A DNA stretch of 64,000 nucleotides, taken from assembly GCA_963765145.1 (NCBI GenBank), contig CAVXVG010000026.1:160001-224000 (forward strand), written 5' to 3'. Under the pieces are notes generated by a model. It was not told the DNA's origin. It worked only from the letters and a program-made list of their open reading frames with translations, and made no database searches. The stretch comes from Parachlamydiales bacterium. Lineage in GTDB: Bacteria; Chlamydiota; Chlamydiia; Chlamydiales; JAJFMK01. This document shows, piece by piece, positions 1 to 64,000 of this stretch. Position 1 is the first letter of the stretch; the number at the start of each line of letters is the position of its first letter. Made by a program: the position numbers and the translations under genes.

Positions 1-2361
1 TTGCAGGTGGGTTCAGAATTTACTATTAACTATTTGTCTCCTGGCACCGGCGTCAGCAATCCTGAAGTGGAAATTCTTTCTTTAGGTGCAAATAGCACTG
101 TTGCAGCGCTTTATACTCAAGGGGGCACAGGGAAGAATGTTATCGATTTTACCCTCTTAGGCAATACATTTGACGTGCTTAACTCAACCAGCACAACTTT
201 AAGCTTAAATGGTACGCTGACTTCAAGCTCTGTAACGACAGCAAATGGGGTGATGACAGCCTTAGTGTCAAGCGGCAGCACAAGTAATCTTCCAACACTT
301 GTACTTTATCCTAAGACCGGAGGAGCCCCTACACAGGTGGCTTTAGGGTCTACTAAATATTCTAATGGGGCTTTGTCAACAACAGAATTAAGCAATGGAG
401 ACGTTGCAGTCTTTTGGACCTCAAATGGTTTGGCCTATGGCTCAATCGTCACCTCTTCCGGCAGTGCGGTCGTTAACCCCACTCTTGTGGGTAGCTGCGC
501 TACAGTTGCCCCCATCTCAGTGGCTCAATTACAGGATGGAAATCTGGTTTTTGGAACCATTAATACCTCAAATCAAGCTGTGTATGAAATTGTTAATGCC
601 GCCCTGACAACGATTGTAAAAGCGTCAGTCATTGTTGATGGTTGCACAGGAGAAACTCAAGTATCACTCACTAGATTGCGGGACGGTTTTGGATGTTTGG
701 TATATGATGGAACAACGGTTAATAATTACTACCTGGACTCTGCGGGCAATTTGAAGGGTCAAATTCCTGTGGATGTGGGAAGTGGTGCCGCCAACGAAAG
801 GCTGTCTCTCGTATCTTCTTTAACAGGCTCCGTTGGTTCAAGCCAAATGGTAGTGAGCGTCGTGCAGAATGGCGGACTTAATGTCGAGTTGAGTTTAGCG
901 CAAATCGATGCAGCGCCCCTGCTTTCTGTCCCCATTTCTTCACCACAAACGTTTCAAGTGGGAGAGCAAGTGGCTCTTCCGGCTAACTTTACAGATGTGG
1001 ATGCCTCATGGGGAGATACATTGACCTATGGCGTTACCACAACACCTACGAGCGGCCCCAATTTATCTTTTAACGGGACCCACGTAGTGGGAACGGTCGA
1101 GCCAAGCAATAGAGGCAATTTCACAAGCACATTAACCGCAACAGATACAGCCGGGCTTTCAGCTAATACCACTTTTAGTGTGAGCGTTCCTGATTCGCCT
1201 CTTGTCGTGACTCCTGTCACTTCGCCTGTCAATGTGACGTTGGGCTATCCCTTTTCTTGGTTTGTTCCAAACGGTACGATTTCATCGATCTTTAATGATA
1301 CTCTTAACTATGTGTGGGAAAGCATTCTTCCTACAGGCCTCTCATTTGATGCCCAAAAATTAGAAGTTTCGGGGACGGCCACCTCGGCTAACCCTTTAAC
1401 CATTTTCCAACAAGTGCTACGAGCAGTGAACCCCTTTGGCACCTCTGCTCAAACCAACATCACTTTGCAAACAATCAGCCTGCCACCAGAACCAAAAGCC
1501 CCCCTTCCAAACACTATATTCGCTACAGTTGGGTCGTATGTTTTAAATGTGGCCAATTTAGTGTCCGATGTCTTTAGTCTGACCTTTGGTTTGGAAGGAG
1601 CTCCATCTTCCCTTTCGATCGATCCAAATACAGGGCTGATATCTGGAGAAACAACATCTGCTCAGGTGGGGAACTACACATTCAATGTTACGATTTGCGA
1701 TCTGTTTAAGTGTCTTGTTTGGCAACCCGAGTTTAGCTTGACTTCTGTTACCCCTACTGGTGGGCCAAATGGCACTGCAGCTCCAACACCGCCTGTACCA
1801 ACTGCTCCTGCGATCACAAACCCTGTAACAAGTTCAGTCACAACAGGACAGTCGTTCTATTTTAAACTGCCTAACTTATGCTCAGTTCCCACGGTTCTTA
1901 ATGGCACTCCAAGCGTCGATTGGCTTACCTTTGGACAAGACTCTTCAGGCGATTATTACATCCAAAGTAATGGTAACGTTCCTTACACAGCTTTTGACGA
2001 TACTCCCATTTCAGTTGCTATTCATGTTGCCAGCAAGGCTGATCCTTCAGGCCCGGCGACAATCTATGATTTACCATTAGGGGTCCAAGGCCTAGCTGCT
2101 TGGCAGTTAGCGCTGGCGGTCGTTTCTCCTGTGGTAGGAATAGGTCTCAGTATAGCTAGTTTTTTTGGAGTCAGGCAATGGCTCCAAAATAGAGCCAAAA
2201 ACGCGGCTAAAGCGCTTAGTAAAACAGACTTAGGCGGAAGAATGAAATCACTTTCCAGAAAAAATTCAACAAGTAGCGGAATTAAGATGGAAGACGGAAC
2301 TCTAAGTGATCTCGATTTACCATCAACGCCTACACCTAAACGCGTGAGCGACTTCGAATAA
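1..2361 (+). CDS. Ser/Thr-rich surface/membrane protein with tandem Ig-/cadherin-like (He_PIG/CADG-type) domains and one C-terminal TM helix; probably 5'-truncated by window
   Basis: Motifs FTDVDASWGDTLTY, LPTGLSFDAQKLEVSGT, APSSLSIDPNTGLISG; hydrophobic WQLALAVVSPVVGIGLSIASFFGV followed by a basic tail. Confidence 0.65.
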   Translation: MQVGSEFTINYLSPGTGVSNPEVEILSLGANSTVAALYTQGGTGKNVIDFTLLGNTFDVLNSTSTTLSLNGTLTSSSVTTANGVMTALVSSGSTSNLPTLVLYPKTGGAPTQVALGSTKYSNGALSTTELSNGDVAVFWTSNGLAYGSIVTSSGSAVVNPTLVGSCATVAPISVAQLQDGNLVFGTINTSNQAVYEIVNAALTTIVKASVIVDGCTGETQVSLTRLRDGFGCLVYDGTTVNNYYLDSAGNLKGQIPVDVGSGAANERLSLVSSLTGSVGSSQMVVSVVQNGGLNVELSLAQIDAAPLLSVPISSPQTFQVGEQVALPANFTDVDASWGDTLTYGVTTTPTSGPNLSFNGTHVVGTVEPSNRGNFTSTLTATDTAGLSANTTFSVSVPDSPLVVTPVTSPVNVTLGYPFSWFVPNGTISSIFNDTLNYVWESILPTGLSFDAQKLEVSGTATSANPLTIFQQVLRAVNPFGTSAQTNITLQTISLPPEPKAPLPNTIFATVGSYVLNVANLVSDVFSLTFGLEGAPSSLSIDPNTGLISGETTSAQVGNYTFNVTICDLFKCLVWQPEFSLTSVTPTGGPNGTAAPTPPVPTAPAITNPVTSSVTTGQSFYFKLPNLCSVPTVLNGTPSVDWLTFGQDSSGDYYIQSNGNVPYTAFDDTPISVAIHVASKADPSGPATIYDLPLGVQGLAAWQLALAVVSPVVGIGLSIASFFGVRQWLQNRAKNAAKALSKTDLGGRMKSLSRKNSTSSGIKMEDGTLSDLDLPSTPTPKRVSDFE

Positions 2362-2377
2362 TCCGCGAATCGTTAGG

Positions 2378-2400
2378 AGCCCCCAAGAAACTGGGGGTTT
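2378..2400 (+). terminator. Probable intrinsic terminator hairpin
   Basis: AGCCCCCA-AGAAAC-TGGGGGTT then T, 17 bp after the stop of the first gene. Confidence 0.5.
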
Positions 2401-2406
2401 CTAACT

Positions 2407-2681
2407 GCCTTGTTGCCTAATTGCACCTGATTGCCAGTTTTTCCTGCAGCCCTTCAGGCTGCCCATATAAAGTTTCGTCTTAGACCCGGGGCGTTGCCCA
2501 CGGGCTGTTGCAGTTTTGACCTTTCAGGCCAATCAAAATGTGTATTAAGGATTTTCCGGCTGAAAGCCGGATAGTTGCAACAGCCTGTGGGCAACGCCCC
2601 AGGTTAAGGATGGAAAATGAAAATGGCAGCCTGAAGGGCTGCAGGAAGAACGAAAAGTTGATAACTATTATGCAACAAGAC
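2407..2681. repeat. Composite palindromic element: family D termini enclosing a REPIN-like pair of multi-hairpin arms
   Basis: Outer IR GCCTTGTTGCCTAAT (2407) / ATTATGCAACAAGAC (2667); perfect 23-bp IR 2441-2463 / 2625-2647; inner IR 2484-2512 / 2576-2604. Confidence 0.85.
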
Positions 2682-2701
2682 CTTTTCTGATACCCGAGGG
2701 A

Positions 2702-3211
2702 TTATTTTGAATTGGCTTCGCTGTTGATGCCGGCGGTTAATAGGCCGCCTTCAGCAATCTTTGTCAGCTTTTTGTCTGCAGCACTTTCTTGATCAAGGTT
2801 GGTTTTGAGCAATGCAACAATTTCTGTTAGTCCAAGTTCAGTCGCAAAGCTTTTCAGCGTGCCGTAAGTAGCAATTTCGTAGTGTTCAATTCTTTGAGCT
2901 TTAGCAATGATAGCAGCATCACGCAACGCTGATTTGGAGAATTCTTTAACAACTGCATCACATTCTGCAATCAGCCCTTTCATTGCTTTGCATGAGGTGG
3001 CTTCGGGCTCGATTTTCAGAAGTGAGAATATCTTGTTTAACCTATCAATGTGTCCATCGGTCTCTTTTAAGTGGTGAGTTAAGGCATCTTTGAGTTCGAG
3101 GGAGTCTGAGGCTTTAATTAAATTAGGAAGCCCTTTAGTGATTTGATGCTCTCCATCTAGTATGTCTTTAAGTTCTTCAATAAAGAGATCTTTCATGTTT
3201 TCTTTAGTCAT
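2702..3211 (-). CDS. Ferritin-like DUF892 (YciE/YciF family) stress protein
   Basis: ELKDILDGEHQ, HLKETDGHIDRL, AQRIEHYEIATYGTL; start set to ATG 3211 after GAAGGAGA RBS. Confidence 0.9.
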   Translation of the reverse strand: MTKENMKDLFIEELKDILDGEHQITKGLPNLIKASDSLELKDALTHHLKETDGHIDRLNKIFSLLKIEPEATSCKAMKGLIAECDAVVKEFSKSALRDAAIIAKAQRIEHYEIATYGTLKSFATELGLTEIVALLKTNLDQESAADKKLTKIAEGGLLTAGINSEANSK

Positions 3212-3243
3212 AATTTTCTCCTTCATCTCTTTAGTATTTAAAA

Positions 3244-3268
3244 GCCTTCCCCCGGAAAGAGGGAAGGC
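3244..3268 (-). terminator. Intrinsic terminator after csbD-like gene
   Basis: GCCTTCCC...GGGAAGGC stem followed by TTTT on the minus strand. Confidence 0.6.
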
Positions 3269-3283
3269 AAGTCTTTTCAAAGA

Positions 3284-3631
3284 TTACAGTCTGGCTTTTT
3301 CTCTTTGCTCTGGACCTTTTTCTTTTTGTCCAGGTTGACCTTGACGTGATTGGTTACCTTGTTGAGGTTGACCATGACGTGGTTGGCCTTGTTGAGGTTG
3401 TCCTTGACCTTGACGAGAATCACCTTTAGAAGAAGTGTGTTCTGGTTTAAAGTCACGGATTTGTTGCTCAGCTTGCTCTTTTTTGCAGCCATAAGCTTTT
3501 TGGATACAGTTGCACAATGCATCGAATTTACCGTTGCATGCTGTCAAATCAGCGTCTGACAATTTGTTCCATTTTTGTTTAATTTGGCTTTTAAGTTGTG
3601 ACCATTGGCCTTCTAGTTGTTCTTTTTGCAT
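3284..3631 (-). CDS. CsbD-family stress protein with Gln/Gly-rich tail
   Basis: LEGQWSQLKSQIKQKWNKLSDADL...IQKAYG; GQPQQG repeats. Confidence 0.85.
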   Translation of the reverse strand: MQKEQLEGQWSQLKSQIKQKWNKLSDADLTACNGKFDALCNCIQKAYGCKKEQAEQQIRDFKPEHTSSKGDSRQGQGQPQQGQPRHGQPQQGNQSRQGQPGQKEKGPEQREKARL

Positions 3632-3658
3632 ACAATTTCTCCATTATTATGGGTTTGT

Positions 3659-4216
3659 TTATTTGTGACTTTGAACAGAAACGTTGCTTTTTACGCTTCT
3701 AACGCCTTCTACAGACTTAACAAGCGCTTCAAGCTTAGCTTTTTCAGCATCAGAAGCGACTGTTCCAGAAATGGTGACTTGGCCGTTTCCATCAGCTGTG
3801 ACAAGAGCTGCTCTTGCATTGCTTGAAAGTGCGGTGTCTTTTTGGATTGCTCTACGTACTTTATCGCCTACATTAGTAGAAGCGTCGTTTAAAGAGATGT
3901 AGCTGGTTGAGCCGCTCATCATTTGACCAGGTCTAGAAGCATTTTGATTGTTGTTTGAGCTTGGGTTGCTGTTTTGGTAGGTGCCTGAGCTTTGATTGGT
4001 GTTTGCTGGGGTTTTGTTGTAGTTGTACTTGTTGTTATTGTTGTAATAAGGCCCCATAGCTTCATTATCATAGTTTTGCTCAGATACGTGGCCGCCTTGG
4101 TAGTAAGGAATGCTCTCGTTCATTCCTTCTTGATAATCTCTGTTGTTTTGGTTTCCCCAAGCTGCTAAAGAAGAAGCGCTTGCGATCATTGCTAGGCAAA
4201 TGATTAAAGTTTTCAT
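3659..4216 (-). CDS. Secreted BON-domain protein
   Basis: Signal peptide, Asn-rich linker, GQVTISGTVASDAEK...VEGVRSVKSNV. Confidence 0.85.
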   Translation of the reverse strand: MKTLIICLAMIASASSLAAWGNQNNRDYQEGMNESIPYYQGGHVSEQNYDNEAMGPYYNNNNKYNYNKTPANTNQSSGTYQNSNPSSNNNQNASRPGQMMSGSTSYISLNDASTNVGDKVRRAIQKDTALSSNARAALVTADGNGQVTISGTVASDAEKAKLEALVKSVEGVRSVKSNVSVQSHK

Positions 4217-4433
4217 TGTTTCTCTCCTCTTAAAAGATAGTTTCGTCTTTAATCGCTAATCGTCAGCTTCTTATACTAATAACAGTTGTATTGCTGAAGT
4301 TAGCGGTTCTTTAAGTTCCTCATATCATTTAACTATTTAAAAGAAATGTTAATTTGTTTCTTTTTGAATATGTGTGGTTTGTGCGGTTTGATCCAATCAG
4401 AGGAATGCTATTAGGGAAAATAAATTTACAAGA

Positions 4434-4629
4434 TTTAACAGGATGAACAATTTAACAGGATGAACAAGATGAACAGGATAAGCTATGCCTAGTTCTATTT
4501 TTAAGTGGTGAAAGCAACGAAAAAGAGGGATTTGTTAAAGTAGGCCATCTCTTCCATTATTCCTTTATGAATAGAGCGCCTTTTAGTGGGCAGAGCTTAT
4601 CCTGTTCATCTTGTTCACCCTGTTAAATT
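4434..4629. repeat. Inverted repeat built from ACAGGATGA-type 9-mers (family F)
   Basis: AATTTAACAGGATGAACAAGATGAACAGGATAAGCT (4449-4484) pairs with 4594-4629; related copy at 6581-6653. Confidence 0.85.
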
Positions 4630-4741
4630 TATAGGACGCTTTTTTTTAGGTTGATGGGCTTGCCTGTGATGTTCTTATTTGCTCTAAAAGGGATGTGGCT
4701 TCAAAATCATCCTATCTTTTAATCCCGAGTCCTTCAAACTT

Positions 4742-5551
4742 ATGAAAAAAATTTTCTTGCTTATTCTGTCACTTAGTGCGCTTGCAGCTACAACCTTTGA
4801 TGACGATTTTCAAAAATATCTCGACGAATTTCCTTTCGAACATTACTCAGTAGCAGTAGTCCAAGGGCAAGGTAAATTCTATATCGATCCGATCCCGGAT
4901 TGTATTAAAGGCTTTCTACGAGAAGGTAATGTGTGGGAACCCCATATCATCAAATTGCTTAGGCAATATGTAAAAAAGGGGACAGTGGCGGTTGATATCG
5001 GCGCACACATTGGCACTCATACTGTGCGAATGGCAAAATTTGTGGGTCCAACAGGAAAAGTGGTGGCCATTGAACCTCATCCAAAACACTTTCGAGAACT
5101 TTATTGGAATTGTAAATTGAACAATGTTGATGATGTTGTCGAATTGCACCACTGTGCTGTAGGCGGAAGTGAAAGAATGGTCCGCATCAAATCTGGTCCT
5201 GCAGGAAACGAAGGCCATGCAGAAATTGCTAGAGATGATGAAAAGGAGGGTGTTGCTGTTCTAATGCGTACCGTGGATAGTTTCAATCTCAACAACATCT
5301 CTTTGATGAAAATTGACGTTGAAAATTTTGAAGAAGAAGTTCTTGGGGCTTCACGAGAGACAATCCAACGAAATAGACCAGTCATCATCATCGAAATTTT
5401 AGGCGGTTCTTGGTTTCATTATGAGACAGTAACTCCTGAGCTTCGCGCTGAAATAGAAAGGATCAAAAACATCCTTGGAGACATGGGTTATCGTGTTGAA
5501 AGGGTGTATGGTTGCGATTTCCTCGCCATCCCTAAAGAGAAAAAGAGATAA
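4742..5551 (+). CDS. FkbM-family SAM methyltransferase with N-terminal signal peptide
   Basis: VDIGAHIGTH, AIEP, LMKIDVENFEEEVL, RPVIIIE. Confidence 0.9.
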   Translation: MKKIFLLILSLSALAATTFDDDFQKYLDEFPFEHYSVAVVQGQGKFYIDPIPDCIKGFLREGNVWEPHIIKLLRQYVKKGTVAVDIGAHIGTHTVRMAKFVGPTGKVVAIEPHPKHFRELYWNCKLNNVDDVVELHHCAVGGSERMVRIKSGPAGNEGHAEIARDDEKEGVAVLMRTVDSFNLNNISLMKIDVENFEEEVLGASRETIQRNRPVIIIEILGGSWFHYETVTPELRAEIERIKNILGDMGYRVERVYGCDFLAIPKEKKR

Positions 5552-5561
5552 GTTCGGAAAT

Positions 5562-5667
5562 TGTAGCTTAGGCTTTAGCCTGAGTTCGTTTTTGCGGGTT
5601 TTAACCCGCAAGATTCCAGCAGGAATAAAGTCCTGAAAAACGAGCTCAGGCTAAAGCCTAAGCTACA
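5562..5667. repeat. 106-bp palindromic MITE/REP-like element (family A), intact copy between convergent genes
   Basis: TGTAGCTTAGGCTTTAGCCTGAGTTCGTTTT...AAAACGAGCTCAGGCTAAAGCCTAAGCTACA with two internal hairpins; interrupted copy at 17655-18051. Confidence 0.9.
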
Positions 5668-5676
5668 TTTCTTGGT

Positions 5677-6468
5677 TTACTTTCTAATTAAAGTGGTGGA
5701 GCTGATGTAAGGGCGTCTTTTTGGGTCCGCTTGATGTCCACCGTTTGGGCCGGAGCCATAGCGGGGAGCCCTGTAAAGCGCGTCGATGTTGTTCGTATTG
5801 AGAAAGGTGTAAGGGATTTTTTCTAATAGATCATCTCGTATGAAGAAAAGGTTAACTCCTCGGGATTCTGCATACACAAGGGAATAGCCCTTGGATCTTC
5901 CTAAGTTAAACATGGCCAAAAAGCTGCCTCCGAAATAATTGGTGCCGTCCCACATGGTTGTTGGGTGATAAAGAACAATTTTGTCCTCATGAGGCAAATG
6001 GGTTGCATTGTATTCGATCACAACAACATCAGGTTTATAGCTTTTGTCGACAGCTTGCCATACATAAAAATCATTATAGTCTATGTCGATCGATAGCAAC
6101 TCCAAATTTTTTGGAACATGGTGTTTCTTAAACAGGTCATTAATGTTGGATTTGGTGATGAATTCTTTTTGTAAATTAATTTGAGGGATGTGCCAGCTGC
6201 CATCCATTAAAAGACCTTTCCAGCCAGCTTCTCTTAAAAGACGTGTATTGCACTCGTTGCCGCTTTCACAGCCGAATTCAACATAGGTGCCGGTTGACTT
6301 TCCTATACATTCGAAAATCATTTTGATGACGCCATCTTCACCATTTTGGCTGTAGACTCTAGCTTCATGTTGAGCTAGATCTATAACTGCTTTTTCTTGT
6401 GAAAAAGCAAGGCAGGGAAGCACTGCCAGTAATAGTAGAGCAAATAAAAAGTTGCGTGTAGGTTGCAT
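5677..6468 (-). CDS. FkbM-like methyltransferase-domain protein with signal peptide
   Basis: YSQNGEDGVI, YVEFG, LLSIDIDYNDFYVW, VVVIEYN, GVNLFFIR; start moved to ATG 6468. Confidence 0.75.
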   Translation of the reverse strand: MQPTRNFLFALLLLAVLPCLAFSQEKAVIDLAQHEARVYSQNGEDGVIKMIFECIGKSTGTYVEFGCESGNECNTRLLREAGWKGLLMDGSWHIPQINLQKEFITKSNINDLFKKHHVPKNLELLSIDIDYNDFYVWQAVDKSYKPDVVVIEYNATHLPHEDKIVLYHPTTMWDGTNYFGGSFLAMFNLGRSKGYSLVYAESRGVNLFFIRDDLLEKIPYTFLNTNNIDALYRAPRYGSGPNGGHQADPKRRPYISSTTLIRK

Positions 6469-6580
6469 GAGGGGTTTCCAAATGAGATTTTGGAAAAATG
6501 TTACTAAAGAACCAATTGCAAAAGTAGACCTAAATGCCACCCATATGAACATAAGGGTTTTTTGGTTTTAATCTATAGAT

Positions 6581-6653
6581 AACAGGATGAACAGGATAAG
6601 CTTTGCCCACTAAAATCTATTTGTGAGCGAAGCTTATCCTGTTCACCCTGTTA
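6581..6653. repeat. Short family F inverted repeat
   Basis: AACAGGATGAACAGGATAAGCTT...AAGCTTATCCTGTTCACCCTGTT. Confidence 0.85.
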
Positions 6654-6678
6654 TTTTGATGTTTTTACCAATTGAGAC

Positions 6679-7660
6679 CTAAGTGCTGGCGTTGAAGGCG
6701 CGAATGATACCGTAGATTTCGCGAATGCCTAGAGTGGAGGCACTGAATAGAAAATAGGAGGGGATGGCTTTGGGTTGAAATTTTAGCCAATATTCTCTTG
6801 CTCCGTGCACATCAAAGTACTTGGTACCGGTTTTAAAAACTTTTCTGGCGATCCAAGAGGAGGTGCGTCCTAGTCCGACGATTTCTCCCAATTCTGCTCC
6901 AGGAGAGGGGCCGAAAGATAAAAAGCGGCAACCTTCTTCTCGCAAGGTTTCAATAGCGGTCACAATCATCCTTTCAGATGTGCCATTAGGGGCATCAGGA
7001 GTAATCATTAACAAATAGACTAGCCAACCGTTGTGAAAATCAAGCCGTGTCATGACGAGAGTGCCCACCATTTTTCCGCGGCACATGGCATAAAACCATC
7101 TTTTCCCTTCTCGTGGAGTAAGGGGCTGTGCTAAAGATGCTACCACACGAGGACCTGTCTGATTTTTTAACCAAGCATCTGTCACTTCGGCAATTTGCTT
7201 TTCGATAGCTTCATCATAGGGGATATATTCACGGGCTTCGACCCCTTCTTTTTCCGAGTGGTTCATTTTTTTTCTGATGATTCGCCCTTTTGAACCCTCT
7301 GCAACATCATCTTGCGGGTCAACAAACAGTTCCATTCCAATTTCAATTAAGGCGCCGCAATGTTTGCCCATCGCCCAATTCATAAAGGGGGGGCACACTG
7401 TTAAGTAGATCACCGATTTGTTGCGACTTTGCGAAAAGGTGTGAAAAGCCTGAACGAGCATTTCATAATCGTCAGGAGAACAAACCGGCTCTCCATAGAC
7501 AACATGACTGCCAGAAACCGATCGATAGCCAATGGCACCATCGAGTTCTGGAATGAGAAAAGATTTCGCAGTTAGGATCAAGTAATGAGATGGCAGCAGA
7601 AGAGCCCCAGCGGCTCACAAGTTCTGCAATGTTTGGCTGTGTAGCGGTCAAAAGTGTCAT
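6679..7660 (-). pseudogene. DUF2156 / MprF C-terminal (aminoacyl-transferase GNAT) domain gene with a +1 frameshift near 7558-7561 (pseudogene or sequencing error)
   Basis: ORF 7472-7660 N-terminus ...LLDPNCEIF joins LIPELDGAIGYR of ORF 6679-7581 if one T of TTTT is removed; YGEPVC, PDAPNGTSE, KFQP motifs. Confidence 0.7.
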
Positions 7661-7696
7661 TAGGCTTTAAATACTTCAGAGTAAAATAAATTGTAC

Positions 7697-8560
7697 ATGA
7701 AAAGATTCCATCCGTTGAATTCTGAGGAACAGAGAGTTATCCTCAATAAAGGGACTGAATATCCCGGCTCCGGCCCTTACGAAGATTTAAAGGAGCCAGG
7801 TGTCTATCTTTGTCGCCAGTGCGACGCACCTCTTTACCTCTCTTCTGACAAATTTGCGTCCGGTTGTGGTTGGCCAAGTTTTGATGATGAGATCGAAGGG
7901 GCAGTCGAAAGGAAAGTGGACAAAGATGGGATGAGGACAGAAATTCTTTGTACCCACTGCGGCGGGCATTTGGGCCATGTGTTTACAGGCGAAAGGCTTA
8001 CTGGCAAGAATGTTAGACACTGCGTAAATTCGGTCTCGTTAAACTTTAATCCGCTTAAAACAGAATCGGGCTACGAGCGAGCGCTTTTTGCAGGTGGATG
8101 TTTTTGGGGGGTCGAACATTTCTTTAAAGACCTAAAAGGTGTTGTAAAAACTACAGTTGGGTATATCGGGGGGCATGTTGCAATGCCAACCTATGAAGAG
8201 GTATGTACAGGAAAAACAGGGCATGCAGAGGCCCTTGAGGTTATTTTTGATCCTAAAAAAACTAGCTACGAAGAATTAGTTAGGTTGTTTTTTGAAATCC
8301 ATGACCCAACAGAGTTAGATCGACAAGGGCCAGATCGAGGGCATCAATACAGGTCAGCCGTCTTTTATTTGAGCAACGAGCAAAAACAGATCGCTGAAAA
8401 GTGTGCAAATATTCTGAAAGGGGAGGGGTTTGGTGTAGTCACCGAGATTGTCCCATCCTCAAAGTTTTATCCTGCAGAAACCTATCACCAAGACTACTAT
8501 GGCAAAACCGGCAAAGAACCTTATTGCCACATAAGGGTGAAGAGATTCCCTACTGCCTAG
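7697..8560 (+). CDS. msrBA: Bifunctional methionine sulfoxide reductase MsrB-MsrA
   Basis: MsrB GCGWPSF, HLGHVF, RHCVNS; MsrA GGCFWG, GHAEA, YHQDYY. Confidence 0.95.
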
Positions 8561-8564
8561 GAGT

Positions 8565-8702
8565 CCCTTGCCCCTGCCCGGTTTATTAATCAAAGAGAGC
8601 TTTAGTTCGCAACGCGTTTGGAGTGCGCAAGTCCTCTTGCGCTTTCACTTTTCACTGACAAGTCAAAGCTAAACAGGAGTTTAGCACTCCAAGCGCTTCG
8701 CG
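8565..8702. repeat. Hexamer arm (CCCTTG-type) followed by a family E palindromic element
   Basis: CCCTTGCCCCTGCCCG 8565-8580; GCGTTTGGAGTGCGCAAG...GTTTAGCACTCCAAGCGCTTCGCG 8602-8702; related copies at 17589-18119, 27448-27517 and 48027-48190. Confidence 0.8.
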
Positions 8703-8705
8703 TGA

Positions 8706-9794
8706 TTACTGTACGGCTAACTTCGGCTTGAACCAGAAGTGGCGGACAATATTGAGGCAGGTCAGCGCAATTAAGACAGGATAGATAAACTCTAATATTG
8801 GGCCAATGAACTTTGCGATTCCTTGAAATTCAAGCGTTGAGACCAAAAAGCCAATCACTAGAGTGATCAAAAGAGCGGGGATGTTCCCAATTTTTTCTCT
8901 TAAGACCTCTTTGCGCAAGAAATCTGCAAATAAGGTGACTAAAACAATCGCTGTCGTCAGGCATGCAAAAACAACGGCCGTTGCAACTGCCGGTATGGCC
9001 CATACACCAAGCGATTCCATCGCGATCTTACCTAACATCTCCGGTGGCTGAAAGCCAACTAATTTGGGGGCAAAAATCCAACCCAATAGGACGAGTGAGA
9101 AATAGACTAACGCCAAAATGCCTCCCCCAATGCAGGAAGCTTTGATGAAATGGTTGTAAGGTTTCTCGGCCTGTTTTCTGAGCTGCTGTATCACGAATGT
9201 TGAAAAGAAAAAGGCAGCAAGTAGGTCCATTGTTTGGTAGCCCTGAAAAAACCCATCTTTAAACGCTTGGAAACTGCTGATCTCAACTTGAGGAGAGGGT
9301 GCGCCCTGCTGCAGGCCGAAAAAGGTGATAGCGCCAATCGATAGCAATAAAAAGGGTGTTAAAATGATGCCGAGCGTCGACAGTATCCTACTTTTATTGA
9401 CAGCCAGTAAGAAAATGACCAGGCAAAGGTAAAGACTTGTCCAAACAAGAGGCGCTGTGGCGAATATAAGAGAGATGGCTCCGTGAGCCACAGTCAAACA
9501 GCGGGCCAACACACCAAAAGGACCCATGATCGATAAAGCCAGCAGAGAGAAAAGAAAAATGCCGGGCTTGCCTAAATAGCTAAAAAAATTGTTTAGATCG
9601 CCTTTGTAAAGAAGCATGCCGAATACCCCTAAAAAGGGGACAACCACGCCGGTTAAAAGGATGCCCATTGCAGAAAGAAAGTAGTGTCCACCACATTCGG
9701 TGCCAACAGCGATGGGAAATACTAAGTTCCCTGAACCGAAGAACATGGAAAAAAGGGCAAAACCTGTACTAAGAACGAGCCATGAATTTTTCAT
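8706..9794 (-). CDS. brnQ: Branched-chain amino acid transport system II carrier
   Basis: FALFSMFFGSGNLVFP, GYQTMDLLAAFFF, FACLTTAI; multi-TM. Confidence 0.93.
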   Translation of the reverse strand: MKNSWLVLSTGFALFSMFFGSGNLVFPIAVGTECGGHYFLSAMGILLTGVVVPFLGVFGMLLYKGDLNNFFSYLGKPGIFLFSLLALSIMGPFGVLARCLTVAHGAISLIFATAPLVWTSLYLCLVIFLLAVNKSRILSTLGIILTPFLLLSIGAITFFGLQQGAPSPQVEISSFQAFKDGFFQGYQTMDLLAAFFFSTFVIQQLRKQAEKPYNHFIKASCIGGGILALVYFSLVLLGWIFAPKLVGFQPPEMLGKIAMESLGVWAIPAVATAVVFACLTTAIVLVTLFADFLRKEVLREKIGNIPALLITLVIGFLVSTLEFQGIAKFIGPILEFIYPVLIALTCLNIVRHFWFKPKLAVQ

Positions 9795-9812
9795 TATTCA
9801 ATGAAACCATGT

Positions 9813-10685
9813 TTACTGTTTTTTTGACAAGTAGTCTTGCCTGACCTGTTCAATTTTGTTTAACCAATAAGGGAGAAATATTGTATCTCTATTGTAAGTT
9901 TTATATTTCATCTCTTCATATTTATGTCGAAGAAATCGGGGTGAGATCTCTAGCCAATTGTCAACGATGAGAACCGGTAAATCTTGAAAAAGAGGGTCTA
10001 GATCTGACGATTTCACTATAGGAATAGCCCCCATTAAGATGCATTCCCATGTTCGGTGGCAGTCGAGCCCATTGCCCCGGGGGCTCAAAACAAACTGTGT
10101 TTGTTGAAGGTCGTCTAGATATTCTTCAAAACTTTTGCCGAATACCGCTTTGCAGTAAGGTTTATTTTTAAAAAGATCGTGGACAAAGCCTCTTTCTGCC
10201 CTATTCGTATCTACGGTGAAATTCATGTAGAGGAGGTTGGTTCTCTCTTTAGGAGGCTCTGAAGTTTTCTTGTCGAGAACTTCAATGTTTCCACACCACC
10301 ATCTTTTATTAGCAATCCCGATTGGCATGGGGTGAAGTTTGGGATGGACAACCTTTTGAACATTCTGAGCAAACCAAGCAATGATTTTATTGTCGTGAAG
10401 GAATTGTCCAAAAGCCCCAGGAACCGGGTTGTCATCATCATGGCTCACTAAGATGTAGGGATTTTTGATAAGTGAGTGGAAATTACGGAAGAAGTGGTCT
10501 AAATAGGGTGTGACAACATAAACCAGATCTCCCCGTTGAACCTTCTTCGTGTCTAATGTGGGGTGGTCAACATCTACAATATGGTGGCAAAATGCTTTTA
10601 TATTGTCACCGGTAAGATAAAGATTATCTACATTTGCAGAGAGAGTGCCAAACAAACAAGCAAGGATTAGGACGAACTTATGCAT
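9813..10685 (-). CDS. Exostosin/GT47-like glycosyltransferase with signal peptide
   Basis: FVLSPRGNGLDCHRTWECILMGAIPIV; start overlaps the upstream oxidoreductase stop. Confidence 0.75.
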   Translation of the reverse strand: MHKFVLILACLFGTLSANVDNLYLTGDNIKAFCHHIVDVDHPTLDTKKVQRGDLVYVVTPYLDHFFRNFHSLIKNPYILVSHDDDNPVPGAFGQFLHDNKIIAWFAQNVQKVVHPKLHPMPIGIANKRWWCGNIEVLDKKTSEPPKERTNLLYMNFTVDTNRAERGFVHDLFKNKPYCKAVFGKSFEEYLDDLQQTQFVLSPRGNGLDCHRTWECILMGAIPIVKSSDLDPLFQDLPVLIVDNWLEISPRFLRHKYEEMKYKTYNRDTIFLPYWLNKIEQVRQDYLSKKQ

Positions 10686-11703
10686 AAAAAAACGGTTCCC
10701 TAGTAAGACGAAATAATTTTTCGTTTAATGTAGGGAAAACGTGGTGTGTTTTGCAATAAGTTTTAAAAAGCGTTGGTCTTAAGAGGCAGTGGTGAAGGAG
10801 CGAGGCCGTTTTAATTCGCATAGAATGCCGTTTTTTCCATTCTTTTTTGAAGCCTTCAGGGTCATTTCGGAGGGCAAAATCGGCAGCCATCATTCCTGAT
10901 GCTATTGAAAGCGAAAGGCCTGCACCGGAAGCCGGAGGGATAGCGCTTAATGCATCTCCAATAAAAAATGTGTTCGGAAGGGGAGGAGTATTTCTGATTC
11001 CGAAGGGGGGGATTTTGGCTACCATCCAAGAGGGAAAAAGCATGTGCCCCTTTTCAAAAACCTCTCTAAAGCCTTCGTCTTTAGAGCAAAGTTGATCAAG
11101 TGTTGGCAGCTCTTTTTGATTGGACAGGAGTGCAACATTATAAACGCCCTTTTCAACTTCAGTGATACCGACATAACACCCCGGAAATGAGAACATCATG
11201 AGAGGCGCTTTCAATTTTAGGCCCGAAAAGTAGGCTTTGGCGCCTAGGTAAATAGGCTGATATTTGGAGGGGAAAAAGGGGAGCCTTCCTGCAGCAATAA
11301 ACAGTTGAGAGTAGGGGATGGCCCGCTTTTCTGTTTGGATCTCATTTGGCCGAATAGCCACTACCTTTTCCGGAATCAGGACGGCCCCTTTGTTTTGGGC
11401 ATAGGCTAAAAGCTTCTGATCAAAAGTAAGATGGGACATCGTCCCAGCAGGCTGCGCGAAAGAGAACCGCAAATCAGAGTTTTGACTGCAAAACAAAGCG
11501 GTGTCGATTTTCTGGTCGAAAGTGATGCCCCATGCCTGAAGCTGTGGCAGACACTCTGGAGAAAAAAATTCACCGCAGACTTTATGTGAAGGGAAGGGGG
11601 TAGATTCGAGGATGATGGGGCGAGCTCCTTGATCAACCAAGCTGCAAGCAGCTGACAAACCAGCAACGCCTGCTCCAATGATGATTTGAGTCTCTTTATC
11701 CAA
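10678..11703 (-). CDS. FAD-dependent oxidoreductase/monooxygenase of the type III PKS cluster
   Basis: IIGAGVAG, HKVCGEF, IGDALSAIPPASGAG. Confidence 0.85.
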   Translation of the reverse strand: MDKETQIIIGAGVAGLSAACSLVDQGARPIILESTPFPSHKVCGEFFSPECLPQLQAWGITFDQKIDTALFCSQNSDLRFSFAQPAGTMSHLTFDQKLLAYAQNKGAVLIPEKVVAIRPNEIQTEKRAIPYSQLFIAAGRLPFFPSKYQPIYLGAKAYFSGLKLKAPLMMFSFPGCYVGITEVEKGVYNVALLSNQKELPTLDQLCSKDEGFREVFEKGHMLFPSWMVAKIPPFGIRNTPPLPNTFFIGDALSAIPPASGAGLSLSIASGMMAADFALRNDPEGFKKEWKKRHSMRIKTASLLHHCLLRPTLFKTYCKTHHVFPTLNEKLFRLTREPFFYA

Positions 11704-12370
11704 TCTCTACACACCACCGAAAAGGCCATTTCCAAGCAATGGAGGCATTTTCTTTTGCTATCTTTGCTTTGTCCAAGAGAGTTTCCCAATCGTTTCGTTT
11801 AAAACCTTTCTGGATCGATAAGAGGCCGTCATGCCAAATGAGTCTATTTCTAAAAAATAGGCGCGATACGATCGCAAATAAAACGTAAGCTGACCTTGAG
11901 CGATGCAGGTCATTGATAACTAATTTGTTTTTTGCCACTTTCGCCAATTGCTGGACAAACGGCACTAATGTCTCGTCATCTAAATGGTGACAAACAAGAG
12001 TTGTTGTTACAACGTCAAAACTTTGAGGTGAAAAATCGTGGATGTTTCCGTGTTGGAAGGTAAGATTTGGTCTTGACCAATGACGACTTGCCCTTGCGAT
12101 AGCAGCACCATCTATATCCATTCCCACAACATGAGCGTGAGGGAAGGCTTTTGCCAGTTTGTGGGCAAAATCTCCTCCGCCGCAACCGACATCCAAAATG
12201 GTTTTAGGGCTATAGCGGCCAATGGCATTTAGAGAAATGCGATCTCCCCTTAACCATTTTCCAATCTTTGCCAGCATGGCAAGGCATTCATCATATTCTA
12301 AAGAGGTATAATGTTTCGGTCCAAGATCGATGATTTCGGGGGCCGTTTTCCTTGTGCGAAAAGCTCTCAT
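11696..12370 (-). CDS. SAM-dependent methyltransferase of the type III PKS cluster
   Basis: ILDVGCGGGD, LVCHHL, INDLHRS, HDGLLSI. Confidence 0.88.
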   Translation of the reverse strand: MRAFRTRKTAPEIIDLGPKHYTSLEYDECLAMLAKIGKWLRGDRISLNAIGRYSPKTILDVGCGGGDFAHKLAKAFPHAHVVGMDIDGAAIARASRHWSRPNLTFQHGNIHDFSPQSFDVVTTTLVCHHLDDETLVPFVQQLAKVAKNKLVINDLHRSRSAYVLFAIVSRLFFRNRLIWHDGLLSIQKGFKRNDWETLLDKAKIAKENASIAWKWPFRWCVEIG

Positions 12371-13407
12371 CTATTTTTAAATAGCATCCCTTCAATGGAT
12401 AATCCCGGTCCCATGGCAAGACCGATGCAGTGAGGGTTTTTTGTCCCTAAGCGCAACAATTCCTCCAAAACAAACAAAAAAGTGGCGCTCGACATATTGC
12501 CATAATTTTTCAAGGTGTTCCAAGATGCCAAAGTTTGTTCTGAATTAAGCGATAACCCCTTTTCTATCTGCTCTAATATAGCTTTGCCGCCAGGGTGGAT
12601 CGCCCAGTCAACTTTTCCCTTTTCGTGTGCCAGTTCCTTCACAAAGGAGGGGATGGTTTGTCCCATAAGTTCCGGTACATCCTTTTTTAAACGCATCACA
12701 AAACCATGGTCGCCCATATCCCAAGACATTTTATCTTGGGAATGGGGGACGCCAAGCGAGGCTTTTTTAACGATTTCTAAAAGCCCTTTCTGCTGGCCTA
12801 CAATGGCTGCTGCCGCACCATCTGCAAAAATGGCATTGGAAACAGCTGCTTCCAAATCGTTTTGCGTTTGCACATGAAGTGAACACAGCTCGGTGCAGAC
12901 CACTAACACTCTGTGCCGCTTGTCTTCTTTTGCGATGCTATCTGCCAAACCAAGCCCTTTGAATGCACCAAAACAGCCCATGAAATTAATGCCATATCTT
13001 CCAACAGTTCGGGGTAAGCCCAAAGTGTCCATGAGGAGATATTCTAAGCCGGGAGCATACATCCCGGTGCAAGAGGCAGAAATGATGTGAGTAATCTCGG
13101 AAGGATTGCCTCCCCACTGCTTAAGTGCGTCATGGGCAGCTTTATAGGCTAATTTCGGCGCTTCTGTTTTGTAGATGGCGTTTAAATATGTTGGCTTTGG
13201 GGGTTTGTTAAGATGAGAAAAGAGCTCTTCACTAAAAGGACGCACGGTGTGGCGCTTTTCGATGGCGCTGTTTTTATAAATCCGTCTGATTTTTGACGCC
13301 TCCACCCCTTTCAAGCAGAGCGAATCGATCATTTTTTCACCGATCTCTTCTTGGGACATAGAATAGCCTGCCTTAGCAGTCGCAATGGATAAGATATCTG
13401 TGCTCAT
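12367..13407 (-). CDS. Type III polyketide synthase (chalcone/stilbene synthase family)
   Basis: Catalytic Cys-His-Asn in FMGCFG, IHPGG, YGNMSS; ELCSLH, FADGAAA, GPGLSIE. Confidence 0.95.
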   Translation of the reverse strand: MSTDILSIATAKAGYSMSQEEIGEKMIDSLCLKGVEASKIRRIYKNSAIEKRHTVRPFSEELFSHLNKPPKPTYLNAIYKTEAPKLAYKAAHDALKQWGGNPSEITHIISASCTGMYAPGLEYLLMDTLGLPRTVGRYGINFMGCFGAFKGLGLADSIAKEDKRHRVLVVCTELCSLHVQTQNDLEAAVSNAIFADGAAAAIVGQQKGLLEIVKKASLGVPHSQDKMSWDMGDHGFVMRLKKDVPELMGQTIPSFVKELAHEKGKVDWAIHPGGKAILEQIEKGLSLNSEQTLASWNTLKNYGNMSSATFLFVLEELLRLGTKNPHCIGLAMGPGLSIEGMLFKNR

Positions 13408-13464
13408 GAGGAACAAGATGATCTGAGATGGAGTTTTTAGTCTAGTTTGTTAAAATGGCTGGCT

Positions 13465-14700
13465 ATGTATTCGATTCTCCTTTCCCTTCTTCTGTCCGCA
13501 GCGACCGAACCTGCAACGTTTAAAGAAATTTCTCGGGACAAGCAGGCAAATTATGAAACGGTTGTGCTAAACGTACAGTCGATTCAATGGTTAAAATATC
13601 CTGCGTGGACCCACCCTGTCCGTTTAACCATTCCGGAAACTGTTGAAACAGAGAACGTCCTTGTTTTTCTTAAAGGGGGAGACACCACCACCCCTTTGCA
13701 CGAAACCTCGCCGGACTTGATAGAGGGCGCATTAAAAACAAAAGCTATTGTGGCAGAAATTTTTGCCATTCCTAACCAGCCTTGCGTTTTTAATGAGGGG
13801 AAAGCGAAAAGAGATGACGAGTTAGTGGCCTATAGCTGGAAATGCTTTTTGGACACCGGCGATGAAGACTATCCGTTGCATCAGCCGATGGCAGAAGCTG
13901 TTAAAACAGTGATCAGCGCCATACAAGATTACCTCAAAAATAAACCGAAAGGATATGTCCTAACAGGAGAATCAAAAAGAGGTTGGGTCTCTTATTTGGC
14001 AGCGGCCGAGGATAAACGGGTCAAGGCGATCATCCCTGTTGTTGCCGACTTCCTCAATATAAAGGAAAATTTTACCCACCATTTTCAATCTTTGAAAAGC
14101 TGGTCTCCTGCCATAAAAGATTATTTAGATTTAGGGCTTGATGATCGGATGTTTACCCACGAGCGGTACAATGCGTTGATGAGCCGAGAAGATGCGTATT
14201 CTTTCAGGCAACAGCTGACCCTTCCAAAGTATCTCATTTTGGCATCAGGCGATCCCTTTTCCATGCCGGACACTGTAAAAACCTATCTTCGAGGATTGGT
14301 CGGGCCTACCTATCTTCGCTTAATTCCCAACTGCGGCCACAAGATCGACATTAAAGAGTACTACCCCTCTCTTTTCACCTTTTTCAAGTTAGTTAGTTCC
14401 GGCGCTCAAGTTCCTGCGCTTCGATGGAAAGTTAGTGAGGGAAAGCTAAAGGTAGAACCCTCTGTTAAGCCGGAAGAAATGAAACTTTGGAGCAGTGCAA
14501 ACCCAAAAGCGCGCGATTTTCGGTTTGATTTCACCGCCTGCCGTTTTACCTCATCTAGCTTTGACCCTCCCTACATATTGGCTTTAAATGACCCTCAAGA
14601 GGGGTGGAAAGCTGAATTTGTGGAGGCGACTTTTAAAACAAAAGCCGGCCCTTTGGTGCTGACAACCGAAGCTTTTGTCCAACCCGAACGTTATCCTTAA
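13465..14700 (+). CDS. PqaA-like (PhoPQ-activated pathogenicity-related) alpha/beta hydrolase, secreted
   Basis: [36 protein letters not shown]. Confidence 0.85.
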
Positions 14701-14774
14701 GCTTGAGATTTAAAATTGGGTTGAATATTTTTCTCATCTGGTGTAACTCCACAGTTTTTACGGAGAAAAAAATC

Positions 14775-14936
14775 ATGCTCAATTGGGCCATTACGTTTCT
14801 GGTCATTGCGATCATTGCGGCTATCTTAGGATTTACAGGTATTGCAGGTGTTGCGACCGAATTTGCTAAAATTCTGTTTTTAATTTTCATCATTTTGTTC
14901 CTGATTTCACTCATCAGAGGATGGACAAGACGATAA
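14775..14936 (+). CDS. DUF1328 (UPF0391) small membrane protein
   Basis: [25 protein letters not shown]...AKILF. Confidence 0.9.
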
Positions 14937-14981
14937 CGCTTGCCTAAAACATACAGTTTCTAGTACATTTTCAGTCGATTC

Positions 14982-15054
14982 GGGGGTTTAGCTCAGTTGG
15001 TAGAGCATCTGATTTGCATTCAGAGGGTCAGGAGTTCGAATCTCCTAGCCTCCA
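14982..15054 (+). tRNA. tRNA-Ala(TGC)
   Basis: Cloverleaf, anticodon loop TTTGCAT, G3:U70 pair, TTCGAAT T-loop; CCA not encoded. Confidence 0.95.
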
Positions 15055-15057
15055 TTC

Positions 15058-15131
15058 GCGGTTATAGCTCAGTTGGTTAGAGCGCGACACTGATAATGTC
15101 GAGGTCCCAAGTTCAAATCTTGGTAACCGCA
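15058..15131 (+). tRNA. tRNA-Ile(GAT)
   Basis: Acceptor GCGGTTA/TAACCGC, anticodon loop CTGATAA, TTCAAAT T-loop. Confidence 0.95.
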
Positions 15132-15170
15132 CATCCTTTTCATATCCAATCCCTTTTACTACAATTTCAA

Positions 15171-15311
15171 CCCTTGCCCTTGCTCGAATTTTTGCCTTAG
15201 ATGTTTTCTGGACACATTAAACAGGCCGTTTATTAAAAGCTTTTCGGGCAAGGGCAAGGGCAAGGGCAAGGGCAAGGGCAAGGGCAAGGGCAAGGGCAAG
15301 GGCAAGGGCAC
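15171..15311. repeat. Inverted hexamer-array element with no gene inside
   Basis: (CCCTTG)2-CTCGAA at 15171-15188; (GGGCAA)10-GGGCAC at 15246-15311. Confidence 0.9.
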
Positions 15312-15393
15312 GTTTAAAATTAGGCAAAGGCATTCTTTTGACAATAAAGGAGCTTTCTATAGAATCAAATTTCTATAAAAGAGGGTTTCTTAA

Positions 15394-15945
15394 ATGAGTA
15401 TAGGGGCAATCAGAGCGGCTGAACGGAAAGATCGATTGGTCGAATTAGACGAAATAGCCGATAGAATTCCGCTAGTCAGCACGCTGACCAATTTTTCAGA
15501 CCTCCTGTTGAAAGGCGCTTTAAGCCTGATGGATCAGGAAAGGCTTGACGAAGTCTTGAAATCTCATTTTTTTCAACACATACACGATAAAAGCGCCATC
15601 CGTTGCGTGACTCTTTTAGTTCCTGTGTTAGGAAATGGCATCATCTATTACTACGATCTAAAAACAAGGCAGCTGTCCGAGCCTGAAGTGGTCAATGATG
15701 AAGGAGAGGCTTTGACTGCCGAACAGATCGCCGATGTCTTGCAAAAAGCAGCAGAAGAGGCGAAAAAGGAAGAAATGGGAGAAGAGCAAAAGCCTGCCAC
15801 TCTCATTATCCTTCCTCCGCTAGAAACGATTGAAGAAGTCAAACCTGAGAGTGCTCCAGCTCTTACCCCTCAGATTTTATCTAAAAATGGGCGACCTATC
15901 ATCAAGCCTAAGCTGATCAAGGCAGGTCTTGGTATAAAAATATAA
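15394..15945 (+). CDS. Hypothetical protein
   Basis: 183-aa ORF with RBS-like GAGGG; IPLVSTLTN...RCVTLLVPVLGN hydrophobic segments. Confidence 0.6.
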   Translation: MSIGAIRAAERKDRLVELDEIADRIPLVSTLTNFSDLLLKGALSLMDQERLDEVLKSHFFQHIHDKSAIRCVTLLVPVLGNGIIYYYDLKTRQLSEPEVVNDEGEALTAEQIADVLQKAAEEAKKEEMGEEQKPATLIILPPLETIEEVKPESAPALTPQILSKNGRPIIKPKLIKAGLGIKI

Positions 15946-15987
15946 GATGTAAATAAAAAGAAAAGTAGGCATAATAAAAAAACTATT

Positions 15988-17592
15988 ATGAGCCTAACTG
16001 TTTCTACTTATCATACTCCGGTACGTGTTGCTTCTGTCACTCAAGCGCCCACGGTTGCTGCTGTTTTAAATTTTGCTGAAAAAATGGCAACTTCAATTCC
16101 TCCAAACCGGAGGATTGAAAGGCCTGTTTTTTGGATCCAGACCGGCTTTGAACGGTTGATGCGGATCGTTTGCCGGGTTGCTATCTGGGTCTTCAATCAT
16201 GGCGCGATGCAACGAGCTAAAGAAGAGATGCAAACCGCGACGCCGGAAAGGATTTGCGACCTTGCCAAGCCATTTGCCCCGTTTTTCCCCGAATTTGCCT
16301 TATTGGCTTTTATTTACGGCGATAAAAATGATGCAAAAATCAAGGAATTAGAAGCGCTTTGGCTGCCATATGGATATCTCCTAACATCGGATCTATCGTC
16401 TAGCCTTGTGCAAAAAGAGGCCGAAAAACGAAATCTTTTAAACCCATTTGCAGATTTGATCACGTTTGAGGTTGCGAATTCTTCGTTTTCAGAAGAGGCC
16501 AAAGTTGAAAAGGCGCTAGACCTGTTGCAAGTAGCATCAAGTTCGCTGCGAAAAGACAACCTCGATTTTATTGCCCATGTGATTTCTGAGACCTTTATTG
16601 CTCTTTTTCCAGAGGGGATACCAGACCACAAAACAGACTTGTGGGATCAATTAGAAGACCTAATAAGCGATGCAGAGACAATCGGCGGCCAAAAGAGGGC
16701 AGAATATTTAAAAGATCATCTATTGATCTTTGTAAAAACGTTTCTAAAAGGGTCTGAAGATGTTCTTATGCGTCTCATTCGGGCCCATATCAGGCAAGCA
16801 AATCAACCTAATTCGGCAAAGTTGCTCAATCATCTTTCACAAGATAGATGGGCAAAGTTCATCAAAGACGACGAGCTGCGTATTATTCAAAAATGCCTTC
16901 ATGATGATGTCGAAAATGACCCTTCAATATTGCTTGGTACCCTTTTTAATAAATTTGAAGAAGCCGAAATGAATTTGCAGGATATGGCAGAATGTTATCT
17001 TTTTCCATCACCCTATCATGAGCGCTCGTCAGCAAAACTTATCAAATACTATTTTGATGATGGCTATCCGACTGGTACTGACGGGCTATATACAGCAATC
17101 TTTTCAATAGAAGATAAACAGATTCATTATGTTTCTCATCTTTTGCGTGAAAGCGGACAGGTGACCCTCATTCCTGGATTTACATCGCCAAAAGATCATG
17201 ATGCAAGGACCTATTATCTTTTAGAAGAAGACTTAAACCATTTGGAAAAGAAAAATTTTGATGGAGTTAGTCAGATGTTGGAAAGGCAAAGTTTTGACCT
17301 GATCCAAGCAGGATTTAAAGATTGGAAATTCAGCATTGAGAATCTCCGTAAGCTGGCTAAACTTTATCAAGACAAACTCGATACGGTTAAACTGTCCTTT
17401 GTCTCTGTTGGGCGCAAAGAAAGGCTTGCAGGTGACGAGGTGGAAGCGACCCGTTTAGAGTTGGTTAAACGGATGGAAGAGGCGTGGAGAACAAAATTTC
17501 CTGAAGACAAGAAGTTTTCCTTGGCCGAGTTTCGCGAGATCGAACTCATGGATGAGCTAAACGAGCTCATCAAAATCCTGGAAGAGCCTTAG
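15988..17592 (+). CDS. Hypothetical helical protein (possible secreted effector)
   Basis: 534-aa ORF with Ser/Thr-rich N-terminus; no recognisable domain. Confidence 0.6.
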   Translation: MSLTVSTYHTPVRVASVTQAPTVAAVLNFAEKMATSIPPNRRIERPVFWIQTGFERLMRIVCRVAIWVFNHGAMQRAKEEMQTATPERICDLAKPFAPFFPEFALLAFIYGDKNDAKIKELEALWLPYGYLLTSDLSSSLVQKEAEKRNLLNPFADLITFEVANSSFSEEAKVEKALDLLQVASSSLRKDNLDFIAHVISETFIALFPEGIPDHKTDLWDQLEDLISDAETIGGQKRAEYLKDHLLIFVKTFLKGSEDVLMRLIRAHIRQANQPNSAKLLNHLSQDRWAKFIKDDELRIIQKCLHDDVENDPSILLGTLFNKFEEAEMNLQDMAECYLFPSPYHERSSAKLIKYYFDDGYPTGTDGLYTAIFSIEDKQIHYVSHLLRESGQVTLIPGFTSPKDHDARTYYLLEEDLNHLEKKNFDGVSQMLERQSFDLIQAGFKDWKFSIENLRKLAKLYQDKLDTVKLSFVSVGRKERLAGDEVEATRLELVKRMEEAWRTKFPEDKKFSLAEFREIELMDELNELIKILEEP

Positions 17593-18119
17593 TCCGCGCC
17601 AGCGTTTGGAGTGCTAAACGGCCTTGTTGCATAATTAATCGCCATCATGAGAAATGTAGCTTAGGCTTTAGAGCCACTTGCAAAAATCAGTTCTGCTGGA
17701 AAAATAGGCCCGTAAGGGCCGAAATATGAAAGCCCTGGTCGAAGGCCAGGGTAAGAGTTGTAAATAGAAATTGGAGTCCTGAAGGGACGACATATCTTAT
17801 TCTAGAAATAACCTAGAAGGCAATTATGCCGTCCTTTCAGGACTCCAATTATATTTCACATTTGTAACCCAGGCCTTCGGCGCTGGGCTTTCATATTTCG
17901 GTCCTTCGGACCTATTTTCTAAAGAATGGCCCACTATTCGAATTTTGCAAGTCCCTCTTTAGCCTGAGTTCGTTTTTGCGGGTTTTAACCCGCAAGCTTC
18001 TAGCAGGACTAAAGTCCTGCAAAACGAGCTCAGGCTAAAGCCTAAGCTACAATGTGTATGCGAATTCTATTTGATTATGCAACAAGGCCGTTTAGCACTC
18101 CAAACGCTTCGCGGACTAA
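17589..18119. mobile_element. Five-level nested palindromic element E[D[A[B[C]]]] filling the intergenic space
   Basis: Concentric IRs: E+D 17589-17635 / 18074-18119; A split 17655-17671 / 17957-18051; B 17672-17685 / 17943-17956; C 17701-17918. Confidence 0.85.
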
Positions 18120-18544
18120 CTGGCGAAGGATTTTATCTTTTGTAACAGGTAGATGGTGCCGTTTTGCTTGATCTGCATCTCTTTGAGAGTGTTGATTGCA
18201 TCATCCATTGCGTCATTCCCTATCAATGGATTGGTAAATTTTAACCACCCCAAAGAGTGAGCCTGCACTTTTAAAAAGTGGGCAATTTCGATAGCTACAG
18301 GTGTGAGCTTCTCGATCTCTTCTCGCAATTGCCGATAAGTCTTGTCTTTCATCAAAAGGACAGAAACGACGTCTTCGTCCGGCGGGATGATCCAATCCTC
18401 GGTAGGGGTTCCTGGCAAATTAGTTGCCTCTACTTGCCCTTCTACTTTTTCCCATTTTTCAATTTTCAATTTCTGAAAACTTAAAAGGGCAGACAGTAAG
18501 TTGTTCAAAACATCGGCGTCGTATTTTTTATTTCGTTTGGTCAT
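18116..18544 (-). CDS. Hypothetical protein coupled to htpX
   Basis: 142-aa ORF; ATGA overlap with the htpX stop. Confidence 0.65.
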   Translation of the reverse strand: MTKRNKKYDADVLNNLLSALLSFQKLKIEKWEKVEGQVEATNLPGTPTEDWIIPPDEDVVSVLLMKDKTYRQLREEIEKLTPVAIEIAHFLKVQAHSLGWLKFTNPLIGNDAMDDAINTLKEMQIKQNGTIYLLQKIKSFAS

Positions 18545-19452
18545 CTTATAGATATCTCTAACAGATGTTGGATTCTTTCTTCAAGAGGAGGATGCGAAGC
18601 GAATAGATTGAACCACCCTTTAGGCGTAGAAATTTTGAAGGCTTGAACAGTTTGTTGCCCGGCATCTCGAGGGTCTTGAATCGCAATCACTTGCTGCAAT
18701 TTTTTTAGAGCACGGACCATTTTGTCTCGCCCTGCAAGAGCAGCTCCCCCTTCATCTGCCCGGTACTCCCTTTTTCTTGAGTAGGTGGCAATCACGATCA
18801 TTCCAAGAAACATAAATACAGTTTGGAAAAGCATCACGCAAAGAAAGTATCCCATGCCCAAAGAGTCTTGGTTATTTTGGCTATTGCCAGATCTTGTTAC
18901 GACGAGGGCAAGGATCCTTGCCAAAAACATGACAAAAGCGTTCACGATGCCCTGCAGCAAAGACATGGTCACCATGTCACCGTTGGCAACGTGAGAAATT
19001 TCATGGCCTAAGACCCCTTCAATTTCGGCATCATCCATCCGATCGAGCAATCCGGTTGAAACAGCGACAAGAGCTTTTCTGCTCGATGCCCCGGTTGCAA
19101 AGGCGTTGACTTCAGGAGATTGGTAGACCCCCACTTCTGGCATGCCAGGAAGGCCGGCCTGTTTTGTCAGCTTGCTGACAATATCCATCAGTCTTCGGTA
19201 TTGTGGCGAAGAGGTGTTTTCTGGGATGATTTCCATCCCTGTCTGCCATTTTGCCATTGTTTTAGACAAAAGAAGGGATATGATGGAGCCTGCCATCCCC
19301 CAAATTAGGCAAAAAATGGCCAGCGTTTTAAGATCGACACCATGGTTGGTCAGATAAGGTTGAATGCCAAACAGGTTAAGGACAATAGTAATTGTGGTAA
19401 CTACCAGAATGTTAACGAGTAAGAATAAAGTAACACGCTTAAAAATTGACAT
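18541..19452 (-). CDS. htpX: Zinc metalloprotease HtpX (M48)
   Basis: NAFATG, LGHEISHVANGDMVT, SRKREYRAD, FASHPPLEERI. Confidence 0.95.
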   Translation of the reverse strand: MSIFKRVTLFLLVNILVVTTITIVLNLFGIQPYLTNHGVDLKTLAIFCLIWGMAGSIISLLLSKTMAKWQTGMEIIPENTSSPQYRRLMDIVSKLTKQAGLPGMPEVGVYQSPEVNAFATGASSRKALVAVSTGLLDRMDDAEIEGVLGHEISHVANGDMVTMSLLQGIVNAFVMFLARILALVVTRSGNSQNNQDSLGMGYFLCVMLFQTVFMFLGMIVIATYSRKREYRADEGGAALAGRDKMVRALKKLQQVIAIQDPRDAGQQTVQAFKISTPKGWFNLFASHPPLEERIQHLLEISIR

Positions 19453-19461
19453 CTTGTTCCT

Positions 19462-20484
19462 ATGAGGGGTGAAATTAAATTAAAGCAGCAAGAGGGAATT
19501 GTAAGCAATCAACTAGAAAGGCTCTATACCCTTGAAAAAGTAGACCCCAAGACCATCCGGACTTACCAACAACCTGTAAAACCGAAGGTGGTAGAGACGG
19601 CTTACCAACTTGAACCTTTCAGAGAAATAGGGGGCGGTTACCCCATTTTAGGGCTTTTAGATCGGTTGGATCGTTTAAAGCTGCCTCCACCTTTGCAATA
19701 TCAGCTGAAAAAAGAGGGGTGGAAGACCATACAGGATCTCCTTGAAGCAGAAAATCAAAGTCACCCTAAAGTACTTGCACTCCCTTCAACCCATCTAAAC
19801 TTGCTGAAAGGGGCTTTAGAGCCTTGGAAAGCTCTAGTGCGCGTCGGAAGAACAACCTCTTTAGATTTTAAAGGCTATTTCAGTGGACTTGGGTCTTCTT
19901 CTGATCCCATTGCTTATCTTGCCCTTTTAGGCGCCCTTGGCTTGATGACGTTTATGGATTTCACCTCGTATGAAAGGATTCAAGTCGAACGTTTGCCTGC
20001 AAAAGAGAGAGACGGACTTGTAAAAAGTGCCGTCGAGCAAATTGAGTTAAAGGAAGAGGTGGAAGAAATTTTTAGCGGCCTTTTATTTGGTTGGCTAGAA
20101 GAGAGGGGAGGCCTGACTTGCAAAGAGGAGGTCATAGAACGGCTTGAGCAAGAGTCAATGGAAAAGGGGGCTGCAAAGGGTTTTATTCAGCTATTGGAAA
20201 TGAAAAATCGGCTGCCAGGCTTTTTTAAGGACAACCTATGGTTTTTTGATCGTCCTTTGAAAAAAAAAGTGGAAGAAATAGCTTACTACGTAAAGGAATT
20301 TTTCTATAAGCCCAAGATGACATACGACCTTGTCCATCTCCAGCAATTGATCCAAAAAGAACTTTTAAAAACAGGAGAGCTATTGGACGGACTTTTCTTG
20401 AAGCGTTACCTGCTTTTATCTAAAGGATATCGTTTAGAAAGAAGGGATTTGGTAAATTATTTCGTCCATGATGAAATTATTTAG
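19462..20484 (+). CDS. Hypothetical protein (start uncertain)
   Basis: 340-aa ORF overlapping the next gene. Confidence 0.6.
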   Translation: MRGEIKLKQQEGIVSNQLERLYTLEKVDPKTIRTYQQPVKPKVVETAYQLEPFREIGGGYPILGLLDRLDRLKLPPPLQYQLKKEGWKTIQDLLEAENQSHPKVLALPSTHLNLLKGALEPWKALVRVGRTTSLDFKGYFSGLGSSSDPIAYLALLGALGLMTFMDFTSYERIQVERLPAKERDGLVKSAVEQIELKEEVEEIFSGLLFGWLEERGGLTCKEEVIERLEQESMEKGAAKGFIQLLEMKNRLPGFFKDNLWFFDRPLKKKVEEIAYYVKEFFYKPKMTYDLVHLQQLIQKELLKTGELLDGLFLKRYLLLSKGYRLERRDLVNYFVHDEII

Positions 20485-21700
20485 CACAGCTCTCCTTAGT
20501 TTTTTTCCACTTTTTGCCCTCATAGACTTGCCGGAAGACATTGAATGTTATACGCCTGACCTTTTTACGGTAGCGGCAGACACCTATATGTCGCCGGAAG
20601 CAGGTGCCCTCAATCTTTATTCGGCCTATCGCATTTACGAAGGGATCGATACCCCTTGGGTAAAAGAGTGGCTTGGACCCATGCCTGGTTGGTACGGCAA
20701 AACTCTTCGGTTGGTTGACATGCTCTTTATCGACATGCCAATCGCTGAAACGGTGATGGTGGCTCAGCACGAGATTTTTGGCCATGGCGCTTATTTGAGA
20801 AAATCGGGCCTTTCTGCAAGTTATTCCATCCAAGTCCCGACTCCTTATGGCGAAGGGGGAGGCGCAACTTCTTTTTCCATGGAAGAATTTGTTGCACTGC
20901 CTCCTTATCAGCAAAGTTTGGTGATCACAGGGGGAGTTGAAGCCACCTATCGTATGTCTAACGATATTGCCCTCTACCGTTTAAGACGGGGTGGATGCTT
21001 TCCTGTTCAAGAGGCTATTCTCCATCTTTTTACAGTTTCAGATTTGACATTCTATGCTCTTGGCTTAGAAACAGATAATGAATTTGAAGATGAAGGAAAC
21101 GATATGGCAGCCTATGTCGATCAACTGAATCATTACTACGGTAAAAAAGTCATTTCTCGTTCAGGTTTAAAGGGAAGTGTTCTTATAAATCTGTTCGATT
21201 TATTGTTTTTGAACGATTTCGCGACCATGTGGGGCTATTTTTGGGATGGAGATTTAGCCGATCGTCCTTGGGGTTTTTGCTTATGCGACTGCAAAATCAT
21301 TCCGGCAACACGTGTTTGGCTTGCGCCCTATGGTCTTGAGTATGGGATTGGCTCTTATGTGGGATGTGGTCCGATCTGGAGTTTTGTCACCATCAAAGGC
21401 GGAAGTACTGCAGGACATGGTTCATTTTCATTAGGGGTAGATACCCCATTTCTTTATCAATCAGGCCCTTGGATTTTTGGCTGCAAAGCCGATCTCTGGT
21501 TGCAGCCAAGCTTTGAGCAAAATGGGAATGATGCAAGGACCCAATTTGGCGCAAGGGGCGCTCTCTGTTTGAGTTATAAATTGGATGCCCCATTCTTAGT
21601 GTCCGGGGAAGTGTCGGTTAAATCTAGAGGTTATGTGCCAGGGTTGCCTGGTCAGGCCAATACCAATTTCCTCTTCGGCCTCTCCTACATCTGCGACTAA
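20468..21700 (+). CDS. Secreted/outer-membrane protein with HExxGH motif and beta-rich C-terminal half
   Basis: Signal peptide, AQHEIFGHG, alternating hydrophobic strands near the C-terminus. Confidence 0.55.
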   Translation: MMKLFSTALLSFFPLFALIDLPEDIECYTPDLFTVAADTYMSPEAGALNLYSAYRIYEGIDTPWVKEWLGPMPGWYGKTLRLVDMLFIDMPIAETVMVAQHEIFGHGAYLRKSGLSASYSIQVPTPYGEGGGATSFSMEEFVALPPYQQSLVITGGVEATYRMSNDIALYRLRRGGCFPVQEAILHLFTVSDLTFYALGLETDNEFEDEGNDMAAYVDQLNHYYGKKVISRSGLKGSVLINLFDLLFLNDFATMWGYFWDGDLADRPWGFCLCDCKIIPATRVWLAPYGLEYGIGSYVGCGPIWSFVTIKGGSTAGHGSFSLGVDTPFLYQSGPWIFGCKADLWLQPSFEQNGNDARTQFGARGALCLSYKLDAPFLVSGEVSVKSRGYVPGLPGQANTNFLFGLSYICD

Positions 21701-21717
21701 CGGCTACTTGCATCAGT

Positions 21718-21898
21718 AACCACAGAGTCACAGAGATCACGGAGGAAATTTGAGAGAATGAGAACTATCAGCGTCTCTTATTCTTTGCATTTCTAATATT
21801 TAGGAAAATTTGAAACACAAAAACTCTTCTCTTTTTTATGAAGCAAATCGGTCTCATTGTTCTCAAATTTCCTCTGTGATCTCTGTGTCTCAGTGGTT
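21718..21898. repeat. Inverted repeat built from CACAGAG-type 9-mers (family G)
   Basis: AACCACAGAGTCACAGAGATCACGGAGGAAATTTGAGA... pairs with ...TCTCAAATTTCCTCTGTGATCTCTGTGTCTCAGTGGTT. Confidence 0.85.
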
Positions 21899-21961
21899 TC
21901 TTTATATATAATTGCGATACTGCCTTGACCTATTACTGTAGTTGGCTCTATATCCCAGAGT

Positions 21962-22960
21962 ATGATGAAGCCGCTAAAACGTGTTGCCATTACTGGGGCA
22001 GCAGGTCAAATTGCCTATAGTCTTTTGTTTCGGATAGGAAATGGAGAGCTGTTTGGCCCTGATACCCCTGTCGCCTTGCATCTTCTTGAAATTCAAGATG
22101 TTTTGCCCCATTTGCATGGCACAGTCATGGAGTTGGAAGATTGTGCTTTGCCTTTGCTAAAAGAGGTGAAGACTGGCTCTGACCCGTTTAAAGTCTTTCA
22201 GGATGTCGATCTTGCCTTGCTCGTCGGTGCAAAGCCCCGCGGACCTGGAATGGAGAGGAAAGACCTGCTTTGGGAAAACGGAAAAATCTTTGTCGAGCAG
22301 GGTGCTGCCCTCAATAAAGCGGCAAATCCTGACTGTAAAGTGATTGTAGTAGGCAATCCCTGCAATACCAACTGCTGGATCGCAAGAGAAAAAGCCCCCA
22401 GCCTAAAGCGTGAAAACTTTTTTGCGATGACAAGGCTGGATGAAAACCGTGCGCGTAGCAAACTTGCAGGCCATTTATCTGTGACGGTACCCGATATTAA
22501 GCATTTAGCCCTTTGGGGTAACCATTCAGCGACTCAAGTGCCCGATATTTTTCATGCCGAAGTGAAAGGTAAACCCCTTTCAAGTTTAGGCATCGATCAA
22601 AAATGGTTGGAAGAGGAATTTATCAAGCAGATCCAAACCAGAGGGGCCGATGTAATCAAGGCACGGGGCAAATCTTCAGCCGCTTCTGCAGCCCATGCTG
22701 TGATTGAAACCGCCCGTTTTGTTTCTGGGCTCGAAAAGAGTAACGATTGGTTTTCGGTGGCCCAAGATAGTTCGAATAACGCCTATGGAATACGGGAAGA
22801 CCTGATTTATTCCTATCCATCTGAGTATAAAAATGGACAGGTAACGCCCATTGGCGGCATAGAAAATAACGCCTTCATCAAAGAAAGAATGCAAATCAGT
22901 GAAAAAGAGTTACAAGAAGAGATGGATCAAGTGTGGTTCTTTTTAAGGGGGACAAGTTAA
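21962..22960 (+). CDS. mdh: Malate dehydrogenase (type 2)
   Basis: [46 protein letters not shown]. Confidence 0.95.
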
Positions 22961-22962
22961 AG

Positions 22963-24115
22963 ATGGATGCGGAAGTTCTATTTACCATCACAAATGAACA
23001 GCTTGATACAGGTTTAAGGGGCTTTCCGATTGGAACTGTGACCACCTCGACGGTCAACCCGGAAAAAGGGCTCTATTACCGAGGAATGCCTGTTTCTGAT
23101 TTAGTCGATAAAAGCCCTGAAGAGGTGATTTACCTCCTATTTGAAGGCCATCTGCCAAGCAAAGATGAACTGGCAACCTTTTCTAAAGAGCTGAGAAAAC
23201 GCGCATCGCTCAACCCCAAAGTTAAAGAGGCTGTGTTGAGACTCCCCCGAGAAGTCTCTCCAATGGCTTTGCTGTCGATGGCCATCATGATTGTAGGTGG
23301 TTTTGAATCGAAAGGGGAGTGGAAAGAAGATGCCCTTCGGCTGGTTGCCTTGATGCCGAAAATCACAGCTCTTGTGATCAATCACCACGCCAATTTGGGT
23401 GACACCCCAAAATCCAACGAAGAACTTGGCTACGCAGAAAACTTCTTGTCGATGCTCAATATTCCTAACAAGTCAAAAGAGCTTTTGGACATCTTGAGGT
23501 TGTTTTTGCTGCTTCGCTTTTGACCATGGCGGCGGTAATTTATCGACGTTTGTTGGCAAAGCGGTTGCTTCCGGCTTAGAAGATCTTTTTGGATCGATTG
23601 CAGCTAGCATGAATGCTTTGGCAGGCCCTCTCCATGGCAGAGCCAATGAGGATTGCCTTATTTTTAACCAGTCTTTGATGAAAGAAGTAGGCCCTCAACC
23701 AACCGAAGAGCGTATTGAAAAAGCTTTACGAGGCCGGTTAGAAAGAAAAGAGCTAGTGTTTGGGTTTGGACATGCTGTTTTAAGAGTGGAAGATAGCCGA
23801 GCTAAAGTGCTTTATGATGCAGGCCAGCAGCATTTTCCTAACGACCCAATGGTTCAGTTTGCCTTGATGTTGAGAAAGGTTGGGCCTAAAGTTTTGAAGG
23901 AGAATCCAAAAATTTCGTCTCCTTATCCGAATGTTGATGCTATTTCGGGAAGTGTTTTAATGGCAGCCGGTTTCCCTTATCCAGAGTATTTCACTCTGCT
24001 CTTTGGGTTATCGCGAGTCGTCGGCATTTCTGCCCAGATCGTCCACGAGCGAGTCGTTGCTCGCGACGGAAAGGGCGTCCCCATCTACCGCCCTAAATAT
24101 ATCTACAAGCAATAA
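22963..24115 (+). pseudogene. gltA: Citrate synthase split by a +1 frameshift near 23518-23521 (pseudogene or sequencing error)
   Basis: ...CTT CGC TTT T GAC CAT GGC GGC GGT gives FDHGGGNLSTF after removing one T; LAGPLHGRAN, GFGHAVLR, YPNVD. Confidence 0.85.
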
Positions 24116-24125
24116 AGAGAAAGGT

Positions 24126-24818
24126 ATGGAGCGGTTTTGTTATTGCAGCAAGGTTTTGCCTCAAAAGAGCGATCACATTAAGAATCGAAATGCTCTTAGA
24201 AAGAGCAGGCAGGAAGAAGAAAATGCCTTGAGAAAGATTGTGGGACTGACACGATTTTCTAGTTGGTTGCAGAAAACTGCTGAAGGGGATTTTATGATCC
24301 ATTGTTTGGAAGGGGCCTCTTTAGAAAGCATGTTCACACGATTAAGAGAGCAAATTCAGCTTGGAAACCCCAATGCACTTGGCTTGCATGCCTTTTATCT
24401 CGATGTGTTGGGTAAAGATTATAGTCTTTATTCAGCAGAACCTCAGGTCGAATGCCTTTTAGATATGAAATTGCCATTAGAGAGAAAACCGATCACTGCA
24501 AAAGGATTTATTTACCCTCTTTTACCTCATATGGAAGAAGAGCATCGAAAATTTAGACAAGAATCGAACGGAGAGAAAAGAGGGGAGCACGTAGCCTATT
24601 TGGCTGAGTTAGGTGTGCGGCGTCTTACCTCTTGGCTGCAAACAACACCTCATGGCAAATACATCGTGACTTACACAGAAAAAGAGTTTCGTGAGAAGGA
24701 TCTTTGCAAAGAAGGCCATAATTCTCCTGAGTGGCAGCAAATTTATGATTGCATCCAAGAGCAAACCGGCTTATCAAAAGAAGCTTTAACCCCAGACCTT
24801 GAGCAGCTTTCAGGCTAA
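24126..24818 (+). CDS. Hypothetical protein with two internally repeated domains
   Basis: Repeated G(L/V)xR(F/L)xSWLQxTxxG motif in both halves; start set to ATG 24126. Confidence 0.65.
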   Translation: MERFCYCSKVLPQKSDHIKNRNALRKSRQEEENALRKIVGLTRFSSWLQKTAEGDFMIHCLEGASLESMFTRLREQIQLGNPNALGLHAFYLDVLGKDYSLYSAEPQVECLLDMKLPLERKPITAKGFIYPLLPHMEEEHRKFRQESNGEKRGEHVAYLAELGVRRLTSWLQTTPHGKYIVTYTEKEFREKDLCKEGHNSPEWQQIYDCIQEQTGLSKEALTPDLEQLSG

Positions 24819-24839
24819 CCAGGGTGTTCTTTATAAAAA

Positions 24840-24872
24840 TGTAGCTTAAGCTAAAGAGCCACTTGCAAAAAT
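24840..24872. repeat. Partial A::B junction copy
   Basis: TGTAGCTTAAGCTAAAG-AGCCACTTGCAAAAAT, compare 17655-17687. Confidence 0.7.
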
Positions 24873-25114
24873 GGGCCAATCTACTTTTTCGTCTTTTCGA
24901 AAAAATTGCACTTGTTTTCGATTCGGCTAACCCACAAGGGGTTAGGCCTCATTTCCAAACAAGCATTTTTTCTAAAATCCTGAAAAATCAGATGCACTCT
25001 CCCCGAAGCCTCCATCTTAGATCTTCGCCTCTTTTCTAAGATTTTATTCTATTAATTCCCCTTCCATTTTATTAAAATAACTGCTATAATATTTTCCTTT
25101 TTTTCGGAGAAACC

Positions 25115-26305
25115 ATGGCCACTAACCACTTTAATGTTCTTCATAGGATTTTAGTGAATCACCAATACGGTGGTGCTGTCAATATGGAGATTGAAGGCGC
25201 TAGAGGTCTCTTGCCTCAGGATATGCAAACTGCAACTCTGATAGACGCTATAGGTGTTTCTCCTGATAAAGTTGCCCTCAAGATTAAAGCTTATGCTAAA
25301 GAGCTGATTGAAAATGCTGCATCGGATAAAAAAAAGGTACTGGAGGCATTAAAACGCTACCCGTCTAAACCTTCTGAAACGATTATTTCCAGTGATTTAT
25401 TGGCTTTAGAAGATCGTTTAGGTATGAAAATCCTTCTTGAACAGTGGAAAATGGAGCAAGAGAGCGAGAATCGAAAGGAAGCTATCGTTAGGATTTGGAG
25501 ATTTTTAGGAGATGAGAACGCAAAAAAATTAGATTTTCGTCAGTTAGGATTAACTTCTCTCCCTTCTATTTTTCAAAAACGGATTTTTATTGATAAATTA
25601 GGGGCGGAAGGAATGCAAGAGGTTCGTAACGCTATTTCCTACGAAGGGGATAAAGCAAAAATTGCCAGTATTTTGAAGGATTGGGTAAGGTTAGGCGCTC
25701 GCAACGAAAATAGGGAGAAAGCCGCTCAGTTGATTTTGAACTTTCTCGATAAGCCGGAAGTCTCTAAGTTAAAATTTCGATCCTTTAACCTTTCAACACT
25801 GCCCGATATTTTCCATCTAGGCGATTTTAAAACTAAACTCGAAGATCTGGACCTATCCCACAATCATTTTAACACTGAGGATTCTTTTCCACGTGGGATG
25901 ACACATTTGAAGGCTTTAGAAGGCCTCAACCTAGAAGAATGCGAGTTGACCCGCGTGCCGAGATTTATCTATTTGTTAAGTTCTCTTATTTATTTAGACC
26001 TTTCTAATAACAGGATTAATGGCGTTTTTGTTGGTTCAAAGCAACACAATAAACTAGAAACGCTCTATTTGCATTCGAATGAAGAGCTTCGATTGAGCGG
26101 TCAGCATTTATTAACATCCTTATCAGATCTAGATGTTAACGACATTGAACCTATTGACCCCGCATATGCCAAGCTTCCCAAAAGCTGCTCAATCTATGGA
26201 TTTTCCGATAAAGCTATAGCAGCATTTACCGGAGGAAAAGGCTATCAGGGGCCTCAGTTTCTTCCTTTTGAAGGAGATAGCATGGACGGCGACAGCAGCG
26301 AATAG
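25115..26305 (+). CDS. Leucine-rich repeat protein, effector-like
   Basis: LEDLDLSHN, LEGLNLEEC, LIYLDLSNNRI, LETLYLHSN; duplicated ENR-A-I...LGLTSLP capping module. Confidence 0.85.
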   Translation: MATNHFNVLHRILVNHQYGGAVNMEIEGARGLLPQDMQTATLIDAIGVSPDKVALKIKAYAKELIENAASDKKKVLEALKRYPSKPSETIISSDLLALEDRLGMKILLEQWKMEQESENRKEAIVRIWRFLGDENAKKLDFRQLGLTSLPSIFQKRIFIDKLGAEGMQEVRNAISYEGDKAKIASILKDWVRLGARNENREKAAQLILNFLDKPEVSKLKFRSFNLSTLPDIFHLGDFKTKLEDLDLSHNHFNTEDSFPRGMTHLKALEGLNLEECELTRVPRFIYLLSSLIYLDLSNNRINGVFVGSKQHNKLETLYLHSNEELRLSGQHLLTSLSDLDVNDIEPIDPAYAKLPKSCSIYGFSDKAIAAFTGGKGYQGPQFLPFEGDSMDGDSSE

Positions 26306-26376
26306 ATCGGCGATTTGCTTCACCACAGTTAGCACTCCTCTAGTAAGCACAAGTTTTACCTACATGACTTCACTTG

Positions 26377-26445
26377 GTGCCCGTGCCCGATTTCGTAAAA
26401 GCAAACACATCGGTTTTTACTGAATTTAGATTAGGGCACGGGCAC
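26377..26445. repeat. Short inverted hexamer element (GTGCCC)2 ... (GGGCAC)2
   Basis: Variant of the GGGCAA family between convergent genes. Confidence 0.7.
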
Positions 26446-26456
26446 GTGTTACTTCT

Positions 26457-27362
26457 TTAAGTTGGCGAAAATGAGCTCATAAATTGACGCATTTTCTTGA
26501 AGATTAATGATGCATCTTCTTCAAGTGCAAAGTGGCCTGTGTCCAGAATGTTAAAATCTACGTCTTTTAAATCGCGCTTATAAGCTTCTGCCCCAGATAC
26601 TGGGAAAAAGGCATCATTTTTGCCCCAGACAATTAAGGCGGGAGGTTGATGATCACGGAAATATTTTTGCCATTCGGGATAGTGTTTGAGATTATTTTGA
26701 TAATCATAAAACAAAGCGAGTTGTACCTCATGCTGTCCGGAACGGGAAATTTTCATAAAATCCAAATTCCAGTTGTCAGGAAGAATGCCATTTGGATTGC
26801 GGGTGCCGTGGGTGTATTGCCATTTCAATCCTTCAAGGCTGAAAACATTTTTAATGATTTCTTGTTCGATTTCGGGTGTCTTATTCTTCCAGTATTTAAA
26901 AATGAGGCTCCATCCTTCCTCTCCTAGCCCTTCAACATAAGCGTTCCCATTTTGGATGATGAGGCCCTTAATTTTTTCAGGATGCTTGGCTGCAATTCGT
27001 AAGCCGATAGGTGCACCATAATCTTGTATCATCAAAAAGAACTTCTTTATCCCTCTGATCTCCAAAAACTGTTCTATAACTTCTGCTAGATGATCAAAAG
27101 TGTAAGAAAACTCCTTGAGAGGAGGGAAGCTGCTGTCCCCAAAACCAGGATAATCAGGTGCAATTAGATAATAGGTGTCTGCCAAGTTCCCTAACACTTC
27201 CCGGTACATGTGAGAAGAGGTTGGAAAACCGTGCAGCAACACAATAGCAGGATTGCGCGGGTCTCCGGCTTCACGGAAAAAAATATCCAGATTCCCTACC
27301 TTTTGCACCTCACAGCGCACCGTAGAATTCTCTACAACAACAGAAGATTGTGAATAAGCCAT
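26457..27362 (-). CDS. Alpha/beta hydrolase (epoxide hydrolase/haloalkane dehalogenase-like)
   Basis: LLHGFPTSSHM, APDYPGFG, QDYG nucleophile Asp, DTGHFALE. Confidence 0.9.
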   Translation of the reverse strand: MAYSQSSVVVENSTVRCEVQKVGNLDIFFREAGDPRNPAIVLLHGFPTSSHMYREVLGNLADTYYLIAPDYPGFGDSSFPPLKEFSYTFDHLAEVIEQFLEIRGIKKFFLMIQDYGAPIGLRIAAKHPEKIKGLIIQNGNAYVEGLGEEGWSLIFKYWKNKTPEIEQEIIKNVFSLEGLKWQYTHGTRNPNGILPDNWNLDFMKISRSGQHEVQLALFYDYQNNLKHYPEWQKYFRDHQPPALIVWGKNDAFFPVSGAEAYKRDLKDVDFNILDTGHFALEEDASLIFKKMRQFMSSFSPT

Positions 27363-27447
27363 GTTAACCCCAAGCTAAGCCTTAAGTGTCATTATTCAAA
27401 TCCACCCTATAATTAATACAAAAAAATCATCAGAAAAGCCCTTTAGG

Positions 27448-27517
27448 TTCGCGATAGCGTTTGGAGTGCGCAACTCTTGTTGCGCTTTCACTTTTTGCAA
27501 GTCAAAGCGCAAGAGGG
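27448..27517. repeat. Truncated family E element
   Basis: GCGTTTGGAGTGCGCAA...TTGCGCTTTCACTTTT...CAAGTCAAAGC matches 8602-8670. Confidence 0.8.
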
Positions 27518-27651
27518 TCTAGAAAGAGGAGCCATAAATCTACCTGAAAGTGCTTTAGCTTAGGTATGGAAGTAGTTTGACGGAAATCGACTAAGTTAGC
27601 ATTGTGAAAAAGAGACTGCTATTTCGGCAGTCATTATAAAGGAATTTTTAT

Positions 27652-27798
27652 ATGGCAGAAAACAATATCAAGACCAGAAAAATCGTTTCTAGCAAAGCTA
27701 GCAAGCAACTGAGGGAAGATAAAAGTGCGATAGCAAAAAGCATTGCTGGAAGTGCTCTTGTAAATGCTAAACAGAACACCAAGGCCAAAAAGAAATAG
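27652..27798 (+). CDS. 48-aa basic small protein missing from the ORF track
   Basis: MAENNIKTRKIVSSKASKQLREDKSAIAKSIAGSALVNAKQNTKAKKK*; AAAGGA RBS upstream; perfect hairpin downstream. Confidence 0.7.
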   Translation: MAENNIKTRKIVSSKASKQLREDKSAIAKSIAGSALVNAKQNTKAKKK

Positions 27799-27822
27799 CG
27801 GCTTGGTATTTCTGGCCAATTT

Positions 27823-27856
27823 TCTGAAAAAAGGTCAGCCCTGACCTTTTTTCAGA
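27823..27856. terminator. Perfect hairpin, possible bidirectional terminator or REP
   Basis: TCTGAAAAAAGGTCAG-CC-CTGACCTTTTTTCAGA. Confidence 0.6.
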
Positions 27857-27946
27857 GATATTCAACTCGTTAGTCTTCACTCTTAAAAGATTAAAAAGAT
27901 TAGATCCACTGCGCTACGAAAAATCAAATTTACAAGGAATTATTAA

Positions 27947-28837
27947 ATGTCTGAGACCATCAACACTCCTCTTCCTTTGTCTTTCAGTCAAAGGAATGGG
28001 TATAAACCCCTTCCTGAGCCTTTAAATCTTGAAGAACTCACACCACGATTACGAAATGAATTGGATGGGGCGATACGAAAGGCTGTCGATGAATCTTCTG
28101 TTTGCAGTCGGCAAGGTGAAGAATGCTATAAAACCTTTGCAGTCGCTAATTGGAACAAAGCACTGCATCAGTATTGGGTAAGCAAATTTGGTTTTAGATA
28201 CGATGAATATAATATAGGACAATTTTTGCAATTTAATTGTTTGCCTATTATTGCTTACGGCGAATTCCATAATGTAATGGAGTTAGTAGAGGATTTATTA
28301 AATCTTGTAGGTGACGAACACCCATCTTTCCTTCTGAACGTGAGGGATATTTTCCAAAGACATCAGGCTCCATACATCATAAAAAAAATGGAAACGGGAA
28401 AATGGGGGATTATCCAAACAGGTTCTCCATATGAGCAAATCGCTATTATAAGTGCTTTTTCATGTTTACAAGATCCATCATTAAAATTTACCAAAGATCA
28501 TCTTGAGAAATCTGGCCATGAACTAGCAAAAGGTGATTATTCTCAGGGAGTAGAAGAATGTTCGAAAGCGTTGGAAGCTTGTGCTCGGTTTGTAAGTAAT
28601 CAACCAAATAAAACAGGAGGTGATGCTCTTAAAGAATGTCATAAAATTTATCAAATTCCATTACCTTTCTATAAAATTGCTGAAAATATTTGGATTTATA
28701 GAAATGATGCTCCAGGTATTGGTCATGCTATGAAAGAAGGAAAATGGCCACCTCCTAGCCGAGAAGATGCCCAGTTGATTTATGTTGTTTGTTGCGGAGT
28801 TATCAGCTATTTGGTTAACCGGAAAAATGCTGATTAA
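27947..28837 (+). CDS. AbiJ-NTD4-like domain fused to an Abi_C/HEPN-type domain; predicted abortive-infection RNase
   Basis: N-terminal SFSQRNGYKP...LRNEL; C-terminal KALEACAR and RNDAPGIGH (extended RxnH HEPN motif). Confidence 0.7.
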   Translation: MSETINTPLPLSFSQRNGYKPLPEPLNLEELTPRLRNELDGAIRKAVDESSVCSRQGEECYKTFAVANWNKALHQYWVSKFGFRYDEYNIGQFLQFNCLPIIAYGEFHNVMELVEDLLNLVGDEHPSFLLNVRDIFQRHQAPYIIKKMETGKWGIIQTGSPYEQIAIISAFSCLQDPSLKFTKDHLEKSGHELAKGDYSQGVEECSKALEACARFVSNQPNKTGGDALKECHKIYQIPLPFYKIAENIWIYRNDAPGIGHAMKEGKWPPPSREDAQLIYVVCCGVISYLVNRKNAD

Positions 28838-28863
28838 TTTTTATTAGTTTCTGGCGATTAGAG

Positions 28864-28950
28864 CTATTCCCATGTGAACGGTATCCGTACACCTCCAGGA
28901 TGAAGCGGGTCGTGCACATGAGGAGTTTCTACTAGTTCTTGAAGAAGACC
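28864..28950 (-). pseudogene. Possible start-less remnant of a polymorphic toxin C-terminal tip
   Basis: Translates GLLQELVETPHVHDPLHPGGVRIPFTWE*. Confidence 0.4.
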
Positions 28951-28956
28951 TTTTTA

Positions 28957-29217
28957 TTATCCAAGATAGAAATTATCAATTAAACCTTCAAGTAATTCGC
29001 CTTCTTTAGTTAGTTCATAGTTTTTATCAAAACCGAACATTTGGAGGCGATCGCCAAACAAATCTCGAAAATCCTCTACTTTATCTTCGCTTAATTCTAG
29101 CTGATAGTCAGAATTTGTTCTGTAGGTTGACTGTAATAATGGCTGGCAATCAAATGGTAGGGAATCAGATGAGATTAGATAGTTATATTCGCTTCTGCTC
29201 AGTTTAATTTTCTTCAT
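28957..29217 (-). CDS. Probable orphan immunity protein
   Basis: 86 aa, acidic, GFDxxYExTxxGxxLExLID motif; lies in the Rhs cassette array. Confidence 0.6.
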   Translation of the reverse strand: MKKIKLSRSEYNYLISSDSLPFDCQPLLQSTYRTNSDYQLELSEDKVEDFRDLFGDRLQMFGFDKNYELTKEGELLEGLIDNFYLG

Positions 29218-29336
29218 TCCTAATAAATCCTCTCTCTAATTTTCAGCGTTTTTTTTATTGCAAATTAAATAGCGCGTTCCAAATCCATTTAGACGTGTAG
29301 AATTTTCTAGAACTTTTTATTTGATGTAATCTGAGA

Positions 29337-29552
29337 TCATTTTATCTCACACTCATTAATTTTTTTCCAAGCTTCCTTTGGAACTCCAAAATCATCCAAG
29401 GCACATTCGATTGCTATCTCCAATGTGTCTTGAAGATAATCCCGAATACATTTGTTACCTTCAAATACGTAGAGATAGTACCCAGCATAAGGATCGTACT
29501 CGATTTCATAATGTCTGGGTTTAAGAGACTCGGAAATTGCGCGCCATTTCAT
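29337..29552 (-). CDS. Probable immunity protein for the orphan toxin
   Basis: ATG directly abuts the toxin stop; 71 aa. Confidence 0.65.
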   Translation of the reverse strand: MKWRAISESLKPRHYEIEYDPYAGYYLYVFEGNKCIRDYLQDTLEIAIECALDDFGVPKEAWKKINECEIK

Positions 29553-30299
29553 TTATTGTGTCTCCTGGAAATAATAACGATGTTCAGGCCCTGCATCTGT
29601 CCATCTCCCATTTTGCTTCATCTCTTCCAAATGAAAATGAGGCATATCTCCATGCGGGTCTTTGACATCAAAACGGATTTTTCTATTTCCTCTCATCAAG
29701 ATCATATCTCCATCAGCATTTGTTACGATTTTTCCTTTACCCCCAAGAAAATCTTCCATCGACTTCACTGTGCTATCAAATTTTTTCAGCCCGCTTTTTT
29801 TAGTAACTTCCAAAGCGGTGTTTGTAGCAAGTCGTGAGGCAAAATGCTGTCCGGCCTGAATGGGTGCAGCACTTGCTATAGTAAAAAGACTTGAGGCAGT
29901 GTCATTTATAAAATAGGCCGTATTATCTGAGAAGCCTGCATTCTTGATTAATTGGACAGTTAGTGGATCACGGTGTTCTCCTGTGAATAATTGACTCATA
30001 CCTGCAACAAAGTTGTCAGTGCCATGTGCCACTACAATTCCACCAGCCACAAGTCCAATCTCAGACATTGATGTTACTGTGCCACCTACGGCGCCTGCCA
30101 CCATTTCTGTTAGACCGCCTGCAGCTCGAAGACCTCCCTGCACTCGAGGGTTTGCTAGGGTGCTTAGAACAGTTTCAGTTATCGGCTGATAGAAAGGGGA
30201 AGCGAAGCGGCCGTCGGGGTCGCGGAAGTTGATGGGGTCGCCGTTGGCGTAGGAGTAGAGATTGAGAGAAATGGGGCAGGAGATTTGGTCTTGGCTGAC
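29553..30299 (-). pseudogene. Orphan Rhs C-terminal toxin cassette (core remnant plus predicted HxH nuclease tip)
   Basis: In-frame SQDQISCPISLNLYSYANGDPINFRDPDGRF upstream of ORF 29553-30143, DNA nearly identical to about 32385-32476; tip IRFDVKDPHGDMPHFHLE; no in-frame start before the remnant. Confidence 0.85.
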
Positions 30300-30409
30300 T
30301 TGAACTTCCGGTGAGAGGGCTTTGGGCGAACACCAAAAGCCCTCTCAAGTGTGTGCAGAAGCACTTGCAAACTAATTTTATAACCCTGTGATCGCTTATT
30401 AGCGCAGGA
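30294..30409. repeat. Structured direct repeat, copy 1
   Basis: Colinear with 31208-31324; hairpin GAGAGGGCTTT-GGGCGAACACCA-AAAGCCCTCTC. Confidence 0.85.
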
Positions 30410-30434
30410 CGGCTCCTTTCATTTTTGATATGTG

Positions 30435-31109
30435 CTATGGGTTATCTTCAGCAAGATAGGGCAGCTCTTTTTCAATTTGAGCATCAAGCTCGCGAAAAAA
30501 TTTGGCTAGCTTTTCTTGAAATTGATCGCATAAATTTTTCCCCTCCACATCTGGCGATGGGTTCGACTCATTTCTTGATAAATAAGAGGTGAGATTGGTG
30601 ATCATAAAATCAAGATGAGCTTTCTTCCCTTCCTCTTGTGAACTCAAAAATTCTTTAAGTTCTTTACACGTTTTCAATGTTTCGGGGAGGTTTTTTTGTG
30701 GGGTTATGTACACAATTTTTCTACAATTGCTAATTATTCTCAAACCTATCAAACGAAATTGATACCCCCTCTGAGCGTATGACATTTCGCCTTCTTTAGA
30801 GCTATCTTTCATAGAGAGTGTAGGCATCCTGTGTTCTATAGGAGGGCAAAATGTGCCTTTAAAAACAAAAGCTTGATTGAGCGTATTTAAATCATCAAGT
30901 ATTTCAAGCAGGATAGGGAGGCTATCTTTTGTGTCTTGGTAGTTTTTTTGAAGTGAAAATTCTTTGAGAATTTTTTCCTTGTCCGCTTTCATTTGAAGCT
31001 TAAGATTTTTTAAAGCCCACCAACCAGATAAAATAAGAGGGATAAGGATGCCCGCGAGGGTCAATATTGGTTCAATGTAGGGATGCAAATTAGTCTCCAT
31101 GTATATCAA
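30435..31109 (-). CDS. Hypothetical protein with N-terminal TM anchor, flanked by the two structured repeats
   Basis: ILTLAGILIPLILSGWWAL followed by helical region. Confidence 0.65.
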   Translation of the reverse strand: MIYMETNLHPYIEPILTLAGILIPLILSGWWALKNLKLQMKADKEKILKEFSLQKNYQDTKDSLPILLEILDDLNTLNQAFVFKGTFCPPIEHRMPTLSMKDSSKEGEMSYAQRGYQFRLIGLRIISNCRKIVYITPQKNLPETLKTCKELKEFLSSQEEGKKAHLDFMITNLTSYLSRNESNPSPDVEGKNLCDQFQEKLAKFFRELDAQIEKELPYLAEDNP

Positions 31110-31207
31110 AAATTTTTCTGTTTAGGATCGGAAATTGGTTTATATCCATTCAAAAACTTCTTGAAGTTTATCCAAAAAATGATTAATTGGATTCAATTTT
31201 GGAAGTT

Positions 31208-31324
31208 GCTGACGCAACTTCTGGTGAGGTAGCTTTGGGCGAACTCTCAAAGCTACCTTCTCAAGTATGGACGAAACACTTGCGGAATAATTTCACAACT
31301 TTGAAATGGGTTATTATCGCAGGA
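31208..31324. repeat. Structured direct repeat, copy 2
   Basis: Hairpin GGTAGCTTTG-GGCGAACTCT-CAAAGCTACC with compensatory changes relative to copy 1. Confidence 0.85.
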
Positions 31325-31346
31325 TTTCGAGATCTAGCCCCCCTCA

Positions 31347-31646
31347 TTAAATAGGCCAAACAGAACTCAATTTATTCTTCGTTTCGATTATTTTCTGCTT
31401 TAGTTCATTTTTAGTACGATATACCCCGGGGTATTTTCTGATATCGTCTTCGAATTCGGAAAATCTAGCTGTAATTTCTGATAATTCATAGAACGTTTTG
31501 TACTCTTCTTCTGTCAAAGTGTCGTAATCTAACTCTAAGTCATAAGTGGAATAAAATTGATTGCAAAAGGTCGATTCATCAATTTGTCCAGAAAGATACA
31601 TGCTTATTAGTTGGTATATTCTTCGCTTATCAGTTTTTTCGTACAT
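31347..31646 (-). CDS. Cognate immunity protein of Rhs1 (colicin D immunity-like helical protein)
   Basis: ATG 1 bp after the Rhs stop; YQLISMYLSGQIDESTFCNQF...KNELKQKI. Confidence 0.7.
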   Translation of the reverse strand: MYEKTDKRRIYQLISMYLSGQIDESTFCNQFYSTYDLELDYDTLTEEEYKTFYELSEITARFSEFEDDIRKYPGVYRTKNELKQKIIETKNKLSSVWPI

Positions 31647-31647
31647 A

Positions 31648-34600
31648 TTAATCGGGTGAGAGTTTTGAAATCCTTGATAATGGGCCAATAGGCTTTTGGG
31701 TATACTGAAAATGGGATATCGTGTTAGTTGCTTTATCATAGAGGACTTCACAGTTGTACAATTTGCCATTTTTCCACATTTGAGAGTAGTGCATTATTGC
31801 ATTTGAAGCACCCTGGGGATCCTTCAGGGCTGCCATTGGTGATTGAATTACTTCATCCAGCATCTGAATTGGTATTCTTCTCTCAATTTCGTACATATGT
31901 TTACCTGCTGTATGAGTAAACTGAAACATTTCAGCTTCTTTTGCAGTAGAGATGATTGAAGGTAACTTAAAGGATGAGCTAGAGGCTTGAGAAGCGGCTT
32001 TCGTGAGCTTGAACTCGGAAATAAGAGACCGAACTGTAGCGAACCCGGATCGCAAAAGGGCAGGACTTTCTACGATTGCCATTTTGCCTAGGCTAAAAGC
32101 ACCTTTAGCAATGCCAGCAAGATTACCAGCCCATCTTGCTCCTGTGCGAGAATACTGGTAATAAGGATCTTGCGTATCGATAGAAAATTGATTAGCTACA
32201 AAGCCCTCTAAGCTATGCCTTCCATAAGAATAAGCTCTTTCAATTTCAGAATGATTGCCTCCCGATGCAACACCTACAACCGAATGAGCGGCCTGAAATG
32301 TGTCTAAACCAGCTTCGGAAAGACCGTGCAATATGCCCACAGAGATATGGACTGGAGGAGATGACTTATAAGTAGGTGAGGAAAAACGTCCATCGGGGTC
32401 GCGGAAGTTGATGGGGTCGCCGTTGGCGTAGGAATAGAGGTTGAGGGCGATGGGGTAACTGATCGGGTCTTGGCTGAGGAAACGGCCTGAGAGGGGGTCG
32501 TAGTAACGAGCGCCAAAATGGATGAGGCCAGTTGGATCTTGCTGCTTGCCTTGCCAGGTGAGGGATTGGGCGTAGGCGAGGAGTGAGGAAGCAGCTGGGG
32601 CTGGCGTAAGTGGACCGTAGGCGGAAGGAAGTTCCTTTTTCCAAGAGATCTCTTTGGAGGTCAGAACTGCGATGAGGTTGCCGAGGGCATCGTTTAGGAG
32701 ACCCACGGAGTTTCCATTGTTGTCGAGAATGAGTTCGCAGGAAGTGGGGCCATAGATTTTCCAGAAGGTGTTTGAACCTGATTTTAGGCCAATTTCCTGG
32801 AACTCATGTTGGGGGTCGTAATAAAAGAGCGTCTGTTGAGGGAAGGGCCACCATCCAGAAGAGTAGGTTGTTTTTAGGCGACGGCCGAAAGGATCGTAAG
32901 AGGCTTTCCAGGTTGAGTTTGGGCTGGTCACTTGTGTTAGCCTGCCCCAAGGATCCCATTGGTATGTCGTGTTATCTCTAGAGATGGTTTGACCTAGAGA
33001 ATCATAAGTTGCTTTGATTGTTTTGGAATCAATGAGTTCTGTGATGATTTTACCAAAGGCATCGATGCCTTCTTGTGGAACTTGGTGGTGATTGGCAGAA
33101 GTGCGGATGCCAGAGCCTAGTTTGTTGTGATCGAAGGTAAATTGTTCAACCCCTGCAGATTTGAGGTGGCCTCTAGGTGTATAGGAGAAGTTTTTGTCGT
33201 TGTGAGAAGAAAGTTTTCCTGAAGGGGTCCATTTCAGGGATTCGGTGTGGGTTTGGCTGGATAGATGGGAGATGATAGTTTCTGGAAGTGAGGCTTTGTA
33301 ATGGAGGTCGACGCTTATGAAGGGGGTCGTTTTGTGGATCAGAGTGCCATTTAGGCTGTAATCGTAGGAAAGAGTGTGGCCTGAGGTAGAAACGGTTTGT
33401 AGGTGGCCGGCCTCGTAGACAAACTTTCTTTTATGGTCATTGATGCTGAGAGTGCGACTGTTCGGGCTCCACGATTGATCTGTCTGCTGGATCAGAGTGG
33501 AGTTAAGGAAGATCGATTCAGAAATGAGTCGTCCGCAGGAGTCGTAAGAGCGGAGCACTTTGGAGTGATCTTGGCTCGACTCTTCGGCTGAAGTGATGAG
33601 GCCTCTGTTATCGTATGTAAAAGATCGGGTGAAGGGGCCGACTATTTCTTTTTCGAGACGAGATAAAGCATCGTAAAAATATGTGTGGGTACGATCCATG
33701 GGGTCGGTCGCATGTTGTAAAAGCCCTTTTTCGTAACTGTATTGCCACTGTTGAGAGATTTCAGAACCGGCATGAAGGTATTCTATAGTTTTTCTCCCCA
33801 TTTGGTCGTAGGAGGCATTCCATGTCAGGTTTTGAGGAAGGTGACAGGCGATGAGATGGGAGTCGGCATCATAATCGTATTGAATGACAGCTTCATCTGG
33901 GAGAATTTTTTTGGTTAGACGGCCGAAAGGATCGAACTGGAAGTGTGTTGCATGTCCTTCTCCATCGATTGATTCAATGCATTGGCCGCAAGGATCGTAG
34001 TGATAAAGTTGAGTGATTAAACCATCCTCGGTTTTGAGAGGTTGACCCAAAGTATTGACCCAAGTTGAGATGGTTTGGTCGTCGGAGATTTTTTGGTAAA
34101 AGCTTCTTTCTGGTTCGTACACAAGATGGATTTCGGCAATGAGGATGCCATTTTGACTAAAGGTTTCACTTTTGATGAGCTGTCCAGCCTGATAGTGCTG
34201 AATAGTTTTTTCTCCGGAGGGAAGATGGCAAGTGATGGTATCCCCATTGTAATTCCATATTGTTTGTTGCCCATCAGGTGAGGTTTCGGTTTTGGGTCGA
34301 CCGAGGCCATCATAGGTTTTTTCCCAGGTGTTTCCTTCCCCATCTGTCGAAGCGGTGAGGAGGCCACGGGAGTCATAGCATTGTGTTTCTGTAATGCCTA
34401 CTGTGGTTCGAACTACTTTTCGGTTAAGGTCGTCGTAAAAGATGTTAGAAGAGATCCCAGTTCTTGTTTCTTGGATGGGTCGGCCGAAATAATCGTAAAC
34501 GAAAAAGCTTTCAGTACCATCTGGATAAACCTCATTTTTGAGAAGGCCATTAGTTGTGTAGCAGCGTGTTGTTTTGGCACCCATAGGCGAAAGAATGGAA

Positions 34601-37600
34601 GCAATAAAACCACCCTCTTCGTAAGTATAATGAGTGGTCAACCCGTCAGTTGTGATTGAGATGGGGCGACCAATCGGGTCTAGAGTGCGAGAAGTAGAAA
34701 CGCCAAGTGGGTTGACCTCTTCGATCAGTTCTCCACGAGCATCATATTCGTAAAGCGTATAGGCAAAGCCTGCTTTTTTTATTTCGCCTGTCGAAGTCAC
34801 TTGAGTTAATGATTGTCGGGTGGCCATCACTTGGCCAGCAGCGTTGTAATCGATAAAGAGGGTGTTCAGTGGGTCTGGTCCTTGTTGCCAGATCTTCTGA
34901 TTGTTTAAGTTATATCCAAAACGAATAGTTGAGATGAGTTTTCCTGAACGATCATAAACAGAGGTGGTTAGGTTATTTCCCATGATGTCGTACTCATGGC
35001 TCTCTTTTCCATCGGGAGAAACTTTCTCAATACATTGTCCTTGTCGGTTGTATTTGAAGGTTGTCACAACGTTTGGGTCGTCTGTTCCAGTTTCTTGGAT
35101 GATCTGGATAGGGAAGCCATTTTTATAGATCCAACGGGTTACAGCACCGTTGGCGTTTTGACAGGTGAGTTGACCCTTTTCGTCATATTCAAAATGAGTT
35201 GTGGAAACCCGCTGATTGTCTATCCAGCTTTCAACCCTTTTGGGCAGATAGACAAAGTGTTCGTGGTACACAGTGCGAGTGGATTTATTGAGCGTTATCT
35301 CTTCAATGCAAAGATGTTGATCGTTGTAAATCAATTGTTTGTCAGTAACCTCTTCTCCTATTAGCGTAAGGGAGGTTGGGTTGCCAAAACTGTCATACCT
35401 GCATTCGGTGATTAAGCCCCGTTTGTCTTGTGTGGTTTTTAAGCTGTTGAGATAGGCTCCAAGGCCTTCCCAAGGCAAAACTTGCCCTGTTTTAGCATCA
35501 AAATAGCTTTTTTCATCGATGAACCACGATTGGTAGGTGATCTCTCCAACAGGATCGGTGATTTTATAAATCTGTTTGTCGTAGATAAGGTATTGAGTGG
35601 TTCCACCTTCTCCATCGATGACAATAGTCATTCCTTCATCAAATTTGAAAGTAGCGCTAGTGACAATTTGTTGCTGAGGGCCTACAGGAGAACGTTGTTC
35701 GAAGACTCGCCCTTTTTCATCATAGCTATTTTCAAGAACTCTGCCACTGGGGCGAGCCTCTCGTACGATTTGGTGGTGGCTGTCATAGGTGTAGTTGATA
35801 AAAGCATCATTTGGGAGAGTGACCTGGTCTAAATCACCTTGGTAGGTGTAGTGGTATTTAACCCACCGACCATCTTTAGTGAAGGCTTCAGAGATTATTC
35901 CTTCAGGGTTGTAGTGAAACCTTACAAAATTGTCGGTAGAGTTTTCTATCTTAGCGAGTTGCTCACCGTCGTAATGGAAATTAAGGGTGTTGCCAACGGC
36001 ATCGATCCATTCCCTCAGAAGACGGTTTTTAAAGATCCTTTTGGAACCATCTGATCCGTACAGGATGTTATCTTTGATGTAGGCATGGAATGGATTGGCA
36101 GTTCCACCAAAGTTGCGAAGTTCAGGGTTGTCTTCAGCAAAGACCTCGTAACGATCTCCATTTAAGCGGTAGACGATCACTGTCCCATCCATTTCAGCTG
36201 CAAACAGTTTGTCTCCGTTTTCATGGAGGTAAGGGTTCAAGCCGAGTTTCCAACCAAAGCCAAAAACCCCAGGAAGAGGGCTTTGGTTGCTGTAGTTACG
36301 CCGGATCTGTAAAGGGAAAGGTCCTGGGAGTGTGAGATCGACCTCATCCACATAAAAGGCCCCTGTAACAACATCAACAGGGTCAGAAACAAGGTTGGCT
36401 CCCAATTTGTGGCCAGGTCTGACATCCGCTGTTAGCCATGTTTTCTGAAACTGTTCTAGGATTTCGTTATGAGATTCTGATTTCGGCAGAGATACGAACA
36501 AATCACTAGGCTTTATTAGGGTAAATTCAGGTTTTCTTATGTCAGTAAGAAAGTTAGGTGGCAGGCGAGAACCAAAGCCTCCATGCATCAAACGAAGGTT
36601 GTCAGAAATGAGGGCAGACATTTTCAAAGGATGAAAAATCAATGTGCCTATTCCAGTATAGGAAGGTGGATTTTCGTCACTGGATATAAGCTTTGGTGTC
36701 ATATAGGCATAAGCAAACTGCCCATTTTTTGGTTCGTTAAAAGTCTGACTTAAAGTTTCCCATTGCCCTGCTGCAAGAGCTCTTAGAGGAAAGCAGGACA
36801 TCGCATCGGCTTCCTTAAAGCTTTTTGGAGTAAACGTTAAAAACCCGGCCTCTTTTTTATTAGAGATTTCTAAGAGCTTAATTGTAGAAATTGCGTGTGG
36901 ATCTTGGAATATATCCCGGAGAATTTGGTGCTCGTTGGATGAAATATCGCAAATAAGAAGGTCGCTCAATTGTCTTGGAAGAGGGTTGGTGTCCAAATCG
37001 CTTTTAGATTGAAGACAAAACTGCATGTCGACTTGAGGAAAGACGAGTTGACCAGTTAATGGGTCTGGCGAAAGTTTGGCAAGGCCTACAGCAAAATAAG
37101 TGAGCGGGGGGAGTTTATGAAGAGAGGCAAGAGCTGCCTCGGTTCGGCTAACTTTTTCAAAGTAGGCCATTCCAATGAAAGAAAGAAGCCGATCAATTTT
37201 TTTATTCTCGTCTTTTTCCTTTTCGAAAGCCCTTCTAAACCAAGATAATTGCTTTGATGTTACCCTTCCATAATGAGCGCACAGGGCTGCACGTGTTCCT
37301 TTGGCGAAGGAGAATGTCCTAGAGGTCTTTCCAAGAAGAGTTACTTCAAGGTTTAGGCTATAATCTGTTTCATCTAGTGCTAATTTTAGGTCGTGGTTAC
37401 CATCATCATCTATCTGCAAGCAAAAAAAGTGTCGTCCATCTGGCTGTGTAAAGAAAGCGATGTCTCCTGCACGGCAATTCAGAAGATGAGCCGGATAGAT
37501 ACCAGAGCATTTTTTGCCGGGGTTCTCATTAGACGAAATGGTAATCCATATAAGGGCTAGAGGATCTATAGATGAATCTGCTCGGTCGCAAGTCTCTTTT

Positions 37601-38916
37601 ATAGTCGGACGGGGGAAATCTTCCCAACTATCAAACTGTTTCTTAGAGATTTTTCGATGTGTTCCGATGTCTTGTAGAGATAAATTCTGAAGTTTTAGCT
37701 CCTCCTCTAGAAACCGGAGGAATAAAACACCTGCAGTGTCATTGCCGTCGGAGCCAATCAGTTTCGTGATCCGATCATCCTGAGTGACATAACTCTTTAT
37801 CCATCGATCTGAGCTATTAAAGGCTTCAGGTAAAACACTATACAGATCATATCCCTCTTCCACCTGAACCTCTTTGAGCCAGGGGTAGAGGGTGATCTCT
37901 CTTCCGTCAATTTCTAGAATGACTCCTGGGAAGGCAAGGTGGGTCTTGTTCTTTTCCGGCAACTGGACGAAGAATAGATTTTCAAGGAAACGATTTGGAA
38001 GAGAGAGGTAGGGGCTTCGGCAAATAATCTGGGCGTCATAGCCCGCATGTCTCAACAGATAAACTAACAAATCGCATTGCTCCCTTGGAGAGCCTTGCTC
38101 TTCTAAAAAAGTACCCATAGGGTTACGAGCACAAGGAAACTCTATAAAAATATTTCCTTCGTTTTGCAAGTTGATCAGATCAAGTTCAATCTCATTATGA
38201 ACATACTGTGCCAATGCAAGCGGATCTTTTTTCAAATCTTGCACTAACTGATTCAGAACCGGATAAGAAACATGATCAGGGAGAAATCTGCATGTATGGG
38301 GTAAAACCATTTGCTGTTTGCCCAATGGTTTTAAAAGATGAAGTTGAGCAGACTTTTTTAGTTGCCAAGGGAGAGGTTCGAAGAAAATATGGGAGTAAAA
38401 ATAAGCTCTACGCGTTATTTCTTGTTCTTGTAGGGCTTTTCGCGAAAGAGCAGGGTAAAAAACCTCTTCTGGTTTTGAAGGGGTTTTTACTTTGAGATTG
38501 ACTAAGAATTGATCAGCAGATGCCTTCAAAGCTTTTATTTCGTTAAGCTCTTCATTTAGATCTTGAATTTTTTGGTCACAGATCTCCAAGTCAGCTTTAG
38601 TTAACTTTTTCCATTCATCGATCTTTTTATCGGTTAGATTTTTTTTCGCTTCATCTTGTGCCAATATGGCTAAAACTTGCTTCAAGTTAGCTTTAGATGA
38701 AGCATATGCATTCAGTGCCTTTTCGAGAGAATCTATACGTTTTTCTGCTAGATCAGGGGGAATGTTTTGAGCATTTTCCCAAAGCACTTTTCCTGCCTCG
38801 CTCGCTTCCTTCGCAGTTTTTCTATGACTGTTGCAATTTTTTTCGTAGCTATTTTCGGAGATGACGAGGGAAGGGATGAGAAGGCAGAAGAATAAAAGAG
38901 AGTAGAATGTTTTCAT
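31648..38916 (-). CDS. Rhs1: signal peptide, inactive transglutaminase-like domain, DUF6531, YD/Rhs core and predicted RNase/tRNase toxin tip
   Basis: MKTFYSLLFFCLLIPSLVIS; GSPREQCDLLVYLLRHAG; DPVDVVTGAF...FGFGW; ARYYDPLSGRFLSQDP...PINFRDPDG; tip KHM...DPQG...EVLYD...HFQY. Confidence 0.9.
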   Translation of the reverse strand: MKTFYSLLFFCLLIPSLVISENSYEKNCNSHRKTAKEASEAGKVLWENAQNIPPDLAEKRIDSLEKALNAYASSKANLKQVLAILAQDEAKKNLTDKKIDEWKKLTKADLEICDQKIQDLNEELNEIKALKASADQFLVNLKVKTPSKPEEVFYPALSRKALQEQEITRRAYFYSHIFFEPLPWQLKKSAQLHLLKPLGKQQMVLPHTCRFLPDHVSYPVLNQLVQDLKKDPLALAQYVHNEIELDLINLQNEGNIFIEFPCARNPMGTFLEEQGSPREQCDLLVYLLRHAGYDAQIICRSPYLSLPNRFLENLFFVQLPEKNKTHLAFPGVILEIDGREITLYPWLKEVQVEEGYDLYSVLPEAFNSSDRWIKSYVTQDDRITKLIGSDGNDTAGVLFLRFLEEELKLQNLSLQDIGTHRKISKKQFDSWEDFPRPTIKETCDRADSSIDPLALIWITISSNENPGKKCSGIYPAHLLNCRAGDIAFFTQPDGRHFFCLQIDDDGNHDLKLALDETDYSLNLEVTLLGKTSRTFSFAKGTRAALCAHYGRVTSKQLSWFRRAFEKEKDENKKIDRLLSFIGMAYFEKVSRTEAALASLHKLPPLTYFAVGLAKLSPDPLTGQLVFPQVDMQFCLQSKSDLDTNPLPRQLSDLLICDISSNEHQILRDIFQDPHAISTIKLLEISNKKEAGFLTFTPKSFKEADAMSCFPLRALAAGQWETLSQTFNEPKNGQFAYAYMTPKLISSDENPPSYTGIGTLIFHPLKMSALISDNLRLMHGGFGSRLPPNFLTDIRKPEFTLIKPSDLFVSLPKSESHNEILEQFQKTWLTADVRPGHKLGANLVSDPVDVVTGAFYVDEVDLTLPGPFPLQIRRNYSNQSPLPGVFGFGWKLGLNPYLHENGDKLFAAEMDGTVIVYRLNGDRYEVFAEDNPELRNFGGTANPFHAYIKDNILYGSDGSKRIFKNRLLREWIDAVGNTLNFHYDGEQLAKIENSTDNFVRFHYNPEGIISEAFTKDGRWVKYHYTYQGDLDQVTLPNDAFINYTYDSHHQIVREARPSGRVLENSYDEKGRVFEQRSPVGPQQQIVTSATFKFDEGMTIVIDGEGGTTQYLIYDKQIYKITDPVGEITYQSWFIDEKSYFDAKTGQVLPWEGLGAYLNSLKTTQDKRGLITECRYDSFGNPTSLTLIGEEVTDKQLIYNDQHLCIEEITLNKSTRTVYHEHFVYLPKRVESWIDNQRVSTTHFEYDEKGQLTCQNANGAVTRWIYKNGFPIQIIQETGTDDPNVVTTFKYNRQGQCIEKVSPDGKESHEYDIMGNNLTTSVYDRSGKLISTIRFGYNLNNQKIWQQGPDPLNTLFIDYNAAGQVMATRQSLTQVTSTGEIKKAGFAYTLYEYDARGELIEEVNPLGVSTSRTLDPIGRPISITTDGLTTHYTYEEGGFIASILSPMGAKTTRCYTTNGLLKNEVYPDGTESFFVYDYFGRPIQETRTGISSNIFYDDLNRKVVRTTVGITETQCYDSRGLLTASTDGEGNTWEKTYDGLGRPKTETSPDGQQTIWNYNGDTITCHLPSGEKTIQHYQAGQLIKSETFSQNGILIAEIHLVYEPERSFYQKISDDQTISTWVNTLGQPLKTEDGLITQLYHYDPCGQCIESIDGEGHATHFQFDPFGRLTKKILPDEAVIQYDYDADSHLIACHLPQNLTWNASYDQMGRKTIEYLHAGSEISQQWQYSYEKGLLQHATDPMDRTHTYFYDALSRLEKEIVGPFTRSFTYDNRGLITSAEESSQDHSKVLRSYDSCGRLISESIFLNSTLIQQTDQSWSPNSRTLSINDHKRKFVYEAGHLQTVSTSGHTLSYDYSLNGTLIHKTTPFISVDLHYKASLPETIISHLSSQTHTESLKWTPSGKLSSHNDKNFSYTPRGHLKSAGVEQFTFDHNKLGSGIRTSANHHQVPQEGIDAFGKIITELIDSKTIKATYDSLGQTISRDNTTYQWDPWGRLTQVTSPNSTWKASYDPFGRRLKTTYSSGWWPFPQQTLFYYDPQHEFQEIGLKSGSNTFWKIYGPTSCELILDNNGNSVGLLNDALGNLIAVLTSKEISWKKELPSAYGPLTPAPAASSLLAYAQSLTWQGKQQDPTGLIHFGARYYDPLSGRFLSQDPISYPIALNLYSYANGDPINFRDPDGRFSSPTYKSSPPVHISVGILHGLSEAGLDTFQAAHSVVGVASGGNHSEIERAYSYGRHSLEGFVANQFSIDTQDPYYQYSRTGARWAGNLAGIAKGAFSLGKMAIVESPALLRSGFATVRSLISEFKLTKAASQASSSSFKLPSIISTAKEAEMFQFTHTAGKHMYEIERRIPIQMLDEVIQSPMAALKDPQGASNAIMHYSQMWKNGKLYNCEVLYDKATNTISHFQYTQKPIGPLSRISKLSPD

Positions 38917-39115
38917 TATTCAACCATCCAAAAAATCAGTTGTGTAGACTTGTATCAAATTTGATTCTTTTAAGGCCACGATTTAATTTATTTTAAATTT
39001 AGTTTTTTCTTTTATCCTGTGAGAATTAAGCACTAATATCTTTGCCATGTTTCGTGAGCGCAGGCACGGCTCCTTTTATTTATATGCTTGTGTCCGCGAT
39101 GAAGAACAAATATCC

Positions 39116-39218
39116 GGCACTCACTTCGTGGGTGCCATTTTATGTGTTACCTAAAACCCAGGGTTGCGCGCATTCGCGCTTACCTTGGGCTACAATCCGA
39201 AAACACCCTTCGGGCGTT
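39116..39218. repeat. Single multi-hairpin REP-like arm (C-related)
   Basis: GGCACTCAC-TTC-GTGGGTGCC; ACCCAGGGT...ACCTTGGG; AACACCC-TTC-GGGCGTT; a degenerate hexamer run follows at about 39250-39280. Confidence 0.6.
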
Positions 39219-39292
39219 TATTGAAACCTAGAAAAACTTATGAATAATAGGGTAAGGGCAGGGGAAAGGGAGGGGAAGGGTCTTGCAAGAAG

Positions 39293-39994
39293 TTGGGTTT
39301 ATTGTTAGGATCGCTGGGCATGCAGAAAAATCAACTTGTCCTTACGTTCCTTGTCCTTTTAATACTGTTTTTGTTGTTCCCTCTTTTTTGGATGGGTGGC
39401 GAACGGGGGCTGCTATTTCCAATTTACTTGTCGGTCGGTCCGCTTTTGGCTGCGGGCATCCTTTTTATTGAGCTGAAGAAGAAAAAATCGATCCTTGAAT
39501 TAGTGCAAAAGAAGCTTTCGTTATTGTCTCCGGCCCTTTTTCTCTCTTTGGTCGCAGCGGTTGTATTTGGTGTCTTGATTTTTTCGCTGATGTTGTTTGA
39601 GTGGCTGGTCTCGATGTTAGTGGTAGGGCCGTTGGTCCAAACTGCGCTGGTTGGAGTTCCGCTTCTTCTGGCTCTGTTGCTTTTAGCAGGATTGTTGCTG
39701 ATTCCTCTCTTACTTTACTTTCTTGTTCCCCTTATTCCTCGAGTGGGTTGGGATGCACGTTTACTTGCAAAAACAATTGTCGAACGGGTCCGACGTCCTT
39801 GGATGACAGGTTTTGTCAAGGCAATCGCTCCGGTTGCTGCGCTTATCATAGCGCTAGCTCTTATGGCCAAATTTTATGTTCCGTTTCTTTTTGCGTATGG
39901 AACACCTTCATTTGCCCTGCAGTGGCTGTTTTTAAGCCCTGTTCTGGCGGCACTTTTTACCTATCCGCTGAACTATTTTTACTCCAAAGCTTGA
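39293..39994 (+). CDS. Multi-pass membrane protein
   Basis: About six strongly hydrophobic segments. Confidence 0.7.
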   Translation: MGLLLGSLGMQKNQLVLTFLVLLILFLLFPLFWMGGERGLLFPIYLSVGPLLAAGILFIELKKKKSILELVQKKLSLLSPALFLSLVAAVVFGVLIFSLMLFEWLVSMLVVGPLVQTALVGVPLLLALLLLAGLLLIPLLLYFLVPLIPRVGWDARLLAKTIVERVRRPWMTGFVKAIAPVAALIIALALMAKFYVPFLFAYGTPSFALQWLFLSPVLAALFTYPLNYFYSKA

Positions 39995-40842
39995 ACTAAT
40001 TTTTTAGCAAACAGGGCGTGGTAAAGAAGTCCGCGGGAACCTAGCCCTGTGTACGCAAAAAGTTTGTCGTTGATTTTTTTGATACAAGGAAGGCGCTGGG
40101 GTGTGGAGGCTCGCACACCCGCTTTAATCTCCACGATCGGTTGTTTAGAAATCCCTTTCATCATCTTTTCACCCTTCTCTAAAAGTTCTTCAATGCAACT
40201 TGGGTCGGGGTCTGCTGTTTTAAAATTACGTTCATAGGTCGAACCTAAAATGCAGTGTCCATTTTTGGGAAGAAGATACCCTTCGGCTGAGACAGGGTAG
40301 GGAAGTGTAGCATCGATTTCGAGAAGTTGTCCTTTGACAGCTGTTATTTGGACAAAAGGGGTCTGCCAACCTTGGCAGAGGATGACAATATCATGCGGCA
40401 AAGTTGCAGGATCGTCGATCGTTTGAATCTGCAAGGTTCCCCCATTTCTTTCGATCTCATCCATTAGCCACTGAAGGTAAGCTGGAGTGTCGATCGCATA
40501 GGCCTCTTCTTGCCAATAACCATTGTCCCTTTTTTGAAAGTCAGGACTATTTGCAAACCTGGTTTCCATCTGCTGGTTAAAGGGAATGCGAAGAAGCCCT
40601 TTGTACAAAACGTGGTTCTTAACTAGTGGTAAGGAGGCTTCCATCCCCTCCAGTCCCAGTGTATTCATTTTCCCTGTTTGGCCAACATAAGGGTGCAAAA
40701 GCCCTGCAGCCATACCCGAGGCGCCCCCTCCCACCCCATTTTTATCAAAGAGAGTGACTTGGCATGTAGGCGACAAGAAATATCCGGTGGCAAGCCCTGC
40801 CAAGCCGGCGCCTATAATTGCTATTCTTCTCGTTTTGGCCAT
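39979..40842 (-). CDS. FAD-dependent oxidoreductase (DAO/MnmC C-terminal-like)
   Basis: IIGAGLAG, GASGMAAGLLHP, VKGQL, GLGSRGL. Confidence 0.85.
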   Translation of the reverse strand: MAKTRRIAIIGAGLAGLATGYFLSPTCQVTLFDKNGVGGGASGMAAGLLHPYVGQTGKMNTLGLEGMEASLPLVKNHVLYKGLLRIPFNQQMETRFANSPDFQKRDNGYWQEEAYAIDTPAYLQWLMDEIERNGGTLQIQTIDDPATLPHDIVILCQGWQTPFVQITAVKGQLLEIDATLPYPVSAEGYLLPKNGHCILGSTYERNFKTADPDPSCIEELLEKGEKMMKGISKQPIVEIKAGVRASTPQRLPCIKKINDKLFAYTGLGSRGLLYHALFAKKLVQALE

Positions 40843-41240
40843 TCTTCCGGGTATATGTAATGGGTTCTAAAAGCTTCTCTTAACTTAAAGGCTGCTCTTT
40901 GGCTGCATTCCATCTGGACAATGGGTTGCACGATTTCAGCGATGAGCCTGATAAGAAAGTGCCTTTTTTGAATGAAAGAAACTCTTCCAACAAGATTGAT
41001 AGAAAAAATAAGGTAGTGAGTGCAAAAACAGATCAACGTTTCGATCACAAGGCCTGCTACTTTGACAATGAGAGATTTTTCTTTATAGGGATAAGCAAAG
41101 AGATCTCCTCTGTCAGGAAAAGCTTGCAGCCTTAGTTCCCCTTGGCCATTACGCTTACCTTTAAAGATAACATTGTAAAGATCCCTTGAAACGGCAAATG
41201 TGATAGCGATAGGGAAAGCAGCTGAAGTTCCAAAAATCAT
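40821..41240 (-). CDS. Hypothetical protein
   Basis: 139-aa ORF overlapping the downstream gene start. Confidence 0.5.
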   Translation of the reverse strand: MIFGTSAAFPIAITFAVSRDLYNVIFKGKRNGQGELRLQAFPDRGDLFAYPYKEKSLIVKVAGLVIETLICFCTHYLIFSINLVGRVSFIQKRHFLIRLIAEIVQPIVQMECSQRAAFKLREAFRTHYIYPEEWPKREE

Positions 41241-41299
41241 GCCTGTCCATCATAGCAGGGGGGTGGCTTTTTTGCTTATTGTCAATTATAACAAGGGAT

Positions 41300-41845
41300 A
41301 TGAAAGAGATTTGGCAGTTTTTATTGGTATTGTTGGCAGCGATTGTATTTGCATTTGCCCTTGTTTATTGGATGGTTAGGGATGACGCCATCGATAAAAG
41401 GATGTATGTTTCACAAGTCTTGCTTTCTCCTGAAACCATTGAAAAGTTAAGCAATCGAGAGGTTGAGGGAGGCAAGCAAAGGCCCTCGGAATATTTGATC
41501 GAGTCGATTCAATATGTCCACTTTGATGAAACAACTAAAAAATGGGACTCAAAGCCGATCGATATAGCCACTTACGAACGTTTTTATCGTCAAATCGAGC
41601 ACGATAGGGGAGTGATCGACCCGCCTGAATCAGTTTTACAAAGCTTTTTGTCTACCAGCGGGGCAAAACTGCAACTCTATATGAAACATTTTTCTCCACT
41701 CGTCCGCGAAGGAAAAACCGAAGTTTTTCAGACGGTCCAGTTTAACTCTGAAAAAAATGCTTATCGTATCAATTTGCATGTAGATGACAAACAGAAGGAG
41801 TGGGTCTACTTTTCCCATCCGGACGTGGAGAAGGATCTTGAGTAA
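41300..41845 (+). CDS. Membrane-anchored hypothetical protein
   Basis: N-terminal TM; first gene of the hflX operon; ATG 41300 after AAGGGA. Confidence 0.7.
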   Translation: MKEIWQFLLVLLAAIVFAFALVYWMVRDDAIDKRMYVSQVLLSPETIEKLSNREVEGGKQRPSEYLIESIQYVHFDETTKKWDSKPIDIATYERFYRQIEHDRGVIDPPESVLQSFLSTSGAKLQLYMKHFSPLVREGKTEVFQTVQFNSEKNAYRINLHVDDKQKEWVYFSHPDVEKDLE

Positions 41846-42614
41846 AGATAGCTGCCTTTTTTTAGGGACCGGTGCATCGCTTGGCATACCGATGATTGGG
41901 TGCCATTGTCCTGTCTGTCTTTCAAAAAATCCGAAGGATAAAAGGCTGCGGTGTTCAGCCCTCCTGACCATAGGAGGAAGACGTATCTTGATCGATACCT
42001 CGCCCGATTTTAGGCAGCAAGCCTTGACCCATCAGATTGAGGCGATCGATGCCATCATCTGGACCCATGCTCACCAAGATCACGTGGGTGGAATGGACGA
42101 TTTGCGACCTCTGTTCATGAAAAGAAAAGAGGCTATTCCCTGCTACTTGTCTTCTTCAACGTTTCAAGATATCAAATATCGATTTGGATACATTGTCAAC
42201 CCAGACCTTAATTCCCCCTCACTAAAGCCAAGACTTGATTTTAACATTTTACCCTTTGAAGGGAAAATGGATGTTCTTGGTGTAGAACTTGAGGTCTTTA
42301 CCTATTTACAGATGGGAATGGAAGTCACAGGACTTCGATTTGGAACATTTGCTTATGTAGTGGACATCAAAAATGTGGAGCCTTTTCTTTATGAAAAATT
42401 GAAGGGGGTCGAAACGCTTGTGATCAGCGCCTTGCGTTATGAGATTAGCCCTCTTCACCTAACACTTGCCGAAGCTAACAATTTTGGGTTGGCTATCGGG
42501 GCTAAAAATACCTATCTAACCCACATTGCTCATGAAATCGGCGCAGAAGAGGGGCAAAAACGTCTTTCCCCAAGTGTCGAACTGGCGTATGATGGTCTAG
42601 AAATAAATTTGTGA
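41838..42614 (+). CDS. MBL-fold metallo-hydrolase (PhnP-like)
   Basis: FLGTGASLGIPMIGCHCPVC, DTSPDFRQQ, THAHQDH, LTHIAH, AYDGL. Confidence 0.9.
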   Translation: MSKDSCLFLGTGASLGIPMIGCHCPVCLSKNPKDKRLRCSALLTIGGRRILIDTSPDFRQQALTHQIEAIDAIIWTHAHQDHVGGMDDLRPLFMKRKEAIPCYLSSSTFQDIKYRFGYIVNPDLNSPSLKPRLDFNILPFEGKMDVLGVELEVFTYLQMGMEVTGLRFGTFAYVVDIKNVEPFLYEKLKGVETLVISALRYEISPLHLTLAEANNFGLAIGAKNTYLTHIAHEIGAEEGQKRLSPSVELAYDGLEINL

Positions 42615-42627
42615 CCAACCATATCTA

Positions 42628-43065
42628 CCCTTGCCCTTGCCCTTGCCCGAAAAAAAAATGGATCATGAAAAATTGACTGTGTACCAGACGGCAATAGAAT
42701 TTGTCGTTCTTGCTAACGAAATATCAGAGCATTTTCCGAGAGGAAGAGCGTATTTTACAGATCAACTTCAGCGTGCTGCTCTCTCAGTGCCATTAAATGT
42801 TGCAGAAGGAGCAGGGGAGTATGCAAATGATGAAAAAGCTCGGTTTTATCGGATGGCTAAGCGATCTGCTACCGAATGCGCTGGTATTTTAGATGTATGT
42901 CAGCGTCTGAAACTCATTGAAGAAAATTTATATCAAAAAGGGAAAGAGTTGCTGTTTGGAATAGTGTCTATGCTGGTCAAAATGGCTCAGAGGAGTAATT
43001 AATTGGGCGAAGGACAAGTTTTTTTAGGGCAAGGGCAAGGGCAAGGGCAGGGGCACGGGCAAGGG
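42628..43065 (+). mobile_element. Putative mobile unit: four-helix-bundle gene bracketed by inverted hexamer arrays
   Basis: (CCCTTG)3-CCCGAA 42628-42651; (GGGCAA)3-GGGCAG-GGGCAC-GGGCAA 43027-43062. Confidence 0.6.
42658..43002 (+). CDS. Four helix bundle protein (23S rRNA IVP / Avd-like family)
   Basis: HEKLTVYQ, DQLQRAALSVPLNVAEG, FYRMAKRSATEC. Confidence 0.92.
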   Translation: MDHEKLTVYQTAIEFVVLANEISEHFPRGRAYFTDQLQRAALSVPLNVAEGAGEYANDEKARFYRMAKRSATECAGILDVCQRLKLIEENLYQKGKELLFGIVSMLVKMAQRSN

Positions 43066-44340
43066 GTGAGTCGACCAAAAGCGATGATTCTGTCGTTTTT
43101 TCACCACTCCTACGAAAGGGAAGGTGCAAGCGATTATTTGGATGAACTTGCCCTTTTAACCGACACTTTCGGTATTGATGTGATCTACAAGGAGGCCATT
43201 TATCTTCGCGAGATCAATTCTGCTACCTACATCTCGAAGGGCAAATTAGCCGATCTGGTTGATTTGGTCGATGACGAATACGATGTCGATCTGGTCATTT
43301 TAGACGATGAGGTCAGCCCTGCCCAGCAGCGGAATTTAGAGAAAACTTTTAAGAAAAAAGTGATCGATCGGAACGAGGTCATCCTTGGGGTGTTTGGACA
43401 AAGGGCCAGAACCAAAGAGGCTAGACTTCAAATTGAATTGGCCGAAAAAACCTACCAATTCCCCAGATTGACCCGTCTTTGGACCCACTTATCTCGTCAG
43501 GCAGGTTCTGGAGGCTCCGGTTCAGGAGGAGGAGGCTACCAAAAGGGGGAGGGAGAAAAGCAGATCGAGCTAGACCGGCGCATCCTGAAAGATGAGATTG
43601 TCAAAATTAAACGAGAGTTGGACGAGGTCAAAGGGATACGCGAGGTTCAACGGAGAGATCGTAAGAGAAATGCGGTCCCGACTTTTGCCTTGGTAGGTTA
43701 TACCAATGCGGGCAAGTCGACCCTTTTAAACGCTATGACAGGCTCCGATGTCTATGTTGAAAATAAATTGTTTGCAACGCTTGATACTACCACCCGTCGG
43801 ATGTCTTTGCCAAACAACCAAGAAGTTTTGGCAATCGATACTGTCGGTTTCATCCGCAAGCTTCCCCATCTTCTAGTTGCAGCTTTCAAAAGCACACTCG
43901 AAGAATCTTTAGAGGCCGATATTTTGCTTCATGTGGTCGACATTAGCCACCCCATGGCAGAAGAACAGATCCTTACAACCGAGAAAGTACTGAAAGAGCT
44001 AGGCGCAGAAAACCGGCCAAGCTTGTATGTATTTAATAAAGTCGATGCTCTCGAAGATGAAAAAAAGCTGCAGCTTTTGAAGATCCAATTTCCGAAACAT
44101 GTTATAGTATCTGCTCTCACTAAAGAGGGGTTTGACGATCTCTATGCTTTTATGGAGCAAGAGATCAAAGCATTGCGGGAATACGTCACCTTCCGCATTC
44201 CTCAAAGTGATTTTAAAGTGGTCGCCGAGCTGATCCGTTTGGGCACCCTTTTAAAGCAGGAGTACGAGGAGAATGATGTGATTCTCCATATCGAACTTCC
44301 AAGAGCAGTTTCCGGAAAATATGAACTCTACAGAGTCTAA
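43066..44340 (+). CDS. hflX: Ribosome-splitting GTPase HflX
   Basis: RARTKEARLQ, GEGEKQIELDRR, VGYTNAGKS, LFATLD, DTVGFI, NKVD; start set to GTG 43066. Confidence 0.95.
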   Translation: MSRPKAMILSFFHHSYEREGASDYLDELALLTDTFGIDVIYKEAIYLREINSATYISKGKLADLVDLVDDEYDVDLVILDDEVSPAQQRNLEKTFKKKVIDRNEVILGVFGQRARTKEARLQIELAEKTYQFPRLTRLWTHLSRQAGSGGSGSGGGGYQKGEGEKQIELDRRILKDEIVKIKRELDEVKGIREVQRRDRKRNAVPTFALVGYTNAGKSTLLNAMTGSDVYVENKLFATLDTTTRRMSLPNNQEVLAIDTVGFIRKLPHLLVAAFKSTLEESLEADILLHVVDISHPMAEEQILTTEKVLKELGAENRPSLYVFNKVDALEDEKKLQLLKIQFPKHVIVSALTKEGFDDLYAFMEQEIKALREYVTFRIPQSDFKVVAELIRLGTLLKQEYEENDVILHIELPRAVSGKYELYRV

Positions 44341-45556
44341 AACATTTAAAATCGTTACTCTAGGTTGCCGAACCAATCAATACGAGGCTGAAGGGTTTCG
44401 TCAGCAGATGCTCACCATCGGAATGGGTGAAGCAGAAAACGACGATGCGCCGGACGTTTGCGTAGTCAACACCTGCACTGTGACAGATGCGGCCGATAAA
44501 GAGAGTCGTTTGCAGGTCAGGCAGCTGGCGAAAAAATATCCCCATGCAAAAATTGCTGTGACCGGTTGCTCTGTAGATAATGATCCTGATGGATATGGGG
44601 CGATGAAAGGGGTCGAAGCAGTCAGACGCAACAACGAAAAAGAGGCGCTCCTTCTTCCACTTTTCCCGGAACTTGAGCATATTCCTTTTAAAATAGAGGG
44701 ATTTGATGGCCATACCCGCGCTTTTGTCAAAGTGCAAGATGGGTGCAACTCCTTCTGCACCTACTGCATCATTCCCTATACTCGTGGTCGCTCCAAGTCC
44801 CGTTCGATTCCGGAAGTACTTCAAGAGGTCGAAGGGTTAGTAGCCAACGGATACAAAGAGGTTGTCTTAACCGGTATTAACATTGGCGATTTTGATGGGG
44901 GGTTATCAGACCTTGTCAAAGCGGTCGATAAAGTCGATGGGCTTGAAAGGATCAGGATCTCTTCTATCGACCCGGATGAAGTGGACGAAACATTAATGAG
45001 AACTGTGCTAGAGGCAGAAAAAACTTGCCTATCGTTCCATTTAGTGCTCCAGTCTGGCTCAAACGTGGTTTTAAAGCGGATGAACCGGAAATATACACGG
45101 CAAATTTTTCTGGAGACTTGCCACCGTTTAAGAGAAGCTGCACCCGATTTTGAATTTACAACCGATGTGATAGTCGGATTTCCCGGAGAAACGGAAGAGG
45201 ACCACCAAGAGACATTGTCGGTGATCCATGAGGTGGGATTTGCCAAAGTCCATATGTTTCCTTTTAGCCCACGAAAAAGGACTCGGGCAGCCCTTTATCC
45301 CGATCAAATTGATCATGAAACGAAACAGAGAAGGAAAAAAGAGGTGCTCGATGCCTCGATTGCCTCCGGTTTTCGCCAAAGAGAGAAATATGTGGGCCGG
45401 GTCATGAAGGTGCTGGTTGAAGGGCAAGATGGCAAAGGACATACCGACAACTTTTTGCCTGTTCAAATAGAAGGACAGGTAGAAAGAAATGAGATGGTTG
45501 AGGTGCTCTTAACCGAAAACAGTGAAACACTATTGAAGGGGAAGAGAGTATGTTGA
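44321..45556 (+). CDS. mtaB: tRNA t6A37 methylthiotransferase
   Basis: TLGCRTNQYE, NTCTVT, VQDGCNSFCTYCIIPYTRG, HMFPFSPR. Confidence 0.92.
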   Translation: MNSTESKTFKIVTLGCRTNQYEAEGFRQQMLTIGMGEAENDDAPDVCVVNTCTVTDAADKESRLQVRQLAKKYPHAKIAVTGCSVDNDPDGYGAMKGVEAVRRNNEKEALLLPLFPELEHIPFKIEGFDGHTRAFVKVQDGCNSFCTYCIIPYTRGRSKSRSIPEVLQEVEGLVANGYKEVVLTGINIGDFDGGLSDLVKAVDKVDGLERIRISSIDPDEVDETLMRTVLEAEKTCLSFHLVLQSGSNVVLKRMNRKYTRQIFLETCHRLREAAPDFEFTTDVIVGFPGETEEDHQETLSVIHEVGFAKVHMFPFSPRKRTRAALYPDQIDHETKQRRKKEVLDASIASGFRQREKYVGRVMKVLVEGQDGKGHTDNFLPVQIEGQVERNEMVEVLLTENSETLLKGKRVC

Positions 45557-46470
45557 GGCAAATTTCAATCAGAGAACGGTTTTTTCCTTTTTCCCACACA
45601 CCAGGCGTGAAAGTGTTATTGCCGGGCACATCCCTTTGTTTGCAGGTGTATCCCACAACTGTTTCTTGCTTCGACCTGGAAGGGACTCAAAAGGATGCCT
45701 TTTCACTACCGCTTGAGGGGGCTATTTCCGACTTCACTGTTGTTCAAGACTTGGAGCAGGGCGCCATTTTAATTTTTGGTAAGGATCAAAAAGGTTTTTT
45801 TCGGTTTCGCTGCACAAGAGATCTAGAGTTTAAGCAGGAAAAAGGAGGGGCATTTCACCGCACCCTTTTCAAGCCGGAAGTGTTTTTTCAAGCTCCTAGT
45901 GCCATTGAAAGGTTGTTGCACACCTCTTTACAGAAAAGAAGTGTAGAAAGGCTGGTAGAAAAGCAGGATTGGGTGCAATTGCTGCAACCTTTGTATCGGC
46001 TGATGCAATGGTACGAACCGTTAACATTGGACATGCCGCTTGCCTTAGATGCTTACATTTTAGGGGGCTTTGAAGGGCTACTAGTTCCAACAGGGCAAGA
46101 TACCAAAAAAATGGGTGTCCCTTTTTCCTTTCCTTCTCCTATTCAATTTTTAAGAGCTCTTCGAAACAAAGTAACCTCTTTGTTTGTAGAAGAAAACAAT
46201 GAGGAGTTGGTCTTATGCCCTCATATCCCTCAAGAAATGCCTGCAGGCAGAGTCAAAGGGGTTAAAATAGGCGACTACTCCCTAGATATCGAATGGAGGA
46301 AAAAGATGCCGCGAAGGGTTCAACTTTCAGCATCAAAAGAAAAAACCTTCCATCTAGCTTCAAAAGGGCTAGCATCCGTTCGGTTGGATAAAACCCAACA
46401 GTCCCTCACTCACGCCATTGAGATTGCTCCCCCAAAGCCCCTCTTCTTCGACCGCTTCCAAAAAACCTAG
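45550..46470 (+). CDS. Conserved hypothetical protein (C-terminus resembles glycoside hydrolase C-terminal beta domains)
   Basis: PFSHTPG, VVQDLE, LCPHIP...AGRVKG...DIEW; coupled to mtaB. Confidence 0.6.
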   Translation: MLRQISIRERFFPFSHTPGVKVLLPGTSLCLQVYPTTVSCFDLEGTQKDAFSLPLEGAISDFTVVQDLEQGAILIFGKDQKGFFRFRCTRDLEFKQEKGGAFHRTLFKPEVFFQAPSAIERLLHTSLQKRSVERLVEKQDWVQLLQPLYRLMQWYEPLTLDMPLALDAYILGGFEGLLVPTGQDTKKMGVPFSFPSPIQFLRALRNKVTSLFVEENNEELVLCPHIPQEMPAGRVKGVKIGDYSLDIEWRKKMPRRVQLSASKEKTFHLASKGLASVRLDKTQQSLTHAIEIAPPKPLFFDRFQKT

Positions 46471-46642
46471 ATGTGAATGGCTTGTCATCGCAGATCGCAG
46501 ACCTTGTTTTTTAATCCTATGAATTTCAAAGCTATCTTCTTTAAAAAAGAAATCAGAGATGTTTTCTATTTAACCATAGTCTGTATCTATGATGACAATT
46601 TGCATTTTGAATGCAGTAAAAAGGCATGTGGAGTTTTATAAT

Positions 46643-47938
46643 ATGAGTGGTTTTGGCATAGGCAGATTCGGCGGATACTCGACACCATCCCGTATTTATC
46701 AAGCTGTCGTCCCAGCAAATAGCGAAATGCAGCTTTATGAATCTCCTAGAGGACAATTTAGAGTAACGCGATTGTCTCAAACTGACGTGTTTGACGCCAT
46801 TCGCTTTGATCCTGTCGATGAAGGGCACTTAAACGGGCTTAATGATAAATCTCTAAGGGTTTTAGCACCCTTTGCTCAATCTGTTGGAATGATGTCTTAC
46901 GGCAATAAGCAAATGGGAAGTTGTTCTTTAATCGCTCCCAATTTAGCGATCATAGCTTGCCACTGCATTGAAGGGAGAGATGTTAGAAACCTTGATGCTA
47001 AGTTTGGGTTTGTTTTTGATGGAGAGATGCAGGTAACACATCTCGGTACTGAGTTCAAAGTCTTGCAGGTTTTAGAGCACGATCCGAGTTTGGATTATGC
47101 CATCGTAGAGCTTGAAGGAACGCCCGGTTTGCAATATGGACATTTGCGGATAGATCCAAGCGAAGAAATTAATGGTGAACCTGCCTTACTACATCATCCC
47201 TTAGGTAAATCGCTAAAACTTTCTATCCATAAAGTCGTGACATCGCAATTTGAGGCGACTTTTACAAGCACTTATCACGATTCAGACTATGGCTCATCTG
47301 GTGGGGCCTATCTCAGTCCCTCAGGCAACTTTGTCGCGCTGCACCTCGGCTCTGTAAGAGACCAATTTGACATGAACCTTGAGAGATTAGCCCTGCCTAT
47401 CCAGAAAATCTTACAAAAACAGCCAAATAGTCTATTAGCCTATTGCGCCATGCATCGCCTTACCAATGCAGTGATTGAATCAATTGCGCAGCCAACCTAT
47501 TTCGTCCCCGACTTTCTGCGTGATCTTCATTTTATCGATCATGAAAAATTCGATAGATCAAAATTAAGAGATGCTGACTATCTTCTTAGGCCTGCCACAA
47601 ATGAGTTGCCAGCTGTTGTAATAGATTCTCACCAGATGAAACATTCTCCTAGTTGGCCGGGAGATTACCATGGAAAGAAAGGAACGCAGTTTAATCAGGA
47701 CATGATAGGCCTGGATGAGGCTGTAGAACTTGCTGAAAAAATCGTTGAAGCTATGCCTCTGTTCAAAACAAGGCCCAAGGTGAACACAATTCTTAATATG
47801 ACTCACTGGCTTTTAGATAAAAAAGCCCTTGGAAATGAGTTATATAAAAAGTTGAAAGGGCACAATGAGATTGTGCTTGTAGACCCTGCTTTCAAGGTGG
47901 AGACCGACACTTGGAACATACACTTTTATCCTAAATAG
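46643..47938 (+). CDS. Trypsin-like serine protease with an uncharacterised C-terminal domain
   Basis: Triad IACHC / LDYAIV / GSSGG, VALH; ATG 46643 after GGAG. Confidence 0.8.
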   Translation: MSGFGIGRFGGYSTPSRIYQAVVPANSEMQLYESPRGQFRVTRLSQTDVFDAIRFDPVDEGHLNGLNDKSLRVLAPFAQSVGMMSYGNKQMGSCSLIAPNLAIIACHCIEGRDVRNLDAKFGFVFDGEMQVTHLGTEFKVLQVLEHDPSLDYAIVELEGTPGLQYGHLRIDPSEEINGEPALLHHPLGKSLKLSIHKVVTSQFEATFTSTYHDSDYGSSGGAYLSPSGNFVALHLGSVRDQFDMNLERLALPIQKILQKQPNSLLAYCAMHRLTNAVIESIAQPTYFVPDFLRDLHFIDHEKFDRSKLRDADYLLRPATNELPAVVIDSHQMKHSPSWPGDYHGKKGTQFNQDMIGLDEAVELAEKIVEAMPLFKTRPKVNTILNMTHWLLDKKALGNELYKKLKGHNEIVLVDPAFKVETDTWNIHFYPK

Positions 47939-48026
47939 TTGATGATTCATCGCCTAAATGGCGCGAATTCGATGGAATTTACTGATCAGTAGACAGAATC
48001 TGAATGGAACTGCCGCTTGCTTTAGC

Positions 48027-48190
48027 GCTAAACAGCCTTGTTGCATAATTAGCCAATCCAGGCAGTGAGATCTCGAGGGAAATTTGAGGTTGTGAAAAAT
48101 AAATAAACGCTCGAAGGGGGTTTTAGCGCTATCCTACCTGAATTTTATCGAACTCGCTGCGAACAAACAAGGCCGTTTAGTACTCCAAAC
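48027..48190. repeat. Degenerate E::D composite
   Basis: GCTAAACAGCCTTGTTGCATAATT ... AACAAGGCCGTTTAGTACTCCAAAC. Confidence 0.75.
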
Positions 48191-48196
48191 TGCAGG

Positions 48197-48278
48197 CTAG
48201 AAGGTGGCTTGGAGGCCGGCGCTTAAGAAGAAGTTGGAGGCATTTCTCCAGACGTCACCGCCGTATTCAGCCCACAGC
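48197..48278 (-). pseudogene. Duplicated 3' tip of the beta-barrel gene at the right window edge
   Basis: 48198-48278 matches 63876-63956 at 77/81 nt; reads LWAEYGGDVWRNASNFFLSAGLQATF*. Confidence 0.9.
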
Positions 48279-48285
48279 TCTAAAC

Positions 48286-48378
48286 ATAGGTCCGAAGGAC
48301 CGCAATATGAAAGCCCTGACCGATAGGTCAGGGTAAAGGAATAAAATATCATTTGGAGCCCTGAAGGGGCGACATATC
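48286..48378 (+). repeat. Left arm of a family C REP-like element
   Basis: Colinear with 17704-17796, with compensatory stem changes. Confidence 0.85.
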
Positions 48379-48528
48379 CTTTTACGCAAAATTGCGTTTA
48401 CCTTAAATGACTGATAATTCAATATATTCGACATTCGCACAAAGTCACTTTTGGGTCTCACTGTTGTTGGTGGCACCTAGATCTCAAGGTGCTATAAATG
48501 CTCGTTTAATAAAGGTAGATTGAAATAA

Positions 48529-51500
48529 ATGGAACCCAAGCACTTAAAAACAAAAAAGTTTGTTGACTCAGGACTTTTTCGCAAGCTCAATAATTTTAAC
48601 CAGCTAGAAAATAGAATATCAAAATTACCAGATCATGAACGCGGGGATGCATTTGAAGTCTTTGCTGAAGCATATTTCGTAACCCAAAAAATATCTCAAG
48701 CTGCTGAAGTGTGGCCCGATAAAGAAATTCCAATAAGCCTACGCGATACCCTGGGGCTGTTTAAAAAGGACATGGGCGCCGATGGGATTATCCGTACAAA
48801 GGAAGATCACTATCATGCTTATCAAGTTAAATTTCGCTCTAATCGCACAAGTTTGACTTGGGAAGAACTTTCTACTTTTATGGGGATAAGTGATCGCGTT
48901 CATAAGCGCGTACTTTTTACGAATTCATGTGATCTTCCGGCCTTAATGCAAGATCGAACGGATTTCTATGCGATAAAAGGTAATGACTTAGATGCTCTTA
49001 CGGAGGAAGACTTTCAGTGTATTGAAGAATGGCTCAAGAGCGGAACTATTGTATTTCAAAGAAAGACGCCTTTTCCATACCAAGAAGAAGCTCTTGCAAC
49101 CATTATTTCTACATTTAAAGCTAATAACCGCACTACAGCCGTAATGGCCTGTGGAACAGGAAAAACGCTGATTTCTCTTTGGCTAGCAGAAAGAATGAAT
49201 GTTAACTCCATCGTCGTTCTAGTCCCCTCCCTTTCTTTGATAAGACAAATGCTACACGAGTGGATGAAGGAAACGGTTTGGCAAGATTATTCATTCCTTT
49301 GTGTTTGTTCGGATAAAAGTGTGGCCAATGGAATAGATGAAATTGTACTGCATCAAACAGATCTAGATTTTCCAGTGACGACATCAAGTGAAGACATTCA
49401 CTCATTCCTTCAAAACAAGACGTGCCAGCGCAAAATAATTTTCTCTACATACCATTCTTCCAGAGTCCTTGCTCAGGGATTACCAACTGGGCATTCATTT
49501 GATTTAGGAATATTCGATGAAGCTCATAAAACAACTGGAAGAGATGGGACGACTTTTGGATTCGCTTTAAAGAATGAAAATCTTCCTATTCAAAAACGCT
49601 TATTTCTCACTGCAACTCCACGACATTATGACATAAAGAAAAAAGATAAGGAGGGGAATCTCCGTCTTGTTTTTTCCATGGATAATTCCGAAATTTATGG
49701 GGCAATTTCTCATAAGCTTTCCTTTGCTTCTGCTGCTTCTAAGGGGATCATATGTCCCTATAAGATTGTCATTTCAATTGTGACGGATGAAACCATTACG
49801 AGAGATCTACTAAAGCGAGGGGAGGTCATTGTTAATGGCGACGTCATTAAGGCAAATCAAATTGCGCGGATTTTCGCTCTAAAGACAGCTATTGAGAAGT
49901 TCAACGTGAAGCAAATATTCACCTTCCATAGCTCTGTTGATTCAGCAAAGTCATTCACTTCTAGATCAGAAGAAGGAACTGGGGCCTACCTCGATAATTT
50001 TAGTACGTATCACGTAAATGGTGGAATGTCAACCAGCGCACGTGAAAAGATCATGCGCGAATTTGAACAAGCTCCTCAAGCCATTATATCAAATGCAAGG
50101 TGTCTTACTGAAGGCGTAAACGTACCTGCTGTGGATACGGTTGTGTTTATGTCTCCTAAAAAAAGCAGAGTAGATATTGTTCAAGCTGCCGGCAGAGCTA
50201 TGCGTAAAGCAGGCGGCAAACAATTCGGCTATATATTACTGCCTATTCACCTACACACAGCTAAGGATGAAAATCTTGAAAGCGCATTAGAGAGCACTCA
50301 ATTTGAAGAGGTTTGGGATGTTTTAGAAGCCATGTTGGAACAGGATCAAGACCTGGCTGAAATCATCCAACAAATGCGCGAAGACATCGGCAGAAAAGGG
50401 GGATTTGATGACAGCCGATTAAGAGAGCGCCTGGAGTTTATAGGTCCTGAACTCGAAATAAACTTTCTGCGTCAAACTATAACGACTGCTATTGTTGATA
50501 AACTTAGCTCCAGCTGGGATGAGCGCTATGGTGAACTTGTGCGGTTTAGTGAGATATACGGACACTGTAATGTTCCCGACGCGTTTTCAGAAAATCCTAA
50601 ACTTCACTCTTGGGTTGGTACCCAAAGATTATTTTTCAAAAGAAACAAATTATCAAAAGATAAAATTGAAAAACTGAATAAAATTGGTTTTGTTTGGAAT
50701 CCTTTTGATGCAGCATGGCACGAAATGTTCAATGCTCTATACGAGTTTAAACAAAACACAGGTCATCTAGACGTCTGGATGGCCCCTGTTCGGAATGAAC
50801 GTCTATGTACGTGGGCGCAAAAACAGCGACAAAACTACAGCAAAAACAAACTTGCTTTCAATTATATCAAGAAGCTCGAAGAGATTGACTTTGTCTGGAA
50901 CCCACTTATTGTAGCTTGGGAGGAGATGTTTTTGGAGCTTAGCAAATTCAAGCAAGAATATGGGCACTGTAACGTAAAACAAAAACATCCACCAAACCAA
51001 CAACTTGCTACTTGGGTGAATACTCAACGTGACCAATACAAAGAAGGAAAATGCTTGCCAGAGCGTATTAAAAGGCTTGAGGATCTGGGATTTGTGTGGG
51101 ATACAAATATTGCAGCATGGGAAAATATGTTTTCGGAGCTGTGCAAATTCGAAAACAAGCATGGACACTGTAACGTCCCAAGAGGACATCATGAAAATCC
51201 TCGACTTGCTACTTGGGTAACAACGCAACGCTCTGACTATAAAGATGGCAGGATTACTTCACAACGTAGAGAGAGGCTTGAAAAAATTGGATTCGAGTGG
51301 AATACAAATGAGAGCGCCTGGGAAAAAATGTATGCCGCTCTAATACAATTTAAACAAGATATTGGGCACTGTAACGTCCCGCCTAAATACAAAAACAAGC
51401 AGTTAGGTTCATGGGTTGTACATCAAAGAGAAGCATTCAGACAAAGCACGCTAGACAGCCAAAGAGTTAGTCGTTTAGAAGAACTTGGATTTATATTCGA

Positions 51501-53109
51501 TCCTTTAAATGCATTGTGGGATGAAATTTATAATGAATTAGCCGAATTTAAAAGAAAAAATGGGCACTGCAATGTGCCAAAAGAATATTCTGAAAATCCC
51601 AGGCTAGGTGCTTGGGTTTCCAAACAACGGCTACAGCAAAGTAAAGGCAAATTATCTGCCCATCGTTTTGATAAACTCAACGAGCTGGATTTCAATTGGA
51701 ATACTCTCCATTCATTTTGGGAAGAAATGTTCTCAGAATTATGTAAGTTTGAAAAAGAAAATGGGCATTGCATTGTGCCTAAAGGATATGAAAAGTCACC
51801 AAAACTAGCTACCTGGGTTAGCGTTCAACGCAGCGTATTTAAGAAAAACAAACTATCAAAAGAACGCCTTGAGAAACTTATACAATTAGACTTTGCCTGG
51901 GATCCTAATAAAAATGCCTGGGAAGAAATGTTTTACGAGCTGAGTAATTTCAAAAATGACAATGGCCATTGCAGCGTACCGAAAGATTATGAAAGAGTGC
52001 CAAGTCTAGGAAACTGGGTTAGCATTCAACGCAGAGATTATAAGAAGGAGGCGCTTGCAAAGGAACGTGCTGAAAAACTGATAAGCCTAGGCTTTGTCTG
52101 GGATCCATATGATGACCAATGGGAAGCGATGTTTGCAGAATTATTGCAGTACAAGTCAGAAAACGGCCATTGCAGTGTTTCACAAAAATCCGAGAAAAAT
52201 TTGGAGCTCGCACGATGGGTTGGAAGGCAACGGAACACATATAAAAAGGATTGTTTGCCTCAAGAGCGTATTGTTAGGCTTGAACAATTAGGATTTGTCT
52301 GGAATGTCATAAACGATGCCTGGGAAGAAATGTTCAGTGAATTGCTTGAGTTTAAAAATAGCGCTGGGCATTGCAATGTACCGCAATACTTTCCGAAAAA
52401 CCCCAAACTTGGCGGATGGGTATCACACCAGCGCGATCACTATAGGCAGGAGATATTGCTAGATGAACGCATTACTAGATTACAGGAGATAGGATTCTGC
52501 TGGGACCCTCACAATGCAATAAGAGAAGAAATGTTTGAGACCCTTTGCGCATTTAAGGCAGCTAATGGACATTGTGATGTTCCAAGCACCTCTGAAAGTT
52601 CACAGCTTGCGCGATGGGTTGTAAGGCAACGTACTTCACATAAGAAAGGAACTATTTGCCCTGACTTCAAAGGGAAATTGGATGCGATCGATTTTAATTG
52701 GGAACCTTTTGCCAACTCCTGGGAAGAAATGTTTAACTCTTTATGCGAATTTCAAAAAGAAAACGGTCATTGTAATGTGCCGGCTCGCTATCAAAAAAAC
52801 ATGAAGTTAGGCAGATGGATTGATAGACAACGTCAATCTTATAGGAATGGCCCGCTCTCTAAAGAATATAAAGAGCGTCTTGAAAAATTGGGGTTTGTTT
52901 GGAATCCTATGAGCGATGGCTGGGAAGACATGTACCTTAAACTGTGTAATTTCAAGAGAGTCAATGGACATCTAAATATATCTAAAGAACAAAATGAAAA
53001 AAAACTTATTTCTTGGGTAAATTGGCAGCGCTATAGTTATAAAAATGGAAAGTTGAATGAAGAATATGTTCTAAAATTAACCAGCCTGGGAATTAACCTA
53101 GACAAATAG
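48529..53109 (+). CDS. Mrr-like PD-(D/E)XK nuclease, SF2 helicase and 13 helicase-associated (HA) repeats
   Basis: GDAFE, GADG...YQVKF; MACGTGKT, DEAH, LTATP, LTEGVNVP, QAAGRAMRK; 13 repeats of W-xx-MF-xL-xF...GHCxVP...LxxWV-xQR. Confidence 0.9.
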   Translation: MEPKHLKTKKFVDSGLFRKLNNFNQLENRISKLPDHERGDAFEVFAEAYFVTQKISQAAEVWPDKEIPISLRDTLGLFKKDMGADGIIRTKEDHYHAYQVKFRSNRTSLTWEELSTFMGISDRVHKRVLFTNSCDLPALMQDRTDFYAIKGNDLDALTEEDFQCIEEWLKSGTIVFQRKTPFPYQEEALATIISTFKANNRTTAVMACGTGKTLISLWLAERMNVNSIVVLVPSLSLIRQMLHEWMKETVWQDYSFLCVCSDKSVANGIDEIVLHQTDLDFPVTTSSEDIHSFLQNKTCQRKIIFSTYHSSRVLAQGLPTGHSFDLGIFDEAHKTTGRDGTTFGFALKNENLPIQKRLFLTATPRHYDIKKKDKEGNLRLVFSMDNSEIYGAISHKLSFASAASKGIICPYKIVISIVTDETITRDLLKRGEVIVNGDVIKANQIARIFALKTAIEKFNVKQIFTFHSSVDSAKSFTSRSEEGTGAYLDNFSTYHVNGGMSTSAREKIMREFEQAPQAIISNARCLTEGVNVPAVDTVVFMSPKKSRVDIVQAAGRAMRKAGGKQFGYILLPIHLHTAKDENLESALESTQFEEVWDVLEAMLEQDQDLAEIIQQMREDIGRKGGFDDSRLRERLEFIGPELEINFLRQTITTAIVDKLSSSWDERYGELVRFSEIYGHCNVPDAFSENPKLHSWVGTQRLFFKRNKLSKDKIEKLNKIGFVWNPFDAAWHEMFNALYEFKQNTGHLDVWMAPVRNERLCTWAQKQRQNYSKNKLAFNYIKKLEEIDFVWNPLIVAWEEMFLELSKFKQEYGHCNVKQKHPPNQQLATWVNTQRDQYKEGKCLPERIKRLEDLGFVWDTNIAAWENMFSELCKFENKHGHCNVPRGHHENPRLATWVTTQRSDYKDGRITSQRRERLEKIGFEWNTNESAWEKMYAALIQFKQDIGHCNVPPKYKNKQLGSWVVHQREAFRQSTLDSQRVSRLEELGFIFDPLNALWDEIYNELAEFKRKNGHCNVPKEYSENPRLGAWVSKQRLQQSKGKLSAHRFDKLNELDFNWNTLHSFWEEMFSELCKFEKENGHCIVPKGYEKSPKLATWVSVQRSVFKKNKLSKERLEKLIQLDFAWDPNKNAWEEMFYELSNFKNDNGHCSVPKDYERVPSLGNWVSIQRRDYKKEALAKERAEKLISLGFVWDPYDDQWEAMFAELLQYKSENGHCSVSQKSEKNLELARWVGRQRNTYKKDCLPQERIVRLEQLGFVWNVINDAWEEMFSELLEFKNSAGHCNVPQYFPKNPKLGGWVSHQRDHYRQEILLDERITRLQEIGFCWDPHNAIREEMFETLCAFKAANGHCDVPSTSESSQLARWVVRQRTSHKKGTICPDFKGKLDAIDFNWEPFANSWEEMFNSLCEFQKENGHCNVPARYQKNMKLGRWIDRQRQSYRNGPLSKEYKERLEKLGFVWNPMSDGWEDMYLKLCNFKRVNGHLNISKEQNEKKLISWVNWQRYSYKNGKLNEEYVLKLTSLGINLDK

Positions 53110-53263
53110 CTTGTGGTGTTAAAAGGCTTTTTCGATGATAGATGCAAATTAATAGTAGGTGAACCTATTTTTTACATCTAAAAAATATAGTGTTTATTTA
53201 ATGTGATGATTGTTTTAAAGAATGTGCTTACGGTTCTTCTCCTCTTCCACAAAAAAAACTTCG

Positions 53264-53389
53264 AAATGGGTCTCCCTTTTTCGTTTCCTTTTTCCTATTT
53301 AATTTTTTAAGGGCTCTTCGAAACAAAGTGACCTCTTTGTTTGTAGAAGAAAGTGGAAAGGAGTTGGCCTTATGCCCTAAAATTCCTCA
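53264..53389 (+). pseudogene. Degenerate internal fragment copy of gene 45550-46470
   Basis: Colinear with 46109-46232 (shared GCTCTTCGAAACAAAGT-ACCTCTTTGTTTGTAGAAGAAA); carries a CAA>TAA change and an extra T. Confidence 0.85.
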
Positions 53390-53574
53390 CGACTTATAAT
53401 AGCCGAGACAGCGTGATTATAGGCATCAATGGCGTTGATTTTTCCAAAGCTGAAAGAAGAATTACTAACGATGAAGGAGGGGTTTCCTTCTTTACCTCAT
53501 CAAGCTGTACTACAGCTTCAGCAATAGAGTGAAGTCCTTTAGCTGCAAATATTCCAAGGCAAAAAAAAACGATT

Positions 53575-54117
53575 TCATTTGTAGTTTCTGTCATTGTTGG
53601 AATGAGTGGAATTAACAGCCTTCAATGCATCCTCATAAGTCTCTTCATGAATAGCTTTTAAGTCGTATTTTTCAGGGACATCGATATAGTAGGTTAATTT
53701 CCCTCGTTTGGCTGCTGCAATCATAATTTCACCCGTAAGAACTTTATGTCTATCAGAACTGTAAAAATAGATGTCGATTTCAACGTTTTGAGCTGTAAAA
53801 GGATATTCATGGAGATAAGGCCTCACTTCTTCACTAGCATTAATATCTGACAGATACTCCTCGACAGAGTCGACTAAAAGATGTCTGGCAGTATCAATGT
53901 CGACCACATGATAATAGTTGAATCCTATCATCATCATTTGTATATCATTCATCATTTGCCCCCCTGTTCCCACGGGGATTAAGCCCTTCTCATTTTCAAG
54001 TTTTTTAGCAGTTTTAGCTGTAATTGCATTTGCTATTTTTCCATAGTTGGCTTTTGGAGGTTCAAAAGAAGAGCAAGAAAACATAGTTGCTAGCACTCCA
54101 AATAAAAAAAAATTCAT
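53575..54117 (-). CDS. Lipoprotein immunity protein of Rhs2
   Basis: Lipobox-like LATMFSC; ATGA overlap with the Rhs2 stop. Confidence 0.75.
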   Translation of the reverse strand: MNFFLFGVLATMFSCSSFEPPKANYGKIANAITAKTAKKLENEKGLIPVGTGGQMMNDIQMMMIGFNYYHVVDIDTARHLLVDSVEEYLSDINASEEVRPYLHEYPFTAQNVEIDIYFYSSDRHKVLTGEIMIAAAKRGKLTYYIDVPEKYDLKAIHEETYEDALKAVNSTHSNNDRNYK

Positions 54118-57100
54118 TTTTTGCCTCCATAATCTTTAATATATTCGTTTATGCGGCGTCGCAAGGGCACTTCAAATGTAGGGCTTGAAATTCCATGGTC
54201 CCACCAATCCGCAGAGGGATGTGGATCTAAAACCATTAGCTCATCGCCGTGATTTAATTGTCCCATAATGTCAAGATAAGTGACAAAATCGTTTCTGCTT
54301 ACATAGTTATAGGATTGGAAGCATAGCTCATTTGGAATAATGACTGAGGGAGCAAGCGCTACAACTATAATTTGTTTTCGAACCGATTCTGGCGAAGATA
54401 ATAGCGCATTTTTGATTTGATCGGCTCCACCACTATGGCAAAATTGGAGAAATTTTGCATCTGGTCCGTGCTTAGCAATCAGATGATTCCATCTGTTTTT
54501 TATAAGTTGAACGGGAGGCGTATGGAATCCCATATGCTGAACCATACATTCTAAGATGTCGACGGGCACTGTATTTGACCTGTTATAGGTACCATGAACT
54601 TTAGCTCCTTGAGCATATTTACTCAATTGAGTCACAGTTGCAAGAGACTCTGTTTCCGTGTTGTTAATTCCATTTATAAAATCGATCGAGCCGTTTGGTA
54701 GATCAAATGAACCTACCTGAAATTGACTTGAACGTGTAAAGCCGTTGTTTGCACAGTACGCAGAAAGTGCATTGCAGCTTTGGATCATGTGATTGTAAAC
54801 GTGCGAAACAGGTAGAGGTAAAAAAGAGTCTGCTACGAACCGCTGTGTAGTCTCATAGATTGTAGAGGCGAATCTTCCTGAAGGATCGCGGAAGTTGATG
54901 GGATCTCCGTTGGCATAGGAATAGAGGTTAAGGGGGATGGGGTAGGCGATCGGATCGGGCGAAAGAAAGCGGCCTCTCGTGGGATCGTAGTAGCGAGCGC
55001 CAAAGTGTATAAGGCCGGTAGGATCTTGCTGTTTGCCTTGCCAGGTGAGGGAGTGGGCGTAGGTAAGAAGGGAGGAAGTCGTTGGAGGGGCAGTGAGAGG
55101 GCCGTAGGCTGAGGGAAGCTCTTTTGTCCAAGAGGTGTTTTTGGAGGTCAGGACGGCGATTAGGTTGCCAACGGCATCATTGAGGAGGCCTACGGAGTTG
55201 CCTTTGTCATCAAGAATAAATTCACAAGAGTTGGGGCCATAGATTTTCCAGAAGGTATTTGAACCCGATTGAAGACCAATTTCTTGGAACTCATGTTGGG
55301 GATCGTAATAGGAGAGAGTGTGGATGGGGAAGGGCCACCATCCAGCAGTGTGAGTGGTCTTTAGGCGGCGACCAAAGGAATCGTAAGAGGCTTTCCAAGT
55401 AGAATTTGGAGTAGTGACTTTGATGAGATTTCCCCAAGGATCCCATTCGAAAGAGGTGTCGTTTTGAGAAGTTGTTTGTCCTAAAGCATTGTAAGTGGTT
55501 TTGACTGGTTTGGAGTCGATCAGCTCAGCGATGATTTTCCCAAAGGCATCGATGCCATCGTGAGGGATGGAGGTATGGTTGGCAGAGTTGCGGATGCCTA
55601 GAGGGTTAAAAGAAAAGTGTTCTTCGCCAGCTTGAGAAAGGAAGCCTTGAGGAGTGTAGGAGAAGTTTTTGGTGTTGTGTGAGGAAAGTTTTCCTGATGG
55701 AGACCATTTGAGAGATTCGGTGTGGGTATGGTCTTGTAGATGGGTGATGATACTCTCGGGAAGGGAAGCATTGTAGTGAATGTCTACAGTGGCAAATGGG
55801 GTTGCCTTTTTGACGAGGTTGCCGCTCAAGTCATAGTCATACCGAAGGGTTTGGCCCTGAGAAGAGACAGTTTTTAGGCGGCCTGATTCGTAGGAAAATT
55901 CTCTTTGATGGCCGTTGACGATAAGGATGCGGTTAGTGGGACTCCACGATTGGTTTGTTTGCTGGATAAGGGTGGAGTCGAGATAGGTTGATTCGGAGAT
56001 GAGTCGTCCGCAAGTGTCATAGGAACGGAGCACTTTGGAGTCGTTATTTTCGGCAGAGGTGATGAGGCCGCGGTTGTCGTAGGCGAAGGAGCGAGTGAAG
56101 TCGTTGATTGTCTCTCTTTCGAGTCTGGATAGGGCGTCGTAAGAGTAGATGTGGGCACGGCCCATTGGGTCAATGGCACGTTGCAAGAGGCCATTTTCGT
56201 AAATGTATTGCCACTGTTGGGAAACTTCAAACCCAGATTGAAGTTGTTCGCTTGTTTTTCTTCCCATCTGATCGTAAGAGGCCTTCCATGACAAGTTTTC
56301 GGGAAGGTCATAACTGACGAGATGAGAGTCATCGTCGTAGGTATATCCGATGGAAGTATGATCAGGGAGAGTTTTTTTTGTGAGGCGCCCATGGGGGTCG
56401 AACTGGAAGTGCGTTGTACGACCTTCTCCATCGGTTGTGGCGATGCATTGGCCGGAAGGGTCGTAACGGTAGAGGATAGTGGTTAACCTATCTTCGACTT
56501 TAAGAGGTTGACCCAAGGTGTTAAACCAAGTGGAAATGGTTTGATGGCCGGAGATTTCTTGTTTGAGATTCCTTTCGTGGTCGTAGATGATCTTGGTTGA
56601 GGCAATGAGATCACCATTTAGGTTAAAAGTCTCGCTTTTGATGAGCTGTCCACACTCAAATTGCTGAACTGTCTTTTCTCCCGATGGCAGGTGGCAGATG
56701 ATGGTATCGCCATTGTAGTTCCAGGTCGTTTGCTGTCCGTCCGGAGAAATTTCTGTTTTGACTCGGCCAAGACCATCGTATGTTTTCTTCCAGGTGCTTC
56801 CTTCTCCATCGGTTGAGGCGATGAGAAGGCCACGTGTGTCGAAGGTTTGTGTTTCTGTAATGTTTGCTGTGGTTCGGACTATTTTTTGATGAAGGTCATC
56901 GTAGAAGATGTTTGTGATGGTCCCATTTCGGACTTCCTGAGTAGGACGTCCAAAAGGGTCATAAACGAAAGTGCTTTCGGTTCCATCTGGGTAGACTTCT
57001 TTTTCGAGAAGGCCATTAGTGGTGTAGTTTCGGGTAATTTTTGCTCCCATGGGAGAGAGGGTAGAAGCAACAAATCCACCTGGTTCATAGATATATTGGG

Positions 57101-60100
57101 TGGTAAGCCCTGCCTTGGTTACAGAAATCGGACGGCCAATCTCATCTAACTTACGGCATATAGAAACGCCAAGGGGATTTACCTCTTCGATGAGTTCGCC
57201 TCGAGTGTCGTACTCGTAGAGTGTGTATGCATACCCTTCCGTTAGGGCCTGACGACTTGCCATGACTTGGCCCGCAGCATTGTAGTCGATGAAGAGGGTG
57301 TTTTCAGGATTTGGCCCCTGCTTCCAGATCATCTGGTTGTTTTGGTTATAACCAAAGTAGGTAGTGGAGAGAAGTTGGCCAAAACGGTTGTAAAGAGAAG
57401 TGACAAGATTGTTCCCCATGATGTCATATTCGTGGCGCTCTATTCCGTCGGAAGATACTTTCTCTATGCACTGCCCTTGTCGGTTGTACTTGAAAGTCGT
57501 TACAACATCTGGGTCTTCAGTTCCGGTTTCTTGGATCATCTGAATGGGTAGCCCACTTTCATACGTCCAACGGCTCACAGCTCCATCTACATTTTGCTGG
57601 ATGAGATGGCCTTTCTCATCGTAGGTAAAATGAGTTGTGGAGGTCAGTTGATCATCGACCCATTTTTCGATCTTTACAGGCAGGTACTCATGGTAGAAAG
57701 TTCTTGTAGTCCTATTGAGGGTTGATTCTTTCACACAAAGATGATGCTCATTATATTTCAGCCTTTTCTCAATGTCTAAAAAGATGAAGGAATTAGGATT
57801 ACCACATGCGTCGTAGCGGTATTCAGTGATCAGGCCTCTTTTATCTTGAGTGGTTTTTAAACTATTGGAGTAGGCTCCATTGCCTTCCCAAAGAAGAACT
57901 TTCCCTCCAATCGCATCAAAGTAGCTTCTCTCATCGATGAACCACGATTGATAGGTTGTTTGCCCAACTGGATCGGTGATTTTGTAAATTTGTTTGTCGT
58001 AGATAAGATATTGGGTGGTTCCACCTTCTCCATCGATGACAGTGGTCATCCCATCTTCAAATTTAAAGGTGGCGCTTGGAACAATCTGTTGCTGCAAGCC
58101 TACTGGAGAACACTGCTCAATTACTTGTCCCTTTGTGTTGTACTTGTTCTCAAGAACTCTTCCGCAAGGGCGGGACTCTTGTGTGATTTGATGGTGGCCA
58201 TCGTAGGCATAGGCGATGATAGCGCCGTTCGGAAGAGTGACCTGGTCTAAATCGCCTTGGTAGGTGTAGTGGTATTTGACCCAGCGGCCATCTTTGGTGA
58301 AAGCCTCGGAGATTTTCCCTTCAGGGTTGTAATGGAATCTTACAAAGCTATCGATAGAGTTTTCAATTTTGACGAGTTGCTCGCCGTCATAGTCAAAAGA
58401 AAGGATGTTGCCAACCGGATCGATCCATTGTCTTAAAAGACGATCTTTAAAGATCCGGCTAGAGCCATCAGCCCCATAAAGAATGTTGTCTTTGATATAG
58501 GCGTGGAAGGGGTTTGCTGTCCCGCCAAAGTTGCGGAGTTCTGGGTTGTCTTCGGCAAATACCTCGTAACAATCTCCGTTTAAACGATAGACAATGACCG
58601 TGCCGTCCATTTCTGCAGCGAAGAGTTTGTCGTCCTCTTCATGGAGATAGGGATTTAGCCCCAGTTTCCAACCAAAGCCAAAGAGGCCAGGAAGTGGGCT
58701 TTGGTTGCTGTAGTTACGCCTAATCTGCAAAGGGAAAGGGCCGGGAAGGGTAAGATCCACTTCGTCTACATAAAAAGCACCTGTGACAACATCGACGGGG
58801 TCAGAAACAAGGTTAGTTCCCAATTTGTGGCCAGGTCGGACATCGGCAGTCAACCATGTCTTCTGAATTTGTTCCGTTACTTGCTGATTGGTGGGAGTTA
58901 GCTTTGGAAGAGAAAGGAGGTCGTTAGAAATTTTAAAAAGAGTGAAACCGTTTTTGTAAGGAGATAACTTTGTATCTACAAGAAAATTTGGCGGAAGGGG
59001 CGAGCCATAGCCTCCATGTATAAAATGGTCGTGGTCAGAAATGAGGGCAGCGCTGAAACGTGGATTAAAAATCAAAGTGCCTATCCCCCTATATGATGGT
59101 GGATTTCTTCCATTTGATATGAGTTCCGGAGTCATGTAGGCATAGGAAAGAGGGCTACTTTTTGGATCTTCAAAAACCTCTTTTAAAATCGCCCATTGTC
59201 CTTTAGAAAGGGCGCGAAGTTGAAGAAATGGGATTTTGTCTAACTGAGAAAAACTCTCTTTAGTTAAAGCTAGTATGCCACGATCTTCTCTGTGTGCATT
59301 TTCTAACAATTTTACTGTCGAGACCGGATGAGAATCCTGGAAAAGATCTCGTAAAATTTGATGCTCATTAGAAGAGTTGTTGATCGCCAGATGATTTTGA
59401 AGTTGTCCTCCTAAAACGGTTTTTAAGGGTGTTGGCTCATCTAGATAAGTTGTATAAAATTGCATGTCGACTTGGGGGAAAACGAGTTCTCCGGTCGACA
59501 GGTCAGGGGAAAGTTTGGCAAGCCCTACAGCAAAGCAAGTAATGGGAGGTATTTTATGTAATGCAGCTAATATTTGTTCAGCCCTGCTACATTTTTCAAA
59601 ATAGGCCATTCCCATGAAGGAAAGAAGATGATGAAGTCTTTTAGTTTCATCTTTTTCGGTTTCATAAGCTTTTTGAAATAGTTCGAGGTGTTTTGTGGTC
59701 ACCCTTCCGGTATGAAAACAAAGTGCTGTACGGGTTCCCCGCGTAAAGGAAAAGGCCTTTAAAGGTTTGTCATTGAAGCACACAGTGAGGGAGAGCGTAG
59801 AGTCATATGCATCTAGAGGTAATACAAGGCTCTTTCCTTGGACATCCTCCATTTGCAAACGGAATTCGGAAGGAGAAAAAGAGAGCTCCATGATCCCTTC
59901 ATTCAAATTAGGCAATGGAAGAGAAATAGACCTTCTTTTATAGGGGTTTTCGCAAGAACCGACTGTGATCTGCATCAATGACGGCTGGTTTAAGGGAAAC
60001 CCTTCTTGGTTCTCGGCTTGTTTAGAGGGGCGAGGAAAATCTTCCCAACTATTAAATTGCTTTTTGCAAATCGTGCGATGAATACCAACATCTTTGATCG

Positions 60101-61655
60101 ATAACTGTTGCTTTTTGAGCTCTTCCTCTAAAAATTGGAGGAATAAAACGGCAGCAGTATCATCTTTTCCATCCGACGCATTGCCTGTGAGATAATCCTT
60201 AATCCATCTGTCGGGGCTTGCAAAAGGATCGGGTAGTACACTGTAAAGATCATATCCTTCCTCTACCCGGATTTCTTTAATCCATGGATAAAGGACGATT
60301 TGTTGATCCCCATCATGTACTAACACCCCAGGAAAGGCGAGCTGGATCTCTTGTCCATCTGGTAAGTCGGTAAGCAATAATTTCCTAACTAAATGGCTTG
60401 GAAGAGATACACAGAAAGTTGGAGGAATCAAAACAGCGTTATAACCGGCAATCTCTAAAAGATGGAGGAGAAAAGCACATTGATCAGAGGGGGAACCTTG
60501 TCCTTCCAGAAAAGTCATTAAGGGGCTTCGCTTGTAAAGAGGTTCTATAAATATTCCTCCATTATTTTTTAGCCCGATGAGATCGAGTTCGATCTCGTTT
60601 TGAACATACTGGGCTAATGAGATGGGGTCTTTTCCCATATCTTGAACAAACTGAACAAGGACAGGATGTTTTTTATCATTGGAGCAAGGAACGGTGGGAG
60701 CAGATAGTGCAATCGATTGTTTGGATAGGGGCTCTAAGAAGCTCGACAAAGCAGGTTTTTTTAACATCCCTAATTGCCAAGGCGGCGGCTCTAAAAAATG
60801 AAGAGCGTACAAAAGCTTTTCGCCTGAAAAAACCTGGAAGCTATAGTTAGGATAGACGGCTTTCTGTGCAATTAAATATTGATTTTCAGAAATATATCCA
60901 ATGCGTAGATCAAGGCCATATTCCTTTGAAAGGAACGTTTTGGGGATGTAAAGGAGTCCATCTTCTTTCAAATGCAAATCCCATCCTTGGCCTGAAGGGG
61001 AAGGTAGAGAGATATTCTCTTCGTAGAGCAGCTTTTCCTGTTCGTAAACTTTGACAGTCAGCTCCGGAGAGTCACTTTGAACTGTGGTTTGGTAAAACTG
61101 TTGGGTATAGAAGGTGTGATCAGATTTTGAGGTGAAATAAAACAGATCCCTTCGCTTTTTCTCCCTTTGCAAAGTGGCGTCCAAACTCAAGGGAATATGG
61201 GCAGGCTCTTTTCTGCTCGGAATTTTTTTCAATTGCAGCTTTGGTAAAAGCTCTCTTGCTTCTTTTTGGGCGTTAGAAAGATGGAAAATATTGTTGTTTA
61301 GAAGCACTGCAAGTTGTTCACATCTTTTGAGAGTTATCTCAGCATCTATTCGGATGTCTTCGATCTTTGCTTTAAGATTCTTTTTCGCTTCACTTTGGCT
61401 AAGGATCCGTAAGATTTGTTCTAGGTTTTGCTTGGATAGAATGACTTCAGCTAAAGCGCGATGATATTTGTCGAGACGTTCGTCAACCAGTTGGAAATCA
61501 CACCGATCTGCCTCTTTTATCAACTGATCGTGATTTTTGATCCTTGTAGCAGCAGCTTCTCTATGCTCTCTACAATGTTTTTCGTAGCTGTTTTCGGAGA
61601 AGAGGAGGGTGGGAACTATAAGGCAGAGGGATAGGAGGGAGTAGAAAGTCTTCAT
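54114..61655 (-). CDS. Rhs2: signal peptide, inactive transglutaminase-like domain, DUF6531, YD/Rhs core and alpha/beta-hydrolase (DUF687-like lipase) tip
   Basis: Same architecture as Rhs1; tip FINGINNT, FCHSGGA, VSRNDFV, WDH (Ser-Asp-His). Confidence 0.9.
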   Translation of the reverse strand: MKTFYSLLSLCLIVPTLLFSENSYEKHCREHREAAATRIKNHDQLIKEADRCDFQLVDERLDKYHRALAEVILSKQNLEQILRILSQSEAKKNLKAKIEDIRIDAEITLKRCEQLAVLLNNNIFHLSNAQKEARELLPKLQLKKIPSRKEPAHIPLSLDATLQREKKRRDLFYFTSKSDHTFYTQQFYQTTVQSDSPELTVKVYEQEKLLYEENISLPSPSGQGWDLHLKEDGLLYIPKTFLSKEYGLDLRIGYISENQYLIAQKAVYPNYSFQVFSGEKLLYALHFLEPPPWQLGMLKKPALSSFLEPLSKQSIALSAPTVPCSNDKKHPVLVQFVQDMGKDPISLAQYVQNEIELDLIGLKNNGGIFIEPLYKRSPLMTFLEGQGSPSDQCAFLLHLLEIAGYNAVLIPPTFCVSLPSHLVRKLLLTDLPDGQEIQLAFPGVLVHDGDQQIVLYPWIKEIRVEEGYDLYSVLPDPFASPDRWIKDYLTGNASDGKDDTAAVLFLQFLEEELKKQQLSIKDVGIHRTICKKQFNSWEDFPRPSKQAENQEGFPLNQPSLMQITVGSCENPYKRRSISLPLPNLNEGIMELSFSPSEFRLQMEDVQGKSLVLPLDAYDSTLSLTVCFNDKPLKAFSFTRGTRTALCFHTGRVTTKHLELFQKAYETEKDETKRLHHLLSFMGMAYFEKCSRAEQILAALHKIPPITCFAVGLAKLSPDLSTGELVFPQVDMQFYTTYLDEPTPLKTVLGGQLQNHLAINNSSNEHQILRDLFQDSHPVSTVKLLENAHREDRGILALTKESFSQLDKIPFLQLRALSKGQWAILKEVFEDPKSSPLSYAYMTPELISNGRNPPSYRGIGTLIFNPRFSAALISDHDHFIHGGYGSPLPPNFLVDTKLSPYKNGFTLFKISNDLLSLPKLTPTNQQVTEQIQKTWLTADVRPGHKLGTNLVSDPVDVVTGAFYVDEVDLTLPGPFPLQIRRNYSNQSPLPGLFGFGWKLGLNPYLHEEDDKLFAAEMDGTVIVYRLNGDCYEVFAEDNPELRNFGGTANPFHAYIKDNILYGADGSSRIFKDRLLRQWIDPVGNILSFDYDGEQLVKIENSIDSFVRFHYNPEGKISEAFTKDGRWVKYHYTYQGDLDQVTLPNGAIIAYAYDGHHQITQESRPCGRVLENKYNTKGQVIEQCSPVGLQQQIVPSATFKFEDGMTTVIDGEGGTTQYLIYDKQIYKITDPVGQTTYQSWFIDERSYFDAIGGKVLLWEGNGAYSNSLKTTQDKRGLITEYRYDACGNPNSFIFLDIEKRLKYNEHHLCVKESTLNRTTRTFYHEYLPVKIEKWVDDQLTSTTHFTYDEKGHLIQQNVDGAVSRWTYESGLPIQMIQETGTEDPDVVTTFKYNRQGQCIEKVSSDGIERHEYDIMGNNLVTSLYNRFGQLLSTTYFGYNQNNQMIWKQGPNPENTLFIDYNAAGQVMASRQALTEGYAYTLYEYDTRGELIEEVNPLGVSICRKLDEIGRPISVTKAGLTTQYIYEPGGFVASTLSPMGAKITRNYTTNGLLEKEVYPDGTESTFVYDPFGRPTQEVRNGTITNIFYDDLHQKIVRTTANITETQTFDTRGLLIASTDGEGSTWKKTYDGLGRVKTEISPDGQQTTWNYNGDTIICHLPSGEKTVQQFECGQLIKSETFNLNGDLIASTKIIYDHERNLKQEISGHQTISTWFNTLGQPLKVEDRLTTILYRYDPSGQCIATTDGEGRTTHFQFDPHGRLTKKTLPDHTSIGYTYDDDSHLVSYDLPENLSWKASYDQMGRKTSEQLQSGFEVSQQWQYIYENGLLQRAIDPMGRAHIYSYDALSRLERETINDFTRSFAYDNRGLITSAENNDSKVLRSYDTCGRLISESTYLDSTLIQQTNQSWSPTNRILIVNGHQREFSYESGRLKTVSSQGQTLRYDYDLSGNLVKKATPFATVDIHYNASLPESIITHLQDHTHTESLKWSPSGKLSSHNTKNFSYTPQGFLSQAGEEHFSFNPLGIRNSANHTSIPHDGIDAFGKIIAELIDSKPVKTTYNALGQTTSQNDTSFEWDPWGNLIKVTTPNSTWKASYDSFGRRLKTTHTAGWWPFPIHTLSYYDPQHEFQEIGLQSGSNTFWKIYGPNSCEFILDDKGNSVGLLNDAVGNLIAVLTSKNTSWTKELPSAYGPLTAPPTTSSLLTYAHSLTWQGKQQDPTGLIHFGARYYDPTRGRFLSPDPIAYPIPLNLYSYANGDPINFRDPSGRFASTIYETTQRFVADSFLPLPVSHVYNHMIQSCNALSAYCANNGFTRSSQFQVGSFDLPNGSIDFINGINNTETESLATVTQLSKYAQGAKVHGTYNRSNTVPVDILECMVQHMGFHTPPVQLIKNRWNHLIAKHGPDAKFLQFCHSGGADQIKNALLSSPESVRKQIIVVALAPSVIIPNELCFQSYNYVSRNDFVTYLDIMGQLNHGDELMVLDPHPSADWWDHGISSPTFEVPLRRRINEYIKDYGGKK

Positions 61656-61785
61656 TCGTTAATCTCCAAACATCAAAAGACTGGAAGGTTGTATCAGACT
61701 TTCTGTTTCAAAGCTATCTATATAAATTGACTTTTCTTCAGTTATAAATTAATATCGCAGGCCCAACATAACATAAGGAAATATT

Positions 61786-63714
61786 ATGTCCCGAATCGAT
61801 GTTGGTACAGACAGATACAGTGTTAATTTTGATACATTTGAAATAAATTCGGAAAAATCTAAGAACCACCTCAAGCTAGAAAATAGAGTAGCCCAAGCTG
61901 CTAAAGGTTCAATTAGCGCCTACAGCAGAGGAGAACTCTCGCTAAGCGGAGCTACTTTTTCTAATGTTAATTATGGCTCAAGGTTCTTCGTCGATTCACC
62001 CTCGACCTTCCCTGGTGGCACCTTGGTCCTTATGGATGCTCCCTTTTCTATGAATTCCACAACTAATCTAATTACCCCCCTAGAGTTAGTTGAAAGGTAC
62101 AAAAAAAACTCGATAGGTCAGGATCCTATCACATGTGCCTTGAGATTCGCAGATTACGATGCTGTTCTTGCCATCGCTGACTATAATTATGAAGAGTCAA
62201 AAGGGAGCTCTCAATATAGCGAAGTATTGAATGCAGTACTGAGAAGAATCATACTAGGTGACGCCCCCATAGTTTTCCTTGATCTCAAGGAAAAAGAGCA
62301 ATTTATCATCTTGAAATTATTTGATCGTTTGATTAATTCCGGCAAAGTTTCTCCTAAAACCGATGCATCCTCTCATATCGATACAACCGGATGCTTACTA
62401 CTGAAGTTTCAATTCTTTGATTTACTCGAAAGGCTTCTTGCTGCTGGCTATGACATAGACCAAAGCTACGGACAATTACTCAAGGAGGCAATACGAAATA
62501 ATGATGAAAAAGGAGTCAAGTTCCTTTTCGAACATGGAGCTAAACTAGAAAATGGATTTGGGCATGATGAACTGCACGATGCGTTGCAAAAAGGCAATGT
62601 TACCATCGCTAAATTACTTCTCGAAAACGGTGCAGATGTTCATAAACAGTATGAAGAGCATTCTTTACAGTATTCTCTAGTAGATATAGCTGATAGATGT
62701 GTTGCAAAACCTTTTAGAAGTCAGGCTATCAAACTTCTAGAATCCTATGGTGCTGTTTCAAATGAAACAGAACGAGTCAATCTATTGCTTAGCCGCTTTG
62801 AGAAAACCAGCGAGCAATTCTCCCCTGTTAAATACTGTCTCTCAAACCAAAAATATAGGTCTGCAAGGGATTTACTCTGCTTAATCAAAGAGAGGCAAGA
62901 GCTGTTTGAGATTCTAGGCTTCTTTTTCGAAAATGATCCTGACATTCTCGAAAGGACATTTACTGGCATAAGCCCTTTTTGTGAAGATGAAGGTGCTTTC
63001 CTTGATAAATTGCTTGATATAGCATTTGAATTAGATGTTACTCCGGCTGATTTCAATCCTTATTTCCAAACATTTTGTAAGATTGGAGATGGCCCAATCG
63101 TACCAATTATCAAACGACTTTTGGACTTCGGCGTCGATCCTAACCAATCAGGTGGAATAGGAATTGCTACAGCTGCGTGGTTTAACCAACAGGATTTAGT
63201 AGATTTGTTCATTGAGTATGGAGCCAAGCTAGACCTTCAACATAACCCCCTCTATGCAGCAATGATGAACGGAAACATCTATATAGCTGAGCAACTCCTC
63301 AAGAAGAGCGCAGACATTGATAAGGACGATCTGCTGCTTACGACAATCTTGTTAGGCAAATTCGAATACAGTCCATTTCAAGTCACAACTCTGTCTGAGC
63401 TGGCCGTCATCTACCAAAATCGGGATTTAATAAGAGACTTGAAGAAGGGAGTATATTCTCATAACCAAGAAAGCCACCTTAATAGGATTGCCTTCTTGCT
63501 AGAGAATGGGGCTGATCCGAATAAGCCACCAAAAGACGAGCCTTTCAGCATCCTTTATTCAGCTCTTTCCTTGCCTGATCACGATAACCATGTTTGTGAA
63601 TACAAAAAATCTGTTCTCGATTTACTCGTCCAATATGGTGCAAAGCTCACCTCCAAGGATGGTGTTGTTAAATTCCTGGCAGAAAAATACAGAATAGATT
63701 TAGAGAGGGTTTAA
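61786..63714 (+). CDS. Ankyrin-repeat protein, effector-like
   Basis: ELHDALQKGNVTIAKLLLENGADV, NPLYAAMMNGNIYIAEQLLKKSADI, FLLENGADPN. Confidence 0.88.
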   Translation: MSRIDVGTDRYSVNFDTFEINSEKSKNHLKLENRVAQAAKGSISAYSRGELSLSGATFSNVNYGSRFFVDSPSTFPGGTLVLMDAPFSMNSTTNLITPLELVERYKKNSIGQDPITCALRFADYDAVLAIADYNYEESKGSSQYSEVLNAVLRRIILGDAPIVFLDLKEKEQFIILKLFDRLINSGKVSPKTDASSHIDTTGCLLLKFQFFDLLERLLAAGYDIDQSYGQLLKEAIRNNDEKGVKFLFEHGAKLENGFGHDELHDALQKGNVTIAKLLLENGADVHKQYEEHSLQYSLVDIADRCVAKPFRSQAIKLLESYGAVSNETERVNLLLSRFEKTSEQFSPVKYCLSNQKYRSARDLLCLIKERQELFEILGFFFENDPDILERTFTGISPFCEDEGAFLDKLLDIAFELDVTPADFNPYFQTFCKIGDGPIVPIIKRLLDFGVDPNQSGGIGIATAAWFNQQDLVDLFIEYGAKLDLQHNPLYAAMMNGNIYIAEQLLKKSADIDKDDLLLTTILLGKFEYSPFQVTTLSELAVIYQNRDLIRDLKKGVYSHNQESHLNRIAFLLENGADPNKPPKDEPFSILYSALSLPDHDNHVCEYKKSVLDLLVQYGAKLTSKDGVVKFLAEKYRIDLERV

Positions 63715-63810
63715 AAAACCACCTAAAGGACTTTGTCCTGTCTCTTTTCAAAATATAATAGCGTCCTGAGAAAACTTTCCACGACGCTATTTTTAGGATT
63801 CACCTTAAAT

Positions 63811-63839
63811 GCTTTCATATTTCGGTCCTGCGGACCTAT
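63811..63839 (-). repeat. Terminal part of a right arm of family C
   Basis: Reverse complement matches 48286-48314 at 27/29 nt. Confidence 0.8.
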
Positions 63840-63874
63840 TAGAAGGCAAAATTTCGTATTTCAAGCGCTTCGGG

Positions 63875-64000
63875 TTAGAAGGTAGCTTGGAGGCCGGCGC
63901 TTATGAAGAAGTTGGAGGCATTTCTCCATACTTCACCGCCGTATTCAGCCCACAGCCTTACGTTTTCGTTGACCTGACTTGATAGGGTGACGGCTGCCTC
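63875..64000 (-). CDS. 3' end of a probable outer-membrane beta-barrel/autotransporter gene extending beyond the window
   Basis: Open frame EAAVTLSSQVNENVRLWAEYGGEVWRNASNFFISAGLQATF*; amphipathic strands and terminal Phe. Confidence 0.65.
   Translation of the reverse strand, partial: EAAVTLSSQVNENVRLWAEYGGEVWRNASNFFISAGLQATF

Follow-up and report, generated by a model that had tools for sequence, protein, structure and literature searches.

A five-layer nest of hairpin repeats and DDE-transposon shells at the junction of two convergent genes in a Parachlamydiales bacterium

The nest and its surroundings

The window analysed here is a stretch of 64,000 nucleotides from a Parachlamydiales bacterium (G000:C26:160001-224000, where G000 is this genome's assembly of 2.68 Mb in 37 contigs, 84.8% complete). 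The organism is likely an environmental chlamydia, and the name of a close transposase relative also points to Chlamydiales. Two ORFs for hypothetical proteins of 534 and 142 aa converge in it, and we find that their junction is occupied by a nest of 531 bases (17589..18119). The concentric inverted repeats claimed for this position by an earlier note on the DNA are present, in the order E[D[A[B[C]]]], and two kinds of element alternate, with E, A and C being hairpin repeats and D and B shells of DDE transposons. The features are as follows.

2406..2682, unstranded: another D shell, with family F as cargo, in a degenerate E site (sequence matches)
5562..5667, unstranded: free uninterrupted REPIN A (sequence matches)
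8608..8702, unstranded: free uninterrupted REPIN E (sequence matches)
15988..17592, plus strand: 534-aa hypothetical gene; its stop TAG (17590-17592) lies inside the long E end
17589..17594, plus strand: long-form terminal extension of E, TTAGTC; TTAGT[C/T] stands ahead of 26 of 323 E arms, 0.12 expected
17595..17619, plus strand: left arm of E, with mini-hairpin, GGAG tag (17608-17611) and the 5' strand of the REP stem; D targets the 9-mer at 17611-17619
17620..17635, plus strand: left terminal inverted repeat of D, 16 bp, beginning GGCC; same end as the 1115-bp IS903-group IS at G000:C2:1-1115
17636..17654, unstranded: left spacer of D, common to the 179-bp D[A] family and not from present IS ends
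17655..17670, plus strand: left part of A, with GTAG tag, 5' stem and 4-nt loop TTTA (17667-17670) (sequence matches)
17671..17957, unstranded: B shell (287 bp), bounded by inverted repeats, 17671-17687 on the left and 17943-17957 on the right; ends as in the 1459-bp IS1182-like IS at G000:C27:207333-208791
17704..17915, unstranded: C, made up of two inverted arms of three hairpins each, which match the flanks of a Y1 transposase (G000:C24:56681-57127)
17958..18051, plus strand: duplicated loop TTTA (17958-17961) and remainder of REPIN A (sequence matches)
18052..18089, minus strand: right-hand side of D, with spacer at 18052-18073 and terminal inverted repeat at 18074-18089 (sequence matches)
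18090..18113, minus strand: right arm of E; 18090-18098 is an inverted copy of the 9-mer target
18114..18119, minus strand: long-form E end GACTAA, containing the stop of the minus-strand gene (18116-18118)
18116..18544, minus strand: 142-aa hypothetical gene, stop at 18116-18118, downstream of htpX (18541-19452)
24840..24995, plus strand: A arm holding a B shell of the 163-bp type that lacks its right end (sequence matches)
48034..48371, unstranded: degenerate D shell in an E relic, then a half copy of C (sequence matches)

Pfam and NCBIfam scans return no match for the 534-aa gene, which has an ortholog with 38% identity in the related genome G001; orthologs of the 142-aa gene are present in G001-G003. 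The downstream gene in G002 was considered as a 534-aa ortholog and rejected for lack of similarity, so that G002 is not an empty site. The region of the nest folds with a predicted energy of -187 kcal/mol (z = -24 versus 100 shuffles). A structured-RNA reading was dropped, with no Rfam family reaching its gathering score within 17000-18700; the matches to Acido-Lenti-1 (RF01687) around C are weak, the best scoring 33.5 bits, below the gathering score of 37. No sigma-70-like promoter was found in 17500-18200, and the public runs listed for this sequence include no RNA run and all have small shares.

A BLAST search with the nest gives 391 matches in the genome, or 216 merged loci under a looser cut-off, and the motifs of each layer greatly exceed their counts in block-shuffled sequence: 354 versus 2 for E, 163 versus 6 for D, 113 versus 5 for A, 36 versus 0 for C and, for B, 157 versus 61 with a loose motif or 59 versus 2-4 with a stricter one. 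All five layers are non-autonomous and found separately in the genome, and their nesting is far above chance, as had been proposed. The narrower claim, an independent copy of each layer within the window, is correct for A and for E (8608-8702) and falls short for the rest: the other D (2406-2682) differs in its cargo, B recurs from 24856 within an A arm, its right end lost, and C is represented by half copies only (48300-48371 and 63809-63825). In line with the earlier note, a Pfam scan of 36 of the window's 65 ORFs of at least 100 aa matched no transposase family, and the note's suggestion of mobilisation in trans is borne out to the extent that predicted Y1 and DDE partners flanked by matching arms exist, that of E on a metagenome locus.

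With repeats this abundant, the five-layer order might be a chimera of the assembly. Every inner layer has copies elsewhere that are 98-99% identical, the assembly is in 37 contigs, and none of the contigs assembled from four public sequencing runs bridges the whole nest, those that end near the left gene being too short to reach the relative's stop. We nevertheless hold a chimera to be very unlikely: the junctions are exact and the expected duplications present, D, B and C occur together in three other clusters, and the single-contig genome G001 shows the same types of nest, including the form with an inverted duplication, and agrees in gene order on both sides.

Hairpin repeats and their candidate Y1 transposases

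Free copies of E are doublets, about 95 bp long, of a hairpin that bears a GGAG tag, has TCCT as its loop and shows compensatory variation in the stem, and E has the properties of a REPIN, namely an inverted REP doublet, many extragenic copies and compensatory stem changes; 88 clusters carry two E arms and nothing else. A likewise consists of two inverted REPs that carry GTAG as their 5' tag and form a short hairpin, and stands alone in 19 clusters; it is whole at 5562-5667 and split in the nest by B, both as previously noted. Both families thus resemble the inverted REP doublets with a tetranucleotide tag described as REPINs (PMC3116915; PMC3733652; bioRxiv 10.1101/2021.07.10.451892). E differs from these in its outer mini-hairpin and its GGAG tag, a term absent from the main text of PMC3733652 and PMC6006769, and the repeats at this locus differ in travelling as cargo inside DDE shells.

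The Y1 genes flanked by A or E arms carry the Y---NP motif and resemble class 2 RAYTs as those sources describe them, the case of E coming from a partial gene. A arms lie on both sides of a RAYT at C5:119344 (NF047646, 103 bits versus a cut-off of 80), and a second RAYT with A arms, at C28:46907, is apparently frameshifted. E arms flank none of the six Y1 matches in G000, an assembly that is 84.8% complete. On a metagenome locus, L241, the 3' portion of a RAYT gene with the Y---NP motif is immediately followed by an E arm, the partial protein scoring 66.7 bits against NF047646 and hence below the cut-off of 80. This region likely belongs to the unassembled part of G000, judging from its neighbours, which have no tblastn match in G000, one of them having an ortholog in G001. 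GGAG-tagged hairpins, some almost identical to E, are found near 21 of 29 loci of relatives of this RAYT (two of the loci overlap) in a loose scan that gives 47 matches in 88 kb, while control DNA of 208 kb gives 30. Of the 401 phylum genomes searched, 2 contain an exact 18-mer of E.

The third hairpin repeat belongs to a different group. On either side, a short Y1 gene (C24:56771) is bordered by sequence that aligns with the arms of C; the gene bears the Y---Q--HH motif, the signature of subclass 1.2 (PMC6006769). Two complete free copies of C are found. Family F resembles C, has its own Y1 gene at C21:219036 and is the commonest cargo of D. The Y1 proteins flanked by C or F share the motif, the short size and the long inverted ends of TnpA-Y1 subclass 1.2 and TIRtrons (PMC6006769; PMC3733652). 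Subclass 1.2 is described as generally without typical terminal structures (PMC6006769), whereas here the three-hairpin ends form abundant gene-less doublets in DDE shells.

The outer ends of E contain the stops of both flanking genes, TAG at 17590-17592 and at 18116-18118 on the opposite strand, within the TTAG and CTAA termini as first pointed out in the earlier note. Across the genome, 46 of 323 E arms start no more than 6 nt from a stop codon that closes an ORF of at least 120 aa, versus 3.3 expected for random intergenic points (sd 1.7, maximum 9). Both ends are at stops in 2 of 125 paired E copies, and of the 26 arms preceded by TTAGT[C/T] none outside this locus has the hexamer at a stop, while both arms here do. 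Since the hexamer TTAGT[C/T] is seen before 26 arms, it represents a recurring long end of E, and it likely supplies the stop of the left gene; the stop of the right gene may be native, as it lies within one codon of its position in G001. In G001 the frame of the left ortholog (right-hand copy) runs 25 codons beyond the stop of this gene and overlaps the opposite gene. PMC3733652 reports that an ORF next to a REP often takes its TAG stop from the end of the REP, and that a REP separating two convergent genes is no more than 20 bp away from the 3' end of either; the overlap seen here is an extreme case of this genome-wide and already described habit of REPs of abutting stops.

The two DDE shells and their insertion sites

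The ends of D are 16 bp long, start with GGCC or GGCG and are the same as those of an IS5-family IS of 1114-1115 bp, of which G000 has three copies, all at E 9-mers, one with an intact frame of 317 aa and two frameshifted. The transposase encoded at C2:97-1047 scores 296 bits with NF033579 (cut-off 140) and matches PF13737. This IS agrees with the IS903 group of IS5 in its length of about 1.1 kb, single ORF, inverted repeats of 15-16 bp and 9-bp duplication (PMC3281130). The earlier note placed D in an E hairpin loop with GGCC on both sides. GGCC is not a target duplication: it is the start of D's own 16-bp inverted repeat, which the autonomous IS has as well, and what is duplicated at the target is a 9-bp piece of the E REP. 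An E-type 9-mer abuts 94 of 101 exact D ends and 124 of 163 loose ends, where chance predicts 1%. Paired ends number 58, from which three were dropped as contig-edge or mis-paired; among the 55 scorable pairs the 9-mer duplication is direct in 27, inverted in 9 and neither in 19. In the nest the 9-mers flanking D are inverted and the interior of E is missing. It was likely lost through a deletion between two D insertions or to a second target, a route suggested by the existence of E copies that carry D in both arms.

Such site preference appears to be confined to a narrow group. Among 29 loci of relatives of the D transposase, ends were found in 15, eight of them with perfect 9-bp duplications, and only the closest relative (in G147, 71% identity) is inserted in an E-type REP, in the same register, in another family; five further copies in G326 occupy unrelated sites. 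As no other relative with ends found lies in an E-type REP, targeting of REPs is likely a derived trait of a narrow clade. D is near-exclusive to one REP site, while relatives of at most 61% identity make 9-bp duplications at unrelated sites.

B shares its ends with an IS of 1459 bp that encodes, at C27:207462-208604, a 381-aa protein with PF05598 (DUF772) and PF01609 (DDE); the best NCBIfam model is NF033551 (IS1182) at 119.8 bits, below its cut-off of 270. With the IS1182 family this IS shares a length of about 1.5 kb, inverted repeats of 16-17 bp, a 4-bp duplication and the DUF772 and DDE_Tnp_1 domains (PMC5678879; ISPse1 row of PMC3281130). B had been described as a 285-bp insert that splits A and duplicates CTTTAG, with an ambiguous boundary. 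The split of A stands, and the boundary resolves to an insert of 287 bp with a 4-nt duplication of TTTA, which is the loop of A's hairpin; the register is fixed by the autonomous IS and by copies in E loops (TCCT). A 6-bp duplication of CTTTAG is formally equivalent at this locus and is excluded by the copies in E loops together with free copies. The IS itself is found inside E[D[A]] with a TAAA duplication.

Paired copies of B number 30, of which 22 lie in the hairpin loop of A, four in that of E and four elsewhere, so that 26 of the 30 duplicate the 4-nt loop of one of two unrelated REP families. The duplications are direct in 21, inverted in 7 and imperfect in 2, and the inverted form also occurs in the single-contig genome G001. 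In relatives of B, the duplication at each of the four G282 copies is the 5-nt loop of a hairpin resembling C, and the four copies in G103 lie in unstructured sites. Among 78 wider loci, recovered with an alignment profile (a single B protein as query returned nothing), ends were found in 22, with 4-bp duplications in 16, and none of these 22 has a perfect stem of at least 5 bp at its target. General loop targeting across the B family was accordingly rejected, and target choice appears to be specific to each member, in line with the heterogeneity of IS1182-family targets cited in PMC5678879. For IS1272 the same paper describes structure-dependent targeting of stem-loops, a loop-only duplication being one of the modelled outcomes; IS1272 replaces the stem-loop, whereas B duplicates the loop.

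Orthologous sites differ between genomes in the elements that they hold. The metagenome loci L242 and L233 have D inside an E that is uninterrupted in G000, the insertion in L242 being D[F]. A total of 77 such loci were fetched; 25 have a complete E and usable flanks and 15 of these could be mapped to a syntenic site in G000, six of which are without E, mostly being occupied by another repeat. G001 has both orthologous genes in the same order without the nest, and in its place a different IS, which from its motifs we take to be IS1634-like, accompanied by a duplication about 74 bp long; elsewhere that genome does contain nests of the types A[B[C]] and E[D[F]]. Several sites that have E in relatives hold other repeats in G000, which implies that some intergenic spots are general hot spots and would suit a passive pile-up of elements in intergenic safe havens, homogenised by recombination, with no targeting involved. 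We give this reading very little credence. The registers are exact to the base, D abutting the same 9-mer and B duplicating the exact loop, in A, in E and in sister genomes, and these fixed insertion registers already largely refute it.

Assembly of the nest and its place among known systems

The inner parts of the nest recur as units. Without B, D[A] of the nest is 179 bp long and 98-99% identical to five B-free copies; B[C] is identical at 285 of 287 positions to a copy in the other arm of a free A, and eight copies of B[C] that agree at 98-100% are found in different hosts. Spacers separating the cargo from the shell ends are of a few types. Because near-identical D[A] and B[C] units recur in different hosts, we read A-in-D and C-in-B as founder captures, probably inherited as cargo and amplified as composite units, and two targeted insertions then suffice at this locus. 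It is thus likely that the nest arose from two site-specific insertions of composite shells, one bringing D[A] to the REP of E and the other B[C] to the loop of A.

We envisage that E was inserted by its candidate RAYT directly after a stop codon, where the convergent genes meet. The IS903-group transposase would have moved D[A] into E in trans, with a 9-bp duplication, and the IS1182-like transposase would have moved B[C] into the extruded hairpin loop of A, both by cut-and-paste into hairpin repeats of the single-strand type and in either order. The interior of E would then have been lost, through a deletion made by the transposase to a second target or through recombination between two D insertions, leaving the inverted 9-mers. 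The element is likely selfish DNA, tolerated as REP sites are harmless landing pads.

The earlier note had proposed a longer hierarchy, in which each layer was inserted separately at this locus and A would target D and C would target B, and the genome offers some grounds for it: 38 of 113 A arms adjoin a D end, 15 of 30 B copies hold C, and the 54 D shells, whose ends are mixed, fall into 32 spacer-pair groups, implying that cargo entered shells more than once. This five-step course is nonetheless improbable. Only D into E and B into A or E recur as independent site-specific insertions; the copies of A in D share few types of spacer and those of C in B a single spacer lineage, the near-identical units lie in different hosts, and no cargo-free D that could serve as a target is found among the 54 non-autonomous pairs. 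Mosaics of spacers suggest, moreover, that recombination inflates the number of groups.

The origin of the shells themselves was considered separately. Neither the D nor the B shell has a match of at least 24 bp to either IS, and the inverted repeats alone are shared, so that the classical mark of a MITE, an internal deletion that keeps the subterminal DNA of the parent, is not seen in D or B. Derivation by internal deletion of the present ISs finds no support, and capture from a recognisable donor was likewise set aside, as no donor site for the spacers was found.

A further, tentative reading of two targeted insertions by composite shells, which we consider possible and rather unlikely, is that shells with DDE ends act as general vehicles for HUH/REP systems, needing or favouring hairpin cargo, homing to REP hairpins and able to carry an intact Y1 gene. 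In its favour, all 54 non-autonomous D and all 29 non-autonomous B shells in G000 hold repeat cargo, a count that is partly circular since the motifs were defined post hoc; against it, G001 contains B mini-shells, 47 and 79 bp long, that are free of cargo. In the same genome an intact 150-aa Y1 gene with F-type ends is enclosed by a D shell that sits in an E relic (G001:C1:106702-107772). It is the only one among 30 related Y1 loci to lie in a D shell, which also speaks against general vehicles, and we rejected such shells as a common arrangement.

The components of the nest each have precedents: REPINs with RAYTs, REP-targeting ISs, nested elements and REP-derived stops are all already described. 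REPINs are known to be inserted into or beside other REPINs (PMC3116915), and the ISs that target REPs include IS1397, ISKpn1, IS621, ISPsy8, ISPa11, ISPpu9/10 and ISRm19/22, of which, as here, every copy lies at one fixed REP position, ISPsy8 inserting at the axis of the hairpin with a short duplication (PMC1525189; PMC3184786). The present systems differ in involving an IS903-group IS5 element and an IS1182-like IS, mostly as cargo-bearing shells, and in that the two are chained via their cargo. A full-text search, with most subscription journals and ISfinder outside its scope, returned no report of REPIN-carrying shells or MITEs nested in or chained through REPs, and none of an IS903-group element that targets REPs.

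Two transposition chemistries that are unrelated to each other come together at this locus, and each of its five layers has a candidate transposase. The locus raises the question of how an IS903-group enzyme, unselective in relatives, comes to use a single REP site, and whether an IS1182-like enzyme that uses the loops of two unrelated REPs, with a relative that uses C-like hairpins, reads the shape of a hairpin and not its sequence. If DDE shells do carry REPINs and Y1 genes, this would help to account for the patchy spread of RAYT-type genes that are not themselves mobile. REPIN repeats and normally immobile transposases would, if such shells are general vehicles, gain cut-and-paste spread within and between genomes, and self-extending nests of alternating HUH and DDE elements would result.

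Junction of the convergent genes in a sister genome

The overlap of the two convergent genes in the single-contig sister genome G001, orthologous to the 534-aa and 142-aa genes that flank the nest, is occupied by an IS element (L074, L021; G001:C1:535950-537700) that we take to be IS1634-like, and its direct repeat is unusually long (~74 bp).

Cargo of D shells and a RAYT gene between A arms

We find that one D shell, a DDE-transposon shell, carries a Y1 transposase gene that is intact (150 aa) and has inverted ends typical of F, a C-like repeat family (L040:1170-2255 = G001:C1:106702-107772); the host of this shell is a degenerate E hairpin repeat, with a 9-bp duplication. In the source genome G000, F cargo within another D shell has expanded to ~5 tandem units (C26:256308-257298), with a similar doubling at C5:56257-56680. 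The D transposase gene itself contains, in its 3′ part, a motif resembling the ends of B, the other DDE-transposon shell (G000:C2:979-993), and this is present in 3 of 3 IS copies. Arms of the hairpin repeat A flank an apparently frameshifted gene for a RAYT, the REP-associated Y1 class, at G000:C28:46447-47350, with B[C] inserted in one of them.

Other repeats and genes in the window

Further features are as follows.

48190-48278 and 63868-63956: 89-bp stretch, two copies, 92% identical, each adjoining a C arm
15229-15320 and 43010-43077: GGGCAA hexamer arrays
46142-46235 and 53299-53392: 94-bp repeat, two copies, 84% identical
22933-24115: split gene, now ORFs 22933-23523 and 23609-24115
31648-38916 and 54114-61655: pair of large RHS-repeat paralogs that share 70-79% identity across long stretches
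48529-53109: helicase/restriction-type protein, 13 helicase-associated repeats spaced ~201 bp

The hexamer-array family also fills several sites at which relatives carry E. One copy of the 94-bp repeat lies within ORF 45550-46470 and the other is intergenic, the split gene is presumably citrate-synthase-like, judging by its translation, and a partial third RHS copy is found near 30186.

Targets of B-transposase relatives

For a B-transposase relative in genome G282 (44% identity), the duplicated sequence in all four copies is the loop, 5 nt long, of a C-like hairpin (L094, L098, L101, L103). Insertion of a 1823-bp relative with B-like ends into a repeated target is accompanied by CCGG duplication in each of the six listed copies, all from one genome (L107-L112).
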